Shown here: positions 1 through 32,000 of the stretch, piece by piece
Position numbering within the stretch: position 1 is the stretch's first letter
How the letters are laid out: each line of letters starts with the position of its first letter
Source: Candidatus Omnitrophota bacterium
GTDB taxonomy: Bacteria; Omnitrophota; Gorgyraeia; Zapsychrales; JANLHA01
DNA: 32,000 nt
Reading direction: 5' to 3'
Assembly (NCBI GenBank): GCA_963662715.1
Contig: OY759724.1
Location: forward strand, 720,001 to 752,000
Program-made: the position numbers and the translations under genes
Notes under the pieces: generated by a model
What the model was told of the DNA's origin: nothing
Seen by the model: only the letters and a program-made list of their open reading frames with translations
Database searches by the model: none

Positions 1-3000
1 CTTCTGGTCTTCGACACATTCCTTCTTCGGATCTTCGACACATACCGCGCATTCCTCCTGTGACAGCAGACCTAAATCTTCGCATTCTTCCGGCTTGTCC
101 ACACAACCGTAACATTGTTTCCCTTCCCTGGTCTTTTGATCCTCGACACATTCCTTCTTCGGGTCTTCGGCACATACCGCGCATTCCTCCTGTGACAGCA
201 GACCTAAGTCTTCGCATTCTTCCGGCTTGTCCATACAGCTGTAGCATTGCCGGCCTTCTTTAGTCTTCTGGTCTTCGACACATTCCTTCTTCGGATCTTC
301 GACACATACCGCGCATTCCTCCTGTGACAGCAGACCTAAATCGACGCATTCTTCCGGCTTGTCCACACAACCGTAACATTGTTTCCCTTCCCTGGTCTTT
401 TGATCCTCGACACATTCCTTCTTCGGGTCTTTGGTGCAAATCGCGCACTCTTCTTCAGCCAGCAATCCAAGGTCGACGCATTCTTCCGGCTTGTCCATAC
501 AGCTGTAGCATTGCCGGCCTTCTTTAGTCCTCTGGTCTTCGACACATTCCTTCTTCGGATCTTCGACACATACCGCGCATTCCTCCTGTGACAGCAGGCC
601 TAAATCTTCGCATTCTTCCGGCTTGTCCACACAACCGTAACATTGTTTCCCTTCCCTGGTCTTTTGATCCTCGACACATTCCTTCTTCGGGTCTTCGGCA
701 CATACCGCGCATTCCTCCTGCGACAGCAGGCCTAAATCTTCGCACTCTTCCGGCTTATCCATACAGCTGTAGCATTGCCGGCCTTCTTTAGTCTTCTGGT
801 CTTCGACACATTCCTTCTTCGGATCTTCGACACATACCGCGCATTCCTCCTGTGACAGCAGACCTAAATCTTCGCATTCTTCCGGCTTGTCCACACAACC
901 GTAACATTGTTTCCCTTCCCTGGTCTTTTGATCCTCGACACATTCCTTCTTCGGGTCTTCGGCACATACCGCGCATTCCTCCTGTGACAGCAGACCTAAA
1001 TCTTCGCATTCTTCCGGCTTGTCCATACAGCTGTAGCATTGCCGGCCTTCTTTAGTCCTCTGGTCTTCGACACATTCCTTCTTCGGATCTTCGACACATA
1101 CCGCGCATTCCTCCTGTGACAGCAGACCTAAATCGACGCATTCTTCCGGCTTGTCCACACAACCGTAACATTGTTTCCCTTCCCTGGTCTTTTGATCCTC
1201 GACACATTCCTTCTTCGGGTCTTTGGTGCAAATCGCGCACTCTTCTTCAGCCAGCAATCCAAGGTCGACGCATTCTTCCGGTTTGTCCATACAGCTGTAG
1301 CATTGCCGGCCTTCTTTAGTCCTCTGGTCTTCGACACATTCCTTCTTCGGGTCTTTGGTGCAAATCGCGCACTCTTCTTCAGCCAGCAATCCAAGGTCGA
1401 CGCATTCTTCCGGTTTGTCCATACAGCTGTAGCATTGCCGGCCTTCTTTAGTCCTCTGGTCTTCGACACATTCCTTCTTCGGATCTTCGACACATACCGC
1501 GCATTCCTCCTGTGACAGCAGACCTAAATCTTCGCATTCTTCCGGCTTGTCCACACAACCGTAACATTGTTTCCCTTCCCTGGTCTTTTGATCCTCGACA
1601 CATTCCTTCTTCGGGTCTTCGGCACATACCGCGCATTCCTCCTGCGACAGCAGGCCTAAATCTTCGCACTCTTCCGGCTTATCCATACAGCTGTAGCATT
1701 GCCGGCCTTCTTTAGTTTTCTGATCCTCGACACATTCCTTCTTCGGATCTTCGACACATACCGCGCATTCCTCCTGCGACAGCAGACCTAAATCTTCGCA
1801 TTCTTCCGGTTTATCCATACAGCTGTAGCATTGCCGGCCTTCCCTGGTCTTCTGATCTTCGACACATTCCTTCCTCGGGTCTTCGACACATACCGCGCAT
1901 TCCTCCTGTGACAGCAGACCTAAGTCTTCGCATGCTTCCGGCTTGTCCATACAGCTGTAGCATTGCCGGCCTTCTTTGGTCTTCTGATCTTCGACACATT
2001 CTTTCTTCGGGTCTTCGACACATACCGCGCATTCCTCCTGTGACAGCAGACCTAAATCTTCGCATGCTTCCGGCTTATCCACACAGCTGTAGCATTGCCG
2101 GCCTTCTTTGGTCTTCTGATCTTCGACACATTCTTTCTTCGGGTCTTCGACACAAATCGCGCACTCTTCTTCAGCCAGCAATCCAAGGTCGACGCATGCT
2201 TCCGGTTTATCCACACAGCTGTAGCATTGCCGGCCTTCTTTAGTCTTCTGATCTTCGATACATTCCTTCTTCGGGTCTTCGACACATACCGCGCATTCCT
2301 CCTGTGACAGCAGACCTAAATCTTCGCATGCTTCCGGCTTATCCACACAGCTGTAGCATTGCCGGCCTTCTTTGGTCTTCTGATCTTCGACACATTCTTT
2401 CTTCGGGTCTTCGACACATACCGCGCATTCCTCCTGTGACAGCAGACCTAAATCTTCGCATGCTTCCGGTTTATCCACACAGCTGTAGCATTGCCGGCCT
2501 TCTTTAGTCTTCTGATCTTCGATACATTCCTTCTTCGGGTCTTCGACACATACCGCGCATTCCTCCTGCGACAGCAGGCCTAAATCAATACATTCTTCCG
2601 ATTTATCCATACAGTTGTAGCATTGCCGGCCTTCCTTGGTCTTCTGATCCTCGACACATTCCTTCTTCGGGTCTTTGACACATACCGCGCATTCCTCCTG
2701 TGACAGCAGACCTAAATCGACGCATTCTTCCGGTTTATCCATACAGCTGTAGCATTGCCGGCCTTCTTTAGTTTTCTGATCCTCGACACATTCTTTCTTC
2801 GGGTCTTCAGCACATACCGCGCATTCCTCCTGTGACAGCAGGCCTAAATCTTCGCATGCTTCCGGTTTGTCCATACAGCTGTAGCATTGCCGGCCTTCTT
2901 TGGTCTTCTGATCTTCGACACATTCTTTCTTCGGGTCTTCAGCACATACCGCGCATTCCTCCTGTGACAGCAGGCCTAAATCTTCGCATGCTTCCGGCTT

Positions 3001-4260
3001 GTCCATACAGCTGTAGCATTGCTGACCTTCTCTGGTCTTTTGATCTTCGACACATTCCTTCTTCGGGTCTTCGACACATACCGCGCATTCCTCCTGCGAC
3101 AGCAGGCCTAAATCAATACATTCTTCCGGCTTGTCCACACAGCCGTAGCATTGCCGGCCTTCTTTGGTCTTCTGATCCTCGACACATTCTTTCTTCGGGT
3201 CTTTGGTGCAAATCGCGCACTCTTCTTCAGCCAGCAATCCAAGGTCATCGCATTCTTCCGGTTTGTCCATACAGCTGTAGCATTGCCGGCCTTCTTTAGT
3301 CTTCTGATCTTCGATACATTCCTTCTTCGGGTCTTCGACACATACCGCGCATTCCTCCTGCGACAGCAGGCCTAAATCAATACATTCTTCCGGTTTGTCC
3401 ATACAGCTGTAGCATTGCCGGCCTTCCTTGGTCTTTTGATCTTCGACACATTCTTTCTTCGGGTCTTCGACACATACCGCGCATTCCTCCTGTGACAGCA
3501 GGCCTAAATCGTCGCACTCTTCCGGCTTATCCATACAGCTGTAGCATTGCCGGCCTTCTTTAGTCTTCTGATCCTCGACACATTCTTTCTTCGGGTCTTC
3601 GACACATACCACGCATTCCTCCTGCGACAGCAGGCCTAAATCAATACATTCTTCCGATTTATCCATACAGCTGTAGCATTGCTGTCCTTCTTTAGTCTTC
3701 TGATCCTCGACACATTTCTTCCTCGGATCTTCAGTGCAAATCGCGCACTCTTCTTCAGCCAATAATCCAAGGTCGACGCATTCTTCCGGTTTATCCACAC
3801 AGCTGTAGCATTGCTGTCCTTCTCTGGTCTTCTGATCCTCGACACATTTCTTCCTCGGATCTTCAGTGCAAATCGCGCACTCTTCTTCAGCCAATAATCC
3901 AAGGTCGACGCATTCTTCCGGTTTATCCATACAGTTGTAGCATTGCTGTCCTTCTCTGGTCTTCTGATCCTCGACACATTTCTTCCTCGGATCTTCAGTG
4001 CAAATCGCGCACTCTTCTTCAGCCAATAATCCAAGGTCGACGCATTCTTCCGGTTTATCCATACAGCTGTAGCATTGCTGTCCTTCTCTGGTCTTCTGAT
4101 CCTCGACACATTTCTTCCTCGGATCTTCAGTGCAAATCGCGCACTCTTCTTCAGCCAATAATCCAAGGTCGACGCATTCTTCCGGTTTATCCATACAGCT
4201 GTAGCATTGCTGTCCTTCCTTGGTCTTCTGATCCTCGACACATTTCTTCCTGCGATCTTT
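1..4260. repeat. Tandem array of about 32 near-identical 132-bp units, coding and in frame, with higher-order periodicity. Six more diverged units continue to about 4975.
   Basis: The anchor string cataccgcgc (A-type unit) or gcaaatcgcgc (B-type unit) recurs at exactly 132-bp steps: 41, 173, 305, 437(B), 569, 701, 833, 965, 1097, 1229(B), 1361(B), 1493 ... 3737(B), 3869(B), 4001(B), 4133(B). Block 1..528 recurs almost identically at 793..1320, a 792-bp (6-unit) higher-order repeat. Off-frame track ORFs 60..263 and 852..1055 differ by one residue. Units with anchors at 4265 to 4925 keep the protein motif but are diverged at the DNA level. Confidence 0.95.
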
Positions 4261-5208
4261 CTCGCATCTTCTGCATTCTGACTCAGATATTAAACCCAAA
4301 TCCGTGCACTCTTTAGGCTTATCCACACAGCTGAAGCATTGCTTGCCTTCTTTGGTCTGCTGAGCTTCAACACATTCCTTCTTCGGATCCCTGCCACACT
4401 TTTTGCATTCTGCTTTTGACATCAATCCCAAATCTGCACATTCTTCCGGTTTATCAATGCAAAGATAACATTGAGTACCCTCTTTCGTTTTTTTGCTAAG
4501 AACACATTCCTTTTTCGGGTTAGTTTCACAAAGATCACATTCCTGCACATCCAGCAATCCCAAATCCGGACATTTTTCTATCCGATTGACGCATTCAAAA
4601 CAAGATAATCCCACTCCAATATCTTTAGAAAATTTACACTCTTTACCGGGGTTAATCTCGCAACCTTCCTGACACTCGCCCCAAGCTAAAAGGTCAAAAT
4701 CCGAGCATTTTTCATGACTCTCTTTACACTCAAAGCATTGCCGGCCCTGCTTAGTTCTCTTTGAACGCACGCATTCCGCCCCCGGGATCTCTGCGCAAAG
4801 CTGACACTCTTCTCTATTAAGCAATCCGATATCGTTACATTGCTGAAGTTTCTCCGTACACTCATAACACTGCAGGCCTTCATTAGTACGGCGGGAGCGC
4901 CGGCATTCCGCATTAGGAATTTCATCGCACAGGGAACACTCCTCCTCGGTAATGAGGCCTATCTCACTGCACAACTGCGGCAATAATTCTGTAGTGATCG
5001 GGATGTCCTTATCTGGGGTATGGAAGGTTGCTCCTTTCTTAGGATTCGGAAAGGGCAGAGTTTGACGCTTCTTTTTTATCTCCTCCCAAAATTTCTTTAG
5101 ATCAAAAGCCTCTGCCGGACGGACTAAGGGAGAAGCAAAAAATGAACCGCAGATTATTCCAAGAACACATAGTACAATCCGTAAATCATTTTTACGTCTA
5201 ATTGTCAT
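1..5208 (-). CDS. Giant secreted, acidic, cysteine-rich tandem-repeat protein (N-terminal 1736 codons; the frame is open to the left window edge, so the 3' end is outside the window)
   Basis: Absent from the supplied ORF track because there is no stop codon inside the window. Hand translation of the minus strand from ATG 5208..5206 gives MTIRRKNDLRIVLCVLGIICGSFFASPLVRPAEA/FDLKKFWEEIKKKRQ..., a Sec-type signal peptide with an AxA site. About 38 in-frame 44-aa units follow, with consensus T-[KR]-E-G-x-Q-C-Y-x-C-x-D-K-P-E-E-C-x-D-L-G-L-L-x-x-E-E-C-A-x-C-x-E-D-P-K-K-E-C-V-E-D-Q-K. I translated 5208..4261 and 264..1 codon by codon and found no stop. Every minus-strand ORF the track lists inside 1..5208 starts at a coordinate with mod 3 = 1 or 2. 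The frame with mod 3 = 0 never produces a start-to-stop ORF, as expected if it is continuously open. The 132-bp period equals 44 codons, so every repeat copy preserves the frame. Confidence 0.85.
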   Translation of the reverse strand, partial: MTIRRKNDLRIVLCVLGIICGSFFASPLVRPAEAFDLKKFWEEIKKKRQTLPFPNPKKGATFHTPDKDIPITTELLPQLCSEIGLITEEECSLCDEIPNAECRRSRRTNEGLQCYECTEKLQQCNDIGLLNREECQLCAEIPGAECVRSKRTKQGRQCFECKESHEKCSDFDLLAWGECQEGCEINPGKECKFSKDIGVGLSCFECVNRIEKCPDLGLLDVQECDLCETNPKKECVLSKKTKEGTQCYLCIDKPEECADLGLMSKAECKKCGRDPKKECVEAQQTKEGKQCFSCVDKPKECTDLGLISESECRRCEKDRRKKCVEDQKTKEGQQCYSCMDKPEECVDLGLLAEEECAICTEDPRKKCVEDQKTREGQQCYSCMDKPEECVDLGLLAEEECAICTEDPRKKCVEDQKTREGQQCYNCMDKPEECVDLGLLAEEECAICTEDPRKKCVEDQKTREGQQCYSCVDKPEECVDLGLLAEEECAICTEDPRKKCVEDQKTKEGQQCYSCMDKSEECIDLGLLSQEECVVCVEDPKKECVEDQKTKEGRQCYSCMDKPEECDDLGLLSQEECAVCVEDPKKECVEDQKTKEGRQCYSCMDKPEECIDLGLLSQEECAVCVEDPKKECIEDQKTKEGRQCYSCMDKPEECDDLGLLAEEECAICTKDPKKECVEDQKTKEGRQCYGCVDKPEECIDLGLLSQEECAVCVEDPKKECVEDQKTREGQQCYSCMDKPEACEDLGLLSQEECAVCAEDPKKECVEDQKTKEGRQCYSCMDKPEACEDLGLLSQEECAVCAEDPKKECVEDQKTKEGRQCYSCMDKPEECVDLGLLSQEECAVCVKDPKKECVEDQKTKEGRQCYNCMDKSEECIDLGLLSQEECAVCVEDPKKECIEDQKTKEGRQCYSCVDKPEACEDLGLLSQEECAVCVEDPKKECVEDQKTKEGRQCYSCVDKPEACEDLGLLSQEECAVCVEDPKKECIEDQKTKEGRQCYSCVDKPEACVDLGLLAEEECAICVEDPKKECVEDQKTKEGRQCYSCVDKPEACEDLGLLSQEECAVCVEDPKKECVEDQKTKEGRQCYSCMDKPEACEDLGLLSQEECAVCVEDPRKECVEDQKTREGRQCYSCMDKPEECEDLGLLSQEECAVCVEDPKKECVEDQKTKEGRQCYSCMDKPEECEDLGLLSQEECAVCAEDPKKECVEDQKTREGKQCYGCVDKPEECEDLGLLSQEECAVCVEDPKKECVEDQRTKEGRQCYSCMDKPEECVDLGLLAEEECAICTKDPKKECVEDQRTKEGRQCYSCMDKPEECVDLGLLAEEECAICTKDPKKECVEDQKTREGKQCYGCVDKPEECVDLGLLSQEECAVCVEDPKKECVEDQRTKEGRQCYSCMDKPEECEDLGLLSQEECAVCAEDPKKECVEDQKTREGKQCYGCVDKPEECEDLGLLSQEECAVCVEDPKKECVEDQKTKEGRQCYSCMDKPEECEDLGLLSQEECAVCAEDPKKECVEDQKTREGKQCYGCVDKPEECEDLGLLSQEECAVCVEDPKKECVEDQRTKEGRQCYSCMDKPEECVDLGLLAEEECAICTKDPKKECVEDQKTREGKQCYGCVDKPEECVDLGLLSQEECAVCVEDPKKECVEDQKTKEGRQCYSCMDKPEECEDLGLLSQEECAVCAEDPKKECVEDQKTREGKQCYGCVDKPEECEDLGLLSQEECAVCVEDPKKECVEDQK

Positions 5209-7325
5209 TTCTTATCCGAAATATCCACCCCTTCCGGAACAACCTTTTGGGGAATGCTCATGGTTATCTGGACTTGACCGTTATCTAAAAATTGCTCTGC
5301 TTCAACAATCAACAGTTCTTCGATTTCAGTTTCATCTATATGGCAAATATCCGCTAATTCTTTCTTCGTCTGTTCAATTGTCAATTTTTTAGCCATCTCT
5401 TTTTGAATTTCCTCACTAGCATTCTGCATTTTTAATGGTTTGGAAATCCGGGTAAAGTAAATTCTTTCCTCCTGCTGAAGCGCCCCGGGATCAAAAGTAA
5501 AGACTTTGACTTCATCTACGTTATAATCAGAAACATATATTTTCCCTTCTGACCAAGACACAGAAGAAAGAGAAGGGAAATAACTACGCCCTCTGCCAAT
5601 ACTGCCGAACTGCATAATAAGCTGATTCTTGGGGGTAAATATCTTTATAGCGTGATCGCCTCGATCGGCCACATACAAGTTATCATTATCATCCAAAGCA
5701 ATATCAATGGGATCTTTAAACTTGATCATATCTTTCCTGCCGCCGACCTCTCTTAAAAACAGGCCCTCATGGTCGAAGACCTGAATACGGTTATTCTTAT
5801 AATCCAGCACATATAATTCGCCTTTGGAATTAAACGCCAAATCTTTCGGTTCAGAAAAAGTGCCCGGCTTGGGGCCGTGGACATACACCTCTTCACTCTC
5901 TTTCCCGAACGTTTTCAGATAAATTCCGTCGCTGTTGAACACCTGGATCCGGTTATTTTTTGAATCAGAGATATAAATATACCCCTCATCATCAAGGGTT
6001 ACCCCGCCTAAAGCAAGAAATTCGCTCCGGTCTTTTCCTTTCTTGCCAAATTGATAATCAAAGGAACCATCCGCCTTCAAGAATTGCACGCGGTGATTAC
6101 CCGTATCCGTGATAAGAATACGCCCGTCTTCAGCGACAAATAAGGCTTGCGGGTTTCTAAGTTTGCGGTTTTCATCTTCTGTTTTCCCGAATACGAGTTT
6201 CGTGTCGCCAATAAAGGTGATTTGAGCATAATAATCTGACAGGGCATACAATCCCCGGCCCGGGACAGCCTTCAGATCCGCGATCATTTTCCCTGTATAA
6301 ATTGAGGAATCATAATCAAGCATGGGAGGGACAAAAGGAACCGTCTTTAAAGCAGTTTTGCTGCTCCCGGTAATGTTGAAAAACTGGATCCTCCCATTCA
6401 TAGTATCTGCAATATACACCTTACCATCAAGATCACAGGAAATACTTGCCGGCCAATTAAACTGCCCCTTGCCAACCCCCTGAGACCCGAACGAAAACAG
6501 AATCTGTTCTGTCTGGTCCATCTTGACAATGCTGTTGTTCTTCCATTCAATGAGATAAATATCACCCCGGTAATCGACCGCGATACCGGCTGTTTCTGTT
6601 AAGTAGTTCGTTTCCGCATTCTTTAACGACAACTCCTCTGGATTTCCCTGATTGGGAGGATATTTCACAATCTTTCCTTCTTCCTGCGCCAAAACATAAA
6701 GATTCCGCTGTTTATCAAAAGCTAAATCATAAGGACTGAAGTTCACCCCCATGGTTTCCAAAAACACTCCTTTGGGGGTATACTTGGTAATTGCATTATT
6801 TTTTATATCTGCCACGTATATGTACCCGAGAGGATCCACGGCAACCGAACTGATTCTGCGATATTCACCCGGCTCTTTGCCTCCGTTGCCCATTTCATAC
6901 AGGAACTCACCGCTTGCTTTAAAGACCTGTAAACGGTTGTTTCCGGTGTCCGCCACAATAACATCCCCTGAAGAAGTCAAAGCAATGGATTCCGGGACAT
7001 GGAACTGTTTTAACTGGGTGCCCTGTTCTCCGAAACTCAATTTTATTTTTCCTTCGGGACCAAAAATAAAAACTTTAGCCAATTTTCTGTCCAGGACATA
7101 GATGTCACCGGTGGCCGATATGACAGTATCCACGGGTTCCGCCAGTTCGGCCACGATTTCTCCAAGGAACTCAACTTCTTCAACCGCCGACACTCGCCCT
7201 GCGGGAACGAAAATCAAAGACAACACCATAACGATCGGGAAAAACCTCCATCGACTTATTTTCTTCTGAATTTTTGTTTTCATTTGATGTATCCTTTCTT
7301 GCAATTTTTCATTTTTTCTTTTCAT
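5205..7325 (-). CDS. Secreted NHL-repeat protein: about 12 NHL blades (two six-bladed beta-propellers) plus an acidic C-terminal tail
   Basis: Track ORF 5205..7331. About 12 recurrences of the NHL signature P-x-x-[IL]-A-[LV]-D-x-x-G-x-[IL]-Y-[VI]-[AS]-D-x-x-N-x-R-[IV]-Q-[VF]-F-x-x-x-G-x-[FL], for example GDVIVADTGNNRLQVF, GYIYISDSKNNRIQVF, GELYVLDYKNNRIQVF, GRILITDTGNHRVQFL and GKVYIADTMNGRIQFF. The N-terminal hydrophobic segment FFPIVMVLSLIFVPAGRVSA/VEE looks like a signal peptide. I prefer ATG 7325..7323 as the start. AGGAGG at 7337..7332 abuts the TTG at 7331 with no spacer but lies 6 nt from that ATG. The TGA stop at 5207..5205 overlaps the ATG of the downstream giant ORF. Confidence 0.9.
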   Translation of the reverse strand: MKRKNEKLQERIHQMKTKIQKKISRWRFFPIVMVLSLIFVPAGRVSAVEEVEFLGEIVAELAEPVDTVISATGDIYVLDRKLAKVFIFGPEGKIKLSFGEQGTQLKQFHVPESIALTSSGDVIVADTGNNRLQVFKASGEFLYEMGNGGKEPGEYRRISSVAVDPLGYIYVADIKNNAITKYTPKGVFLETMGVNFSPYDLAFDKQRNLYVLAQEEGKIVKYPPNQGNPEELSLKNAETNYLTETAGIAVDYRGDIYLIEWKNNSIVKMDQTEQILFSFGSQGVGKGQFNWPASISCDLDGKVYIADTMNGRIQFFNITGSSKTALKTVPFVPPMLDYDSSIYTGKMIADLKAVPGRGLYALSDYYAQITFIGDTKLVFGKTEDENRKLRNPQALFVAEDGRILITDTGNHRVQFLKADGSFDYQFGKKGKDRSEFLALGGVTLDDEGYIYISDSKNNRIQVFNSDGIYLKTFGKESEEVYVHGPKPGTFSEPKDLAFNSKGELYVLDYKNNRIQVFDHEGLFLREVGGRKDMIKFKDPIDIALDDNDNLYVADRGDHAIKIFTPKNQLIMQFGSIGRGRSYFPSLSSVSWSEGKIYVSDYNVDEVKVFTFDPGALQQEERIYFTRISKPLKMQNASEEIQKEMAKKLTIEQTKKELADICHIDETEIEELLIVEAEQFLDNGQVQITMSIPQKVVPEGVDISDKK

Positions 7326-7340
7326 TTTCAACCTCCTAAA

Positions 7341-7375
7341 ATAAAAAATGCCTATCCCGGATAAGGTATAGGCAT
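7341..7375 (-). terminator. Hairpin plus U-tract immediately upstream of the NHL gene RBS; proposed expression platform of the proximal riboswitch
   Basis: The minus-strand RNA reads AUGCCUAU-ACCUUAUCCGGG-AUAGGCAU followed by UUUUUAUUUU, then AGGAGG. The stem is 8 bp and can be extended by CC/GG pairs inside the loop. Only a few nucleotides separate the U-tract from the Shine-Dalgarno sequence. That placement is typical of an attenuator rather than an end-of-operon terminator. Confidence 0.6.
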
Positions 7376-7385
7376 ATATTATAAT

Positions 7386-7470
7386 ATTTCGGTAACCAGG
7401 CTGTCCTTATCCCAGGACCCTATAGCTTTGCGTCCCCACCTTGCGATGGGTTTGCCCTTTTCGTCTATGT
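7386..7470 (-). promoter_or_regulatory. c-di-GMP-I (GEMM-I) riboswitch aptamer, proximal copy
   Basis: Minus-strand RNA: GACGAAAAGGGCAAACCCAUCGCAAGGUGGGGACGCAAAGCUAUAGGGUCCUGGGAUAAGGACAGCCUGGUUACCGAAAU. It aligns by eye to the Vibrio cholerae Vc2 aptamer (ACAGGGCAAACCAUUCGAAAGAGUGGGACGCAAAGCCUCCGG...GGGGUUACCGAUGG). GGGCAAACC is identical, then comes a hairpin closed by a GNRA tetraloop (CCCAUC-GCAA-GGUGGG), then GGGACGCAAAGC is identical. A second bulged hairpin follows (GGGUCC...GGAC-AG-CC), then GGUUACCGA. Confidence 0.8.
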
Positions 7471-7471
7471 C

Positions 7472-7509
7472 AAAACAACAAAACCTATCCTTTAGACAAG
7501 AATAGGCCT
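7472..7509 (-). terminator. Hairpin plus U-tract between the two aptamers; proposed expression platform of the distal riboswitch
   Basis: Minus-strand RNA: AGGCCUAUUC-UUGUCUAAA-GGAUAGGUUUUGUUGUUUU. The core stem CCUAUUC/GGAUAGG is 7 bp including one G-U pair and can be extended by wobble pairs. A U-rich tract follows. Confidence 0.5.
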
Positions 7510-7527
7510 GATCACGATCCAAAACGG

Positions 7528-7615
7528 CGTTGATTCGGGAACTGGCTATCCTTGATAAAGGACCCTGTAGCTTTGCGTCCCCACCTTGCGATGGGTTTGC
7601 CTTTTTCGTCAATCT
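7528..7615 (-). promoter_or_regulatory. c-di-GMP-I (GEMM-I) riboswitch aptamer, distal copy
   Basis: Minus-strand RNA: GAUUGACGAAAAAGGCAAACCCAUCGCAAGGUGGGGACGCAAAGCUACAGGGUCCUUUAUCAAGGAUAGCCAGUUCCCGAAUCAACG. It has the same conserved core as the proximal copy. The two copies share a 51-nt near-identical stretch, plus strand 7415..7465 versus 7560..7610, with 2 mismatches. The second hairpin shows a compatible change relative to the proximal copy: GGAU-AG-CC versus GGAC-AG-CC, a G-U pair versus a G-C pair. Confidence 0.75.
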
Positions 7616-7629
7616 ATTTTTCCAGTCCA

Positions 7630-7658
7630 AGTATATAATATTCATATTCAAAAAGCAA
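7630..7658 (-). promoter_or_regulatory. Candidate sigma70-like promoter for the riboswitch leader
   Basis: The minus strand reads TTGCTT (7658..7653), then 17 nt, then TATACT (7635..7630), about 15 nt upstream of the distal aptamer. The -35 is a weak match in an AT-rich context, so this could be chance. Confidence 0.3.
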
Positions 7659-7705
7659 ATAGATCGTTTTCCGGCTCACCTGCGGCATGTCCTGCAATAA
7701 AAAAA

Positions 7706-8383
7706 CTAAGGGAGCCATCTTCTAAGCTGCCGGATCGCTGTTTTATAGCATTGATCCGGAAGAATAAACTCCGCAAAATAAGCCAGCCATTCATAGTGGG
7801 TGTCCACCCACAGTTCCTCCCAAGGCACTTTCGGATTACAGAATTTATACGAATAAGAAGAAAAATTAACAATACTATTAACAGGATAATCCTTCACTAA
7901 TCTCCGCAAACGTTTATTATGCAGGGGCGAGGCAATAAGCGATATGTGCGTCCATTGCCGCTGTTTAACCAAATCCCGGACAACCTGCCAATTTGTCCCC
8001 GAATCATAAGAAAACATATCCACATATATCTTCTCAGCGGGAATACCCTGAGAAATCAAGTAATCTTTGACAATTCGGGACCCGTACAGGTTCTTATTTA
8101 AACGGGCCCCGCCAATACAGGCTATTTCCCGGATCTCTCCGGCGTTATACAAACGCACCGCTTCGTTCGACCGTCTAAGTGTATCAGAACTTAAGAAAGT
8201 ATAGGTCTCATCAAAACCTCTGAAAAAAATTATTCCCACACTCTCCGCGGGCAGCTTCTCTGAAGAATAGGAATCAAAATACGGCTTATGCGTCAGAGCA
8301 ACGGCCAGAACATCCAGGAATGCCAGGATAATCAGGACAAAAAAAACTTTTTTAATTTTTTTCTTCACGTGACCGCCGCACAA
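7706..8383 (-). CDS. DUF218 (YdcF/SanA-like) membrane-anchored protein
   Basis: 225-aa track ORF. The N-terminal anchor is KKKIKKVFFVLIILAFLDVLAVAL. The core IACIGGARLNKNLYGSRIVKDYLISQGIPAEKIYVDMFSYDSGTNW...ISLIASPLHNKRL resembles the DUF218 pattern (GG...G...E...L...G[IV]P...I..E..S.[ND]T..N....[IL]V[TS]S..H..R). The likely true start is GTG at 8368..8366 (MKKKIKK...) rather than TTG at 8383. Confidence 0.6.
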   Translation of the reverse strand: MCGGHVKKKIKKVFFVLIILAFLDVLAVALTHKPYFDSYSSEKLPAESVGIIFFRGFDETYTFLSSDTLRRSNEAVRLYNAGEIREIACIGGARLNKNLYGSRIVKDYLISQGIPAEKIYVDMFSYDSGTNWQVVRDLVKQRQWTHISLIASPLHNKRLRRLVKDYPVNSIVNFSSYSYKFCNPKVPWEELWVDTHYEWLAYFAEFILPDQCYKTAIRQLRRWLP

Positions 8384-8463
8384 GTATTTGCTCTACGACA
8401 ATTTTCGCGTGACCCGATACGTCGTCAGACTCCCGGATCACAAATTTTCTCGCGGACAAAAAA

Positions 8464-8835
8464 CTATTTGTCTTTCAGCACTTCTTCAAATTCCTGCTGC
8501 CACGCCGGATCTACCAGGCAAATAAAAACCAAATCTTCCGTCCCGTTATTTTGGATACACTGTTCTGCCTCCGGAGGGATATAAACAGCACATCCTGCTT
8601 CAACCGGGGCTTTCTCCCCGTTAATATGCATAATGCCCTGTCCCGCTAAAATGTAGTATACTTCTGAAGCGCCTTTCAGGCGATGAGGCAAAGTCGTCTG
8701 AGCAGGGCGGACTACGGCATGGGCCAGGCTGTAACGGCACTGGATATCCGCCTTATCCGGATGAAGAAGCTCTCTTAAAAGACAATGGTCTCCGGCGGTA
8801 AACTCCCGGGACTCTGACAATCTGCGTATCAGCAT
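8464..8835 (-). CDS. Cupin-domain protein
   Basis: 123-aa ORF. LPHRLKGASEVYYILAGQGIMHINGEKAPVEAGCAVYIPPEAEQCIQNNG fits the cupin_2 two-motif beta-barrel pattern. Its start overlaps the upstream transporter's stop by 7 nt. Confidence 0.7.
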   Translation of the reverse strand: MLIRRLSESREFTAGDHCLLRELLHPDKADIQCRYSLAHAVVRPAQTTLPHRLKGASEVYYILAGQGIMHINGEKAPVEAGCAVYIPPEAEQCIQNNGTEDLVFICLVDPAWQQEFEEVLKDK

Positions 8836-10154
8836 TCACACTCGCTTCCGAAGAAAATAACAGTTTGATTTGTATAAAACATCCCTGCGACACAGGCGGT
8901 CAACAAACAAGCAAGTGTGGCCGCCAAGAGTGCCCGCCAGGAAACATCGGCCAACAGGCTCCGTCTTTCATGCGTTAAAGCGGAAATTCCTCCCACGAAA
9001 ATAGCCATGGAGGCCAAGTGGGCAAACCCGCACAGCGCATAAGTCGCAATAACAACAGAACGGGCATGGATAATTTGTCCTGAATTTATTAGCGCGGCCA
9101 AATCCTGATAAGCCACCACTTCGGTGACAACGGCCCGTTCAGCGACAATCCCCGCTATGGGGCCGGCATCCTGCCAAGGAACACCTAAAAGGAGGGTAAA
9201 CGGGAAACACAAATATCCCAGCAGGCTTGCCAGTGACCAATTCAGTTTAAATCCCAGCCAGGGATTGATAACGCTGCCGACTCCCCCAAGAATCACATCT
9301 ATTAAAGCGACCAGTCCTAATACGGCGATTAATAAAGCCACAATTCCAACGATCATCTGAACCCCGGCATTGGCTCCGTTCATAATGGCCTCGAAAAGGG
9401 TTCTTTCCTTCTCATAGTACGGCTGGACACGCACACCTAAGGTCGTTGGCGTTTCCTGTTCCGGGACAAGAAGTTTGGAAATGACAAGTGCGGCCGGGGC
9501 CGAAAGCAAGGAAGCCGAAATCAGATGGGCGGCAATCGTAGGGAACGTGTCTCTTAAGGTCATAACATAAAGGGCCAGGACATTAGAGGATACCGTGGAC
9601 ATGCCCACGGCCAAAATCGTACAAGCCTCGGAACGCGTCATGTCTTTCAGATAAGGTTTAACGGTCAAGGCGGATTCGATTCCGACAAAAATATTGCTGG
9701 CGGCCACAAGGGACTCCATCCCGGAGACCCTCATCAGTTTTGTAAAAACAAAAGCAAACGCCCGGATGATGCGCGGCATGATATTGCAAAAATACAAGAC
9801 AGAAACAAGAGCGGAGAAAAAAATGATCGTGGGGAAGCCCTGAAAAGCCAAAATAAACCCCAAAGAAGATTCCCCGGCCGGTCCGGTTTCTCCCGGGGGA
9901 AAAGCTAATCTTCCAAAAACGAACTTACTTCCTGCCGAAGCGGCTTCAAGCACTTGAATGACAACATCGTTAAGAAAAAGGAAGACCCGTGCCCCGGCCG
10001 GAAGGACAAAAATAAACACGCCCATCAACAGCTGTAATCCCACCCCCCAGAGAACAACCTTACGGTTGATGGAAGAGCGGTTTTCAGATAAAAGCCAGGC
10101 AAAGATTAAAAGAGTCAGGAAACCGGAGAAACTAATCAGGTTATAAATCCCCAT
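8829..10154 (-). CDS. nupC: Concentrative nucleoside transporter, NupC/CNT family
   Basis: 441-aa polytopic membrane ORF. GFILAFQGFPTIIFFSALVSVLYFCNIMP and the C-terminal YALCGFAHLASMAIFVGGI match conserved NupC blocks as I recall them from E. coli NupC (..ALCGFANFSSIGI..). Confidence 0.8.
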   Translation of the reverse strand: MGIYNLISFSGFLTLLIFAWLLSENRSSINRKVVLWGVGLQLLMGVFIFVLPAGARVFLFLNDVVIQVLEAASAGSKFVFGRLAFPPGETGPAGESSLGFILAFQGFPTIIFFSALVSVLYFCNIMPRIIRAFAFVFTKLMRVSGMESLVAASNIFVGIESALTVKPYLKDMTRSEACTILAVGMSTVSSNVLALYVMTLRDTFPTIAAHLISASLLSAPAALVISKLLVPEQETPTTLGVRVQPYYEKERTLFEAIMNGANAGVQMIVGIVALLIAVLGLVALIDVILGGVGSVINPWLGFKLNWSLASLLGYLCFPFTLLLGVPWQDAGPIAGIVAERAVVTEVVAYQDLAALINSGQIIHARSVVIATYALCGFAHLASMAIFVGGISALTHERRSLLADVSWRALLAATLACLLTACVAGMFYTNQTVIFFGSECEC

Positions 10155-10397
10155 GAACGGCCCGTTTGTTCTGGTGTTTTATAAAATTATTTTTAGAATA
10201 TTAATATTACTTCTTTATTAATTATTTTCTATCTTATTGATAGTATTATAATTGAGAGAATGGAATGGTTTTATTTTATTTTACTTTTTTTTATGAAAAC
10301 ATCAACTTCCATATTATTAAAAATCATTTCCGAAAGGAAAAGTGCGGGAGAGCGAGATAGGGAATCTTAAAAAACATGCTCCAAAGACTTAAATGTC

Positions 10398-11693
10398 TCA
10401 AACTTCTCTTAAATACCCCCAGGCGTGCAGCCGGTCGCTGTCATCATACCAACGGTCACCGATATCTTTACGGTAATACATGCTCGGGATGATCACATTG
10501 TTAACCCGGTTGTAGACCTGATTTTGGGCCTGTTTCATCGTCTGTCCTTGTCCGCAGACAACCAAAGCGACCCCGGTATTCCCGGCAATAAGCCACTGCT
10601 GATTGATTCTTTTAACATCTTCAATGTGAATCCCGTCAAGATTTTCTGATTTCTTAAAAAGGATAGCCGCATCTTTCGACTGGGACTGGAAAGTGTTGTC
10701 GTCATTGAAAGGATATGGAGGGGCCACAATCCGCACCCCGATCTGAAATCCCCGGCGGGTTTTAAAAGTGTTAAGGGAACCCTCTGCCAGCTGAAAAAGA
10801 AAATCAGAAATAGGGATGAGGATTCCTTCCTGCTGAATGCTGATCGTCGGATATCCAAAGCGTGATGTGAACTCCAAAGGATAAATCCCTTGAGCGTTAA
10901 CAATACAGTTGATATCGATATATCCGACATAATGTTCTTCCTGAAGCTTTTTTTCCATCTTTTTAAGCGTAGCGTTAAAAATCCTGTTCGCTCCGCTCCA
11001 GTACATAAACGTGCCCATCTCTCCTGTCGAAGGGCCGATATTCCCGGGAAAAAGTTTTTTGTGTTCAAAGTTGATATTAATGGGAAACGCGAATTCTTTT
11101 CCGTTGAAAAAGGCGCCTACGGCAACTTCAACACCGGCCATCCTTTTTTGCAGCTGAAAAATCTTGATTTCATTAAACCAGGCTTTTTTGTAAGCTTCCA
11201 AAACCTGAATAATATCTTTGCCGTCTTCTTCCTGCCCGACAAAAAGCAGGCGTTTGATATTTTGAGCCTCACCGCTGGGTTTGATCACGTAACGGGAAGG
11301 ATTGGCTTTCACGTAGGAAACGGCATCATCAAAAGAAGAAAATTCCATAAAGGGGATAATATTAATACCCGCGGATTTCATCTCCTGTTGCCCAAAGGTC
11401 CGGTCATCCTCCAGCCTGTCTGTATACGGGGTGCCTCCTATAACGTATTTCCCTTTACGTCTAAGATCCTGAGCCAGATGTCCGAACCCGAGGACATCAT
11501 CAAAAACAATCACGTCGGCCCATTCGATATCCCGGGTCCAGTCATCCGTTTTCGGGACAAAACCATCGGCAACATCCTTGGCGGACTCATTCTTAATAAA
11601 ATATTTAACGTCATGTCCTTGATTTACGACCTGCCAGGCAATATCATTGATCAAGGCGTCATAAGAAACAAATAAAAATTTCTTTTTATCCAC
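10398..11693 (-). CDS. PurD-like ATP-grasp ligase (divergent phosphoribosylamine-glycine ligase homologue)
   Basis: 431-aa ORF with a GTG start preceded by GGAGGA. FEHKKLFPGNIGPSTGEMGT parallels PurD DHKR..DGD.GPNTGGMG. GYIDINCIVNAQGIYPLEFTSRFGYP parallels PurD G.LY.GLM.T..GPKVLEFN.RFGDPE. VIKPSGEAQ parallels V[VI]KADGLAAGKG. The N-terminus lacks the canonical GSGGREHA motif. Confidence 0.55.
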   Translation of the reverse strand: MDKKKFLFVSYDALINDIAWQVVNQGHDVKYFIKNESAKDVADGFVPKTDDWTRDIEWADVIVFDDVLGFGHLAQDLRRKGKYVIGGTPYTDRLEDDRTFGQQEMKSAGINIIPFMEFSSFDDAVSYVKANPSRYVIKPSGEAQNIKRLLFVGQEEDGKDIIQVLEAYKKAWFNEIKIFQLQKRMAGVEVAVGAFFNGKEFAFPININFEHKKLFPGNIGPSTGEMGTFMYWSGANRIFNATLKKMEKKLQEEHYVGYIDINCIVNAQGIYPLEFTSRFGYPTISIQQEGILIPISDFLFQLAEGSLNTFKTRRGFQIGVRIVAPPYPFNDDNTFQSQSKDAAILFKKSENLDGIHIEDVKRINQQWLIAGNTGVALVVCGQGQTMKQAQNQVYNRVNNVIIPSMYYRKDIGDRWYDDSDRLHAWGYLREV

Positions 11694-11773
11694 CTGTCTG
11701 CTCCTCCCGCAAAGACCCTATCCGGTCATACCCAAAGCCAGTTCAATAAAATCCACGGGCGCTCCCCTCCCGT

Positions 11774-12868
11774 CTACTCATCTCCGAAACAGGTCCCGAC
11801 AGAACGCGCCGAACGGATAAGCAGATGATTGTTCGAAATAAGCCTCGGGCCAATCGCCACCTCCTGCAGCGGGACATCGATGACCTGCCCTCCTTTGAGG
11901 CCCACCATATATCCGAACTTTTTATTCTGAATCATATCAACGACCTGTGTGCCGAACTGTGTTGCCAGCACCCGGTCGTAGGCACTCGGAGAGCCGCCCC
12001 GCTGCAGGTGTCCCATGACAACGGCCCGCGCCTCCAATCCGGTCATTTTTTCGATCTGGTCCACCAGGACAAAACTGACCCCGCCCAAACGCACCGGCTC
12101 CGAGGCATCTTTCACGATTTTTTTCACAACCACTGCTCCGCCCTTTGGTTTGGCGCCCTCAGCGACAACGATGATACTAAATCGCTTTCCTTTTTTACTT
12201 CTTTCCTTGACCCGGCTGGCAATCACATCTATATCATAAGGGATCTCGGGGATAAGGATAATGTCCCCGCCCCCGGCAATCCCGGCGTACAAAGCAATCC
12301 ATCCAGCTGTCCGCCCCATCACCTCTAAAACCATGACCCGATGGTGGGACTGGGCTGTCGTATGAAGCCGGTCGATACCCTCCGTGGCGATCTCCACCGC
12401 CGTATCAAAACCAAACGTCACTTCCGTTCCCCGGATATCGTTATCGATCGTCTTAGGCACCCCCACGATCGGTATGCCGTCCTCGAATAAATGATGGGCG
12501 ATTTTCAAAGTTCCGTCCCCGCCGATGCAGACAAGACAACACACACCGAGCTCCTTGATAGTCTTTATGACTTTCTTGGAAACATCTTTGGGGGTCGCTG
12601 ACTTGTCTTTGGGATCGATGTATTTATAAGGATTCGCTTTATTAGACGTCCCCAGAATCGTCCCGCCCAAAGTCAGGATACCGGAAACGGCTTGATAGTC
12701 CAAATGACGGTACCGGTGCTTGATCAAACCTTCATAACCGTCTTCAATTCCGATAACCTCGAGCCCAAGATCCAAGATGGCTTTTTTCGTTACGGCCCGG
12801 ATGACCCCGTTTAACCCCGGGCAGTCTCCCCCGCCGGTTAAAACTGCTATTTTCTTTTTCACCGTCAT
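11774..12868 (-). CDS. pfkA: 6-phosphofructokinase (PfkA family)
   Basis: 364-aa ORF containing the hallmark blocks GGGDCPGLNGVIR, CIGGDGT, PKTIDNDI, GFDTA, MGRTAGWIALYAG and GHLQRGG. Confidence 0.92.
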   Translation of the reverse strand: MTVKKKIAVLTGGGDCPGLNGVIRAVTKKAILDLGLEVIGIEDGYEGLIKHRYRHLDYQAVSGILTLGGTILGTSNKANPYKYIDPKDKSATPKDVSKKVIKTIKELGVCCLVCIGGDGTLKIAHHLFEDGIPIVGVPKTIDNDIRGTEVTFGFDTAVEIATEGIDRLHTTAQSHHRVMVLEVMGRTAGWIALYAGIAGGGDIILIPEIPYDIDVIASRVKERSKKGKRFSIIVVAEGAKPKGGAVVVKKIVKDASEPVRLGGVSFVLVDQIEKMTGLEARAVVMGHLQRGGSPSAYDRVLATQFGTQVVDMIQNKKFGYMVGLKGGQVIDVPLQEVAIGPRLISNNHLLIRSARSVGTCFGDE

Positions 12869-13008
12869 AAAACACCTCTTTCTTTTATCAAATCATTCCT
12901 TGTTTTTATTTCTTTATCATTACCGCAAATAACGACAAGAGCCTCGACAGACTCCCTTTCTGTTCCTTTCTCCATCGCGGATATAGCCCCATCATAATAG
13001 AACAATCA

Positions 13009-14802
13009 TCAATCGTCAATGTTTGCTTCCGGGACATCCCTGCCGGACGACAGCATCAGTCGTTGCAGCTTCTGCAGATCTTCTTGAGCTTTAAGAATCT
13101 TTTCGGCCTGCTGATAAACCCTTTGGGCTTCTTGATCCTGACGAAGGATTTTATGAACAAAAATCAAATAACCGAAATCGGAAACTCGCGGAGACTGGAT
13201 CAAGTCTAAATTCTTTTGGAAATATATCAACGCCTGCCGAAACGCTCCCTTCCGGATCATGACTTCCCCTAATCCTTTATACGGCAGATGAAAATACGGG
13301 TACCGCCGGACAGCTCTTCTAAAATAATATTCCGCAACTTGCGGCTCATCCAGCCGGCAATATCCGAGGAAACAAAAAACTCTCGGATCATCCGCGCCCA
13401 AGGCAAGGCTTTTTTCTAACGCCCACCGGGATAACTGACAATTTCCCCGTTTAAACGCCAATATCCCCATTGTCTGGTAACCCGACTTGTCTTCCGGATA
13501 GGCCTTAACCAAGGCCCGTGCCAATACGTCATCGTTTTTCCAGACCGTATTTAAATAATTCAGTTTTAATAAACAGACCGCCACCATTCCTGCTTTCAAA
13601 ATCAACCCCAGCCGCGGGTGACCGGAGGAAAAAGGACTCCTCTTTATCCCGCGGTCTATCAGCAGGCCCAAAGCGGCAAAAAAACCTATCGACGGGACAT
13701 AGAGATATCGGTGAGCCACCGGGTTCACAAGAGGAATACTGTGAGAAACAGGGAAAAAAGCGGCCAGGAACCAAAACAAGAAAAAAGGCAAAGGGCCTTT
13801 TGTCTTTCTCATCTTGATGAGCATCGCCATGATAAGCATATAAAAAGCGCCACCCAGAATCACGCTGACAAACGACAGGGAACTTAAAGGAAGTTTATAA
13901 TCGCCGGGGACCACTTTAACTTTCCAGGGGAAAAGCATCTCCGTGCATTGGAAATAAAAAATCTGTAAAACCTCCTGCAGGTGGATCAGGGGCCGGGCAT
14001 GTATTTTCATCTGACTCAAAGTTGTGTTCGGGAAAACACAAAGATAAACATACAAGTAAAAACAGGAAATGAGGCCGATTCCCATCAGAAAGGGCCGGGA
14101 CCTTCGCAATCTATCCGCCGTCGTCCGCATATAATAAAGATATCCTCCGACAAGCAGCGGGAAGACGAGCGCGGATTCTTTTGTAAATAACGCCAAGAAG
14201 TACATCGCTAAAGAAACACACAAGAGAGGGACGCTCTGCCGGGGCAGATCCCCTCGCCCCCCACAATTACGGCTGGAAAGAACCGCCATTGCCCGTTCAG
14301 CCCGGATAAAACAGAGGAAAGCGGCAAGCAAAAAAAAGCAGGACAGGCTGTCGGCACGATACCCGACCGTGGAAACAACCTCTGCTTTTGTCGGATGAAC
14401 GGCAAACAAGCTGGTCCCGAACAAGGCCGCACTTTGGCTGTGCGACAGAAGCATAATGACAAAATAAACTGAAATGACATTCAGAATATGCAGAAACAGA
14501 TTATGGGCGTGATATCCGAAAGGCGCCAGCGAACACAGCCAGCGCTCAAAAAAAAAGGTCAGGGACAGCACCGGGCGATAAGCGACCGAACCGGAACTAA
14601 AAATAATGGTATTCCCGAACAGAACGTCTTCCCCGCGGGTTAAATACTTGTCGTCGAATAAATGGCGCAGGTGGCCCGGCTGGGCGTAAAAACGGTTATG
14701 AACGATAAAAGAGACTTCGTCACCGACAAATCCGTTAGAGAGGCTATTATGAAAGGCAAGAAATGTTAAAAGAATAAGGAATAAAATTGCTTTTGGCGCC
14801 AT
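13009..14802 (-). CDS. Polytopic membrane protein with C-terminal TPR repeats (TMTC/PMT-like, GT-C-type putative glycosyltransferase)
   Basis: 597-aa ORF. The N-terminal segment NGFVGDEVSFIVHN resembles the F-x-x-DD-x-x-I-x-x-N motif of TMTC/DUF1736-type proteins. About 10 hydrophobic helices follow. The C-terminal 170 aa or so carry TPR-like repeats (AYPEDKSGYQTMGILAFKRGNCQLSRWALEKSLAL..., YFRRAVRRYPYFHLPYKGLGEVMIRKGAFRQALIYFQKNLDL). Confidence 0.55.
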   Translation of the reverse strand: MAPKAILFLILLTFLAFHNSLSNGFVGDEVSFIVHNRFYAQPGHLRHLFDDKYLTRGEDVLFGNTIIFSSGSVAYRPVLSLTFFFERWLCSLAPFGYHAHNLFLHILNVISVYFVIMLLSHSQSAALFGTSLFAVHPTKAEVVSTVGYRADSLSCFFLLAAFLCFIRAERAMAVLSSRNCGGRGDLPRQSVPLLCVSLAMYFLALFTKESALVFPLLVGGYLYYMRTTADRLRRSRPFLMGIGLISCFYLYVYLCVFPNTTLSQMKIHARPLIHLQEVLQIFYFQCTEMLFPWKVKVVPGDYKLPLSSLSFVSVILGGAFYMLIMAMLIKMRKTKGPLPFFLFWFLAAFFPVSHSIPLVNPVAHRYLYVPSIGFFAALGLLIDRGIKRSPFSSGHPRLGLILKAGMVAVCLLKLNYLNTVWKNDDVLARALVKAYPEDKSGYQTMGILAFKRGNCQLSRWALEKSLALGADDPRVFCFLGYCRLDEPQVAEYYFRRAVRRYPYFHLPYKGLGEVMIRKGAFRQALIYFQKNLDLIQSPRVSDFGYLIFVHKILRQDQEAQRVYQQAEKILKAQEDLQKLQRLMLSSGRDVPEANIDD

Positions 14803-14823
14803 AACAATCTTCAGATTTCCGAT

Positions 14824-14844
14824 AAAAAAAGCCCATGCCCGGGC
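14824..14844 (-). terminator. Small GC hairpin plus U7 downstream of the PilZ gene
   Basis: The minus-strand RNA reads GCCC-GGGCAU-GGGC followed by UUUUUUU, 30 nt after the PilZ stop codon. The stem is short (4 bp, all GC). Confidence 0.4.
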
Positions 14845-14874
14845 AAAGCACAGGCCAGGACAGCCCTGTAAAAC

Positions 14875-15264
14875 TTACGCAGGAGAGGCCGCGGGAGCAT
14901 ATTTTCCTTTGCCAAAAAATTCCACTAATTTTTCAGCGTAAAATTTGACAAATTTCCGCTCATCAAATTTTATCGGATCAACAATCTTAACACCTACCCG
15001 GTAAAGCAACGGATAATCCGTCGGCCGGCCTTTTTCCTGTTCAACCCGTACGATTTTCGCATGAAGTTCAATTTTCATATTAATCGGCAGTAAAAGAAAC
15101 ATCAGGAGTTCCTGCCGGATCTGCAGTTCTTCCGTTGTTATAAAAGCCACTCCCGTTCCGCTGATATCCAGCGTTGCCGTGTCGATGAGTTTTTTTCGGG
15201 GGGGAACCCTGAAGCTCATCGGAATTTCAAGTTTCATCCGGTGATATCGTCTTTTATCTGACAT
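14875..15264 (-). CDS. Single-domain PilZ protein (predicted c-di-GMP receptor)
   Basis: 129-aa ORF. It has the N-terminal RRYHR (RxxxR) motif and D-I-S-G-T-G (DxSxxG) about 30 residues later, the two signature c-di-GMP-binding motifs of PilZ domains. Confidence 0.8.
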   Translation of the reverse strand: MSDKRRYHRMKLEIPMSFRVPPRKKLIDTATLDISGTGVAFITTEELQIRQELLMFLLLPINMKIELHAKIVRVEQEKGRPTDYPLLYRVGVKIVDPIKFDERKFVKFYAEKLVEFFGKGKYAPAASPA

Positions 15265-15330
15265 AAAAAAACCTCCTCTTTAAAAAATCCTGGTCAAAAA
15301 ACCCAAAAGTCGGTAGATTCGAATTCTTTC

Positions 15331-15356
15331 CAAAAGGGCCGCAGCGAACAAGGCCC
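15331..15356 (-). terminator. Weak candidate intrinsic terminator downstream of the membrane protein gene
   Basis: The minus-strand RNA reads GGGCC-UUGUUCGCUGC-GGCCC followed by UUUUGG. The stem is 5 bp with an 11-nt loop. Confidence 0.3.
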
Positions 15357-15421
15357 AGCGGGGCGCCATCACATACAATGTTCTTTTACCCGCCATTTTT
15401 CTGTTTCTTCACAGGCCCCTG

Positions 15422-15967
15422 TCAGGCCGCAGGCTTGCTTACGGTCTGACGGTCTTCCTGCTTCATCTGCACGACAATACCAACGGTCGCCAATAACACA
15501 AACAAAATAGGCTGCCAGGACACAACAATCTCACTGGACTCTAAAATAAAAAGAGCGCCGGCTAAGGACGTCAGGGCGATAATAACCGTGTCAAAAAGCA
15601 TAAAAGACAGCGTGCCGCCGATAATCCCCCCGACAAGCAATAAGATGATAAAAGGCACGCTCGGGAATCCGAGAATAATCCAAAGGCTGTTCAGCAAATA
15701 GCCGCCACCAAGGAAACCCGCGTAAACGATGGCCACTTTCTGCATAAAGATCAGGAAAATCACCCCTGCTGCCCCTAAAGCCGTTGCCAGGATAGCCTGA
15801 ACCCAGATGGATTGGTTATAAAAAAATATTGTGCCTAACTGAAGCCCGACATAAAATCCCATCGTACCGATAAAAAGCCAAAACAGCTTTCGCCCCAAAA
15901 ACAGCAGTAAGGAACCGATAGCCAACTGAACTAGTCCTAGCCAGAAGAAATAATTCGTTATCTCCAT
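15422..15967 (-). CDS. Small polytopic membrane protein (about 6 TM helices, Gly-rich); family not recognised
   Basis: 181-aa ORF that is hydrophobic almost throughout, with a short charged C-terminal tail (KQEDRQTVSKPAA). It lies 10 nt downstream of tag on the same strand. Confidence 0.7.
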   Translation of the reverse strand: MEITNYFFWLGLVQLAIGSLLLFLGRKLFWLFIGTMGFYVGLQLGTIFFYNQSIWVQAILATALGAAGVIFLIFMQKVAIVYAGFLGGGYLLNSLWIILGFPSVPFIILLLVGGIIGGTLSFMLFDTVIIALTSLAGALFILESSEIVVSWQPILFVLLATVGIVVQMKQEDRQTVSKPAA

Positions 15968-15976
15968 ATACGACTC

Positions 15977-16558
15977 CTATCTTAACTGGTTATATCGAAA
16001 ACAGGCCACAACGTGATCATTGACCATTCCGATGGCCTGCATAAAAGCATAACAGATAGTGGACCCGACAAATTTAAAACCTCTTTTCTTGAGATCACGG
16101 CTCATCGCATCAGATTCGGCCGTTTTTACCGGGATGTCTTTGACATGCTTAAAAGAATTGATTTTGGGTGAATCATGCACAAACTGCCAAATGTACCGGT
16201 CAAAGCTGCCGAATTCTTTCTGCACGGCCAGAAACGCCTTGGCATTGGAGACAGCTGCGGCAATTTTTAACCGGTTACGGATGATTCCGGCGTTTCGGAG
16301 CAATTGCTGAATTTTCTTTTGATCATAACAGGCTATCTTGGCGGCATGGAAACCATCAAAAGCTGTGCGGAAATTTTCGCGCTTCTTTAAGATTGTCAGC
16401 CAGCTCAAACCCGCCTGCATGCCCTCCAGAATCAGGAATTCAAACAACAAACGGTCATCATGGACAGGAACGCCCCATTCCTGGTCATGATATTTGATAT
16501 AAAGAGGGTCTGTTCCGGGCCAGGGGCATCTCTTGTGATCCAAAATAACGTCATTCAT
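15977..16558 (-). CDS. tag: DNA-3-methyladenine glycosylase I
   Basis: 193-aa ORF. RCPWPGTDPLYIKYHDQEWGVPVHDDRLLFEFLILEGMQAGLSWLTILKKRENFRTAF is nearly collinear with E. coli Tag (RCGWVSQDPLYIAYHDNEWGVP..D..LFEM.CLEGQQAGLSWITVLKKRENYR). Confidence 0.95.
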   Translation of the reverse strand: MNDVILDHKRCPWPGTDPLYIKYHDQEWGVPVHDDRLLFEFLILEGMQAGLSWLTILKKRENFRTAFDGFHAAKIACYDQKKIQQLLRNAGIIRNRLKIAAAVSNAKAFLAVQKEFGSFDRYIWQFVHDSPKINSFKHVKDIPVKTAESDAMSRDLKKRGFKFVGSTICYAFMQAIGMVNDHVVACFRYNQLR

Positions 16559-16683
16559 GAGTAAGATTCTTTTCTGCCCTCTTAATAGTGTGCAATTTTT
16601 TCAGGCATGAAAAATTGGATTATCCGATCCAACTATGCTATTTTATTAAGGAATTATTATCTTCATTTATTATATTTCTTATT

Positions 16684-18438
16684 ATGAAAAAATCGATCAT
16701 TTTATTATTCATCTTCCTGAGCCAGTATGCTTTTGCTTACGCAGACGATATTCAGCTGGAAACCGGAGAGTCCCTTTCCTGCCTTTTCCTGGATAGGACC
16801 GGTTCGGAAATCTTTCTGGATTGTCAAAATGACGGGTTACAATCATACGCCATTACGAAAGTCCGGAGTGTTAACGGAGAGAAGGTCCTCCCCGTTGATG
16901 ACAAACTCTTGTCCTGGATAAAATCTCAGCAAAGCTCCTTCACTCAGATGCCTCTGAGTTTTGACATCCTTGATCAGGAAAGAATGGATTCGTATAAACG
17001 CATGGGAGAGCCTGACTCTATCACAGGGATCATTGAACGCCTCATTGTGGAAGAAGGAATGTCCGTGTATGATACGGCCGTCCGGCAGATTGCCTTGACG
17101 ATGATCGGCGGTCTTCAGAACCTGAAGTCCGCCTACCTTCCCATTCAGACATATTGGGACGGACACCTAAGACAACTGATCAACATCCGGGCCGGTTACC
17201 CCTCGCAGCCGTTTATTTATGATCCTTTTCAACCGGAAAGAGTCAGTTCTGATTTGTCCGAGAAAGGCAAACGGGGGTTTCTCTTCCGCATCATTAACGC
17301 CCACGGCCTTTATGACTCCCAAGATCCTCTGGATGGCAAAGAACGGTTCGTCGGGTTTCCTAACTGGCCAACGATCCATTGGGAAGACTGGAAACCTATT
17401 GCCGGAGAAAACGCCTGGGTTGTCATTGCCGCAATGCATCTGCACAAAAAAAGATATCTGAAAAAACCGGATCATAACCCGGACCGCTCTCTGGATACGG
17501 TTGAAATGCGGTTGGCAAAGGAAATCGCCAGGGCAGCCCAACTGCTACAAGCTCCTAACGGAGGAATCCGCATGGCGCCTATCGGCACGTACACGCCTAT
17601 TGTCACGATTGATAAAAATTCCAGCCTTGAAGAAATTTCCCAAACGCTGGATGCTCTTGCACGCTACGAACCTTCCGTGAAAGAAAAAAATCCCGTCAAT
17701 CAACTCTTTGAGAACGGAATGGTTGTCAATGACCAATACATGCCGGAAGAGCTCACGTGGTATTACAATGAAATATCAACGGAAAATAATCTGTCCTGGT
17801 ACACGGCTTTCCGCATGTTGTACGAAGTCACCGGAGAGGAGCGGTATAAAAAATCCATGGAAGATATCGAAAAATACTTCCGGTCGGCCTGGAACGCCTC
17901 CGAATATTATTTCTATCAAGGGATGCATTTCCGTTTTGGGACATGGTTCCCCAACAATGAACACTTTGCCACTGATGTGCAGAACTGGGCGGTAGCAGCT
18001 CTGGGGCCCCAGAAAATCGACGCCTGGTTTGGGGAAGGAACGGCATTTAAAATATGGCAAAAGACGAAGAATATATCCGGGAACTTCAATCAGCAGCATA
18101 AAATCCGCGGGGTAGGCTTCACCACGGAGCATGACCGCATTTCCATTGAATGGACCGTAGGCGCAATATTTGCGACGAGGAGTTTAGCGGAATATTATAA
18201 AAAAAGTCACCCGGACTGGGCTGAGGAAGCCGCCCAAGACGCTCAAAACATGCGCAGCAGCATGGAATCCTTCCGCATTGAAATTTCTGATCAAGAAGCC
18301 GCTTACGCCTATTCTTCCAGGCGGGGGTGGATTCCCTTTGGCTGGTTTTCTCATGACCCCAACATCATCAGCTTAGTCTCGACGTGTTGGATCATACTCG
18401 CCGATGCGGACTACAATCCGTTCTTCCTGCCGGAATAA
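16684..18438 (+). CDS. Secreted protein of unknown function
   Basis: Track ORF 16588..18438. I prefer the internal ATG at 16684 because it yields a canonical signal peptide, MKKSIILLFIFLSQYAFA/YADD. No family motif was recognised. W/Y-rich segments (GENAWVVIAAMHL, NLSWYTAFRMLYEVTG) are vaguely reminiscent of alpha/alpha-toroid glycan-active enzymes, but I cannot support that call. This is the only plus-strand gene. Confidence 0.75.
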   Translation: MKKSIILLFIFLSQYAFAYADDIQLETGESLSCLFLDRTGSEIFLDCQNDGLQSYAITKVRSVNGEKVLPVDDKLLSWIKSQQSSFTQMPLSFDILDQERMDSYKRMGEPDSITGIIERLIVEEGMSVYDTAVRQIALTMIGGLQNLKSAYLPIQTYWDGHLRQLINIRAGYPSQPFIYDPFQPERVSSDLSEKGKRGFLFRIINAHGLYDSQDPLDGKERFVGFPNWPTIHWEDWKPIAGENAWVVIAAMHLHKKRYLKKPDHNPDRSLDTVEMRLAKEIARAAQLLQAPNGGIRMAPIGTYTPIVTIDKNSSLEEISQTLDALARYEPSVKEKNPVNQLFENGMVVNDQYMPEELTWYYNEISTENNLSWYTAFRMLYEVTGEERYKKSMEDIEKYFRSAWNASEYYFYQGMHFRFGTWFPNNEHFATDVQNWAVAALGPQKIDAWFGEGTAFKIWQKTKNISGNFNQQHKIRGVGFTTEHDRISIEWTVGAIFATRSLAEYYKKSHPDWAEEAAQDAQNMRSSMESFRIEISDQEAAYAYSSRRGWIPFGWFSHDPNIISLVSTCWIILADADYNPFFLPE

Positions 18439-18468
18439 TCGGAAAGCCGGCAACGTTCAGCGCCGTTA

Positions 18469-21400
18469 TTAATCCTCTTTTTCATCCACCTTATCAATGA
18501 TACTTAACCGCGCTTCAGAGCTGTTCGCCCGGATCTCCGGCACATACATGGCATGGACCTGATTAGGCATCCCGTGAAAATCTCCCGGGATTTCGGCACG
18601 GAGCTCATAGGTGATCTTATGTTTTCCCTGCGGAAGTTCTGTAATAAAAAAGGCCGCTTTCTGGTCGCGGAATTCCTTATAAAGCCAGACCTGCCTGCCC
18701 TGGGCCTCCTCGTCTTCATCTAAAGTCACGGCATATCCGCTGCCGCTTTTTAACTCTGTCGCTTCAAAACCGGCGGGCTTGTAATCTTCCACAACCAGAT
18801 ATTCGTAATGATTTTTGGCTTCCAATTGGATCTCAACCCGCACCCGGTCCCCGCTCATTAACCGGTCACCTATCTCCAGGGGCTGCCATTCGTCTTTATA
18901 CCCCTTCAGCAATGTCTCTTTTTGCGACTGCCGGGAATACGTGCGTTTCACAAAGACCTCGTTTCCGGCAGGGGAAATATTTTCTTCCAGAGTGAAATAT
19001 TTCAAATACCCGGACAGATATAAAGCCCCTTCCCCTTTCATGGCGACTGTCACCTGATTAGAACCGTTTTTCAGATACTCTTGCGGAACGGTAATGTTAC
19101 GGTTATAAGTAAACAGGTTCGCCCGGCTGACATGCCCTTTCGTTAAGGATTGACCGTTGACAAACACTTCATAATCAAAATCCGGCGTTAGCTCCAACGT
19201 CGTTTTTAAATAATCCGCCAAACCCAAAATAGCAACAGCCGTATCCCGGGTATTTTTCCACCTTGCTCCCCGCCGGTTTAAGGCGAGCCATTTGACGGCT
19301 GACTCCAAATGAGGACTTTGCGGGTCAATGTTCGCCAGCGCTTTAATGACAAAGGCCGTCGCTTCAACCCCGCCTTCACTCCAGCGGTAATTTACGCCGG
19401 ATTCTCCCCAATGAACCGTTCCGTTTTCCGGATCTTCCTGCATCCCGTTCACCAAATTCCGGGCCAAAACCCGGGCATTATCCAAACGGCCCCGCTGGAA
19501 CTCAGATAAAGCAAACAAGGCCCGTGTATAGGGGTTAAGCTGATCCCGCATATCCCAAAGACGCTGGCTTTGTTTTTCTTCATACCGGCTGTTGGACCTC
19601 GTCCCGGCCAAAGCATGCAGCATCCATGCCAGCATATCCGGATTATCCTCTTCCTCAACGAGTTCTTTCTGCAGGAAATTCACGGCCCGGGCAATCACTC
19701 CGCCTTCAATTTTTATTCCGGCCTGCTGGGCCAACGACAGCCCCCAGGTCACATAAGCCGTCATAAAACGGTTGCTGTCATCTTCTTTCCACCAACCCCA
19801 GCCGCCGTCCTCATGTTGAAACTCATATAATCTTTTAACGGCTTTCTCGGTAACGGCATTGAGCTGCTGCAGAGAGGCGTGCTGGGACATATGAGGATAA
19901 GCCGGGTCTCCCCGCGGCTCCATGACATCGCTGATATAGGCCGAAACTTCATCCCGGGAAAAGCCTAGTTGATGTAAAGTTTTGGCGACGATAACCGAGG
20001 GCAGGAAACGGCTCATGGTCTGCTCCACGCAGCCGTAAGGATAATTCGCAAGATACGGCAAAGCATCCAGCATGGCCGCGGCCATAGACGGCGACATCAC
20101 GAGCTCTAAAGAGGTCGACTCTTTCATGCGCTCCGCAGGGACGTGCAGAACAAACTCGGCACGATCTTCTTTATCCCCGGCGGATTTCAGGCTCAAGCTC
20201 TTGGCAATAAACTTCTCGATCCCGTGAGGAATGACCGGATAGACTTTTTTCATGGCGTCAGCCTCATCAGCGGCCTGGGCCATGACGGTTATATCGGCCT
20301 GGCCGGCCAAAGGCGCCGCACAAATCCAGTCTACCCGCTGCTCTCCTTGGGACGGGACTGTCACCCAGGCCTCAGGAGCGTCCATCACCTGCAAACCCTT
20401 GGCATCAAGACTCACTTTGATCTTCTGTTCCTGATCAGTATAATTATGAACATTGGCTGAAATGGTGACTTTGTCCCGTTCGGTAAAAAAACGCGGAGCC
20501 TGCAAGCGGACAATCACGTCTTTGTTTGTCCTTACCTCATGAGTGATATTCCCTATTTTCGTTCCCCGTGTCATGGCACGCGCTGTCGTCTGCCAGGTCG
20601 TCAGCGAATCAGGAAAACGGGCTTTTATCTCCGCCCGGCCGTCTTCATTCGTCATCAACACCGGCTGCCAAAATACCGTTGAACGGAAATCAGCCCTCAC
20701 TTCAGGAGTCGCAAGACCGGCATCATCGCCCAGAACCGCCCCTATTTCGTCCATCTCCATCAAGGCTTCTTCCCTGGGGGCCGAAAGAGCCGGGCTGGCC
20801 AGACCTTTCATTTTGCCGACCACCGCTCTGCTGGATTTAACCTCCATGTCCGACATTTCTTTGCTGAGCTCACCGGCGACTCCTTCCCCGAACACCATCC
20901 CCCCGCTCGCGGCATCAAGCGTTTGAACCTGGACGCTGTAATCTAAACGGTGTTCGTTTTTCTTGTCCGCATCTTTTATCAAGCTCCTCCGGAAACGTTC
21001 ATCTTCCGTGATAATCTGTCCGTTCTCATCCCGGACGAGCAGCTGGTAACGTTTTTGGTTAAAACTCGTCTGGGTCTGCACGGACAGCTGTCTTTTTTCC
21101 CCGAAGAAAAATTCCCGGATATCCTTGGCATATTCACTCTGGATATAAAAAACGCTCTTGTCCACCATGCCTAAAGCCACTTCAGCCACAACAGGCTGCC
21201 CTTTATGATCCGTCACTTCTACTTCAAAGGCCCCTTCTTCGCGAGGGCCATAGGATTCCTTATCTGCTATAATCTTAACATTAAGGAATTTCTCCTCCGG
21301 AGGAACGACAATCGGCAGAGAATACATCTTTAACTGATAATGGTCCGCAGAAACAGCATTAAAAAACATATTGGGGATAAAATAATCCTGAACGGGGACC

Positions 21401-24324
21401 TCGATCAGCTTAACCGGCCCGGTCAAATGCAGCAGTTGATAATTATGAATTTCCTGCGTCTCTGTTGTCAACAGCACCCAGGTATCCGGCCGTTCAGAAA
21501 CAATCATCAGGCGGGCAACATCCCCTACGGCATAAGTGTCTTTTTCCGGAATGATCTGCAAACCTCCATAGCGATAGCCGATATCCTCGCTTCGCGCTCC
21601 GCAGACAAAGACCTGCGCCAGGGACTTCACTTCACTCCCGTCCTGATCATAGCCTACAAATTCAACGGTGTAATATCCGTCCTGTTCAGGCTGGAAATCA
21701 AAAAGCGCTTCACCCTGCTCGTCTGTTTTCACAAAACGCGTAACGATTTCATCCTGGCGATAATCCCCCGGCTGAACCACGCGCCCTTGCTCCTTCAGGG
21801 GGGTATGCCACCAATTCCGCAAAACGGCGACCCGGCCTTCCACCGAAACCGGGTCATTATTAGCGGTCAAGACTTTAATATTGACTTCGGCTTTATCTCC
21901 GGGACGGTACACATTATGCTTGGGTGTTAAGTAAGCAAAAAAAGAATTGCGCGTGACCTTTATATCAGAAGCCGCTGTGATTTCCCTGCGGCTCTGGTCA
22001 ACGACCCGGACTTCAATGTGATACTTCAGATCATGAGGGGAATTTTCAGGGGACTCAAAAGAAAAGAACGCCTTTCCCTGTTCATCCGTCTGTACGGCCT
22101 CCTTTTTTATCAAAGACCCGTGCCCCCCCCGATAATAGGACTGCTGAGTTTCGGCGTAATACCAGGGGTATTTACGGGGAGGAACATAGCTGTGATAGTA
22201 CGGGGCCGCGTAAATAAGATACTCAACTTCGGCTTTCGCGACCGGGCCGCCGAAATAATACTGGGCCTCAATCTCAACCTCAACCTTATCCCCCAGACGG
22301 TAAGCCGCGACCCCTTTTTTATCTTCTTGAGGCCTGGGTTTTACGGAAACGAGAAATTCCGGAAGTTTATATTCCTCAAGCCGGAACAATTTTGCCTGGG
22401 CTAAAAGATTACCTTTATCCGTCGTTAGAACTTGCAGCGAATATTCTCCCAGCGTGGCGTTCTCGTCTAAAACCAAGGTGTCGCAAAAAGAACCGTATTC
22501 ATTCAACCGGTAAAATTCTTCTTTCACCGTGTTTCCGCGGGCATCATAAATCTTCACTTTGATCGGCATGCCCTCCGGGGCCCGGAACGTCTCCTTCTCA
22601 TATTTCCGCAGCGTCCCTTTGAAAGAAATCTCTTCGCCAGGACGGTACGCCGGCCTGTCGCTAAACGCATACAGCCACCAGTCCCCCTGATTCTGCTGGC
22701 GGGCGTGGAAATACCCCTGGGCAAAAGCCTGCATGGTCCCGTCGGACACACAGGCAAAAAGGTTATGCTGATGACCGTAATTGCGCTGCTCAGATGTTTT
22801 CAGCACAGCTTCCAGGAGGCCTTGTTCATTGGTCTGCCCCTGCCCTTCTTCCCAGACCCATTGCCCCTGGGCCGTGTAGTAACGGTAATGATATTTCACG
22901 TTCACATTCTGCCGGGGCGCCCCGCTGCTGCTGTCAAAAGCATAGAAAAGAGCCGAATGCCCGGCCACCTTGGTGACAAGCCCCATGTCCGTCACCAGAA
23001 TCAAATCATACGCTGTCGCATGGCCTGCCGAGACAAATAATAAGTACGCCCCCGGAGCCAGAACCCCTTGGGAGAAATCAAACTCTTTCTGGTCATCCGG
23101 TTTTAACCACTCGGCAAGTCCTTTTGACTCGCTGTACCACAAATGTTTTCCTTCATTTTTTAATGTTCTCCTCCAGGAACGCTCTTTCGGGAGGTAGACA
23201 TACTGCCTGTTTTTGACAAGGCGCTGAATAATATCCGAATAGTTATCCATCCCCCGTTCACTGTCTGTTAAAGAACGCGTTGAATCTAACTGCATGTGCT
23301 GGGAAAGATCAATTTTATACAATGTAAACATCGCTTCTTGAACATTCCGCCACCCCAAATGAAACTGGACCTGTGAATCAGGCAAAAACGTATAACTGAC
23401 CCCCATATTAAGTTTGGGTTCTGTGATATCTTTTATGCGTTGTCTGGCATTATCGACCCATTGAGAATCTCCCCGCTGGAAATTCTTTAACAGCCCCTGA
23501 TAAGCTGCCAGCGCCCCGTTAAAATCATTCCCCCTCTCATAAAACTGGCCAAGCTGATAATACGCATCATCCGCCCACTCCGAATCAGAGAATTCTTCAA
23601 TGATGGTCTCAAAATTCGTCTGAACGATCTTTTTTTCTTTTTCACCGTAACCCCGGTTGAGAAAACTCATGGCCAAGGAATAATGCGCTTTAGCTTTATC
23701 TTCAGGCAAACGGGCGACTTTAAGTATCTCTTCGTAAAGGACATTTAATCCTTCATTACGTCCTTCCGGGAGAGACTCCCCGGCGCCGCTGATCCGGGTC
23801 GGCTTGATACCCGTATAATACCAACCCCAGTTCTGTGAAATAAAATCCCCTAAAGTAAAACTGATGTTAATAAAACGCGGGCGGGCTAATTTAATATCTG
23901 TCTGCCCGGCCCAAAACTCCCGGGCCGCGCTTAAATACTGTTTTATATTTTCGGCATGTGACCACCGGTCTTTCTTGAGATACAATTCCGCCAGGGACTC
24001 ACTGGCTTCAGCCCACCAGCGGTCCTGGTTTTTGGATTCAGCCAATTTCTTCAATATTTCCTCTGCCTGCCGCTCTTGGCCACCCCCTCCGGACCGCCAT
24101 AAAGAGTCGGCCAGCTTAAAATGAACTTCTCTTTCCAGGTCTTCAGAAACCCCGCCGGATTTAAGCACCGCCTGGTATTGGGAGGCAGCCATCTGGTAAG
24201 ATTTCTCAAGCCATAACTGGTCAGCTTGTCCTTTCACAGACTTATCATAGGCTTGCGATGGGGAAAAACAGTAGCCAAAAAACACCAAAAACGTCGTGAT
24301 AATGAAAATGCCCCATTTTCTCAT
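18469..24324 (-). CDS. Bacterial alpha-2-macroglobulin family protein with a thioester motif and an N-terminal TPR-like extension
   Basis: 1951-aa ORF with signal peptide MRKWGIFIITTFLVFFGYCFSPSQA. NYPYGCVEQTMSRFLP (CVEQ codons at 20020..20031) corresponds to the CxEQ thioester site, as in E. coli YfhM YPYGCLEQ. The long beta-rich MG-domain-like region and the C-terminal receptor-binding-like domain fit the family. The first 300 aa or so are helical and TPR-like. Confidence 0.88.
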   Translation of the reverse strand: MRKWGIFIITTFLVFFGYCFSPSQAYDKSVKGQADQLWLEKSYQMAASQYQAVLKSGGVSEDLEREVHFKLADSLWRSGGGGQERQAEEILKKLAESKNQDRWWAEASESLAELYLKKDRWSHAENIKQYLSAAREFWAGQTDIKLARPRFINISFTLGDFISQNWGWYYTGIKPTRISGAGESLPEGRNEGLNVLYEEILKVARLPEDKAKAHYSLAMSFLNRGYGEKEKKIVQTNFETIIEEFSDSEWADDAYYQLGQFYERGNDFNGALAAYQGLLKNFQRGDSQWVDNARQRIKDITEPKLNMGVSYTFLPDSQVQFHLGWRNVQEAMFTLYKIDLSQHMQLDSTRSLTDSERGMDNYSDIIQRLVKNRQYVYLPKERSWRRTLKNEGKHLWYSESKGLAEWLKPDDQKEFDFSQGVLAPGAYLLFVSAGHATAYDLILVTDMGLVTKVAGHSALFYAFDSSSGAPRQNVNVKYHYRYYTAQGQWVWEEGQGQTNEQGLLEAVLKTSEQRNYGHQHNLFACVSDGTMQAFAQGYFHARQQNQGDWWLYAFSDRPAYRPGEEISFKGTLRKYEKETFRAPEGMPIKVKIYDARGNTVKEEFYRLNEYGSFCDTLVLDENATLGEYSLQVLTTDKGNLLAQAKLFRLEEYKLPEFLVSVKPRPQEDKKGVAAYRLGDKVEVEIEAQYYFGGPVAKAEVEYLIYAAPYYHSYVPPRKYPWYYAETQQSYYRGGHGSLIKKEAVQTDEQGKAFFSFESPENSPHDLKYHIEVRVVDQSRREITAASDIKVTRNSFFAYLTPKHNVYRPGDKAEVNIKVLTANNDPVSVEGRVAVLRNWWHTPLKEQGRVVQPGDYRQDEIVTRFVKTDEQGEALFDFQPEQDGYYTVEFVGYDQDGSEVKSLAQVFVCGARSEDIGYRYGGLQIIPEKDTYAVGDVARLMIVSERPDTWVLLTTETQEIHNYQLLHLTGPVKLIEVPVQDYFIPNMFFNAVSADHYQLKMYSLPIVVPPEEKFLNVKIIADKESYGPREEGAFEVEVTDHKGQPVVAEVALGMVDKSVFYIQSEYAKDIREFFFGEKRQLSVQTQTSFNQKRYQLLVRDENGQIITEDERFRRSLIKDADKKNEHRLDYSVQVQTLDAASGGMVFGEGVAGELSKEMSDMEVKSSRAVVGKMKGLASPALSAPREEALMEMDEIGAVLGDDAGLATPEVRADFRSTVFWQPVLMTNEDGRAEIKARFPDSLTTWQTTARAMTRGTKIGNITHEVRTNKDVIVRLQAPRFFTERDKVTISANVHNYTDQEQKIKVSLDAKGLQVMDAPEAWVTVPSQGEQRVDWICAAPLAGQADITVMAQAADEADAMKKVYPVIPHGIEKFIAKSLSLKSAGDKEDRAEFVLHVPAERMKESTSLELVMSPSMAAAMLDALPYLANYPYGCVEQTMSRFLPSVIVAKTLHQLGFSRDEVSAYISDVMEPRGDPAYPHMSQHASLQQLNAVTEKAVKRLYEFQHEDGGWGWWKEDDSNRFMTAYVTWGLSLAQQAGIKIEGGVIARAVNFLQKELVEEEDNPDMLAWMLHALAGTRSNSRYEEKQSQRLWDMRDQLNPYTRALFALSEFQRGRLDNARVLARNLVNGMQEDPENGTVHWGESGVNYRWSEGGVEATAFVIKALANIDPQSPHLESAVKWLALNRRGARWKNTRDTAVAILGLADYLKTTLELTPDFDYEVFVNGQSLTKGHVSRANLFTYNRNITVPQEYLKNGSNQVTVAMKGEGALYLSGYLKYFTLEENISPAGNEVFVKRTYSRQSQKETLLKGYKDEWQPLEIGDRLMSGDRVRVEIQLEAKNHYEYLVVEDYKPAGFEATELKSGSGYAVTLDEDEEAQGRQVWLYKEFRDQKAAFFITELPQGKHKITYELRAEIPGDFHGMPNQVHAMYVPEIRANSSEARLSIIDKVDEKED

Positions 24325-24589
24325 AAAGTCCCCCTTTTCAATTTTTTATATAGCATGAATGACACTTTTTTAATTTAACGCGGTTCGGAAGGGAAAGTTA
24401 CAATCATTATCAAAATTTTATCCCTACCACAAATCCCCGTTTCACAGACTGTAAAAATCCATATCCTTCTGCTTCACATAATGTTATAGGCCTTAAAAAC
24501 AGACTTGAGCATAATCCCCCAAAAACAAGTTTGGACAAAAAGGCTGACAGCAAAAATCCGCTCTTAAAAAAGGCTTATCAAGTCATAAA

Positions 24590-25333
24590 TTAATCTTGGA
24601 CGCTGGTTCGATGATAAGTATCCATTGTCATGAAAAGCTGCCCAGCCTCTCCTTCTTCACGCACCAATCGATATGTTCCCGACACTTTTCCCGCTGTCGG
24701 GCAACAGTTGGCGTCTTCTTCGTTCCAAACAAAAAATTCAAAAAACAAGCCGTCTGCAAGGAACCAGGTCTTCGTCCCCTGCCGGATCTCTTCTCCGGGT
24801 TTTAAATAAGGGACGTAGGCTTTGGCCGCGGGGACAAAATGAACAGGTCTTAATTTCAAGTTATCGTGCCAAAAGACTTCGTACACATGCTCTGTTGTCA
24901 GGGCGGCTGTTCCTTGCGCCGTTTCGGTTATATGAATGATCTGAACGGGCGATTTTTCCCCTTTGATTGAGAAAAAAGAAATCTCTGCTTTAAGATCAGT
25001 AAAAGGCGTGGTTTTGAACTCATTAAGAAGGGATATTTGACCGTTTTGAAGAGAAAGAATTTTAACAATTTTATCAGAAGCGGTATGTTCAACCAAAACA
25101 GTCACTTTGTGATTCTGTAAACTTTCAGCTGTGCATAAGTGTTCGATTTCCGATTCCCGGAGGACGTGCTCCGCTGTTTCATAGATAACAAATGACTTGT
25201 CAGCATATTCATGACTCGGTTCTTGATCGGCAAAGCCATGACAACAGAAAAAAAACGGTCCCATGATTAGAATAAAAAGAATTCCCGCCTGATAGCCGCG
25301 TTGATCATCTCTTAAATGAAAAATCTGTGACAT
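24590..25333 (-). CDS. Hypothetical membrane-anchored or secreted protein
   Basis: 247-aa ORF with an N-terminal hydrophobic segment (AGILFILIMGPFFFCCHGFA). No recognisable motif. Confidence 0.6.
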   Translation of the reverse strand: MSQIFHLRDDQRGYQAGILFILIMGPFFFCCHGFADQEPSHEYADKSFVIYETAEHVLRESEIEHLCTAESLQNHKVTVLVEHTASDKIVKILSLQNGQISLLNEFKTTPFTDLKAEISFFSIKGEKSPVQIIHITETAQGTAALTTEHVYEVFWHDNLKLRPVHFVPAAKAYVPYLKPGEEIRQGTKTWFLADGLFFEFFVWNEEDANCCPTAGKVSGTYRLVREEGEAGQLFMTMDTYHRTSVQD

Positions 25334-25740
25334 GTGACATGTATGAAAATATCAGAGTTATCCTTGATAATAAAATTATAAGACTGGCGGTAATATTTGC
25401 AATATTTATTCCTTAATATCGTATACAGGGCGAGAGGAAGGGACAATCTCCCCGCCAGATCAGAGAGATTGTCCCTTAGTCAAAGAAAGGAGAAACTGCA
25501 GAAATATGAAAGGTTTTTCTAGAAATGGGAACATCTTAAAGTTTTCTCTATTTTTAATGTCCTGCTGAAAACCACTGTTAGGAAGTCGCTGGCAGATAAA
25601 AACTCTTACAAAAAAAACAAATTATTTCCGGCTTTTGTTATTTTTTTATAAATTGTTTTATTTCATGTAGATAAAAGTTTATCCGATCAGGAAGGGTACG
25701 ACTGAAAAGGCAGGGATACTTCTTTAAAAGGCCCGGCTGA

Positions 25741-28700
25741 TTAATTTAAACGGCTCAGGTTATCCTGAACATTAGGAAGGAACTTCTCCTGAACATCTGC
25801 CTGAGGGAATAACGGACTTAAGGATGCTGCCGTGGAAGGATTCTCCGGGGATTCCGACATACCTAAAAATAACGGAATATTTATGGGAGAAATTTGAATA
25901 ATAACCGGCTGAAAACCTTCAATATTCATACTTTTCACCGGCTGCTGCAGTAAAGGCAACGGCACACCCTGCCCATCCCGTTTGATCTGCAAATCAAGGG
26001 CAGCGGGATTGAAATCAATACCACCAATGTCCTCTATCGCTGCGTTTTCCTCCAGACTTTGCATAATCGGGGAACTGCGATGTTCCCCATCGCTTCCTTC
26101 ATCCAGAGGTTGCTGCTTGTCTTCGGGATAACCGGCGGCTAACTGAGTTTTATGCTGATCTTCGCTCTCAGCGAGTCTTGTCTCTCCTTCCCGCCTTTGC
26201 AGGTCCCCCCGCCAAAACTCTTTCAGGCGGTCCCAGCCATCCTTTTCCGCCTTTTCTATAGCCTCCAGAAGCGGCAAATATAATGTGCGGGAAGCTCTTG
26301 TTCTTTGCCCTTCACTTCGTAATTTGTCCTTTATATAATTTTTGGCAAAATCTTTATGCTGATCGGATGCCAGCATCGCAAGAATAGCTTCTTTTTCAAG
26401 CTTATTGGCCTGAGGCCAATGATGAATCAGGGCGATAATATCTGCAATTCCTCCGTTGAAATATGCCTGGGAAAGATAGTACTGCGGTGAATCGGGATTC
26501 ATAACGATGATCGTTAAAGCGTTGTTGGCCATGATCCTCACCCAATAATCTCTCACAGTGCCGAAACTCCCGCCAAGATAGTAAGACGGATCGTTATGGG
26601 CCGCAATAATCAAACTGGGAATCGTTTCCCGGTGATCAGGGCCCAACTCAATAAAAAACTGGGCTGCCTTAATGCGCAGTTCAGGGGTATCACCTTGCAG
26701 CAAAACCTCGGAGGCCACCTGAGCGGCTTTTACGGTTTCCCCGATACCATAAAGCGCCTCGGCGGTTTTAACCCCTAATTCAGGATGATCTGCATACCAG
26801 TCATACAAGAAAGAGGCCATGGATTTCAGTCCCGGGCCCGCTTCCGCAATAATTTCATAAGCCCTCTTCTGAACTTCATCTGACCGATGAGTGACGGCTT
26901 TCCTCAGGCCGGCCTCAATACTGTTTGCCCCGGCCACAACATCAAGGAACTTTTCATCCGAAGGAGCCAAGGCCCGGAACATCCCGGCAACGTCACTTTC
27001 TTCATAATAACCGAAATCAATCAAGGCTAAAACGAGGCTCCTGCAATTGGCCCCTTTTTTAAAGTTCCGGAACCGGTTCAAGAGGACCGGCCCCGCTTCG
27101 GTAAACCTGGTGACCCGTAAAGCATCATGCAGTTTCTTACGGAGGAAATCGTCATTGTATATCCACTTGCTATAAATATTAAAAACATTTGGGCCGACGG
27201 CAGCGCCCTGGGAAGCCATATCGGCATAAGCAATGATAATTTCCTCTCCAAAACTACGCCGCATAAAAGAATCCTGCAGGAATTCGTCCAAAGTCGCTGT
27301 AATCTCATCATTAGCCAAACCGATTCTGCCCAATGCCAAAATCATATCACTGTAGTCGCTGTCATTAATATAGCGCAATCCCGGACGAGGCGCTTTCCAG
27401 CTGTCGGCATTATCTTTTAATTTCTCCTTTAACCTCGCGATCAGAAACGGAACAGCTTTTTGAGCATATTCTTGTTCTCCCATATAGGAAAATGTCAGGG
27501 CCGCCCCGAGGGCGATCTCGGGATCAGAGTGATCCAGGGCCTCCTCTAAAACAGGAGAGACATCGGCAGGAGCATAAGACATGAAAACAGTAAAAATTTT
27601 GTCAAAGGTGTCCTCATTCGCCCGATAGAGAAAATCTTTGGATATATATTGCCTGAAATGGTCCTTTTTAGCTTCTTCGCTATAATGGCTCAGCAACTGT
27701 GTCATGCTCTGGCTATTCATCCAGCCCTCTCCGCTAATCCGGATACGCAGCTGCATATTTCCCATAAGCTGCTGAGCAACAGACAAATCCTCTGGCAAGG
27801 CCCTGTCCTGCCCCTCAGCCATAAAGGCCCGTCGCTTCTGGCTGTAATAAATAGCGATTTCGGCAGGCCACTGCGTCTCTGACAACCGCTCGTCAGCCTC
27901 AACGTAATAAAGATTATCGGCTTGCTGAGGATTATAAAGGGCCTCCAATATTCCATAAGCTTCATTACGGACCGCGAAGTTTTCGTCCAATAACGTTATC
28001 AGCATCATGTCCGTCAGTTCTTTTTTGTGGTCACTCCTTAAAGAAACCGGGAAATTCAGCCGGACACGGATAGATTCCAGGGTGATTCTGCGTATATCAG
28101 GATCAGGATGTCTTAAGTTACGGTAATCAAAATATGTGTCTTTCTCCGAAGCTTCTTCTGTGCCGGAGTCTTTTGCTTTTGCTTCAACAGTTCTGCTCTG
28201 TATACCGGGTTCTAATGTAATATCAAAGTTTTTCTTCAAATAATCCGCCACTCTTTGATCATAATGCACCCGCAGTTTTCTTAACGCCTCACTTTTCATG
28301 CCGGTCACGTCGCCGGAAAAAATATGATGCCACAGGGGAATCGCGGCAAAGGGGTCAATGGTGGCCGAAGCGGAAATAATACTTTTTTTAATTTTAAAAG
28401 ATTTTACCCTGCCGTAGATTTCTTTTAACAACGGCAAGGATTGGCTCGCACCGCTCCCGATCCGTTCCAGAGTGTTGATAGGATCGACAATTTGTCTGAC
28501 TTCAAAATCCGCCCGCGTAGGGAAAAAAATTCTTTTGGAACGGGTTTCCTTGTCCAGATATGCCATCAGGGACGGGACAGATGCTTCACCGATAGCGACT
28601 AAAGCGTCGCTTGGGTCATAAACAAGAACCAGATTCGGAGTCGCATAACTGTCATATAAATCAACTAATTGGGGGACCGCCATCTCGGCCTCAGGCCCGA

Positions 28701-30402
28701 TATCCTCAATAACATGCAGAAGGGGCGTCACAACATTCCGCCAGGTGAAGAGCTGGGAAATCTCTAAATATTCGAACATCTCCTCAAGAATATCCTGCCT
28801 GACAGGACGAATCCGTCCCAATAAATAAATGGCTTTCTCCCTTTCGAAGCGCTCGTTGAACCAAGGGCTTAACAATTTGCGTAACTGGGACACAGCCGGT
28901 TCTCCGATCTCTTCCAATCGGCGCAGCAAAACCAAATCCTGCAGCCAGTTTTCTCCTTTAATCCCCTGAATCAGGTCATTGATCTCCTTTTCCTGGTCAG
29001 TATATTTCATCCTCACGATTTGAGTCGTATGAAAAAGCTGTGACTGGAAATCCTGGACAGCGTTCTGGGGCAGGGCGTCAGGCCCGGAGGAAAACACCCC
29101 TAACGCAGATAAAAGGATGGTCAAAGCTCTTTTCAGCCTTCCGGGTTTTGAGAATACATTACGGCCGGCATTTTCCACCAGTGCTACCCTCACCCGGCGG
29201 TTCTTTCCTTTCTCCGACTCAGGCTGCGTGATCGCCGAACTCACGCGTCCCGGCAGCCGGCCCGGCTGGCCGCGCAAGACCTCCAGCTTGTCCACCGTCA
29301 CAACCCCCACGCCCAACCCCCCGGAAAAATATTTCCGCGGTATCACCTGCTGCGTCGCTTCATCGTAATCTTCCCGTATATAGTTGTAGACGCCTTGCTT
29401 GAACGCGTCCAGATACTGCTGGTATATCTTCTCTTTTATCTCCCTGTCCTCAACATCGATCCCCTTCACCCTGTTCCGGTCCATGTACACCTGGCCCAAT
29501 AAACTGTCCCGCAAATTCTTCTTGTACCAGGTCGCCAGGATCATTGAGTTGTAGATCTGCCGCAAATTCGCGAACGTCTGCCCTTCATTCACTTCCTTCT
29601 CTATCGCCGGAAGGATAATATCCTTGACGATCTTTGAGGACAGTTCATTCAGCTCTTTGGCCTGCCCCTTTGACTGTTTGTGCAACCCCAGGTCTTTGCT
29701 CTGCAGATTATGCTCCAAGGCCAGATAATCCTCTTCCAGCATCACCTTCAAGTGCCGTTCCACCACAAACGCGCTGCCCGCGTGCTCATAGACAACCGCC
29801 TTATCCGGCACGATCCATACCTTATTAAATGTGTTTACCGGGATATTCGTTGTGCCGTACAGCTCATAGGCCTTTTTATAGACTTTACTCCAGAACGCCT
29901 GGCCCAGTTCTTCTTCCGGATACATCAACGAAGCGGTGAGCTGTTTCAGCAGGTAATCCTGGGAGAGCATGTCCTTGCCCATTTCCGTAACGCCCAACCC
30001 TTCCGGGATGATCCGGTTGTTTTCATATGGCGATAAGTTGACCCACAGTTCGTCTTCAGGGACCGTCAAAGCCGCCAGGAAATACTTGATCAGCCTCTGT
30101 GACTCGGCTTCAAAAGAGGCTCCTTTTAAATCCCTGTCTCCCGTATCAATAATGAAATCAAACTGCAGAGGGTTGTCCGGATGGATGGTGAGCCCCCGCA
30201 GGATCGCCGGCGCGAATGTCTCGCTGATCGAAAGGATCGTCCCGGGCTGCGGCAGAGAGAAGACAGCGGCACGCTCTTCTTTGGCCCACCCCGGTGTCGG
30301 CATAAGGACGGACGACAATAAAAAGACCGCCGCCATACCCGCCGATAAAAAGCGGCGCGGGATTGTTTTCAATTTATGATTTGTCGGCTTATGCCTATTC
30401 AT
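25741..30402 (-). CDS. Large secreted multidomain protein: conserved N-terminal domain of unknown function, HEAT-like repeats and a shared C-terminal GGIDFNP module
   Basis: 1553-aa ORF with signal peptide ...AAVFLLSSVLMPTPGWA/KEE. HEAT/PBS-lyase-like repeats are present (DPDIRRITLESI, DENFAVRNEAYGILEAL, HSDPEIALGAALTF, HRSDEVQKRAYEIIAEAG, TPELRIKAAQFFIELG). The C-terminal 95 aa or so are nearly identical to the C-terminus of the upstream gene. Confidence 0.8.
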   Translation of the reverse strand: MNRHKPTNHKLKTIPRRFLSAGMAAVFLLSSVLMPTPGWAKEERAAVFSLPQPGTILSISETFAPAILRGLTIHPDNPLQFDFIIDTGDRDLKGASFEAESQRLIKYFLAALTVPEDELWVNLSPYENNRIIPEGLGVTEMGKDMLSQDYLLKQLTASLMYPEEELGQAFWSKVYKKAYELYGTTNIPVNTFNKVWIVPDKAVVYEHAGSAFVVERHLKVMLEEDYLALEHNLQSKDLGLHKQSKGQAKELNELSSKIVKDIILPAIEKEVNEGQTFANLRQIYNSMILATWYKKNLRDSLLGQVYMDRNRVKGIDVEDREIKEKIYQQYLDAFKQGVYNYIREDYDEATQQVIPRKYFSGGLGVGVVTVDKLEVLRGQPGRLPGRVSSAITQPESEKGKNRRVRVALVENAGRNVFSKPGRLKRALTILLSALGVFSSGPDALPQNAVQDFQSQLFHTTQIVRMKYTDQEKEINDLIQGIKGENWLQDLVLLRRLEEIGEPAVSQLRKLLSPWFNERFEREKAIYLLGRIRPVRQDILEEMFEYLEISQLFTWRNVVTPLLHVIEDIGPEAEMAVPQLVDLYDSYATPNLVLVYDPSDALVAIGEASVPSLMAYLDKETRSKRIFFPTRADFEVRQIVDPINTLERIGSGASQSLPLLKEIYGRVKSFKIKKSIISASATIDPFAAIPLWHHIFSGDVTGMKSEALRKLRVHYDQRVADYLKKNFDITLEPGIQSRTVEAKAKDSGTEEASEKDTYFDYRNLRHPDPDIRRITLESIRVRLNFPVSLRSDHKKELTDMMLITLLDENFAVRNEAYGILEALYNPQQADNLYYVEADERLSETQWPAEIAIYYSQKRRAFMAEGQDRALPEDLSVAQQLMGNMQLRIRISGEGWMNSQSMTQLLSHYSEEAKKDHFRQYISKDFLYRANEDTFDKIFTVFMSYAPADVSPVLEEALDHSDPEIALGAALTFSYMGEQEYAQKAVPFLIARLKEKLKDNADSWKAPRPGLRYINDSDYSDMILALGRIGLANDEITATLDEFLQDSFMRRSFGEEIIIAYADMASQGAAVGPNVFNIYSKWIYNDDFLRKKLHDALRVTRFTEAGPVLLNRFRNFKKGANCRSLVLALIDFGYYEESDVAGMFRALAPSDEKFLDVVAGANSIEAGLRKAVTHRSDEVQKRAYEIIAEAGPGLKSMASFLYDWYADHPELGVKTAEALYGIGETVKAAQVASEVLLQGDTPELRIKAAQFFIELGPDHRETIPSLIIAAHNDPSYYLGGSFGTVRDYWVRIMANNALTIIVMNPDSPQYYLSQAYFNGGIADIIALIHHWPQANKLEKEAILAMLASDQHKDFAKNYIKDKLRSEGQRTRASRTLYLPLLEAIEKAEKDGWDRLKEFWRGDLQRREGETRLAESEDQHKTQLAAGYPEDKQQPLDEGSDGEHRSSPIMQSLEENAAIEDIGGIDFNPAALDLQIKRDGQGVPLPLLQQPVKSMNIEGFQPVIIQISPINIPLFLGMSESPENPSTAASLSPLFPQADVQEKFLPNVQDNLSRLN

Positions 30403-30439
30403 TTCAATCTGATTCCATGTCTTCCAAAACTAAAATAAC

Positions 30440-32000
30440 TTAATTCAGCCAGCTGATATCTTTTTCACGGCCGGCATAAAATTTTTCCCGGCTGTCAGAC
30501 GGTAAGGCTGACCGCCTTGTCGCCGAAGGAGGACTTTCTTCCGGCCCCTCCTCAGTTAAACCTAACAATAAAGGAATATTCACCGGCGCGATGTTAATGA
30601 TAACCGGCAAAAACCCGTCAATTCTCATATCACCCACCGGCTGCTGCGGCAAAGGCAGCGGCACGCCCTGGCCGTCCCGCTTGATCTGCAGATCAAGTGC
30701 GGCCGGGTTAAAGTCAATACCGCCTAACGGCGAAGAGGCCGGTTCAGGTTCTTTCCCCAGTTCATAGCGTTTAATCTCCTGCCGATAGTCCCTGGCCCTG
30801 TCCTGATAAAACCAGCGCTCGGACAAGACCACGGAATCCACGTCCACGTCTCCCCAATGTTCATAGCGAATATCTTCAATGGCTTTTAAAAGGATCTCCG
30901 GTTCATCTCCGGTTAAATCTTCAACAATCCAGCCAAAAGTCGCATGAGCGACAAACGGATCAAACTTTGGGCCCTTTTGCGTCATATCAAAAAATTGATC
31001 CTGCAGGCCCTTCACTTCATCCCGGGCATTGTCCGTCATTAACATCGGGATAAAAATGGCTTTGCCCTGAAACATGCCTATCCCCTGAGCCATGAATTTA
31101 AAGGCACCGACCCGCCCCGGGATAAGCTGATCAAGCACAGCCACGGTTTCCTCTGTCACTTGCTCTTTCTGCCGGGGATCAGTCGTAAAATATGTCACTG
31201 AAGCATACGGCAGCGAGGGCACATCCCAGGCGATCTTATCAATGATCGATTGGGGAAGACGCGCCTTAAGCGCTTCCTGCGCTTTGGCCATGATCGCCTC
31301 CGGCATATTAAAATGCAAGAGATGTTTTAATTCCTCCTCCATCATCCTTTGGTCTTTCTGCACGGGCGTTCGTAAGGCCTCCTGCCACTTCTGTTCAAAG
31401 ATATCCCAGCTGGCCTGATATTCCGGAAGGATGGCGACCGGAGAACTTGCAGTATCAAAACTGTCAGTAATATTAATGACCTCGGCCTTATCTTTTTGAT
31501 GTATTGCGCTTGATACATTTTCATTTAACCGTTTTGTCCATTCGGCATATTCTTCTTCATACCCTTGTCTTGTCGCATTAGGTATTCTGTGCTCACCTAT
31601 AACTTCAGTATCTCTTCCCCACGTTTGGTTTTCCGGGCCGGCACCTTCATTAGGATCCCATAAGATTGGGAATACAAGTTCTTCTGGCTCTCTGGCAATA
31701 CGATCCAGAAGGGCTTCCATGGCCCTTTTGTATAATTTTACTGCGGAAGCACCTCTATATCCCCGACCCCATAAAATATCAGAAATAATTTCGAGTCTCA
31801 TATCAGGATATCTCCGGTGATGGGTGTCGATAAACTCCACGATTTCATCTTCTGTGACACCCCCTGTTCTTAAAATTTCTTCAAGAGCGACAAAAGTTTC
31901 CTTGTTCCTCAGAAAATCTTTGATCTCAAATAGAGAACGAAGGGTTTCTCTGTCTTCAACCTTCCCCAATGCTTGCATAGTCCATATTCTCGAACTCAAT
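30440..32000 (-). CDS. Protein of unknown function with the shared C-terminal GGIDFNP module (5' end probably outside the window)
   Basis: The track ORF starts at TTG 31999, but the frame is open to the right window edge, so the true start is likely beyond 32000. The C-terminus reads GGIDFNPAALDLQIKRDGQGVPLPLPQQPVGDMRIDGFLPVIINIAPVNIPLLLGL plus a 38-aa tail ending in WLN. It lies 37 nt upstream of the 1553-aa gene on the same strand. Confidence 0.75.
   Translation of the reverse strand, partial: LSSRIWTMQALGKVEDRETLRSLFEIKDFLRNKETFVALEEILRTGGVTEDEIVEFIDTHHRRYPDMRLEIISDILWGRGYRGASAVKLYKRAMEALLDRIAREPEELVFPILWDPNEGAGPENQTWGRDTEVIGEHRIPNATRQGYEEEYAEWTKRLNENVSSAIHQKDKAEVINITDSFDTASSPVAILPEYQASWDIFEQKWQEALRTPVQKDQRMMEEELKHLLHFNMPEAIMAKAQEALKARLPQSIIDKIAWDVPSLPYASVTYFTTDPRQKEQVTEETVAVLDQLIPGRVGAFKFMAQGIGMFQGKAIFIPMLMTDNARDEVKGLQDQFFDMTQKGPKFDPFVAHATFGWIVEDLTGDEPEILLKAIEDIRYEHWGDVDVDSVVLSERWFYQDRARDYRQEIKRYELGKEPEPASSPLGGIDFNPAALDLQIKRDGQGVPLPLPQQPVGDMRIDGFLPVIINIAPVNIPLLLGLTEEGPEESPPSATRRSALPSDSREKFYAGREKDISWLN

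Follow-up and report, generated by a model that had tools for sequence, protein, structure and literature searches.

The ligand-contacting residues of the Vc2 riboswitch are G20, A47, and C92 (PMC4744006, PMC5888326), and c-AMP-GMP (3',3'-cGAMP) riboswitches, or GEMM-Ib, carry A and not G at position 20 (PMC9481103). GEMM-I aptamers also occur as tandem doublets, of which 347 have been reported (PMC9481103). Tandem c-di-GMP-I systems are expected to behave pseudo-cooperatively and to give a more digital response. In C. difficile, Cd1 of the flagellar operon is an OFF c-di-GMP-I riboswitch whose ligand favors a downstream intrinsic terminator, with expression at low c-di-GMP.

We analyzed a stretch of 32,000 nucleotides of DNA (here called the window) in which two such aptamers precede a gene for a double-propeller NHL protein and a gene for a giant cysteine-repeat protein. 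The locus resembles the triple tandem c-di-GMP-I riboswitch of B. thuringiensis in having complete aptamers, each with its own terminator, in front of genes for exported or surface proteins, and in the canonical G20/A47/C92 residues; the response expected of tandem systems is expected here as well. It differs from those systems in its uncultivated Omnitrophota-like host, in its predicted OFF polarity, and in the large P2/P3 insertions found at related loci. The logic that we propose is the same as that of Cd1, but here the riboswitch is tandem, the cargo is another one, and the polarity is predicted from structure and covariation only. The literature searched contained no report of a double NHL propeller and a Cys-repeat giant protein behind a c-di-GMP-I riboswitch, and the system looks like one without a characterized counterpart.

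Organization of the locus

All features of the module, namely, the aptamers, the terminators, the NHL gene, and the giant gene, lie on the minus strand.

7630..7658, minus strand, candidate promoter: -35 TTGCTT (7658..7653), 17-nt spacer, -10 TATACT (7635..7630)
7533..7610, minus strand, GEMM-I (c-di-GMP-I clan) aptamer 1: cmscan 65.3 bits, E 1.8e-13, full model 1-80
7471..7509, minus strand, intrinsic terminator 1 (terminator scan): stem-loop 7509..7481, then UUUUGUUGUUUU, tail to about 7471
7387..7465, minus strand, GEMM-I (c-di-GMP-I clan) aptamer 2: cmscan 65.5 bits, E 1.5e-13, full model
7338..7374, minus strand, intrinsic terminator 2: stem-loop UGCCUAUACC-UUAUCC-GGGAUAGGCA (7374..7349), then UUUUUUAUUUU (Us 7348..7338)
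7337..7332, minus strand, RBS AGGAGG, directly after the terminator 2 U-tract; NHL ATG at 7325
5205..7325, minus strand, gene for the NHL protein, 706 aa: ATG 7325, stop 5205; 100% identical to database protein P0002
1..5208, minus strand, gene for the giant Cys-repeat protein: ATG 5208, 3' end past the window edge
1..4386, no strand assigned, tandem DNA repeat beneath the protein repeat: period 132 nt, 33.2 copies, 87% matches, no indels

The stop codon of the NHL gene and the ATG of the giant gene share the tetranucleotide ATGA, and the giant ORF stays open for 1736 codons up to the window edge. This overlap, together with an ORF of at least 1736 codons, had been described in the initial annotation and was recovered at both coordinates (5205 and 5208), as was its arrangement of two GEMM-I-like aptamers upstream of the NHL gene, each followed by a hairpin and a U-tract. 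The candidate promoter was missed by a consensus scan because its -35 element agrees with the consensus at only 3 of 6 positions. Its sequence block is kept in the related loci L001 and L002, and in L003 and L007 the orthologous leaders are preceded by a counterpart, TTGCAT...TATACT.

Conservation of the leader and the gene pair

In a survey of co-occurrence, the tandem aptamers, the NHL gene, and the giant gene were found together in the window and in its close relatives L001, L002, and L006, and the NHL and giant genes were also paired in L003 and L004/L005, where the NHL protein is only 46 to 49% identical to that of the window. These results bear out the pairing that had been proposed from the window. 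The leaders of L003 and L004/L005 harbor GEMM-I-like aptamers with large insertions (P2/P3) and their own terminators; these aptamers were sub-threshold matches (E of 0.05 to 0.06) at the expected place and on the expected strand. The closest relative and one of the two 46 to 49% lineages carry an Omnitrophota label. The giant orthologue of L001 is complete, with 1709 aa and a conserved C-terminal cap.

L007 has an NHL orthologue (45% identity) and keeps one GEMM-I aptamer without having a giant gene, indicating that the constant partner of the riboswitch is the NHL protein and not the giant protein. Downstream of this NHL gene lies a type IV pilus/secretin cluster (MshEN-T2SSE, T2SSF, PilM/N, PilO, and a secretin), and the position of the orthologue between a GEMM-I aptamer and these genes provides a link to surface appendages. 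No Cys-repeat gene was found near the NHL genes of L008, L009, L086, and L087 (34 to 39% identity), L008 and L009, the two that were scanned for GEMM-I, gave no match, and the neighbors in L008 and L086 were unrelated genes. All NHL proteins recovered by scanning metagenomes with the NHL alignment were distant ones (at most 37% identity), and neither Cys repeats nor GEMM-like sequences lay near them.

Taken together, these sequence comparisons support the view that the leader and both genes are conserved as a single unit. Since this trio is found again in uncultivated Omnitrophota-like bacteria, it appears to be a genuine surface-fiber system under messenger control. The claim of a new module thus stood as regards the conserved trio and a repeat unit without a described family (see below), but not as regards the tandem GEMM-I arrangement, already known from the 347 doublets.

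Class and ligand of the aptamers

An Rfam cmscan of the leader confirmed two full-length aptamers of the c-di-GMP-I/GEMM-I class (clan CL00126, RF01051), with E of 1.8e-13 and 1.5e-13. The best covariance model for both was RF03167, with 65.3 and 65.5 bits versus a gathering score of 59; two more matches of this clan also scored above the gathering thresholds of their models and were dropped as overlapping. RF03167, the top-scoring model over the full aptamer length, represents the c-di-GMP-I-GGC variant, whose definition (G replacing A47) we took from the model consensus and the family name. This consensus has a G (GACGC-G-AAgC) where both window aptamers carry the canonical A, and they were therefore not filed as GGC variants.

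Aptamer 1 has the junction GACG-AAAAAG-GC and the pocket segments GACGC-A-AAGC and ...UUCC-CG, while aptamer 2 has the junction GACG-AAAAGG-GC and the canonical A47 and C92. In both, J1/2 ends in a G located directly 5' of the GC pair, an A follows GACGC, and a C precedes the P1 3' strand CG; by our own number mapping, G, A, and C thus occupy the places aligned to Vc2 G20, A47, and C92. Because both pockets are canonical, the operon is very likely controlled by c-di-GMP, as predicted from aptamer sequence. Specificity for cGAMP was ruled out since position 20 is G, as it is in all aptamers of the window, L001, L002, L006, and L007; an A at this position was found only in aptamer A of L004. The hairpin and U-tract after each window aptamer constitute independent expression platforms, both of which are kept in L001, L002, and L006. 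With canonical pockets and hundreds of doublets known, the tandem riboswitch itself is ordinary.

Terminators and polarity of the switches

Both terminators lie entirely 3' of their aptamers. The 5' half of terminator 1 (7508..7497) and the P3 loop and 3' strand of aptamer 1 (7554..7544) are complementary, and the stem of this terminator is kept with compensatory changes in L001 and L002; terminator 2 forms in the MFE of its unit and is kept in L001, L002, and L006. In the MFE of transcripts ending before the terminator 3' half, the terminator 5' half paired with the aptamer in 8 of 9 units, and this pairing beat the unpaired state by 3.5 to 9 kcal/mol. Cognate antiterminator duplexes had a mean of -12.3 kcal/mol versus -10.1 for non-cognate ones, and the observed mean was reached in 1 of 20000 permutations, the test comprising 12 units that are not phylogenetically independent. 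Compensatory changes in the antiterminator were found across lineages (CAAGGAUAG:CUAUUCUUG, AACAGGGAUAG:CUAUCUUCUGUU, and AAAAGGGAUAG:CUAUUCCUUUU).

Since the terminators are outside the aptamers and the antiterminator formed by the P3 3' strand and the terminator 5' half co-varies, we predict that both switches are OFF switches by which c-di-GMP represses the operon. The predicted polarity is the reverse of the usual induction of matrix and adhesin genes by c-di-GMP and runs counter to the matrix- or adhesin-type control expected in the initial annotation, as the expression platforms favor a system that high c-di-GMP shuts off. In unit 2 of the window, the antiterminator overlaps mainly the terminator loop. 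For several units, folding of the complete sequence gives an extended helix as the MFE; here the terminator 3' half, just ahead of the U-tract, is paired with the P3 5' strand as well, and transcription might still end at such a helix.

We consider it unlikely, although a serious contender, that the same parts form ON switches, with high c-di-GMP inducing the operon and the giant protein being a component of a biofilm matrix or an adhesin. Many c-di-GMP-controlled surface proteins are indeed induced by the messenger, a precedent exists in the tandem c-di-GMP-I system before a B. thuringiensis gene, as it is cited in PMC9481103 and PMC12452182, and the thermodynamic models are ambiguous for some units. 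However, neither terminator shares any part with an aptamer, so that a ligand-bound aptamer cannot sequester a terminator strand, and the sole conserved alternative pairing needs an unfolded P3, that is, the ligand-free state.

The giant protein and its repeat unit

In the giant protein (at least 1736 aa, partial), a putative signal peptide and a pre-repeat segment of about 45 aa precede 37 or more units of 44 aa. Its N terminus has, by eye, the n, h, and c regions of a typical signal, ending in AEA followed by F. The units repeat every 44 aa exactly; 36 of them are strict and one is a C-x3-C variant. The spacing, C-x10-C-x2-C-x7-C-x11-C-x2-C-x6, is that of the six-Cys unit first described for this locus, read in another phase. 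At the DNA level, 33 copies repeat with a period of 132 nt and 87% matches over 4.4 kb. The six cysteines are invariant in 76 of 76 diverged units whose mutual identity is only about 41 to 44%, and T29 and G32 are nearly invariant. The protein contains 228 Cys (13%) and 454 D+E versus 251 K+R, with a pI of 4.4. Heme binding was ruled out by the lack of a CxxCH motif and by the presence of only 2 His in 1736 aa. No recognizable anchor or adhesive domain was found in the giant protein, and no outer-membrane export route was evident in the window. An AF2 model of three units, built on a shallow, window-only alignment, had a pLDDT of 80 and displayed one helix and a hairpin per unit.

Pfam gave no match to the window protein at E up to 0.1 and, for the giant proteins of L003 and L004 at E up to 10, nothing except a chance-level DUF (E 0.75), and NCBIfam gave no match to the Cys-repeat protein. 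Profiles of the EGF, LDL-A, TNFR, furin-like, and Myxococcus Cys-rich repeat families did not match the unit. The EGF, LDL-A, and TNFR CRD modules (eukaryotic, about 40 aa) are alike in size, in their six invariant cysteines, and in their tandem beads-on-a-string arrangement, but their Cys spacing and secondary structure differ and neither sequence nor fold matches, making this an analogy only. Foldseek comparison of the three-unit model with the PDB returned chance matches, none better than E 0.74. When the first 440 aa served as the query, a word-indexed protein search retrieved a single protein, P0001, a 263-aa fragment with HSP20 and three units on a 1.4-kb contig, and the same type of search with an 89-unit profile found no matches; this index misses the Cys repeat. 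By exhaustive phmmer, 31 clusters among 1.84 billion representatives matched the unit. The only detectable relatives in that search were rare Cys-rich Peptidase_S8 proteins (P0122, P0125, P0134, and others), which share C-x-D-[LM]-G-[LM]-[LI]...C-x2-C...C-x11-C-[FY]-x-C units. While these combine several kinds of Cys-rich units and carry a C-terminal subtilisin domain, the window protein is a pure array of one kind of unit and has no enzymatic domain. The 44-aa six-Cys unit is a rare, strictly periodic, new domain without a Pfam, NCBIfam, PDB, or Foldseek counterpart, in agreement with the initial annotation, which knew of no characterized family with such a unit.

The sole sequence relative among solved structures was the Mdm2 RING finger, a partial profile match (E 4.8e-5) placing C2, C3, C5, and C6 of the unit opposite four Mdm2 cysteines, which we take to be the ligands of the first zinc site of that RING. 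The unit itself is not a RING/C3HC4 domain (eight Cys/His ligands, two zinc sites), as it lacks His, a second site, and a Pfam RING match. From this alignment and the paired CxxC motifs present in every unit, C2-x2-C3 and C5-x2-C6 could form a Cys4 knuckle for Zn or Fe, and the protein would then be a polymer of 37 to 50 centers rather than an adhesin, acting in periplasmic or extracellular metal buffering, in detoxification, or as a redox-active chain. Its strong acidity would fit, and the Omnitrophota host lineage is anaerobic, so that extracytoplasmic disulfides are less assured. We nonetheless regard a primarily metal-binding role as improbable: the Mdm2 match is weak, concerns one protein and part of the RING only, and includes no second site; the invariant cysteines are six, not four; His is nearly absent; Foldseek found no zinc-finger match; and export seems to be by Sec, with no twin-arginine motif conserved across orthologues. 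A bolder version, for which we see an outside chance, is a new fold with a Cys4 metal center forming a c-di-GMP-gated chain of 37 to 50 metal sites and about 100 nm, assembled or anchored by the propeller, as a non-heme nanowire counterpart or an episymbiont host-attachment fiber.

The NHL double-propeller protein

Residues 1-45 of the NHL protein form an N-terminal helix or anchor; its two propellers span about 50-330 and 336-611, and an alpha/beta domain at the C terminus covers about 620-692. Three approaches agreed with the 12 NHL blades originally counted: Pfam matched the NHL family PF01436 with 189.7 bits versus a cutoff of 20 (E 1.1e-57), the AlphaFold (AF2) model had two six-bladed propellers (pLDDT 88, pTM 0.77), and Foldseek matched this model to TRIM71 NHL (TM 0.87, E 1e-24). 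The double-propeller fold also matches LRP6, Bacteroides sensor ectodomains, and PorZ, suggesting that the NHL protein may be a ligand-binding platform. LRP6 propellers bind the Cys-rich Dkk1, and here a double six-bladed propeller is encoded beside Cys-rich modules, although this is an analogy only. The N terminus is long and basic and has one hydrophobic helix (model helix 2-38), which, judged by eye, would suit either a signal peptide or a signal anchor; of the two signal peptides initially claimed, that of the giant protein is therefore typical and that of the NHL protein ambiguous. Membership in ScyF (NF035926, scytonemin PEP-CTERM NHL protein) was rejected because the score, 265.5 bits, is below the equivalog cutoff of 350, and the NHL protein C terminus lacks a PEP-CTERM motif.

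Enzymes exist among NHL and six-bladed propellers, and the protein might be a lyase, a lactonase, or a cross-linking or modifying enzyme, with the giant protein or something unrelated to it as substrate, instead of a structural partner, in which case the gene neighborhood would reflect substrate-enzyme coupling or merely shared regulation. In favor are weak Pfam and NCBIfam matches to SGL/gluconolactonase and streptogramin lyase Vgb and a stronger, below-cutoff one to ScyF. We find this reading doubtful, as all enzyme-family scores remained under their cutoffs and the structures that the model resembles most (TRIM71, LRP6, and sensor ectodomains) are propellers that bind ligands. The L007 orthologue without a giant gene would suit an enzyme, whereas gene order and tight spacing kept in three lineages argue against one.

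Finally, it is hardly credible that the long ORF is a repeat array that lacks a function or was inflated by assembly (such as a contingency locus or pseudogene), as the 87% DNA identity between units across 4.4 kb, the splitting of the L002 giant gene into five ORFs, and the near-empty result of the word-indexed search could suggest, given intact ORFs of 1681 to 2252 aa in three lineages, diverged units with invariant cysteines in an exact 44-aa register, and a conserved N-terminal signal and C-terminal cap.

Proposed mechanism and significance

The explanation that we favor, with somewhat better than even confidence, is a two-gene Omnitrophota-like operon controlled by serial c-di-GMP-I OFF switches and encoding an exported rod and its propeller partner, which would make a surface fiber or adhesin at low c-di-GMP. 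Transcription would start about 15 nt upstream of aptamer 1. At low c-di-GMP, each aptamer would pair through its P3 loop and 3' strand with the 5' half of the downstream terminator, allowing read-through, while c-di-GMP bound in the G20/A47/C92 pocket would lock the aptamer, let the terminator hairpin form, and stop transcription. Two such switches in series would give tight and steep repression. The read-through mRNA would be translated into the NHL protein and, through translational coupling at the ATGA, into the giant protein, and both would be exported through Sec. The giant protein would form an acidic beads-on-a-string rod, about 100 nm long if each unit spans 2.5 to 3 nm, made of 37 to 50 small Cys-stabilized modules, each a helix and a beta-hairpin held together either by three disulfides or, if a Cys4 metal site is present, by that site and one disulfide. 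The membrane-anchored double propeller would be its dedicated binding, assembly, or anchoring partner. We infer the export, the rod shape, the interaction of the two proteins, and the adhesive function, and likewise the broader fiber, matrix, or adhesin role with the NHL protein as partner or chaperone; a surface fiber or adhesin produced at low c-di-GMP is the role that we consider likely.

The locus connects a conserved gene pair, in a phylum of which hardly any members have been cultured, with a second-messenger sensor that is well understood, and the c-di-GMP level offers a concrete handle on when cells make a giant surface protein. For riboswitch biochemistry, it is a source of GEMM-I aptamers that naturally carry large insertions and of a tandem that may mix A20 and G20. 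If the Cys4 chain were true, it would be a non-heme counterpart of riboswitch-controlled cytochrome and pilus nanowires or, alternatively, a new class of host-attachment fiber in episymbiotic Omnitrophota. If the OFF polarity is true, the locus would add a large protein, secreted and probably located on the surface, whose production is confined to low c-di-GMP, with implications for how nanobacteria that depend on a host pass between searching and attached states.

Leader and gene layout

A Rfam cmscan of the whole window returned exactly two matches above the gathering score, both of them aptamers in the leader of the NHL gene, and revealed no further notable leader element at a relaxed threshold. 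Both matches covered the full model, and each aptamer is followed by its own hairpin and U-tract, as the initial annotation had described. A candidate promoter, read from the sequence and kept in related loci, lies upstream of aptamer 1.

Elements of the module
7658..7630, minus strand: candidate promoter (TTGCTT 7658..7653, 17-nt spacer, TATACT 7635..7630)
7610..7533, minus strand: GEMM-I aptamer 1 (65.3 bits)
7509..7481, minus strand: terminator 1 hairpin, U-tract tail to about 7471
7465..7387, minus strand: GEMM-I aptamer 2 (65.5 bits)
7374..7349, minus strand: terminator 2 hairpin, Us to 7338
7337..7332, minus strand: AGGAGG, between terminator 2 and the NHL start codon
7325..5205, minus strand: NHL gene, ATG at 7325, 706 aa
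5208, minus strand: ATG of the giant gene, open for 1,736 codons to the window edge

The giant-gene ATG overlaps the TGA of the NHL gene, again as annotated, and the two genes are a translationally coupled pair.

Ligand pocket of the aptamers

The top-scoring model for both aptamers was RF03167 (c-di-GMP-I-GGC), whose consensus reads GACGC-G-AAgC in the printed alignment, versus GACGC-A-AAGC in both window aptamers. In the Vc2 aptamer, the ligand is contacted by G20, A47, and C92 (PMC4744006, PMC5888326). We placed these numbers on the Rfam structure line by our own mapping, with G20 as the final junction base ahead of the P2 G-C pairs, A47 directly after GACGC, and C92 just before the P1 3' strand; the sense of "GGC" in the family name was likewise inferred by us. 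Given this mapping, both aptamers read as canonical. An A at position 20 marks cGAMP-selective variants (PMC9481103), and the G found there in the window led us to reject this assignment. Tandem c-di-GMP-I switches have been reported as 347 doublets and 12 triplets (PMC9481103), and some phyla are enriched for them (PMC12452182). The window tandem is thus real but ordinary, since tandems with separate platforms are common (PMC9481103, PMC12452182). The junction base 5' of G20 differs between the two units (a unit being an aptamer with its own terminator), being A in the first and G in the second, also in the related loci L001 and L002; this retained difference hints that the two switches might bind with unequal affinities.

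Predicted switch polarity

The terminators start 25 and 12 nt beyond their aptamers, with no overlap; lying wholly downstream, they cannot therefore have a strand hidden by a ligand-locked aptamer. In each unit, the sequence complementary to the terminator 5' half lies within the aptamer, in the P3 loop and 3' strand. When transcripts ended just ahead of the terminator 3' half were folded (nine units, five loci), the terminator 5' half paired with the aptamer in the minimum-energy structure of eight, and this pairing was 3.5 to 9 kcal/mol better than the unpaired state. The mean duplex energy across 12 phylogenetically related units was -12.3 kcal/mol for cognate and -10.1 kcal/mol for noncognate combinations, the cognate mean being equalled in 1 of 20,000 permutations. 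Between lineages, loop changes were matched by terminator changes (window, CAAGGAUAG:CUAUUCUUG; L001, AACAGGGAUAG:CUAUCUUCUGUU; the distant locus L004, AAAAGGGAUAG:CUAUUCCUUUU). In addition, the terminator core CCUAU...AUAGG is retained in lineages with an NHL identity of only 45 to 49%, which would be unexpected of a free-standing terminator. Caveats are the relatedness of the units, the full-length minimum-energy structures of several units, which are extended helices likewise ending at the U-tract, and the antiterminator of window unit 2, which is the weakest. The downstream position of the terminators, together with antiterminator pairing and covariation, therefore predicts OFF switches, and we consider it reasonably probable that c-di-GMP causes termination, switching the operon OFF rather than ON.

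The giant protein is built of a new Cys-rich unit

After a plausible Sec signal peptide (MTIRRKNDLRIVLCVLGIICGSFFASPLVRPAEA/F) and about 45 further residues, the giant protein enters its repeat array, with a period of exactly 44 aa and the spacing C1-x10-C2-x2-C3-x7-C4-x11-C5-x2-C6-x6. Strict Cys spacing is obeyed by 36 units, and one more has C-x3-C. The protein contains 228 Cys and has a pI of 4.4; the underlying DNA repeat has a period of 132, with 33 copies and 87% matches.

Searches of Pfam and NCBIfam found no family for the unit, even with the more diverged orthologues as queries. A diverse 89-unit profile had a sole match among PDB sequences, the Mdm2 RING (E, 4.8e-5); in the alignment, four Mdm2 cysteines, which we take to be the ligands of the first zinc site, stand opposite C2, C3, C5, and C6. 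We regard this match as a weak lead only and do not assign the unit to the RING family. A three-unit AlphaFold model, with an alignment drawn from the window only, reached a pLDDT of 80 and showed, in each unit, a short helix, a helix bearing C2-x2-C3, and a beta-hairpin bearing C4 and C5-x2-C6; Foldseek found no PDB fold matching it (best E, only 0.74). These searches agree with the initial annotation, which knew of no characterized family with such a unit, and the repeat is a new, strictly periodic Cys-rich unit. For stabilization, each unit would have either three disulfides or a single disulfide alongside a Cys4 metal site.

The NHL protein is a double propeller

The window NHL protein matched Pfam NHL (1.1e-57), and twelve blade motifs are readable in its sequence. 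A ScyF equivalog assignment was rejected (265 bits versus a cutoff of 350). The AlphaFold model, built from 26 orthologues (pLDDT, 88; pTM, 0.77), comprises the following parts:

Residues 2-38: N-terminal helix
Residues about 50-330 and 336-611: two propellers
After the propellers: small C-terminal alpha/beta domain

In Foldseek, single propellers resembled the TRIM71 NHL domain (E, 1e-24; TM, 0.87), and the pair resembled LRP6, the ectodomains of Bacteroides hybrid two-component sensors, and PorZ, all of which are binding platforms. The double NHL propeller proposed from the sequence was thereby confirmed in the motifs, the model, and the structural matches.

The module is conserved in three lineages

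The window NHL protein is identical to a database protein encoded on a 3.36-Mb contig; relatives share 75 and 73% identity with it. The first of these, L001, has the same neighborhood, two aptamers, the NHL gene, and a complete giant gene (1,709 aa) with an ATGA-type overlap. L002 (73%) has the aptamers, the NHL gene, and a giant gene in five ORFs (606, 288, 167, 375, and 269 aa at 10118..15383), the split being due either to frameshifts that long-read assembly introduced into the repeat or to decay of this copy. L006 (72%; labelled Candidatus Omnitrophota) has both aptamers, the NHL gene, and the giant-gene start at the contig end.

In L003 (49%) and L004/L005 (46%; Omnitrophota), giant genes of 2,252 and 1,681 aa, respectively, follow the NHL gene after 33 to 54 nt. 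They consist of the same unit type as in the window, and the units are mutually about 41 to 44% identical; none of the six Cys varies in any unit (76 of 76), and T29 and G32 are almost invariant. Every complete giant copy ends in a conserved Cys-containing C-terminal cap. Rfam gave no match at the gathering score in L003 and L004, while a relaxed threshold gave GEMM-I matches located precisely in the leaders of the NHL genes and on the correct strand:

L004 7390..7620 and 7670..7970: GEMM-I-like aptamers with long insertions (E, 0.05 to 0.06, below Rfam thresholds)
L003 7720..7960: GEMM-I-like aptamer with long insertions (same range)

These leaders keep the promoter, the segments GACGA..GGCA.ACC, GACGCAAAGC, and GGGTCC..GGATAGCC..CCGAA with long insertions interrupting them, and GGCCTATTC-type terminators like those of the other loci. 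All three parts of the module are therefore retained in three lineages. The insertions are multihairpin expansions inside P2 and P3, and in L003 also beside the GACG/CAAAAC junction. Aptamer one of L004 reads GACG-AUAAUA-GC (7396..7412), with A at the G20 position, and aptamer two has G; L004 may be a mixed cGAMP/c-di-GMP tandem.

Relatives of the repeat are rare

An exhaustive phmmer search, covering 1.84 billion cluster representatives, retrieved 31 proteins at an E value of up to 0.001, several being fragments of similar arrays, and 19 at up to 1e-10. The long relatives combine the window-type unit with other Cys-rich units and a C-terminal Peptidase_S8 domain:

P0122, P0125, P0130, P0134, P0137, P0144, P0145, P0147: secreted database proteins of 1,300 to 2,400 aa, mixed Cys-rich units, terminal subtilisin (Peptidase_S8)

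These mixed proteins appear to form an uncharacterized superfamily. The C terminus of P0139 is a secretin C-terminal fragment. P0001 (263 aa), encoded on a 1.4-kb contig, has an HSP20-like N terminus fused to three of the repeat units, with a tail that looks out of frame; it is probably an assembly chimera. Two preprints about giant proteins of Omnitrophota mention neither the repeat family nor c-di-GMP or riboswitches, and our literature search found no paper combining "c-di-GMP riboswitch" and "NHL repeat."

Genomic context and proposed role

In L007 (45%; Omnitrophota), one standard aptamer precedes the NHL orthologue, which is followed not by a Cys-repeat gene but by genes for MshEN-T2SSE, T2SSF, PilM/N, PilO, and a secretin. 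The C-terminal tail of the orthologue contains a long insertion, the adjoining cluster is type IV pilus/MSHA-like, and aptamer, orthologue, and cluster together occupy 9842..20901. Because this orthologue and the pilus/secretin cluster share the same riboswitch type, L007 supports a cell envelope or surface appendage role for the propeller. The MshEN domain itself binds c-di-GMP; if that of the L007 ATPase does so, the messenger would exert control at two levels. NHL homologues of 34 to 39% identity have no Cys-repeat gene nearby, and scans of two of their loci (L008 and L009) found no aptamer.

The window also encodes the following:

14875..15264, minus strand: stand-alone PilZ-domain protein, some 7 kb upstream of the tandem riboswitch, syntenic in L001
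18469..24324, minus strand: 1,951-aa bacterial alpha-2-macroglobulin (MG2, bait region, TED, and MG10 domains)
25741..30402, minus strand: 1,553-aa protein with HEAT-repeat matches only
30440..31999: another large ORF, continuing past the window end

PilZ is a c-di-GMP receptor family.

Both aptamers of the module are of the canonical c-di-GMP-I kind, each with a terminator of its own, and the trio of aptamers, NHL gene, and giant gene is conserved. OFF switches would let the operon be expressed at low c-di-GMP; the giant protein would then be exported to form a rod-like fiber, with the NHL protein as its physical partner, and we infer an adhesive or attachment role under these conditions. The aptamers and overlapping genes described in the initial annotation are confirmed, and its reading as a second-messenger-gated surface system is partly supported, the fiber, the adhesion, and the NHL partnership staying at the level of proposals. 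The riboswitches add a member to an established kind; the NHL/giant pair is new as a family but in keeping with the established theme of c-di-GMP control over surface proteins.

Follow-up and report, generated by a model that had tools for sequence, protein, structure and literature searches.

Two surface proteins are among the closest described parallels to the gene reported here: the Clostridioides difficile adhesin CD2831, a large repetitive surface adhesin under c-di-GMP riboswitch control, and the collagen-adhesion protein of Bacillus thuringiensis, which lies behind a triple c-di-GMP-I riboswitch. The gene belongs to the Omnitrophota, uncultivated, ultra-small bacteria that are mostly anaerobes and are believed either to depend on other cells or to prey on them. 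Tandem arrangements of c-di-GMP riboswitches are common and frequently stand ahead of surface-anchor genes, such as the COG4932 genes that sit behind tandem c-di-GMP-II riboswitches (PMC9481103). The giant proteins of Omnitrophota (Archaeovorins, Dockerin-type) have been proposed to mediate contact with other cells (bioRxiv 10.1101/2023.11.21.568195; 10.64898/2026.06.07.730766); in these two reports NHL figures only as one repeat type inside the giants and not as a partner gene, and neither mentions cysteine repeats, riboswitches or c-di-GMP.

We analyzed a window of 32,000 nucleotides from a Candidatus Omnitrophota bacterium (contig OY759724.1, positions 720,001 to 752,000). Like the riboswitch-controlled adhesins, its repeat gene encodes a long exported tandem-repeat protein and has at least two cyclic-di-GMP-class riboswitches in series in the leader. 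It differs from them in its module (a 44-residue Cys6 unit instead of Cna-B or Ig-like domains), in having no LPXTG or other anchor that we could see (the C-terminus lies outside the window, and orthologues were judged by eye), in its host (a diderm of the PVC group), in its NHL propeller partner, and in its switch, which is probably OFF rather than ON. With the Omnitrophota giant proteins it shares the phylum, length, richness in repeats, and a probably extracellular location. However, the complete relatives measure about 1–2.3 kaa versus >30 kaa for the giants, and we rejected membership of the Archaeovorin/Dockerin type because the required domains (HEAT, TPR, glycosyltransferase, dockerin, TSP3) are absent from the visible 1,736 residues and from the complete relatives. 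The EGF-like, LDL-receptor class A, and thrombospondin modules (about 40 residues) are similar in size, in their six cysteines, in tandem beads-on-a-string arrangement, in export, and in acidic character, but their cysteine spacing is different and the module has no Pfam/NCBIfam or PDB fold match, so that these eukaryotic six-cysteine modules are at most a functional analogy. The locus is a concrete attachment candidate for Omnitrophota, a conserved operon for an exported propeller and a very long, putatively cysteine-stapled repeat protein, and it has a readable regulatory input in its two predicted cyclic-dinucleotide riboswitches. With the function that we infer, it would be a link between c-di-GMP signalling and the surface architecture of this phylum.

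Gene order and conservation show the repeat gene to be the second gene of a predicted two-gene operon behind a riboswitch leader. The partner gene upstream (5205..7325, minus strand) encodes a 706-residue exported NHL-repeat β-propeller protein (Pfam NHL, E 1e-57), is preceded by AGGAGG at 7332–7337, and ends in a TGA that shares bases with the start codon of the repeat gene (ATGA), an arrangement suggestive of translational coupling. The NHL gene is directly upstream of the repeat gene in 7 loci, including L002, L007, L015, L027, L022, and L024, and the order riboswitch–NHL–Cys-repeat recurs in three diverged lineages; in L022 and L024 the NHL protein is only 46–49% identical.

The leader contains two matches to Rfam RF03167 on the minus strand, aptamer 1 at 7533..7610 (65.3 bits) and aptamer 2 at 7387..7465 (65.5 bits), both above the curated gathering score of 59 for this c-di-GMP-I-class model (Rfam clan CL00126). 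Behind each aptamer comes a terminator-like hairpin with a U-tract: that of riboswitch 1 lies at 7471..7509 (minus strand), was found by terminator scan with a T-rich tail, and is conserved in the alignment, while that of riboswitch 2, read from the sequence at 7338..7375 (minus strand) as ATGCCTAT...ATAGGCAT and then a T-run, lies just upstream of the NHL start. This layout is kept in the orthologues. Rfam aptamer matches above gathering also occur in L002, L007, L015, and L027, weaker aptamers occupy the same place and strand in L022 (two) and L024, and the hairpin motif of riboswitch 2, GCCTAT...ATAGG plus U-tract, is conserved in the orthologues, L022, and L024. We conclude that the leader comprises two complete predicted c-di-GMP-I-class riboswitches in series, for which the 'GGC' variant is the best model; this variant is reportedly described in a 2017 PNAS paper. 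At the position where the RF03167 consensus is GCGAAG and the RF01051 c-di-GMP-I consensus is GCAAAg, the two aptamers have GCAAAG. Because the riboswitches are in series, a sharp, switch-like response is expected. The polarity of that response is taken entirely from thermodynamic folding. In the second aptamer stem, the 3′ strand (GGATAGCC) imitates the 3′ arm of the terminator, and when the RNA is folded without that arm, this strand pairs with the 5′ arm in each of the four orthologues. The modelled architecture makes an OFF switch, in which ligand binding would lead to termination, reasonably likely; against it, unit 2 of the window adopts the aptamer-plus-terminator fold with no constraint applied. 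An ORF at 7379–7651 (minus strand, 90 aa) sits on the leader and was rejected as spurious.

The repeat array (1..4971, minus strand), defined by translation and Tandem Repeats Finder, has 38 full units (37 of 44 residues and one of 45) and one partial unit; the program reports for 1–4386 a period of 132, 33.2 copies, 87% matches, and 0% indels. A strict 44-codon period had been claimed in the preliminary description; the period holds for 35 of 36 spacings among the 37 automatically detected units, but one unit of 45 codons breaks its strictness. Apart from the first 6 units, which are diverged, the units are ~85–90% identical. Every unit carries six cysteines with the spacing C-x10-C-x2-C-x7-C-x11-C-x2-C; they are invariant across 40 diverged units, and all six are present in 439 of 457 distinct units. 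The window protein has this spacing together with the family motifs D-[LI]-G-L-[LI] and T-K-E-G-x-Q-C-[YF]. AlphaFold2, run on four units with an alignment built from the protein's own repeats, gave a helix, a second helix, and a β-hairpin per unit at pLDDT 91.7 (two of five models confident, pTM 0.48).

Taken jointly with the operon and leader, these features give a slightly better than even chance that the locus encodes a second-messenger-gated, cysteine-stapled surface fibre or adhesin. Each exported module would fold as a small bead of helix plus hairpin, held together by its cysteines, most probably through three disulfides, one of them C12–C23; the beads would make a long acidic rod or fibre with a Cys-rich cap at its end; the fibre would act at the cell surface alongside the NHL propeller, in attachment or as a matrix structure; and the level of cyclic dinucleotide would switch fibre production sharply.

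The cysteines could also bind metal, in which case the modules would not be purely disulfide-stapled and the protein would be an exported polymetallic scaffold for storage, sequestration, or redox chemistry. C12, C15, C35, and C38 would form a Cys4 Zn/Fe site resembling a RING first site or a zinc ribbon, and C1 and C23 would have a separate role. We consider this unlikely, although the two CxxC pairs per unit are the classic Cys4 pattern and a probably anaerobic lifestyle speaks against disulfides. No disulfide-forming machinery was seen in the window. A profile search of PDB sequences matched only Mdm2/MdmX RING domains, at E 9e-5 with the window's own repeats and 6e-6 with the family-wide profile, and the alignment places five cysteines at the identical spacing of the first zinc site (C-x2-C-x7-C-x11-C-x2-C). 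However, the profile score derives almost wholly from these five cysteines, the only ones in the alignment; the second-site CxxC aligns insignificantly, and the second-site ligands are absent from the module, which is moreover exported and tandemly repeated. A Foldseek search of the PDB with the pLDDT 91.7 model returned neither a RING nor a zinc-ribbon fold (best E 1.0, none below 1, and the top 50 matches free of RING domains; since Foldseek has difficulty with small domains, this negative carries little weight), and the model puts C12-x2-C15 on a helix and C35-x2-C38 on a strand rather than in knuckles. We rejected membership of the Mdm2-type RING fingers because the module lacks the eight cross-braced zinc ligands and its predicted fold has no RING match. 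Finally, there is only one genuine case of a unit that has lost two cysteines, and the pair lost is C12 and C23 (in P0011, P0018, and P0026, counted as a single evolutionary event); C15, C35, and C38 are kept, a hint that a C12–C23 disulfide fits the joint loss better than a metal site that includes C12.

A more ambitious version of the fibre is quite unlikely in our view: the Cys6 module would be a phylum-specific new extracellular fold that builds a fibre of >100 nm, metal-loaded or densely disulfide-bonded, deployed with a double NHL propeller for host or prey contact and switched by the tandem cyclic-dinucleotide riboswitch. Its metal-loaded form would have one Cys4 site per bead and at least 39 per chain. 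If true, it would represent a new class of attachment organelle under RNA-level second-messenger control.

By its sequence, the repeat protein carries a Sec-type signal peptide at residues 1–34 (5107..5208, minus strand), as the preliminary description had proposed. The N-terminus reads MTIRRKNDLR, with the basic n-region RRK, followed by a hydrophobic core of 20 residues and a predicted signal peptidase I site, AEA↓FDL. The AxA↓FDLK site is kept in four orthologues (P0008, L002, L007, and L015), with ACA, AQA, and AHA found at the AxA position. A lipoprotein reading of the orthologue group was rejected because no cysteine of the signal region has a lipobox before it; distant relatives and paralogues have lipoprotein lipoboxes in place of the AxA site. 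Between signal peptide and array lies a nonrepetitive linker of 45 residues (residues 35–79, FDLKKFWEEIKKKRQTLPFP...; 4972..5106, minus strand) that is conserved in orthologues.

Surface exposure of the repeat protein, rather than periplasmic residence, is assumed in the fibre or adhesin reading. An alternative in which the protein is no surface adhesin but remains periplasmic, with a structural or buffering function, draws on the Sec signal being the only one visible: by eye, orthologue C-termini contain no LPXTG, T1SS, T5SS, T9SS, or PEP-CTERM signal. The C-termini of orthologues and paralogues end ...CY[DST]C..(K/E) and a stop, with neither LPXTG nor a hydrophobic tail by eye, and we saw no signal for outer-membrane secretion or anchoring in the orthologues. 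A periplasmic protein is nonetheless quite unlikely, as at least 39 bead-like modules are too long to fit easily in the periplasm and the paralogues are lipoproteins or bear secreted-protease domains.

The modules are, by profile searches, a rare, unannotated family known to date from uncultivated Omnitrophota alone. A repeat-profile search of 1.84 billion representative proteins returned only 26 relatives, of which all that are named are 'hypothetical protein' and from Omnitrophota, and a search with alignment A4 of closer relatives yielded 13 genome loci, all in uncultivated PVC-group MAGs (10 of the 13 labelled Omnitrophota). Pfam gave no family for the visible 1,736 residues, apart from a subthreshold Polo-box match that we treated as noise, and none for three complete relatives, and NCBIfam gave none for the repeat protein. 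Known Cys-rich extracellular families (EGF, LDLa, TSP, furin-like, Myxococcus Cys-rich repeat, and others) were rejected for want of a significant Pfam/NCBIfam HMM match. A word-index protein search with residues 1–520 or with the 44-residue family alignment returned no matches although the profile search finds relatives, which we attribute to the limits of such an index with this composition rather than to an absence of relatives; a contig scan with the window protein alone likewise found no relative. The repeat family that this locus defines is new and could enter Pfam.

The 3′ end of the repeat gene lies beyond base 1 of the window, and the supposition in the preliminary description that the protein could be very large does not sit well with its relatives. 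Neighbouring genes have records on just two contigs, a Logan contig of 6.8 kb and one of >1 Mb, and three alternative starts of the NHL protein gave no record. Eight complete family members have 860–2,271 residues. The complete relatives and the split orthologue piece L025 end in a C-terminal Cys-rich cap (C..[DE].Y..C..C......C......[FY]......CY.C), and in the orthologue C-termini the repeats run straight into this short cap. From these lengths and the direct passage into the cap, the total is probably ~2,000–3,000 residues, which is more likely than a giant of >10,000. The visible 1,736 residues would otherwise be the N-terminal stalk of a far larger multidomain protein, ending in a subtilase or exceeding 10,000 residues. 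In keeping with this, the gene leaves the window still within homogeneous core repeats, Omnitrophota are known for giant genes (bioRxiv 10.1101/2023.11.21.568195), and five relatives (P0004, P0011, P0014, P0018, and P0021) have modules N-terminal to Peptidase_S8 domains or matching subtilase motifs. We regard so large a protein as very unlikely, because the closest orthologue, split over two contigs of its MAG (L027 and L025), ends in L025 with repeats, a 45-residue Cys cap, and a stop, as does L012, and because the NHL-linked complete relatives L022 (1,684 residues) and L024 (2,271 residues) consist of repeats and cap and nothing else. The subtilase-bearing relatives carry signal peptides, and the position of the modules ahead of the protease domain in these proteins supports an extracellular stalk role.

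The minus strand at 1..5208 holds the 5′ portion of a real gene of this bacterium, a partial CDS for an exported Cys-rich repeat protein with orthologues in L002, L007, L015, and L027. The preliminary description had posited a frame, absent from the ORF list, that runs from ATG 5208 without a stop for 1,736 codons or more, and had pointed to 265..4260 as the interval where an in-frame stop would count against it; translation bears the frame out, with 0 stops in 1,736 codons, that interval included, and 31–83 stops in each of the remaining five frames. An in-frame TAA at 5214–5212, one codon 5′ of ATG 5208, makes this ATG the earliest possible start. The repeat units differ at 18% of nucleotides, and pairwise comparison of 34 regular units gave 3369, 2333, and 7344 differences at codon positions 1, 2, and 3, with 23, 18, and 40 of 44 columns variable, respectively. 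Since these differences fall mostly at third positions, the frame is under purifying selection. A noncoding satellite or assembly artefact, stop-free by chance, is already effectively refuted: a short stop-free unit copied many times does automatically yield a long open frame, and the short-read assemblies of every orthologue found break inside the array, but the first 212 codons, which are nonrepetitive, likewise lack stops and are conserved across four further assemblies, the units show the 18% divergence with its strong third-position excess, diverged complete homologues exist in eight other MAGs, and the operon context is conserved. The ORF list for 1–5208 holds only ORFs of 83–201 residues, which are out-of-frame artefacts of the repeat, as had been suspected; the true frame is missing because the lister leaves out any ORF that is cut by a sequence end. 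Such repeat genes are systematically lost both to routine ORF listing and to short-read assembly.

The minus strand carries a single long frame, beginning at ATG 5208 and running without interruption to base 1. Translation gives 1,736 codons and no stop, in agreement with the preliminary description, which had not translated every codon of 265–4260; there is no stop in 1–5208 and hence none in that interval. The absence of the frame from the ORF list is, as had been deduced, an artefact of the tool, because the lister by its own description leaves out ORFs that run off the end of the source; within 1–5208 it returned solely ORFs of 83–201 aa. The other five frames contain 31–83 stops each. ATG 5208 is the earliest possible start, with an in-frame TAA one codon upstream (5214–5212). 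Since a stop-free unit that is copied repeatedly is open by construction, we sought independent evidence of coding. Among 34 regular repeat units, pairwise differences at codon positions 1, 2 and 3 numbered 3369, 2333 and 7344, and 40 of 44 third positions varied compared to 18 of 44 second positions. The mean nucleotide identity of the units was only 82%, and the longest exact repeat was 223 nt. From the third-position excess and this level of identity, we conclude that the units diverged long ago and that purifying selection acts on precisely the ATG 5208 frame. The minus strand also has a strong purine excess, which fits a Glu/Lys-rich product (E 17.6%, C 13.1%, K 11.1%, and D 8.6% of the visible protein).

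The protein begins with a signal peptide (residues 1–34; MTIRRKNDLR, a hydrophobic core, then AEA|F), followed by a unique linker (residues 35–79) and, after residue 79, the repeat array, with consensus C.DLGLL...EEC..C.EDPKKECVEDQKTKEG.QCYSC.DKPEE. Each unit is a six-cysteine (Cys6) module with the spacing C-x10-C-x2-C-x7-C-x11-C-x2-C and nine invariant columns. Tandem Repeats Finder reported a period of 132 in 1–4386 (33.2 copies, 87% matches, no indels). At the protein level we counted 38 full units and one partial unit, each of 44 residues apart from a single unit of 45. The 44-codon period described earlier stands but is not quite strict. Units 1–6 are diverged and later units are near-identical in protein sequence. 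Identical protein units recur at lags of 6–7 units in the distal part of the array (window about 1–2600), and nucleotide identity among the last 15 units peaks (about 0.90) at lags of 2, 6, and 7, which hints at higher-order segmental duplication of 6–7 units.

A Pfam search of the protein gave a single sub-threshold match, which we treated as noise, and an NCBIfam search gave none. Searching 1.84 billion representative proteins with a profile of the unit returned only 26 matches at E 1e-3 or better, which we sorted into four groups: a fragment of the orthologue (P0008); small and medium proteins in which repeats are followed by a C-terminal cap that is conserved and rich in Cys; lipoproteins that carry a lipobox; and five proteins of 1,300–2,400 aa with repeats N-terminal to a subtilase domain, together with one truncated 1,430-aa repeat protein in which no subtilase region is visible. 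In the five (P0004, P0011, P0014, P0018, and P0021), Cys6 modules alternate with a second Cys-rich unit type over the N-terminal 700–1,700 residues and Peptidase_S8 lies at the C-terminal end, identified by Pfam for P0004 and P0011 and by conserved subtilase motifs for the other three. Because the modules precede subtilase domains in these relatives, this arrangement suggests that the Cys6 module is a general extracellular stalk. Pattern scans found 13 metagenome loci and 13 loci in species-representative genomes. Wherever a family member has a named source, it is Candidatus Omnitrophota, and the annotation is "hypothetical protein". The 13 genome loci all lie in MAGs, ten labeled Omnitrophota or Omnitrophica and three (L015, L021, and L026) labeled "uncultured Planctomycetales bacterium". 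These three labels are probably imprecise: L015 is collinear with the Omnitrophota-labeled L027, and both show 70–72% NHL and 80–81% PFK identity to the window.

None of the six cysteines varies among 40 diverged units, and of the family's 457 distinct units, 439 have all six. Because their number is even and the module is exported, three disulfides per unit would be expected. The only genuine case in the family of a unit losing two cysteines takes away C12 and C23 together and leaves C1, C15, C35, and C38; this joint loss points to a C12–C23 bond. A Cys4 metal site is a live rival to the disulfides: in profile searches of the PDB the sole match is the Mdm2/MdmX RING finger, in which five cysteines are spaced identically, and its E-value falls from 9e-5 to 6e-6 when the family-wide profile is used. 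However, the secondary structure predicted by AlphaFold2 disfavors a metal site. Four units, with an alignment built from the protein's own units, were modeled with a mean pLDDT of 91.7 (two of five models confident, pTM 0.48), each unit showing a short helix, a helix with C12-x2-C15, and a β-hairpin with C23 and C35-x2-C38. Foldseek found no relative of this model in the PDB (best E 1.0), and the lack of a RING fold among its matches likewise disfavors a metal site. By the Pfam, NCBIfam, and Foldseek/PDB comparisons, the protein appears to be a member of no described repeat family.

The 3′ end of the gene lies outside the window. The array reaches the left edge with repeats of the homogeneous core type, which means that at least about 200 residues lie beyond it. 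The orthologue is split inside the array in every short-read assembly; in MAG USDV_maxbin.135, contig L027 closes with the N-terminal part and contig L025 opens with the C-terminal one, in which the repeats pass through two or three diverged units to the cap and then to a stop. The cap also closes every complete family member (860, 1,211, 1,219, 1,259, 1,684, 1,819, 1,838, and 2,271 aa). The protein is longer than its visible part, as described earlier, but its relatives do not support a very large size: they argue for about 2–3 kaa in all and against a "giant".

The repeat gene's ATG shares bases with the TGA of the gene upstream of it (ATGA). That upstream gene has a good Shine–Dalgarno sequence and encodes an NHL-repeat protein of 706 aa, whose N-terminus is likewise signal-like. 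Neighboring genes are collinear with, and 47–87% identical to, those of loci L002, L027, L007, and L015, all of which keep the order tandem riboswitch, NHL, Cys-repeat gene, including the ATGA overlap. By the identity and collinearity of these neighbors, the window belongs to an Omnitrophota genome. In the distant operons L022 and L024 the NHL protein is only 46–49% identical, and its gene again lies directly upstream of a complete Cys-repeat gene.

Two c-di-GMP-I-class aptamers precede the NHL gene on the same strand, at 7533–7610 and 7387–7465 (both minus; Rfam RF03167, "GGC" variant, 65.3 and 65.5 bits versus a gathering score of 59), and downstream of each is a separate terminator-like hairpin with a U-tract. 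On sequence grounds, the operon leader is two complete c-di-GMP-I-class riboswitches in series. A 90-aa ORF overlying the aptamers (7379–7651, minus) is spurious. Weaker c-di-GMP-I-like aptamers lie upstream on the correct strand in L022 (two) and L024 (a single one and an additional 3′ half), and the window's GGCCTAT...ATAGG terminator motif recurs after them. Both window aptamers have GCAAAG in place of the GCGAAG of the RF03167 consensus; because this agrees with the RF01051 c-di-GMP-I consensus (GCAAAg), c-di-GMP is the likeliest ligand. The organism evidently uses c-di-GMP signaling, as a 129-aa PilZ-domain protein, likely a c-di-GMP receptor, is encoded 9.7 kb away (14875–15264, minus; Pfam E 4e-11), a position kept in L002, L007, and L015. 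On its 3′ strand the second aptamer stem carries AAGGATAGCC, which is almost a copy of AGGATAGGT, the 3′ arm of the terminator. When the RNA is folded only up to the start of that arm, the AAGGATAGCC strand pairs with the terminator 5′ arm in riboswitch unit 1 in each of the four orthologues, whereas the picture for unit 2 is less clear. The aptamer strand would thus serve as antiterminator and ligand binding would release the terminator, implying an OFF switch, the polarity toward which we lean. Canonical RF01051 riboswitches also occur on the opposite strand a few kb from other family members (L018 4817–4907 and L021 582–648, both minus), and the class seems common in Omnitrophota genomes carrying the family.

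Beyond the directly established operon structure, export signals, modular Cys6 architecture, conservation, and riboswitch leader, we propose that the repeat protein would act with the NHL propeller as an extended surface stalk, fiber, or adhesin, because it forms a long, acidic chain of beads that are small and rigid, its paralogues have either a lipid anchor or a protease at their distal end, and Omnitrophota are thought to live attached to other cells. The surface reading also draws on precedents in which tandem c-di-GMP riboswitches precede surface-anchor genes (PMC9481103), and by analogy the operon may work like known riboswitch-gated giant adhesins. We saw no signal for transit across, or anchoring in, the outer membrane, and the protein may instead be periplasmic. 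Large secreted repeat proteins are familiar as a basic category, and the function here is one that we infer; what is new is a module family, undescribed and restricted to the phylum, in an operon that is conserved and under riboswitch control, of interest for research on Omnitrophota, c-di-GMP riboswitches, and protein repeat families. Two papers on Omnitrophota giant proteins (bioRxiv 10.1101/2023.11.21.568195; 10.64898/2026.06.07.730766) mention no cysteine repeats, riboswitches, or c-di-GMP, and name NHL only as a repeat type inside giant proteins, whereas here it is the partner gene.

Elsewhere in the window, the genes at 8829–10154 and their neighbors match a 6.8-kb Logan contig (run SRR34447553) at 100% identity. 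They also occur on a contig of more than 1 Mb, and the window probably comes from a long-read or near-complete assembly. The C-termini of two large neighboring proteins, from a 1,553-aa and a 519-aa ORF (approximately 25741–26030 and 30440–30730, minus) share a domain of ~95 residues (59% identical; motif GGIDFNPAALDLQIKRDGQGVPLPL...PVII.I.P.NIPL.LG) that has no Pfam or NCBIfam match in that region and could be a sorting or anchoring domain. A 1,951-aa bacterial α-2-macroglobulin with MG2, bait region, TED, and MG10 domains is encoded at 18469–24324 (minus), and a homologue (53% identical) also lies just downstream of a Cys-repeat gene in L016.

What the first reader, a model, noticed from the sequence alone, without database searches (positions are those of the whole stretch)
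1..4975. Unfamiliar 44-aa, six-cysteine, strongly acidic repeat unit
The canonical unit is TKEGRQCYSCMDKPEECEDLGLLSQEECAVCVEDPKKECVEDQK. It contains 13 Asp/Glu against 6 Lys/Arg and has cysteines at C-x2-C-x6-C-x10-C-x2-C-x7-C-x11. It can also be read as two 22-aa half-units, each C-x2-C-x6/7-C.

At six Cys per unit and about 38 units, the visible part alone would carry about 230 cysteines. That figure is extrapolated, not counted individually.

The spacing does not match EGF, TNFR or the Myxococcus Cys-rich repeat as I remember them. Paired CxxC knuckles 17 residues apart could form Zn- or Fe-type Cys4 sites. Alternatively, all six Cys could form three disulfides in a rigid extracellular rod. 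The polyanionic character suggests cation or mineral binding.
Basis: partly seen in the sequence, partly recalled or inferred. Interest (0 to 1): 0.7.

Follow-up and report, generated by a model that had tools for sequence, protein, structure and literature searches.

The report
New six-cysteine repeat envelope protein
An exported protein of an uncultivated, probably Omnitrophota, bacterium is built from at least 37 copies of an undescribed 44-residue, six-cysteine mini-domain, and probably forms a long cross-braced filament on the cell envelope; the domain family is real and conserved, but its function is untested.

Summary
Positions 1-5208 on the minus strand encode the first 1,736 residues of a protein that runs off the window. 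It has a signal peptide, a linker, a partial unit and 37 full 44-residue units, with 226 cysteines in an invariant spacing.

It is a selected protein, not a DNA artefact. pN/pS between units is 0.16. A complete 1,681-aa orthologue with 34 diverged units keeps every cysteine.

The family is rare:
- 30 hits among 1.84 billion representative proteins
- 2 loci from 185,579 species genomes
- 36 metagenome stretches
- none in viral contigs

Every taxonomically labelled member is Omnitrophota and is annotated "hypothetical protein". Pfam and NCBIfam give no match, and Foldseek against PDB gives none with E <= 0.001. The only lead is a weak sequence hit to the MDM2 RING, which shares the cysteine spacing.

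AlphaFold predicts a helix plus beta-hairpin bead (pLDDT 81-85). Most relatives are lipoproteins with 2-16 domains and a conserved C-terminal cap. The window clade is translationally coupled to a secreted NHL-propeller gene.

Disulfide locking versus metal binding is unresolved. The strong acidity is specific to this lineage.

The parts
1..5208 (-). Coding sequence (5' end complete, 3' end cut by the window edge) of the Cys-rich repeat protein. 1,736 residues are visible.
   Evidence: Single open frame. pN/pS between units is 0.16. Orthologues are found in L003, L002, L010 and L036.
5107..5208 (-). Signal peptide, residues 1-34: MTIRRKNDLRIVLCVLGIICGSFFASPLVRPAEA, with a signal-peptidase-I-type A-x-A site before FDLKKFW.
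   Evidence: Read from the translation. The A-x-A|FDLKQFW junction is conserved in L010, L036 and P0015. There is no canonical lipobox here, unlike most relatives. No signal-peptide predictor was run.
4987..5106 (-). Non-repeat N-terminal linker, residues 35-74. It leads into the 'LPxxC' N-cap of the array.
   Evidence: Translation. 75% identical over the first 148-150 residues to P0015 = MFA5260619.1, Candidatus Omnitrophota bacterium.
1..4986 (-). Array of six-Cys domains in structural phase: [linker DKPEE]-C-x-D-L-G-L-L-x4-C-x2-C-x7-C-x11-C-[YF]-x-C. There are 37 complete domains plus the start of a 38th at the window edge.
   Evidence: Unit table. Domain phase follows from the array ends. 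AlphaFold models: residues 75-251 give pLDDT 85.1, and one domain gives pLDDT 80.9. 36 pattern matches versus 0 expected.
5205..7325 (-). Upstream gene for a secreted NHL-repeat protein with two propeller-like regions. It is 706 aa from ATG 7325, which has an AGGAGG ribosome-binding site. The maximal ORF starts at TTG 7331.
   Evidence: Pfam NHL E=1e-57. 46% identical to the gene directly upstream of the L003 orthologue. 74% and 73% identical copies lie upstream of the repeat gene in L010 and L036. Start and RBS.
5205..5208 (-). ATGA overlap: the stop codon of the NHL gene overlaps the start codon of the repeat gene, indicating translational coupling.
   Evidence: Sequence read directly.
7378..7407 (-). 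Sigma-70-like promoter candidate upstream of the NHL gene (AGGACA-18-TATAAT). It is a possible promoter for the two-gene operon.
   Evidence: Consensus scan only, 10 of 12 matches. The number of such sites in the region is no higher than in shuffles. Weak evidence.

Best explanation
The gene encodes a Sec-exported envelope or surface protein of a probable Omnitrophota bacterium. It belongs to a previously undescribed family built from a 38-residue alpha/beta mini-domain: a short turn, a helix carrying C-x2-C, and a beta-hairpin ending C-[YF]-x-C. Six invariant cysteines lock each domain, and a 6-residue proline-containing linker joins one domain to the next.

I think the cysteines most likely form three intradomain disulfides. 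Each bead would then be a rigid, protease-resistant knot, and the chain of at least 37 beads would be a long, semi-flexible filament. Its length would be of the order of 100 nm. That figure is an inference and was not measured on coordinates.

In relatives, an N-terminal lipid anchor holds the chain to a membrane, and a conserved C-terminal cap domain sits at the far end. Copy number (2 to 37 or more) would then set the reach of the cap.

In the window's clade the anchor is replaced by an ordinary cleavable signal peptide. The gene is also translationally coupled to a secreted NHL beta-propeller protein, which I infer to be its binding partner.

The very acidic surface of this particular protein would keep the filament extended and hydrated and would bind cations. 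That is a lineage-specific add-on.

Shown here: the gene, export signal, domain anatomy, conservation, purifying selection, family distribution and NHL linkage. Inferred: disulfide chemistry, filament geometry, surface location, and the spacer or adhesion role.
For: Real, selected protein:
- pN/pS = 0.16 with pS = 0.52 between units.
- The complete orthologue L003:7049-12094 has 34 units. They are too diverged at DNA level for TRF to detect, yet all Cys are kept.

Export and anchoring:
- Signal peptide in the window protein.
- Canonical lipoboxes in at least 9 N-complete relatives, and near-canonical ones in about 5 more.

Domain phase and fold:
- Arrays start at the C17-type Cys and stop after C10.
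- AlphaFold gives confident beads (pLDDT 85.1 and 80.9) but a low pTM of 0.39 for four beads. This is consistent with beads on a string.

Core signature:
- Position 41 is Y or F in all 145 cluster representatives, but the selecting pattern allowed only Y/F/H/W there.
- Conserved L9, L11 and L12.
- A T-K-E-G turn.
- D/E at position 8, a position the selecting pattern itself required to be D or E.

The model places C-x2-C inside a helix and C-[YF]-x-C inside a strand, not in knuckle turns. This suits cystine-stabilised alpha/beta packing better than a Cys4 zinc knuckle.

Every module variant has an even count of six Cys, including the penultimate and cap domains.

Extracellular-module behaviour: the same domain occurs among other six-Cys modules in large secreted proteins that end in a subtilisin S8 protease.

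Copy number ranges from 2-3 to 37 or more, with constant N- and C-caps.

NHL linkage: ATGA overlap, and synteny conserved in L003, L010 and L036.
Against: - No coordinates were available, so no S-S distances were measured. Disulfide versus metal is therefore not decided.
- At least one relative encodes an anaerobic ribonucleotide reductase, and some Omnitrophota classes are predicted strict anaerobes (PMC10066038). Extracytoplasmic disulfides are less expected in such settings.
- The Cys spacing C-x2-C-x7-C-x11-C-[FY]-x-C is identical to that around zinc site 1 of the MDM2 RING, with a profile hit of E=4e-4.
- No sorting signal, anchor or C-terminus is visible for the window protein itself.
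- Genomic neighbours across the wider family are not conserved, so they give no functional hint.
- No expression or localisation data exist.
Confidence: 0.45

Rival explanations
1. Metal-thiolate bead chain. In each domain the two C-x2-C pairs (C17, C20, C40, C43 in domain numbering) bind one Zn, Fe or other soft metal tetrahedrally, as in site 1 of a RING finger. The remaining two Cys form one disulfide or a second, weaker site. The protein would then be a periplasmic or extracellular polymer of at least 37 metal sites. The metal would either be purely structural or would serve for storage, buffering or detoxification in anoxic water.
For: - A profile of 72 diverse domains hits only MDM2 RING chains in PDB (E=4.2e-4, 23 bits). 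The five Cys are aligned at identical spacing, along with a shared Pro, Thr and aromatic residue. The hit got slightly stronger than with the window-only profile, which gave E=1.7e-3.
- A relative encodes an anaerobic RNR, and many Omnitrophota are predicted anaerobes (PMC10066038).
- One clade (L014, L032, L039) has a rubrerythrin-VIT1 iron transporter two genes downstream.
- An acidic residue at position 8 in all 145 representatives (D in 121) could help metal binding, although the selecting pattern required D or E there.
Against: - The score comes almost entirely from aligned Cys.
- The RING's other four ligands (two His and the last C-x2-C) are absent.
- Pfam RING models do not match, even at E<=10.
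- Foldseek finds no RING, zinc ribbon or rubredoxin among the top 50 hits for the single-domain model.
- AlphaFold puts one C-x2-C inside a helix and the other inside a strand, where residues i and i+3 face opposite sides.
- The protein is Sec-exported. From general knowledge, Cys4 zinc sites are rare outside the cytoplasm.
- The VIT1 neighbourhood is limited to one lineage.
Confidence: 0.25
2. Cross-linked envelope lattice. Some of the cysteines form intermolecular disulfides. The lipoprotein-anchored chains would knit into a rigid proteinaceous coat, in the manner of the chlamydial cysteine-rich outer-membrane complex or the planctomycete cysteine-rich wall proteins.
For: - Lipoprotein anchoring in most relatives.
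- 13-14% Cys.
- From general knowledge, Omnitrophota are placed near the PVC group, where such coats occur.
Against: - The strictly even, invariant six-Cys pattern within each independently folding bead points to intradomain use.
- There is no sequence similarity to OmcA, OmcB or YTV families in Pfam.
- The window protein lacks the lipobox.
Confidence: 0.1
3. Polyprotein precursor. The chain is cut at the linkers to release dozens of 38-44-residue cystine-stabilised helix-hairpin peptides (defensin- or toxin-like) that act on prey or host cells.
For: - The helix-plus-hairpin bead superficially resembles cystine-stabilised alpha/beta toxins. Scorpion toxins and brazzein appear, non-significantly, in the Foldseek list.
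- Relatives fuse the modules to a subtilisin protease.
- Predatory or parasitic lifestyles are proposed for some Omnitrophota (PMC10066038).
Against: - The conserved N-cap, penultimate domain and C-cap, together with the lipid anchor, argue for an intact architecture.
- The linker [DE]-[KR]-P-[QE] is not a recognised processing site.
- Foldseek E-values are 7 or higher.
- Units within one protein stay diverse rather than identical in L003.
Confidence: 0.05
4. Not a gene: a non-coding or mis-assembled tandem DNA repeat that happens to be open in one frame.
For: - A highly regular 132-nt period.
- The full-length product was not returned by the protein-collection search, and the exact L003 product is not in the collection.
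Against: - pN/pS = 0.16.
- 1,736 codons without a stop in one frame, against 30-79 stops in the other two.
- A signal peptide and a coupled upstream gene.
- Diverged orthologues in independent assemblies keep the protein pattern.
Confidence: 0.01

Closest known systems
Eukaryotic extracellular six-cysteine modules of about 40 residues (EGF-like, LDL-receptor class A)
   Same: Same size class, with six invariant Cys per module. They occur in long tandem arrays in exported proteins. Acidic residues are abundant, as in the calcium-binding EGF and LDL-A modules. They serve as rigid spacers or binding modules.
   Different: Different Cys spacing (two C-x2-C pairs here). A helix-plus-hairpin is predicted, rather than an all-beta or calcium-cage fold. 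There is no Pfam match even at E<=10 and no Foldseek match. The host is bacterial and is restricted to Omnitrophota as far as labelled members show.
MDM2/MDMX RING finger (zinc site 1 region)
   Same: Identical spacing C-x2-C-x7-C-x11-C-[FY]-x-C, with a shared Pro, Thr and aromatic residue. It is the only family that gives hits below E=0.1 in the PDB sequence search (E=4e-4). The middle part is a beta-hairpin in both, the MDM2 side being from my recollection of its structure.
   Different: The RING has eight ligands in a cross-brace, and four of them have no counterpart here. The fifth aligned Cys is not a zinc ligand in MDM2 (from memory). RINGs are cytosolic or nuclear, whereas this protein has a signal peptide. 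There is no Pfam RING hit and no RING among the Foldseek hits.
Giardia variant-specific surface proteins (CXXC-rich coat proteins)
   Same: A surface coat protein with about 12% Cys, dominated by C-x2-C motifs, in an organism living with little oxygen. The same unresolved debate applies, metal binding versus disulfides (from general knowledge).
   Different: No sequence relationship: the Pfam VSP model is not hit. VSPs are not regular 44-residue tandem arrays, and they end in a transmembrane helix with a CRGKA tail.
Chlamydial cysteine-rich envelope proteins OmcA (lipoprotein) and OmcB, and planctomycete YTV wall proteins
   Same: Cys-rich envelope proteins, some lipid-anchored, in lineages related to Omnitrophota. 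They give rigidity through disulfides (from general knowledge).
   Different: No sequence match. Those proteins lack this repeat and rely on intermolecular cross-links. Here the pattern looks intradomain.
SCIFF / ranthipeptide precursors ('six cysteines in forty-five residues')
   Same: Six Cys in about 45 residues. One relative (L002) has a peptide-maturase-like radical SAM gene 175 bp downstream.
   Different: SCIFF is a single short cytoplasmic precursor with an obligatory adjacent radical SAM/SPASM maturase. Here there is no NCBIfam hit, the protein is exported and tandemly repeated, and the radical SAM neighbour is not conserved (21% identity between L002 and L003).

Membership tests
EGF-like domain | Match to the Pfam EGF-type profiles, with the C-x-C pair in the second half of the module | tested here: not met
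   No Pfam family at E<=0.01 for residues 1-440. None at E<=10 for two 3-unit segments or for the full L003 orthologue. The spacing has C-x2-C pairs and no C-x-C.
LDL-receptor class A module | Pfam PF00057 match and the D-x-S-D-E calcium cage before the sixth Cys | tested here: not met
   No Pfam hit. No such motif appears in the column statistics of 145 domain representatives.
TNFR Cys-rich domain / Myxococcus cysteine-rich repeat | Profile match in Pfam or NCBIfam (TIGRFAM models included) | tested here: not met
   No hits in Pfam or NCBIfam.
RING finger (MDM2 type) | Eight Cys/His ligands in a cross-brace binding two zinc ions | tested here: not met
   Only six Cys per domain. In the aligned stretch (query positions 12-46), neither MDM2 His is matched by a conserved His or Cys in the domain profile, and the RING's last C-x2-C lies beyond the aligned stretch.
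RING finger (MDM2 type) | Significant sequence or profile similarity | tested here: inconclusive
   PDB profile search gives E=1.7e-3 with the window-only profile and 4.2e-4 with the diverse profile. Only MDM2 chains are hit, and the score is carried by the aligned Cys. Pfam RING models are not hit.
RING finger (MDM2 type) | RING or treble-clef fold | tested here: not met
   Foldseek of the single-domain model against PDB gives a best E of 3.4, with no RING or zinc finger in the top 50. The caveat is that the domain is tiny and the model rests on a shallow alignment.
SCIFF / ranthipeptide precursor | TIGR03973-type profile match and an adjacent radical SAM/SPASM maturase | tested here: not met
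   No NCBIfam hit. Radical SAM genes lie near L002 and L003 only, are not orthologous, and score far below the family cut-offs.
Bacterial lipoprotein | Lipobox [LVI][ASTVI][GAS]C at the end of the signal peptide | tested here: not met
   The window protein has no canonical lipobox and instead carries A-E-A|F. The feature is met in at least 9 relatives (L014, L022, L023, L026, L025, L030, L032, L033, L039, P0016, P0032).
Metallothionein | About 30% Cys, no aromatic residues, no regular secondary structure without metal | tested here: not met
   13.6% Cys. An aromatic residue (Y or F) is always present at position 41, and hydrophobic residues are conserved. AlphaFold predicts a helix and a hairpin with confidence.
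Chlamydial OmcA/OmcB, planctomycete YTV, Giardia VSP | Match to the respective Pfam families | tested here: not met
   No Pfam hit at any threshold tried.
Omnitrophota six-Cys repeat family (defined here) | Tandem domains C-x-[DE]-[LI]-G-L-[LI]-x4-C-x2-C-x7-C-x11-C-[YF]-x-C behind a signal peptide and an 'LPxxC' N-cap | tested here: met
   37 units in the window. The same pattern is found in L002, L003, L004-L039 and P0007-P0032.
Omnitrophota six-Cys repeat family (defined here) | Penultimate variant domain and conserved C-terminal cap (D-C-S-x-C...C-E-E-x-G-L-I-L-F...C-Y-x-C) | not testable with these tools
   The C-terminus lies beyond the window edge, and the source contig could not be retrieved. 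The cap is present in L002, L003 and about 20 other loci. L004 and L011, which I infer from unit similarity to be C-termini of the window clade, also carry it.

The most novel reading that the evidence does not exclude
Each bead holds a metal ion, Zn or redox-active Fe, in a Cys4 site that mimics half of a RING finger. The protein would then be an exported, membrane-tethered polymer of dozens of metal-thiolate centres. That kind of extracytoplasmic metal store, buffer or even electron relay has no described precedent in bacteria, and it would come from an uncultivated phylum of ultra-small cells.
Probability: 0.2. Interest if true: 0.8.

Novelty: new variant of a known kind. Interest (0 to 1): 0.55.

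Why it matters
Omnitrophota are a widespread, uncultivated phylum of very small and possibly predatory or symbiotic bacteria. Their envelope and attachment proteins are mostly unannotated.

This finding defines a new, easily recognised domain family. Pfam, NCBIfam and PDB do not cover it, and assemblies and gene catalogues largely miss it because the repeats break short-read contigs. The family has a clear modular architecture: signal peptide or lipid anchor, N-cap, 2 to 37 or more beads, and a C-cap. One clade has a conserved partner gene.

The domain is small and confidently modelled, which makes it a tractable target for structure determination. It also offers a clean test of whether these bacteria, several lineages of which are predicted anaerobes, build disulfide-rich or metal-thiolate extracellular proteins.

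If the copy-number and reach idea is right, the family would also serve as a genomic marker for how far these cells project their surface tips.

Tried and rejected
1. Known repeat families. Pfam was run at E<=0.01 and E<=10, and NCBIfam at E<=0.01. Nothing matched.

2. Word-indexed homology search.
- The N-terminal 440 residues found only one chimeric-looking fragment, P0001.
- A repeat with an alignment of 82 single units collected only 8 candidates, and none scored. That was a wasted search.

Both models therefore rest on window-only internal repeats.

4. Foldseek against PDB gave no match with E<=0.001, either with the four-domain or the single-domain model.

5. Retrieving the source contig to see the C-terminus. 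Exact-product look-ups of the NHL gene with three different start codons failed. PFK and cupin look-ups returned only a 6.8-kb Logan contig that stops short of the repeat gene.

It was replaced by a hand-made degenerate DNA pattern, which worked.

7. Looking for paired loss of cysteines to infer disulfide connectivity. All 211 near-full-length matches of the domain HMM keep all six Cys. Only the penultimate domain shortens the C3-C4 loop, so there is no signal.

8. Conserved gene neighbourhood across the whole family. Only clade-specific partners turned up. These are NHL in the window clade, and a response regulator with rubrerythrin-VIT1 in another clade. Otherwise the neighbours are unrelated housekeeping genes.

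9. Radical-SAM (RiPP-like) maturation was rejected because the neighbour is not conserved.

10. Literature. Three Omnitrophota giant-protein or ecology papers and two keyword searches mention no such cysteine repeat.

11. Plus-strand and other-frame ORFs inside 1-4975 (for example 1171-1515+, 2832-3299+, 3636-4241-) were treated as shadows of the repeat. I did not search them for homologues. Support for the chosen frame comes from pN/pS, the orthologues and the stop counts.

Full report
WHAT IS THERE

The repeat lies on the minus strand. One reverse-complement frame is open from the window's left edge to a stop at 5212-5214, while the other two frames carry 30 and 79 stops. The gene starts at ATG 5208. 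This start overlaps the stop codon of the upstream gene in an ATGA junction.

The product begins with a typical signal peptide, MTIRRKNDLRIVLCVLGIICGSFFASPLVRPAEA, followed by FDLKKFW... Next comes a 40-residue linker, then the array. The array consists of a partial unit that starts at the third-Cys position, followed by 37 full units. 36 units are 44 aa, and one is 45 aa.

Counts for the visible 1,736 residues:
- 228 Cys, of which 226 are in the repeats
- 454 Asp+Glu
- 251 Lys+Arg

The quoted unit is a consensus, and the closest real units differ from it by one residue.

Tandem Repeats Finder reports a 132-nt period with 33.2 copies, 87% matches and no indels. A degenerate DNA pattern for the skeleton of the unit matches 36 times in the window, against 0 in each of 100 shuffles.

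IS IT A REAL, SELECTED PROTEIN?

Between units 4-37, synonymous divergence is 0.52 and non-synonymous divergence is 0.083, so pN/pS is 0.16. Cys codons vary between TGT and TGC while the residue never changes.

A scan of one genome per species found two loci, both in Candidatus Omnitrophota metagenome-assembled genomes:
- L003 holds a complete 1,681-aa orthologue. It has a signal peptide, a half unit, 34 units and a C-terminal cap, with 217 Cys. Its units are so diverged at DNA level that TRF reports nothing, yet the Cys spacing is kept.
- L002 holds the C-terminal part of another member, with the same cap.

The alternative of a non-coding or artefactual repeat is therefore rejected.

HOW COMMON IS IT, AND WHOSE IS IT?

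- A full HMMER pass of a single-unit profile over 1.84 billion representative proteins gave only 30 hits at E<=1e-3, and two of those are spurious repeats.
- The DNA pattern found 36 stretches in the metagenome collection and none in the viral collection.
- Both members with an NCBI protein accession are 'hypothetical protein' of Candidatus Omnitrophota/Omnitrophica. They are P0010 = MCA9399512.1 and P0015 = MFA5260619.1. P0015 is 75% identical to the window's first 148-150 residues.
- The window's own neighbours are singletons at 90% identity on a 3.36-Mb contig.

I infer that the source is an Omnitrophota genome. This was not tested directly.

The full-length window product was not returned by the protein-collection search, and the exact L003 product is not in the collection. 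Most metagenomic copies are cut at contig ends. The repeats evidently break short-read assemblies.

ANATOMY OF THE FAMILY

This Cys is preceded by a conserved '...YLxxLPxC' N-cap, which reads 'ELLPQLC' in the window. In L003, the one complete orthologue whose array end was read, the last domain stops after the second Cys of a unit.

The structural domain is therefore C-x-[DE]-[LI]-G-L-[LI]-x4-C-x2-C-x7-C-x11-C-[YF]-x-C, followed by a 6-residue linker [DE]-[KR]-P-[QE]-x.

I selected 317 canonical domain instances by their Cys spacing and clustered them below 62% identity, which left 145 representatives. Their column statistics are as follows:
- The six Cys are present by construction.
- Position 41 is always Y or F (the selecting pattern allowed Y, F, H or W).
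- Position 8 is D in 121 and E in 24 (the selecting pattern required D or E).
- G37 occurs in 129 and T34 in 123.

An independent domain-HMM search kept all six Cys in all 211 near-full-length matches, apart from three copies of the shortened penultimate domain, where one Cys column is gapped.

After the array come two further six-Cys elements:
- a penultimate variant domain (LGLLxxxECEYKCTxC...GEQCFxC)
- a conserved cap (D-C-S-x-C...C-E-E-x-G-L-I-L-F-[YH]...C-Y-x-C)

Copy number varies widely:

| Members | Domains |
|---|---|
| P0016, P0022 | 2-3 |
| ~815-860-aa proteins (L013, L014, L028, L030, L032, L033, L039, L008) | 12-16 |
| L003 | 34 |
| window protein | at least 37 |

Most N-complete relatives have a canonical lipobox, so they are lipoproteins. 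The window clade (window, L010, L036, P0015) instead keeps a conserved A-x-A|FDLKQFW junction.

The same domain also occurs 1-10 times among other six-Cys modules, all ending C-[YFH]-x-C. These lie in large secreted proteins that end in a subtilisin S8 protease. Examples are P0012, P0017, P0020, P0021, P0024, P0026, L009, L027 and L031.

GENOMIC CONTEXT

In the window, the upstream gene (5205-7325) has ATG 7325 as its best start, with an AGGAGG ribosome-binding site. It encodes a secreted NHL-repeat protein (Pfam NHL E=1e-57).

Its orthologue sits directly upstream of the repeat gene in three other loci:
- L003 (the same sequence as L029), at 46% identity
- L010, at 74% identity
- L036, at 73% identity

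Other neighbours of L003 and L002 are unrelated.

A different clade (L014, L030, L032, L039) has a response-regulator gene upstream. In three of those loci, a 152-aa unknown gene and a rubrerythrin-VIT1 transporter lie downstream. Elsewhere the neighbours are housekeeping genes.

The NHL pairing is therefore a clade-specific two-gene cassette and not a family-wide rule.

STRUCTURE

- Residues 75-251 (four domains) gave pLDDT 85.1 but pTM 0.39. Two of the five models were confident.
- A single canonical domain gave pLDDT 80.9 in all five models.

Each bead has a short N-terminal turn, a helix that contains the first C-x2-C, and a beta-hairpin. The first strand of the hairpin holds the fourth Cys. 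The second strand holds C-[YF]-x-C.

Foldseek against PDB found nothing significant. The best E-values were 0.86 and 3.4, and no zinc finger, RING, EGF or LDL-A appeared in the lists.

By sequence, the only PDB family hit below E=0.1 is the MDM2 RING. The window-only profile gave E=1.7e-3, and a profile of 72 diverse domains gave E=4.2e-4. The alignment superposes C-x2-C-x7-C-x11-C-[FY]-x-C exactly.

This hit shows that the spacing is compatible with a Cys4 zinc site. However, the score is carried by the cysteines, the RING's other four ligands are missing, and the predicted fold does not look RING-like. I treat it as a lead only.

MECHANISM

I favour a chain of independently folded, cystine-locked beads forming a long envelope or surface filament (confidence 0.45). 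Copy number would set the filament's length, and the conserved cap would be the functional tip. In this clade the NHL propeller protein would be a partner.

The reasons are:
- The protein is exported.
- Relatives are lipid-anchored.
- Every module type has an even, invariant six-Cys count.
- The domain has a hydrophobic or aromatic core.
- The C-x2-C motifs sit inside regular secondary structure.
- The same domain is used in secreted proteases.

The main rival (0.25) is a structural or functional metal-thiolate site in each bead. This is supported by the RING-like spacing, by the anaerobic ribonucleotide reductase near one relative, by the predicted anaerobic lifestyle of several Omnitrophota classes (PMC10066038), and by one iron-transporter neighbourhood.

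I could not decide between these two because the tools return no coordinates.

Lesser rivals are an intermolecularly cross-linked coat (0.1) and a polyprotein of toxin-like peptides (0.05).

THE ACIDITY

Net charge per 100 residues is -11.7 in the window protein, -3.7 in L003 and -0.9 in L002. The polyanionic character is therefore lineage-specific. It cannot define the function of the family, although it may add cation binding or electrostatic stiffening here.

COMPARISON WITH KNOWN FAMILIES, AND NOVELTY

In kind, this is a small disulfide- or metal-braced module repeated in an exported protein. EGF and LDL-A arrays, Giardia VSPs and the chlamydial and planctomycete Cys-rich envelope proteins are of the same kind. 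It fails every membership test I could run for those families, and also for RING, SCIFF and metallothionein (see the membership table).

I found no paper that describes it.

I rate it a new variant of a known kind. It is a new domain family with a defined architecture, and all labelled members are Omnitrophota. Its function and its cysteine chemistry remain open.

Noticed in passing
P0012, P0017, P0018, P0020, P0021, P0024, P0026, P0029; L009, L017, L027, L031: Large secreted proteins (1,300-2,400 aa, 8-14% Cys). Their N-terminal parts are mosaics of several different six-Cys modules, all ending C-[YFH]-x-C, and include 1-10 copies of the window's domain. Where the C-terminus is present, it is a subtilisin S8 protease. 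In L009, L027 and L031 a small homologous gene follows downstream; the L031 copy matches Pfam YceI.
   Followed up: partly
L014:7768-8595, 11268-12602; L032; L039: One clade of ~820-850-aa lipoprotein family members is flanked by a response-regulator gene upstream. Downstream lie a 152-aa unknown gene and a rubrerythrin-VIT1 (iron/manganese transporter) gene. This may bear on the metal hypothesis, but it is confined to one lineage.
   Followed up: partly
L002:1521-2420: A radical SAM gene lies 175 bp downstream of the repeat gene. Its best, far sub-threshold, similarity is to HxsC-type peptide maturases. It is not orthologous to the radical SAM gene near L003.
   Followed up: yes
P0001 (263 aa, ENA contig of 1,398 bp): The only hit of the word-indexed search looks chimeric. 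It joins an HSP20-like C-terminal segment in frame to 2.7 repeat units, followed by junk. This is probably a mis-assembly or a frameshift.
   Followed up: no
window 18469-24324 (-): A 1,951-aa bacterial alpha-2-macroglobulin (MG2, bait region, thioester domain and MG10 are all present). It is unrelated to the finding.
   Followed up: no
window 25741-30402 (-), 30440-31999 (-), 16588-18438 (+), 24590-25333 (-): A 1,553-aa protein with only a HEAT-repeat hit and almost no cysteine (0.06%), plus three further long ORFs with no Pfam match at all.
   Followed up: no
window 10398-11693 (-): An ATP-grasp protein resembling phosphoribosylamine-glycine ligase (PurD) scores far below the family cut-off (106 versus 288 bits). 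It may be a divergent paralogue with another substrate. The same gene order (PFK, this gene, NupC transporter, cupin) is seen on the Logan contig L001.
   Followed up: no
window 1-4400 (-): Units fall into a few DNA/protein subtypes (TKEGRQCYSCM versus TREGKQCYGCV; LLSQEECAVC versus LLAEEECAIC) that are shuffled in mosaic fashion. DNA identity is slightly higher at even lags (2, 4, 6 units) than at most odd lags (3, 5; lag 1 matches lag 4). This suggests recombination between repeats and a partial two-unit super-period. The N-terminal five units are the most diverged.
   Followed up: partly
window 1-5208 and L003:7049-12094: Neither full-length product turned up in the 15-billion-protein collection, although neighbouring genes of the window are there. 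The exact NHL product is also not on record with any of three start codons. Long repeat genes of this family are systematically under-represented in protein catalogues.
   Followed up: partly

Follow-up and report, generated by a model that had tools for sequence, protein, structure and literature searches.

A predicted tandem of c-di-GMP-I riboswitches, probably both OFF switches, in the leader of a two-gene NHL-repeat operon of a Candidatus Omnitrophota bacterium

Two complete c-di-GMP-I (GEMM-I) riboswitches very probably lie in series in the leader of an operon that comprises two genes and is read from the minus strand of the window (the whole stretch of DNA analysed here, 32 kb long), as judged from their sequences and from the features collected in Table 1. 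The explanation as a whole, namely a tandem of c-di-GMP-I riboswitches with Cd1-type OFF/OFF logic standing ahead of genes for an NHL-repeat protein and a cysteine-rich repeat protein, seems quite likely to us.

The pair is visible on the minus strand as a duplicated block with a period of 145 nt, in the region 7,386-7,615 of the window. An earlier note on this DNA had reported a 51-nt near-perfect direct repeat here, and the two copies (plus strand, 7415..7465 and 7560..7610) are indeed identical at 49 of the 51 positions; the two mismatches are A/G at the base equivalent to G19 of the Vc2 aptamer and C/U in the 5' strand of P3. An exact core of 34 nt is common to both copies (100 dinucleotide-preserving shuffles gave no chance match), and at 87% identity the similarity can be followed over 70 nt. 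In the 5' to 3' direction of the minus strand, each copy consists of GGCAAACC, a hairpin with a GNRA cap (CCCAUC-GCAA-GGUGGG), GGGACGCAAAGC, a second hairpin with a bulge and a 3' strand with CCGAA, and then has a hairpin and a U-run of its own. All of these elements, as listed in the earlier note, can be read in both copies, and its description of two complete units in series also holds, with a full-length model match and a separate terminator for each copy. The span it had given, 7386..7615, takes in both aptamers but omits the proximal terminator (to 7338) and the promoter (to 7658).

We regard the two units as a tandem because one 5' UTR holds both aptamers, each with an expression platform to itself, and no ORF lies between them: the RBS and AUG occur only 3' of the second unit, and a single conserved candidate promoter lies upstream of both. 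An ORF at 7379..7651 was rejected as protein-coding, being a mechanical call that merely overlaps the aptamers; a single aptamer with a dual terminator was another reading that we rejected.

Table 1. Predicted features of the leader and the operon that it precedes (positions in the 32-kb window)
Feature	Position	Strand	Description
Putative sigma-70 promoter	7630..7658	minus	-35 TTGCTT (7658..7653), 17-nt spacer, -10 TATACT (7635..7630); hexamers and spacing read from the sequence
Predicted distal (5') c-di-GMP-I aptamer	7533..7610	minus	short P1, GCAA-capped P2, bulged P3; RF03167, 65.3 bits
Predicted contact triad, distal aptamer	G 7601, A 7574, C 7538	minus	equivalent to Vc2 G20/A47/C92
Predicted distal antiterminator segment CAAGGAUAG (P3 loop and 3' strand)	7546..7554	minus	complementary to the terminator 5' arm CUAUUCUUG; 9-bp helix
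Predicted distal intrinsic terminator	7471..7509	minus	hairpin AGGCCUAUUCUU-GUCUA-AAGGAUAGGUUU (7509..7481), U-run UUUUGUUGUUUUG to 7471; terminator scan
Predicted proximal (3') c-di-GMP-I aptamer	7387..7465	minus	same architecture as distal; RF03167, 65.5 bits
Predicted contact triad, proximal aptamer	G 7456, A 7429, C 7392	minus	equivalent to Vc2 G20/A47/C92
Predicted proximal antiterminator segment GGAUAAGG (P3 loop and start of 3' strand)	7405..7412	minus	complementary to CCUUAUCC (7366..7359)
Predicted proximal intrinsic terminator	7338..7375	minus	AUGCCUAUACC-UUAUCC-GGGAUAGGCAU (7375..7348), U-run UUUUUUAUUUU (7348..7338); also inverted repeat I1
RBS and start codon of the first gene	7323..7337	minus	AGGAGG 7337..7332, AUG 7325..7323; read from the sequence
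NHL-repeat gene, 706 aa	5205..7325	minus	Pfam NHL PF01436, E 1.1e-57
Cysteine-rich repeat gene, at least 1736 aa, runs off the window	1..5208	minus	ATG 5208..5206; translation

The whole 32-kb window was compared with Rfam 15 using cmscan, with only the best family of each clan displayed. Exactly two matches at gathering level were obtained, both of them the aptamers; no other Rfam match at E<=0.1, nor any tRNA, was found in the 32-kb window. The earlier note had named bit scores below the gathering threshold in both copies as grounds for abandoning its assignment; what we found is a match of 65.3 bits for the distal aptamer (7610..7533; E 1.8e-13, positions 1-80 of the 80 in the model) and a full-length match of 65.5 bits for the proximal aptamer (7465..7387; E 1.5e-13). 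The top family for both copies is the variant c-di-GMP-I-GGC (RF03167), not RF01051. Each aptamer has one further match within the clan above that family's own gathering score, and two at E<=0.1. The c-di-GMP-I clan is not known to contain families other than RF01051, RF03167 and RF03168, and what we say of RF01051 assumes that there are just these three. The gathering scores of these families are 35, 59 and 65.9 bits, respectively (PMC12452182 supplement); as a lower-scoring match cannot reach the 65.9 bits of RF03168, the hidden passing match must be to RF01051. The RF01051 score itself is not displayed, and it is indirectly, by way of the thresholds, that both aptamers appear to reach the 35 bits of this family. 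The 59 bits of RF03167 are exceeded directly, both in the window and at five related loci described below (L001-L005, 64.2-67.1 bits).

The bases expected to contact the ligand suggest that both aptamers are ordinary c-di-GMP-I aptamers and would bind c-di-GMP. The contacts to c-di-GMP are G20, A47 and C92 in Vc2 and G12, A39 and C104 in Vc1 (PMC4744006), and G11, A38 and C81 in Bc1 (PMC11218506), with a gap of 27 nt between the G and the A in each case. Model position 10 is G, position 37 is A and position 75 is C in both copies of the window and in all orthologous copies, which gives the canonical triad G-A-C at the equivalents of Vc2 G20, A47 and C92. The C at model position 75 lies in the junction, ahead of the 3' strand of P1, and the spacing from G to A (model positions 10 and 37) is 27 nt, matching Vc2, Vc1 and Bc1. 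Other parts of the structure agree with the class: a C three bases 5' of the A, together with the G in the AG bulge of P3, is found at the positions expected for the conserved interhelical C-G pair, and the loop of P2 is GCAA in the window and GUAA in three orthologous proximal copies, both being GNRA loops. All helices (P1, P2 and P3) are placed when the aptamers are aligned over their full length with the clan model, and the centroid folds of both aptamers give P2, the G-C junction pair and P3.

Taken at face value, the top-scoring family would make these aptamers members of the c-di-GMP-I-GGC class, sensing a ligand other than c-di-GMP. RF03167 is the top family for every copy examined, always with more than 59 bits, and the likeness to this class (RF03167; Weinberg et al. 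2017) extends from the best-scoring model to very similar sequences of P2, P3 and the junction. The RF03167 consensus, however, is GGGACGC-G-AAgC, in which model position 37 is a G in upper case (conserved), whereas all copies, in the window and at the related loci, read GGGACGC-A-AAGC (GACGCAAAGC), and column 37 is left blank by cmscan, i.e. as a mismatch. The G that characterizes the variant is thus replaced in every copy by an A, at the position of the A47 contact in Vc2. We take the name 'GGC' to denote the three contact positions with G in the middle, in keeping with the consensus line. On this definition, the higher RF03167 score would come from the likeness of these sequences, at other positions, to a model that is narrow and rich in information; a variant model of this kind can outscore its broad parent on a canonical sequence, and the score alone is not decisive. 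Since the base at the A47-equivalent position is A rather than the conserved G of the variant, the triad is canonical and RF01051 is reached by way of the thresholds, we favour the canonical reading and consider membership of the variant class quite improbable. It is extremely unlikely that the aptamers sense 3'3'-cGAMP (GEMM-Ib type) instead of c-di-GMP: the fold is shared with cGAMP-sensing relatives, and sequence models separate the two poorly, but cGAMP-selective aptamers have A in place of G20 (PMC9481103), and this feature of the c-AMP-GMP (GEMM-Ib) aptamers is found in no copy, all of which have G. The earlier note had read the same from a hand alignment of the two copies in the window, with G at the G20 equivalent in both and, at the G19 equivalent, A in the distal and G in the proximal copy; both readings are correct. 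Its assignment to c-di-GMP-I (RF01051) is borne out as to the clan, and the canonical reading fits best, but the top family is RF03167.

The tandem is conserved in related genomes, the organism itself being known solely through metagenome assemblies. A scan at one genome per species returned three loci (L001, L002 and L003) with an NHL-repeat protein 70-72% identical to that of the window, two in MAGs labelled Candidatus Omnitrophota (from sludge digesters) and one in a MAG labelled Planctomycetales. The same pair of aptamers, 142 nt apart, is found directly upstream of the orthologous NHL gene at all three loci, and the whole leader (promoter, both aptamers and both terminators) recurs there. 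Two metagenome contigs (L004 and L005, one of them from activated sludge) also have this aptamer pair (142-145 nt apart) before the orthologous NHL gene, with leaders identical to those of L002 and L003. Two further, distant NHL proteins found in the metagenome scan are without riboswitches.

Between the window and the three genomes, the identity is 95% for the distal aptamer, 87-91% for the proximal aptamer, 69-72% for the linker and first terminator, 70% for the NHL coding DNA and 54-59% for the DNA upstream of the promoter. The two aptamers of one genome are merely 82-86% identical to each other, which is lower than the identity between orthologous copies, so the duplication is older than the split of the lineages. 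Both copies are under selection, with a constraint stronger than that on the gene downstream. No compensatory base-pair changes were found (0 out of 16 pairs), as the eight aptamer copies (seven in the alignment) are too similar; because there is no covariation within this set, the secondary structure rests on the fit to the Rfam model. MAFFT misplaces a 1-nt gap in the 3' strand of P3 in the aptamer alignment.

A block upstream of the distal aptamer (GTTGCTTTT...TATATTATACTTGGACTG) is conserved in four out of four genomes, with flanking upstream DNA at the 54-59% identity given above. We infer that this block (TTGCTT-17 nt-TATACT, 7658..7630) is the likely promoter, from which the transcript is predicted to start near 7623, ∼13 nt before the distal aptamer. 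A consensus scan flagged neither this promoter nor the proximal terminator. The hairpin of the distal terminator has an energy of -13.1 kcal/mol (z -4.2) and that of the proximal terminator -12.8 kcal/mol (z -3.2), and terminators are conserved at both positions in L001-L003. The hairpin starts 23 nt past the aptamer in the distal unit and 11 nt past it in the proximal unit; as aptamer and terminator have no nucleotide in common, the ligand-bound aptamer cannot block the terminator.

Each unit was folded separately, minimum-free-energy folds of the whole leader being uninformative. In eight out of eight units (two per genome, four genomes), the loop and 3' strand of P3 could form a helix of 7-9 bp with the terminator's 5' arm. 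Seven units pair AAGGAUAG with CUAUCCUU; the proximal unit of the window is alone in using a shifted register, with complementarity kept, and its duplex (GGAUAAGG:CCUUAUCC) has 8 bp at -10.3 kcal/mol and belongs to the minimum-free-energy fold at 111 nt. In transcripts that end before the 3' arm of the terminator, the antiterminator is the minimum-free-energy fold for six of the eight units, these being all four distal units, the proximal unit of L003 and the proximal unit of the window (at 111 nt); it is not the minimum-free-energy fold in truncated proximal transcripts of L001, L002 and, at some lengths, the window. For the distal unit of the window, the truncated transcript has an antiterminator fold of -30.8 kcal/mol versus -30.0 kcal/mol with the aptamer enforced (<1 kcal/mol apart), and the full transcript has an antiterminated fold of -43.8 versus -38.6 kcal/mol. 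The antiterminated fold is thus favoured by ∼5 kcal/mol at full length, a gap that tight ligand binding could well be able to reverse. The predicted antiterminator of the proximal unit in the window targets the apical part of its terminator, and may leave the 8-bp lower stem unblocked.

An aptamer and a terminator that are compatible with each other, together with an antiterminator made from a strand of P3, lead to the prediction of a Cd1-type OFF switch for both units. Cd1 (Clostridioides difficile flgB leader; Sudarsan et al. 2008; Landgraf et al. 2022, PMC9262584) is a transcriptional OFF switch, as predicted here, in which the aptamer and terminator folds coexist and compete with an antiterminator in which a strand of the aptamer pairs with the terminator's 5' arm. 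There is one such unit in Cd1, whereas the window would have this design twice in series, with the P3 loop and 3' strand as the predicted competing strand. Both riboswitches would be transcribed from the single promoter and act independently. Without ligand, the P3 segment would pair with the 5' arm of the terminator to form the antiterminator, and RNA polymerase would read through; with c-di-GMP bound, P3 would be locked in the aptamer, the terminator hairpin would form and transcription would stop. Expression of the NHL-repeat and cysteine-rich repeat genes would need escape from both terminators, and with two OFF units in series repression would be tighter, and the response to a rise in c-di-GMP steeper, than with a single unit. 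On thermodynamic folding the pair is probably OFF/OFF, and we consider the OFF direction likely.

The opposite direction, with both units acting as ON switches as in Bc3-5 of Bacillus thuringiensis and the operon induced at high c-di-GMP, appears unlikely. It would fit the many c-di-GMP-I riboswitches before surface or adhesin-like genes that are ON switches (PMC4759541), and c-di-GMP often induces secreted, repeat-rich proteins like those encoded here; the folding predictions for OFF are, moreover, purely thermodynamic. But in Bc3-5 the terminator takes in nucleotides from the binding site, P1 and P3, which makes the two folds mutually exclusive, and no such overlap is seen here: the bound aptamer leaves the terminator free, and the sole conserved strand that competes with the terminator lies within the aptamer. 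It is also very improbable that one copy is functional and the other a decaying duplicate. Conservation is lower in the proximal than in the distal copy (by the identities given above), but both copies are full-length and above the gathering score in four lineages with coding DNA at 70% identity, and the contact triad, the GNRA loop, the terminator and the antiterminator pairing are kept in both.

The tandem arrangement of c-di-GMP-I riboswitches is already known. The earlier note had called tandem complete riboswitches uncommon, which fails for this class: Sherlock et al. 2022 (PMC9481103) counted 347 c-di-GMP-I doublets and 12 triplets, the most of any riboswitch class, and a later survey found c-di-GMP-I significantly enriched in tandem arrangements (PMC12452182). 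The pair in the window resembles these doublets in having two units of the same class in one 5' UTR, an intrinsic terminator for each, the same predicted ligand for both and a steeper, more digital response as the expected outcome; an association with NHL-repeat and orphan cysteine-rich genes was not found described for them. The Bc3-5 triplet, tested by Zhou et al. 2016 (PMC4759541), was more stringent and more digital than a single unit, and 'pseudo-cooperative' behaviour has been described for tandem riboswitches (PMC9481103); by analogy, a steeper dose response may be expected from the pair in the window. Bc3-5 likewise consists of near-identical complete c-di-GMP-I units in series with a terminator each, but it has three units, predicted to be ON, with the terminator overlapping the aptamer, whereas the window has two units with separate terminators, predicted to be OFF.

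Literature searches on Omnitrophota and riboswitch regulation, and on riboswitches before NHL-repeat genes, returned nothing relevant. What seems mildly new is the host lineage, the gene association and the likely OFF/OFF logic, and also that Rfam's GGC-variant label does not appear to be supported by the defining base. The last point is a warning for annotation: clan competition in Rfam labels these aptamers 'GGC', and automatic annotation would then point, without justification, to a changed ligand. A more modest possibility is that, among canonical aptamers, A47-type ones such as these stand nearest to the GGC variant and could reveal its origin. The locus adds one more well-supported example, from four lineages, to the largest group of tandem riboswitches, and extends that group to genomes labelled Candidatus Omnitrophota; nothing here alters knowledge of how such riboswitches operate.

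In the protein encoded by the first gene of the operon, a hydrophobic segment at the N-terminus is accompanied by NHL-repeat beta-propeller domains. Its matches to the NHL families of NCBIfam (ScyF-like) are all below the cut-offs, and an exact-sequence lookup of the protein found no record. The stop codon of this gene overlaps the ATG of the second gene (ATGA, 5208..5205), whose product is signal-like at its N-terminus and continues with 33 or more near-identical repeats of 44 aa, each containing 6 Cys (Tandem Repeats Finder: 132-nt period, 33 copies, 87% matches). This cysteine-rich repeat protein matches no Pfam or NCBIfam family, and only one homologue was found among 5.8 billion proteins; the same gene is also found 3' of the NHL gene in L001 and L003. 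The predicted riboswitches would place a rare, unannotated giant cysteine-rich repeat protein, together with an NHL-repeat protein, in a c-di-GMP regulon, which would be a first functional handle on them. One may speculate, although we find it rather doubtful, that the OFF/OFF pair is the main c-di-GMP shutoff of a lineage-specific surface or secreted apparatus (the NHL-repeat protein and the protein with at least 33 repeats) in an Omnitrophota-like uncultured sludge-digester bacterium; if true, riboswitch-based c-di-GMP signalling would be tied to a cell-surface function in a candidate phylum for which no account of riboswitch regulation was found.

The cysteine-rich repeat protein shows a weak similarity to RING domains in the PDB, which arises from the cysteine spacing and which we take as chance. 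Elsewhere in the window there is a gene encoding a PilZ domain, consistent with c-di-GMP signalling in this organism.

The two c-di-GMP-I aptamers in series (7533..7610 and 7387..7465, minus strand), as well as those of three genomes with an orthologous NHL gene and leader (L001–L003) and of two metagenome contigs with the aptamer pair (L004 and L005), are all won by RF03167 (c-di-GMP-I-GGC) in the Rfam clan competition. At model position 37 of this variant family (equivalent to Vc2 A47) a G is conserved, but every one of these aptamers, in the window and in L001–L005, has an A. Automatic annotation would therefore give canonical c-di-GMP-I sequences of this lineage the wrong label, that of the c-di-GMP-I-GGC variant.

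The NHL gene, the first riboswitch-controlled gene, is followed by a giant cysteine-rich repeat gene. Its product has a signal-like N-terminus, followed by at least 33 near-identical tandem repeats of 132 nt (44 aa; consensus DLGLLSQEECAVCVEDPKKECVEDQKTKEGRQCYSCMDKPEEC) with six cysteines each. It matches no family in Pfam or NCBIfam, shares only a weak similarity in cysteine spacing with RING domains, and has a single homologue among 5.8 billion proteins. Over 1..5000 the minus strand shows a strong skew towards purines, which this ORF explains. The NHL gene ends in a stop codon that overlaps the start codon of the repeat gene, which points to translational coupling of the two genes; the same junction (…DKK*/M…) is found in L001 and L003.

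Other genes in the window are listed in the table. The small PilZ-domain protein belongs to a c-di-GMP receptor type, and shares the window with the riboswitches. At E<=0.001, the Pfam search returned nothing for four sizeable ORFs.

Features of the window other than the aptamers
Feature	Position	Strand	Details
Giant repeat ORF	1..5208	-	at least 1736 aa; extends past window edge
Stop/start overlap, NHL and giant repeat genes	5205..5208	-	ATGA
Sizeable ORF	13009..14802	-	597 aa; no Pfam match at E<=0.001
PilZ-domain protein	14875..15264	-	129 aa; Pfam E 4e-11
Sizeable ORF	16588..18438	+	616 aa; no Pfam match at E<=0.001
Bacterial alpha-2-macroglobulin, very large gene	18469..24324	-	1951 aa; MG2, A2M, TED, bMG10 domains
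Sizeable ORF	24590..25333	-	247 aa; no Pfam match at E<=0.001
Very large gene	25741..30402	-	1553 aa; HEAT-repeat match only
Sizeable ORF	30440..31999	-	519 aa; no Pfam match at E<=0.001

The nearest relatives, the MAGs L001 (CAZAXH010000022.1), L002 and L003, are labelled inconsistently: two as Candidatus Omnitrophota, the third as Planctomycetales. The window presumably belongs to the same lineage as these MAGs, all three of which come from sludge or digester-type samples.

Follow-up and report, generated by a model that had tools for sequence, protein, structure and literature searches.

Two large genes lie in tandem on the minus strand of the window (the whole 32,000-nucleotide stretch of DNA that was analyzed), separated by a spacer of 37 bp (30403..30439); the features given below are all on that strand. 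The complete gene (25741..30402) encodes a protein of 1553 aa, identical to database protein P0007, in which a signal-peptide-like N-terminus, a conserved N-domain, a HEAT-repeat middle, and a short C-module follow one another. The first ~40 aa (30283..30402) constitute a putative Sec-type signal peptide, called heuristically from the sequence: a basic n-region leads into the hydrophobic stretch LSAGMAAVFLLSSVLMP and then into PGWA, with the predicted cleavage point before KEE. The N-domain, which defines the family, occupies about residues 41-416 (29155..30282), and the variable passenger of about 1040 aa (26026..29154) carries the HEAT repeats (HEAT_2, E 7.8e-11), the sole Pfam match in the protein. 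These are followed by the 56-aa core of the C-module (copy 1, 25858..26025; GGIDFNPAALDLQIKRDGQGVPLPLLQQPVKSMNIEGFQPVIIQISPINIPLFLGM), a 38-aa tail consisting of a variable linker with the free C-terminus ...NLSRLN (25744..25857), and the stop codon (25741..25743). The second gene is represented by its 3' part (30440..31999; 519 codons), which runs past the window edge and ends in the same way, with a 56-aa core (copy 2, 30557..30724; GGIDFNPAALDLQIKRDGQGVPLPLPQQPVGDMRIDGFLPVIINIAPVNIPLLLGL), a 38-aa tail ending in ...KDISWLN (30443..30556), and a stop codon (30440..30442). It corresponds to database protein P0008, which is 2770 aa at full length and whose end is exactly the 518 residues encoded here; P0008 has the same signal peptide and N-domain as the 1553-aa protein and a middle that contains HEAT. 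A stand-alone PFK is also encoded in the window.

The first-pass annotation had described a C-terminal module, nearly identical on two adjacent but otherwise unrelated large proteins and followed by 38-aa tails, and had noted that the similarity extends to the DNA. The module and the tails, which end in ...SRLN and ...SWLN, are confirmed: the terminal ~96 aa of the two proteins are 59-60% identical (tblastn within the window, E 8.5e-32 and 4.1e-31), and 45 of the 56 core residues (80%) are the same. No third copy was found in the window by tblastn. The similarity of the DNA is also present, the cores being 77% identical in nucleotides, but 19 of the 45 shared residues are specified by different codons. 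Given these codon differences and this level of nucleotide identity, the core DNA similarity is the residue of purifying selection at the protein level rather than of a recent DNA duplication.

The supposed lack of relationship elsewhere proved to be an artifact of the window. Apart from the C-module, the two proteins show no similarity within the window (blastp E>0.8), because the upstream gene is truncated there; at full length, residues 8-414 of P0008 match residues 10-416 of the 1553-aa protein with 94% identity (407 aa). The passengers of the two neighbors show no similarity to one another. Thus, both ends being common and the middles different, the window genes are paralogs with the same ends and different middles. 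The idea that the two ends evolve in concert inside a genome was considered and rejected, since tandem neighbors resemble one another no more than carriers of separate genomes do (N-domain, 0.61 versus 0.58; C-core, 0.47 versus 0.63), and among tandem neighbors a type a C-module often adjoins a type b. Consequently, the 94% N-domain identity in the window reflects a local, recent event.

A profile search for further carriers, as the first-pass annotation had proposed, showed that the module is far from limited to these two paralogs: it matched 3,499 cluster representatives at E ≤ 1e-3, a number that falls to 1,822 when E ≤ 1e-10 is required. The C-module lies within ~45 aa of the C-terminus in the best 150 of these matches and always within 69 aa of the stop in 102 ORFs from 77 genome loci. 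These loci derive mostly from MAGs labeled Omnitrophota or Omnitrophica, which bears out the tentative mention of such C-termini in Omnitrophota-like lineages in the first-pass annotation, and 21 of the 77 contain tandem same-strand carriers. A conserved N-domain of ~380 aa is present in 64 of 67 complete carriers of the C-module, and the carriers that lack it look like split or truncated genes. Consequently, although the module does sit at a fixed C-terminal position behind very different middles, the idea of a free tag that moves across unrelated architectures in the manner of T9SS CTDs or PEP-CTERM is not supported, because the N-domain is always paired with it. Instead, the C-module forms the C-terminal end of the members of a single, very large family of paralogs, which appears confined to the uncultivated phylum Omnitrophota and whose members, seen at lengths of 600-5000 aa, are built in the order signal-peptide-like N-terminus, ~380-aa N-domain, hypervariable passenger, ~56-aa core, and linker. 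Both window genes have the C-module within ~70 aa of the stop codon; the N-domain after a signal-peptide-like N-terminus is seen directly in 25741..30402 and, for the upstream gene, in P0008. This bracket family, as we define it in the present analysis, is undescribed, and no public name was found for it. A full-text literature search with motif strings (GGIDF, GGIDL, and others) gave unrelated matches only, and the bracket of N-domain and C-module is not described in the searched text of Omnitrophota papers, including 10.1101/2023.11.21.568195 and 10.64898/2026.06.07.730766.

All-versus-all clustering of 1,223 ORFs flanking the carriers revealed no conserved gene in more than 12 of the 77 loci; the best cluster, at 12 of 77, is a generic ABC ATPase/Mla-like set, and housekeeping genes occur in fewer. 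No secretion, sortase, or anchoring gene recurs beside the carriers in the 77 loci, nor does a peptidase gene; the co-occurrence with a secretion or sortase-like system that the first-pass annotation had proposed to look for is thus not seen in these loci.

At the other end of the family, a hydrophobic 12-mer lies behind a basic N-terminus in 62 of 64 complete carriers, and an AxA-like site follows the hydrophobic segment in 59 of the 64 (both heuristic calls). Compared with its 120 best database relatives, the N-domain of the 1553-aa protein shows 50-69% identity, and AF2 predicts the domain with confidence (pLDDT 85-95 in the full-length homolog P0183). It gave no Pfam, PDB-sequence, or Foldseek-PDB match, and its consensus ends in ...PRKYFSGG.

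The core of the C-module has the signature GGI[DN]x-N...LQIKRDGxGVPLP...IxGFxPxIIxIxP. Across 89 sequences, 25 of its 56 positions are invariant or at least 90% conserved, and the core is rich in Pro and Gly, with a median of 7 prolines per 56 aa. The linker past the core is variable and mostly acidic, the tail having a net negative charge in 62% of sequences and a charge of at least +2 in 6%. Among type a modules, 46 of 185 end in [IVL]S.LN, and both window copies belong to the subclass with such a free C-terminus; its conservation in these members suggests recognition of the chain end. When the module was modeled alone by AF2 with the 89-sequence alignment, it reached a pLDDT of 66 and a pTM of 0.25 without secondary structure, and inside a full-length member its pLDDT was 55-73, versus 85-95 for the N-domain. 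The C-module thus has no autonomous fold in AF2 predictions, where low confidence does not prove disorder.

These features weigh heavily against the idea that the module is an already named C-terminal signal (T9SS CTD, PEP-CTERM/tripartite, dockerin, or T1SS) or a mere local duplication. In favor of these ideas, the module closes large exported proteins at their C-terminal end, and the two window genes are adjacent. However, neither module has a Pfam match at E ≤ 10 or an NCBIfam match at E ≤ 1, which upholds the earlier statement that the signal is not a recognized one, and the module is not an enzymatic domain; scans of both full window proteins against the same databases returned nothing beyond HEAT_2. 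A PDB sequence search with the module profile gave nothing below E 0.19, one with a whole-family profile gave nothing significant, and Foldseek, queried with the full-length AF2 model, returned no informative PDB match (best E 0.049, TM 0.11). No beta-sandwich and no helices are predicted, Kyte-Doolittle hydropathy over 19-mers peaks at 1.33 in the window copy (with a median of 1.56 for the family), the core has 7 prolines, the tail is mostly acidic, and the carriers, unlike T1SS substrates, bear signal peptides by the heuristic call. Local duplication, in turn, is ruled out by the spread of the 3,499 representatives over many MAGs. Both ideas are therefore refuted as far as sequence and fold tests allow, and we regard them as highly improbable.

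The conserved glycines raise a different idea, namely that the C-module is a cleavable pro-piece. Its processing site would be the Gly-Gly pair found where the core starts (G13 and G14, invariant in 89 sequences), at which, after export, the module is removed or the passenger freed, for example by a C39-type double-glycine peptidase. Since the N-domain consensus itself ends in YFSGG, both passenger borders carry GG, and C39 peptidase domains are reported for giant proteins of Omnitrophota (10.1101/2023.11.21.568195). This case is purely motif-based, however, and no peptidase gene recurs near the carriers. Furthermore, known double-glycine leaders are N-terminal and have a different upstream consensus. 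Such processing seems quite unlikely.

The passengers bracketed by these ends are strikingly diverse. Among the carriers measured, their lengths run from 264 to nearly 3000 aa, and longer ones exist; they are only ~8-17% identical to one another and are unrelated in Pfam content. They may consist of HEAT repeats, as in the window, or of intact GAPDH, PGK, enolase, PGI, aldolase, PEPCK, isocitrate lyase, or malate synthase. Consecutive pathway enzymes are found within single polypeptides, as in the order N-domain, GAPDH, GAPDH, PGK, enolase, C-module, or in the order N-domain, PEPCK, malate synthase, aldolase, isocitrate lyase, C-module. Active-site signatures are preserved (GAPDH ASCTTN, TIM AYEPVWAIGTG, ICL KKCGHM, and those of PGK, PGI, and PGM). 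A PROSITE pattern scan found no stand-alone glycolytic enzymes in the locus flanks, and a search for stand-alone and fused Omnitrophota copies of the L054 segment that spans GAPDH, PGK, and enolase was uninformative, since its closest matches are only 35-41% identical and come mostly from other organisms.

Passengers of this kind would suit a membrane-tethered metabolon in the cytoplasm, in which the hydrophobic N-terminal segment is an uncleaved anchor, the enzymes never leave the cytoplasm, and the C-module functions there as a peptide for assembly or regulation. The enzymes are intact and of cytoplasmic type, with their active-site signatures in place, and the stand-alone PFK in the window implies cytoplasmic glycolysis; the same question of location is debated for multi-enzyme proteins of at least 10 kaa in the 2026 preprint 10.64898/2026.06.07.730766. 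The N-terminus speaks against this arrangement. An AxA-like cleavage site follows the hydrophobic segment in nearly all carriers, and the basic residues that precede the segment predict an N-in topology, so that the remaining chain would be translocated. A tethered metabolon is accordingly unlikely, if less so than proteolytic processing.

Taken together, the size of the family and the fixed position of the module, the obligate pairing of the ends, the export signal, the diversity of the passengers, the purifying selection on the core, and its lack of an autonomous fold have led to the hypothesis that the C-module is an extended, Pro-rich docking or sorting segment that acts with the N-domain, a tentative reading to which we assign a probability of roughly 0.4. 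In this model, the signal peptide would carry the protein across the inner membrane, and the C-module, which would not fold by itself, would serve as an extended recognition segment bound in trans by a putative conserved partner in the cell envelope. Together with the N-domain, this binding would sort the passenger, a HEAT-repeat scaffold in the window and metabolic enzymes elsewhere, to the envelope or cell surface, or would retain or assemble it there. On this view, the pair of conserved ends is a fixed address cassette into which recombination swaps new passengers. However, it should be noted that many passengers are cytoplasmic ATP- or NAD-dependent enzymes (GAPDH, PGK, enolase, PEPCK), for which an extracytoplasmic location fits awkwardly. 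In addition, proteins that bear a generic sorting signal should differ widely in their N-termini, which the carriers of the C-module do not; no secretion, sortase, or anchoring gene recurs nearby; and the signal-peptide call is heuristic.

Alternatively, the ends may be mutual partners rather than labels for a separate machine. In such head-to-tail self-assembly, the extended C-module of one carrier would be taken up by the N-domain of a second carrier, perhaps through beta-strand addition, and the carriers would be linked as fibers or multi-enzyme scaffolds. The N-domain and C-module co-occur almost without exception, and their types correspond: the nearest N-domain neighbor has the same C-module type in 113 of 127 cases and, for type b, in 26 of 30, versus a base rate of 24%. 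The predicted lack of an autonomous fold, the absence of a conserved external partner gene near the carriers, and the presence of consecutive pathway enzymes, as a metabolon scaffold predicts, point the same way. Nevertheless, when placed beside its own N-domain in the full-length AF2 model, the module gained no confidence, and vertical inheritance of whole genes explains the correlation of types equally well. Self-assembly is thus a somewhat unlikely explanation, behind that of an address read by an envelope partner.

The address hypothesis has a bolder extension, in which Omnitrophota export intact glycolytic, gluconeogenic, and glyoxylate-cycle enzymes behind a Sec signal, with the two ends as a two-part address; this we consider doubtful. 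If true, "metabolic cassettes" would be delivered to or assembled at a site outside the cytoplasm, be it a separate compartment, the cell surface, or a host or prey cell, and the system would amount to organelle targeting in bacterial form or to metabolic effectors of a new class. Omnitrophota are ultra-small, uncultivated, and probably host-dependent, and they have many large proteins, which for the most part lack an explanation. Should the ends serve as a cassette for addressing or assembly, they would mark the cargo of an envelope or host-interaction system, and the partner could be sought with the 56-aa peptide itself as bait. The ends also provide a searchable signature that flags thousands of modular proteins, which annotators now label "hypothetical" or misname after the passenger contained, and they open to test the puzzle of central-metabolism enzymes that are fused in the order of their pathway and preceded by signal peptides. 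Pfam/NCBIfam entries are warranted for both ends however conservatively the family is read.

Among known systems, T9SS cargo resembles the carriers in being exported and often very large, with diverse passengers, a conserved extreme C-terminus, and many paralogs per genome. However, the T9SS CTD is a folded beta-sandwich of 70-100 aa (PF18962/TIGR04183), and T9SS cargo belongs to the Bacteroidota and has no common N-terminal domain, whereas the bracket family comes from another phylum and has an obligatory N-domain. A T9SS sorting domain was rejected because the module has no match to Por_Secre_tail PF18962 or TIGR04183 and AF2 shows no strands; T9SS core components (PorK/L/M/N, SprA, PorU/V) are absent from the window and not recurrent in the 77 loci. 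PEP-CTERM, LPXTG, and GlyGly-CTERM signals were rejected because the TM helix and basic cluster are absent and there is no NCBIfam match, and an autotransporter (T5SS) because the conserved element is 56 aa plus a variable tail rather than a beta-barrel of at least 250 aa and no autotransporter Pfam match was found. Cellulosomal dockerin enzymes also combine a signal peptide, a variable enzyme, and a short C-terminal element that docks in trans into multi-enzyme assemblies. A dockerin, however, is a duplicated Ca-binding loop-helix fold, the type I form (PF00404) being rejected here for want of a Pfam match or predicted helices, and the bracket family has an additional obligatory N-domain and no cohesin-like partner was identified.

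In MARTX toxins, two conserved ends likewise bracket interchangeable internal domains, and paralogs or orthologs differ chiefly in the middle. MARTX proteins, however, have glycine-rich repeat arms, T1SS export without a Sec signal, and toxin effectors, whereas the bracket family has no repeats, a Sec-like signal, and HEAT scaffolds or metabolic enzymes as passengers. A T1SS/RTX signal was itself rejected, given the signal-peptide-like N-termini of the carriers and the lack of RTX or hemolysin-type Pfam matches in 69 passengers and the window proteins. Closer in origin are the long or giant multi-enzyme proteins of Omnitrophota ("Archaeovorins"; 10.1101/2023.11.21.568195 and 10.64898/2026.06.07.730766), which come from the same phylum, commonly have signal peptides, and share HEAT repeats, GNAT, methyltransferase, GGDEF, and sugar-metabolism enzymes as well as the puzzle of metabolic enzymes in exported or membrane-associated polypeptides. 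Those giants are at least 10,000 aa, and no shared N-domain/C-module bracket is described for them in the text searched, whereas the carriers seen here are 600-5000 aa; the window proteins, at 1553 and 2770 aa, have HEAT in common with the archaeovorin-type proteins of West-Roberts et al. (2023 preprint), which run to tens of thousands of aa and combine HEAT repeats with TM segments and enzyme domains.

Finally, as an analogy only, PTS1 targeting to glycosomes and glyoxysomes may be mentioned. In this eukaryotic organelle targeting, Pex5 recognizes the PTS1 tripeptide on cytosolic proteins that have already folded, whereas the C-module is 56 aa or more, is accompanied by a Sec-like signal and an N-domain, and belongs to a bacterium with no known organelle. 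Nevertheless, both are C-terminal, both are found on glycolytic and glyoxylate-cycle enzymes (GAPDH, PGK, aldolase, PGI, PEPCK, isocitrate lyase, malate synthase, and acyl-CoA dehydrogenase-type enzymes), and the likeness to this address extends to the free C-terminus conserved in one C-module subclass.

The first-pass annotation had described a shared C-terminus (the C-module) on two adjacent, "otherwise unrelated" large proteins, and for the C-terminus itself this holds. The last ~96 residues of the 1553-aa protein (25741..30402, minus strand) and of its upstream neighbor, whose last 519 codons lie at 30440..31999 (minus strand, the gene extending past the window edge), are 59-60% identical (tblastn within the window, E 8.5e-32 and 4.1e-31), and tblastn across the whole window found no third copy. 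The 56-aa cores (25858..26025 and 30557..30724, both minus strand) agree at 45 of 56 residues and are followed by 38-aa tails ending ...SRLN and ...SWLN. The reported DNA similarity is also real (77% nucleotide identity in the cores); however, different codons are used at 19 of the 45 identical residues, which, together with the 77% identity, argues for a trace of protein-level selection rather than recent duplication. The supposed lack of relationship elsewhere arose because the window edge truncates the upstream gene. In a search of database representatives, P0007 is identical to the 1553-aa protein, and P0008 (2770 aa) ends in the very 518 residues that the window encodes for the upstream gene. 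P0008 residues 8-414 and P0007 residues 10-416, a 407-aa stretch, are 94% identical, and this identity makes the two window genes paralogues, with a common signal-peptide-like N-terminus, ~400-aa N-domain and C-module; only the middle (the passenger) differs. The sole Pfam match in either protein is HEAT_2.

Elsewhere in the window, a bacterial alpha-2-macroglobulin gene (18469..24324, minus strand; 1951 aa with MG2, bait region, A2M, TED, bMG10 and an N-terminal TPR) lies downstream of both carriers on the same strand, separated from them by a 247-aa ORF (24590..25333). This ORF has no Pfam match, nor do those of 597 aa (13009..14802, minus) and 616 aa (16588..18438, plus). A gene for a 708-aa NHL-repeat protein with a hydrophobic N-terminus (5205..7331) is directly preceded by two c-di-GMP-I-GGC riboswitch aptamers in tandem (7387..7465 and 7533..7610, minus strand; scoring 65.5 and 65.3 bits against a gathering score of 59), a layout suggesting that this protein responds steeply to c-di-GMP. 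At 1..4698 (minus strand), an ORF of 1566 aa or more extends past the window start; it is built from ~33 copies in tandem of a 132-bp unit (87% matches), each specifying an acidic 44-aa repeat that contains six cysteines, QCYSCMDKPEECxDLGLLSQEECAVCVEDPKKECVEDQKTKEG.

The C-module is not confined to the two paralogues. An 8-sequence profile (A1), run against 1.84 billion representatives, matched 3,499 proteins at E<=1e-3, of which 1,822 reach E<=1e-10; among the best 150 (79-4969 aa), the main match lies at most ~45 residues from the C-terminus. A one-genome-per-species scan with a single peptide pattern confirmed 249 stretches, and 77 loci were kept, in which 102 ORFs carry the module, every one with it 69 aa or less from the stop. 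That the module is an instance of some named sorting signal, or merely the product of local duplication, is very improbable. Most loci are labelled Candidatus Omnitrophota or Omnitrophica, bearing out the suggestion in the first-pass annotation that such C-termini occur in Omnitrophota-like lineages; two are from Ca. Zapsychrus exili, a member of Omnitrophota, and 21 further loci are TPA MAGs nominally assigned to 'uncultured Planctomycetales'. Two to four carrier ORFs occur in 21 of the 77 loci, nearly all in same-strand tandem. The MAG JAGOSC01 has at least nine, of which four (2641, 1727, ~3470 and 2174 aa) are consecutive and at least five lie on other contigs; the four run head to tail on one strand over ~30 kb of JAGOSC010000005.1 (~22.9-53.0 kb; loci L016/L019).

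In an alignment of 89 sequences, the core has ten invariant positions (including GG, I, D, G, LP and Q) and another fifteen with at least 90% conservation. Two types occur together in the same loci: type a, ...QQPxxxMxIxGFxPVIINIxPxxNLPLLLGL, followed by a linker of 20-45 aa, and type b, ...QQDMxQLxxIQGFxPEIIEIKPAVNLPIxSELQQKLQ..., with a short tail. The end [IVL]S-x-L-N, most commonly as KAREPEEISALN, is found in 46 of 185 type-a members, both window copies included. There are 7 prolines per 56 aa in the module, its tail is mostly acidic, and no stretch is hydrophobic enough for a TM segment. AF2 modeling of the window C-module with the 89-sequence alignment gave no secondary structure (pLDDT 66, pTM 0.25), and a full-length model was no better in this region. 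In family alignments A2 and A5, Gly-Gly stands at both passenger borders, the N-domain consensus ending ...PRxYFSGG and the C-module starting with its invariant GG; in the 1553-aa window protein the pairs lie at residues ~360 and 1460. These could be candidate processing or hinge sites. Because the N-domain also ends ...YFSGG, a Gly-Gly-delimited pro-piece was considered, but is quite improbable.

An N-domain profile (jackhmmer, from P0007 residues 41-440) detected this domain in 64 of the 67 carriers with a 5' end inside the locus. In two of the three exceptions an overlapping N-domain ORF directly precedes the carrier, which points to a frameshift. Among metagenomic carriers seemingly without the domain, P0040 and P0064 have an N-domain ORF immediately upstream, and P0074 ends at a contig edge. 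In 113 of 127 cases, a carrier and its closest relative by N-domain agree in C-module type. The proposed sorting tag is partly supported, as a fixed C-terminal element on varied passengers; judged from its co-occurrence with the N-domain, it is not a free tag but is paired with that domain. The best 120 of >1,464 database matches to the N-domain are 50-69% identical to the query. Nearly all named matches are 'hypothetical protein'; a few are named for a fused passenger (e.g., RecJ, GGDEF/EAL). The public names 'RecJ exonuclease' and 'diguanylate cyclase/phosphodiesterase' among P0158, P0182 and P0178 are misleading in this way, and one of these three is labelled Heimdallarchaeota, probably a binning error. 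No Pfam family, no relative in a PDB sequence search and no significant Foldseek match were found for the N-domain, the AF2 model of which is confident (pLDDT 85-95 over residues ~10-290 of P0183). Before it, basic residues and then a hydrophobic 12-mer occur in 62 of 64 carriers and an AxA-like site in 59 of 64, heuristically a putative Sec signal peptide.

The middles are 264-2968 aa long, with mutual identity of ~8-17%. A Pfam scan of 69 found HEAT-type repeats in nine and also whole cytoplasmic-type enzymes: from glycolysis/gluconeogenesis (PGK, GAPDH, enolase, PGI, class-I aldolase, TIM, PGM, PEPCK), from the glyoxylate cycle and acyl-CoA metabolism (isocitrate lyase, malate synthase, acyl-CoA dehydrogenase, methylmalonyl-CoA mutase), and others (UDP-glucose pyrophosphorylase, GH77, NAPRTase, response-regulator receivers and further domains). 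In two carriers, consecutive pathway enzymes lie within one polypeptide between the conserved ends: GAPDH, GAPDH, PGK, enolase and an aldolase-II-like region (2991 aa, L054:1292-10264), and PEPCK, malate synthase, aldolase-I and isocitrate lyase (3030 aa, L053:1196-10285). For the L054 block, even the closest relatives in the database share just 35-41% identity. PROSITE active-site signatures are intact in the enzyme passengers, and the N-termini of these carriers are as signal-peptide-like as the rest. Long multi-enzyme proteins of Omnitrophota have been reported (10.1101/2023.11.21.568195; 10.64898/2026.06.07.730766), and the searched text of both contains no description of the N-domain/C-module bracket, nor does that of Seymour et al. 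2023.

Taken together, sequence comparisons show a two-ended, phylum-wide family in which the ends are fixed and paired and the passengers have been exchanged many times. Compared with its initial description, the finding gains in interest, since the tag proves to be one of two conserved ends that enclose exchangeable passengers, among them central-metabolism enzymes in pathway order. In the preferred model, to which we give a probability of roughly 40%, the C-module would be an extended segment that is recognized and bound in trans once Sec has exported the protein and, together with the N-domain, would sort, retain or assemble the passenger at the envelope. Neighborhood analysis yielded no partner gene for the carriers. 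Head-to-tail docking, in which C-modules insert into N-domains, is a tentative alternative, and a cytoplasmic metabolon tethered to the membrane an unlikely one. Among known systems, the bracket family, both ends of which are sequence families without a public model, falls outside tripartite signals, T1SS substrates and autotransporters on every testable criterion. It most resembles the signal peptide-plus-CTD cargo of the T9SS, dockerin-tagged enzymes and the two-armed layout of MARTX, although it differs from these, too, on all testable membership criteria; it is best grouped with address or docking elements at the ends of modular proteins that are exported.
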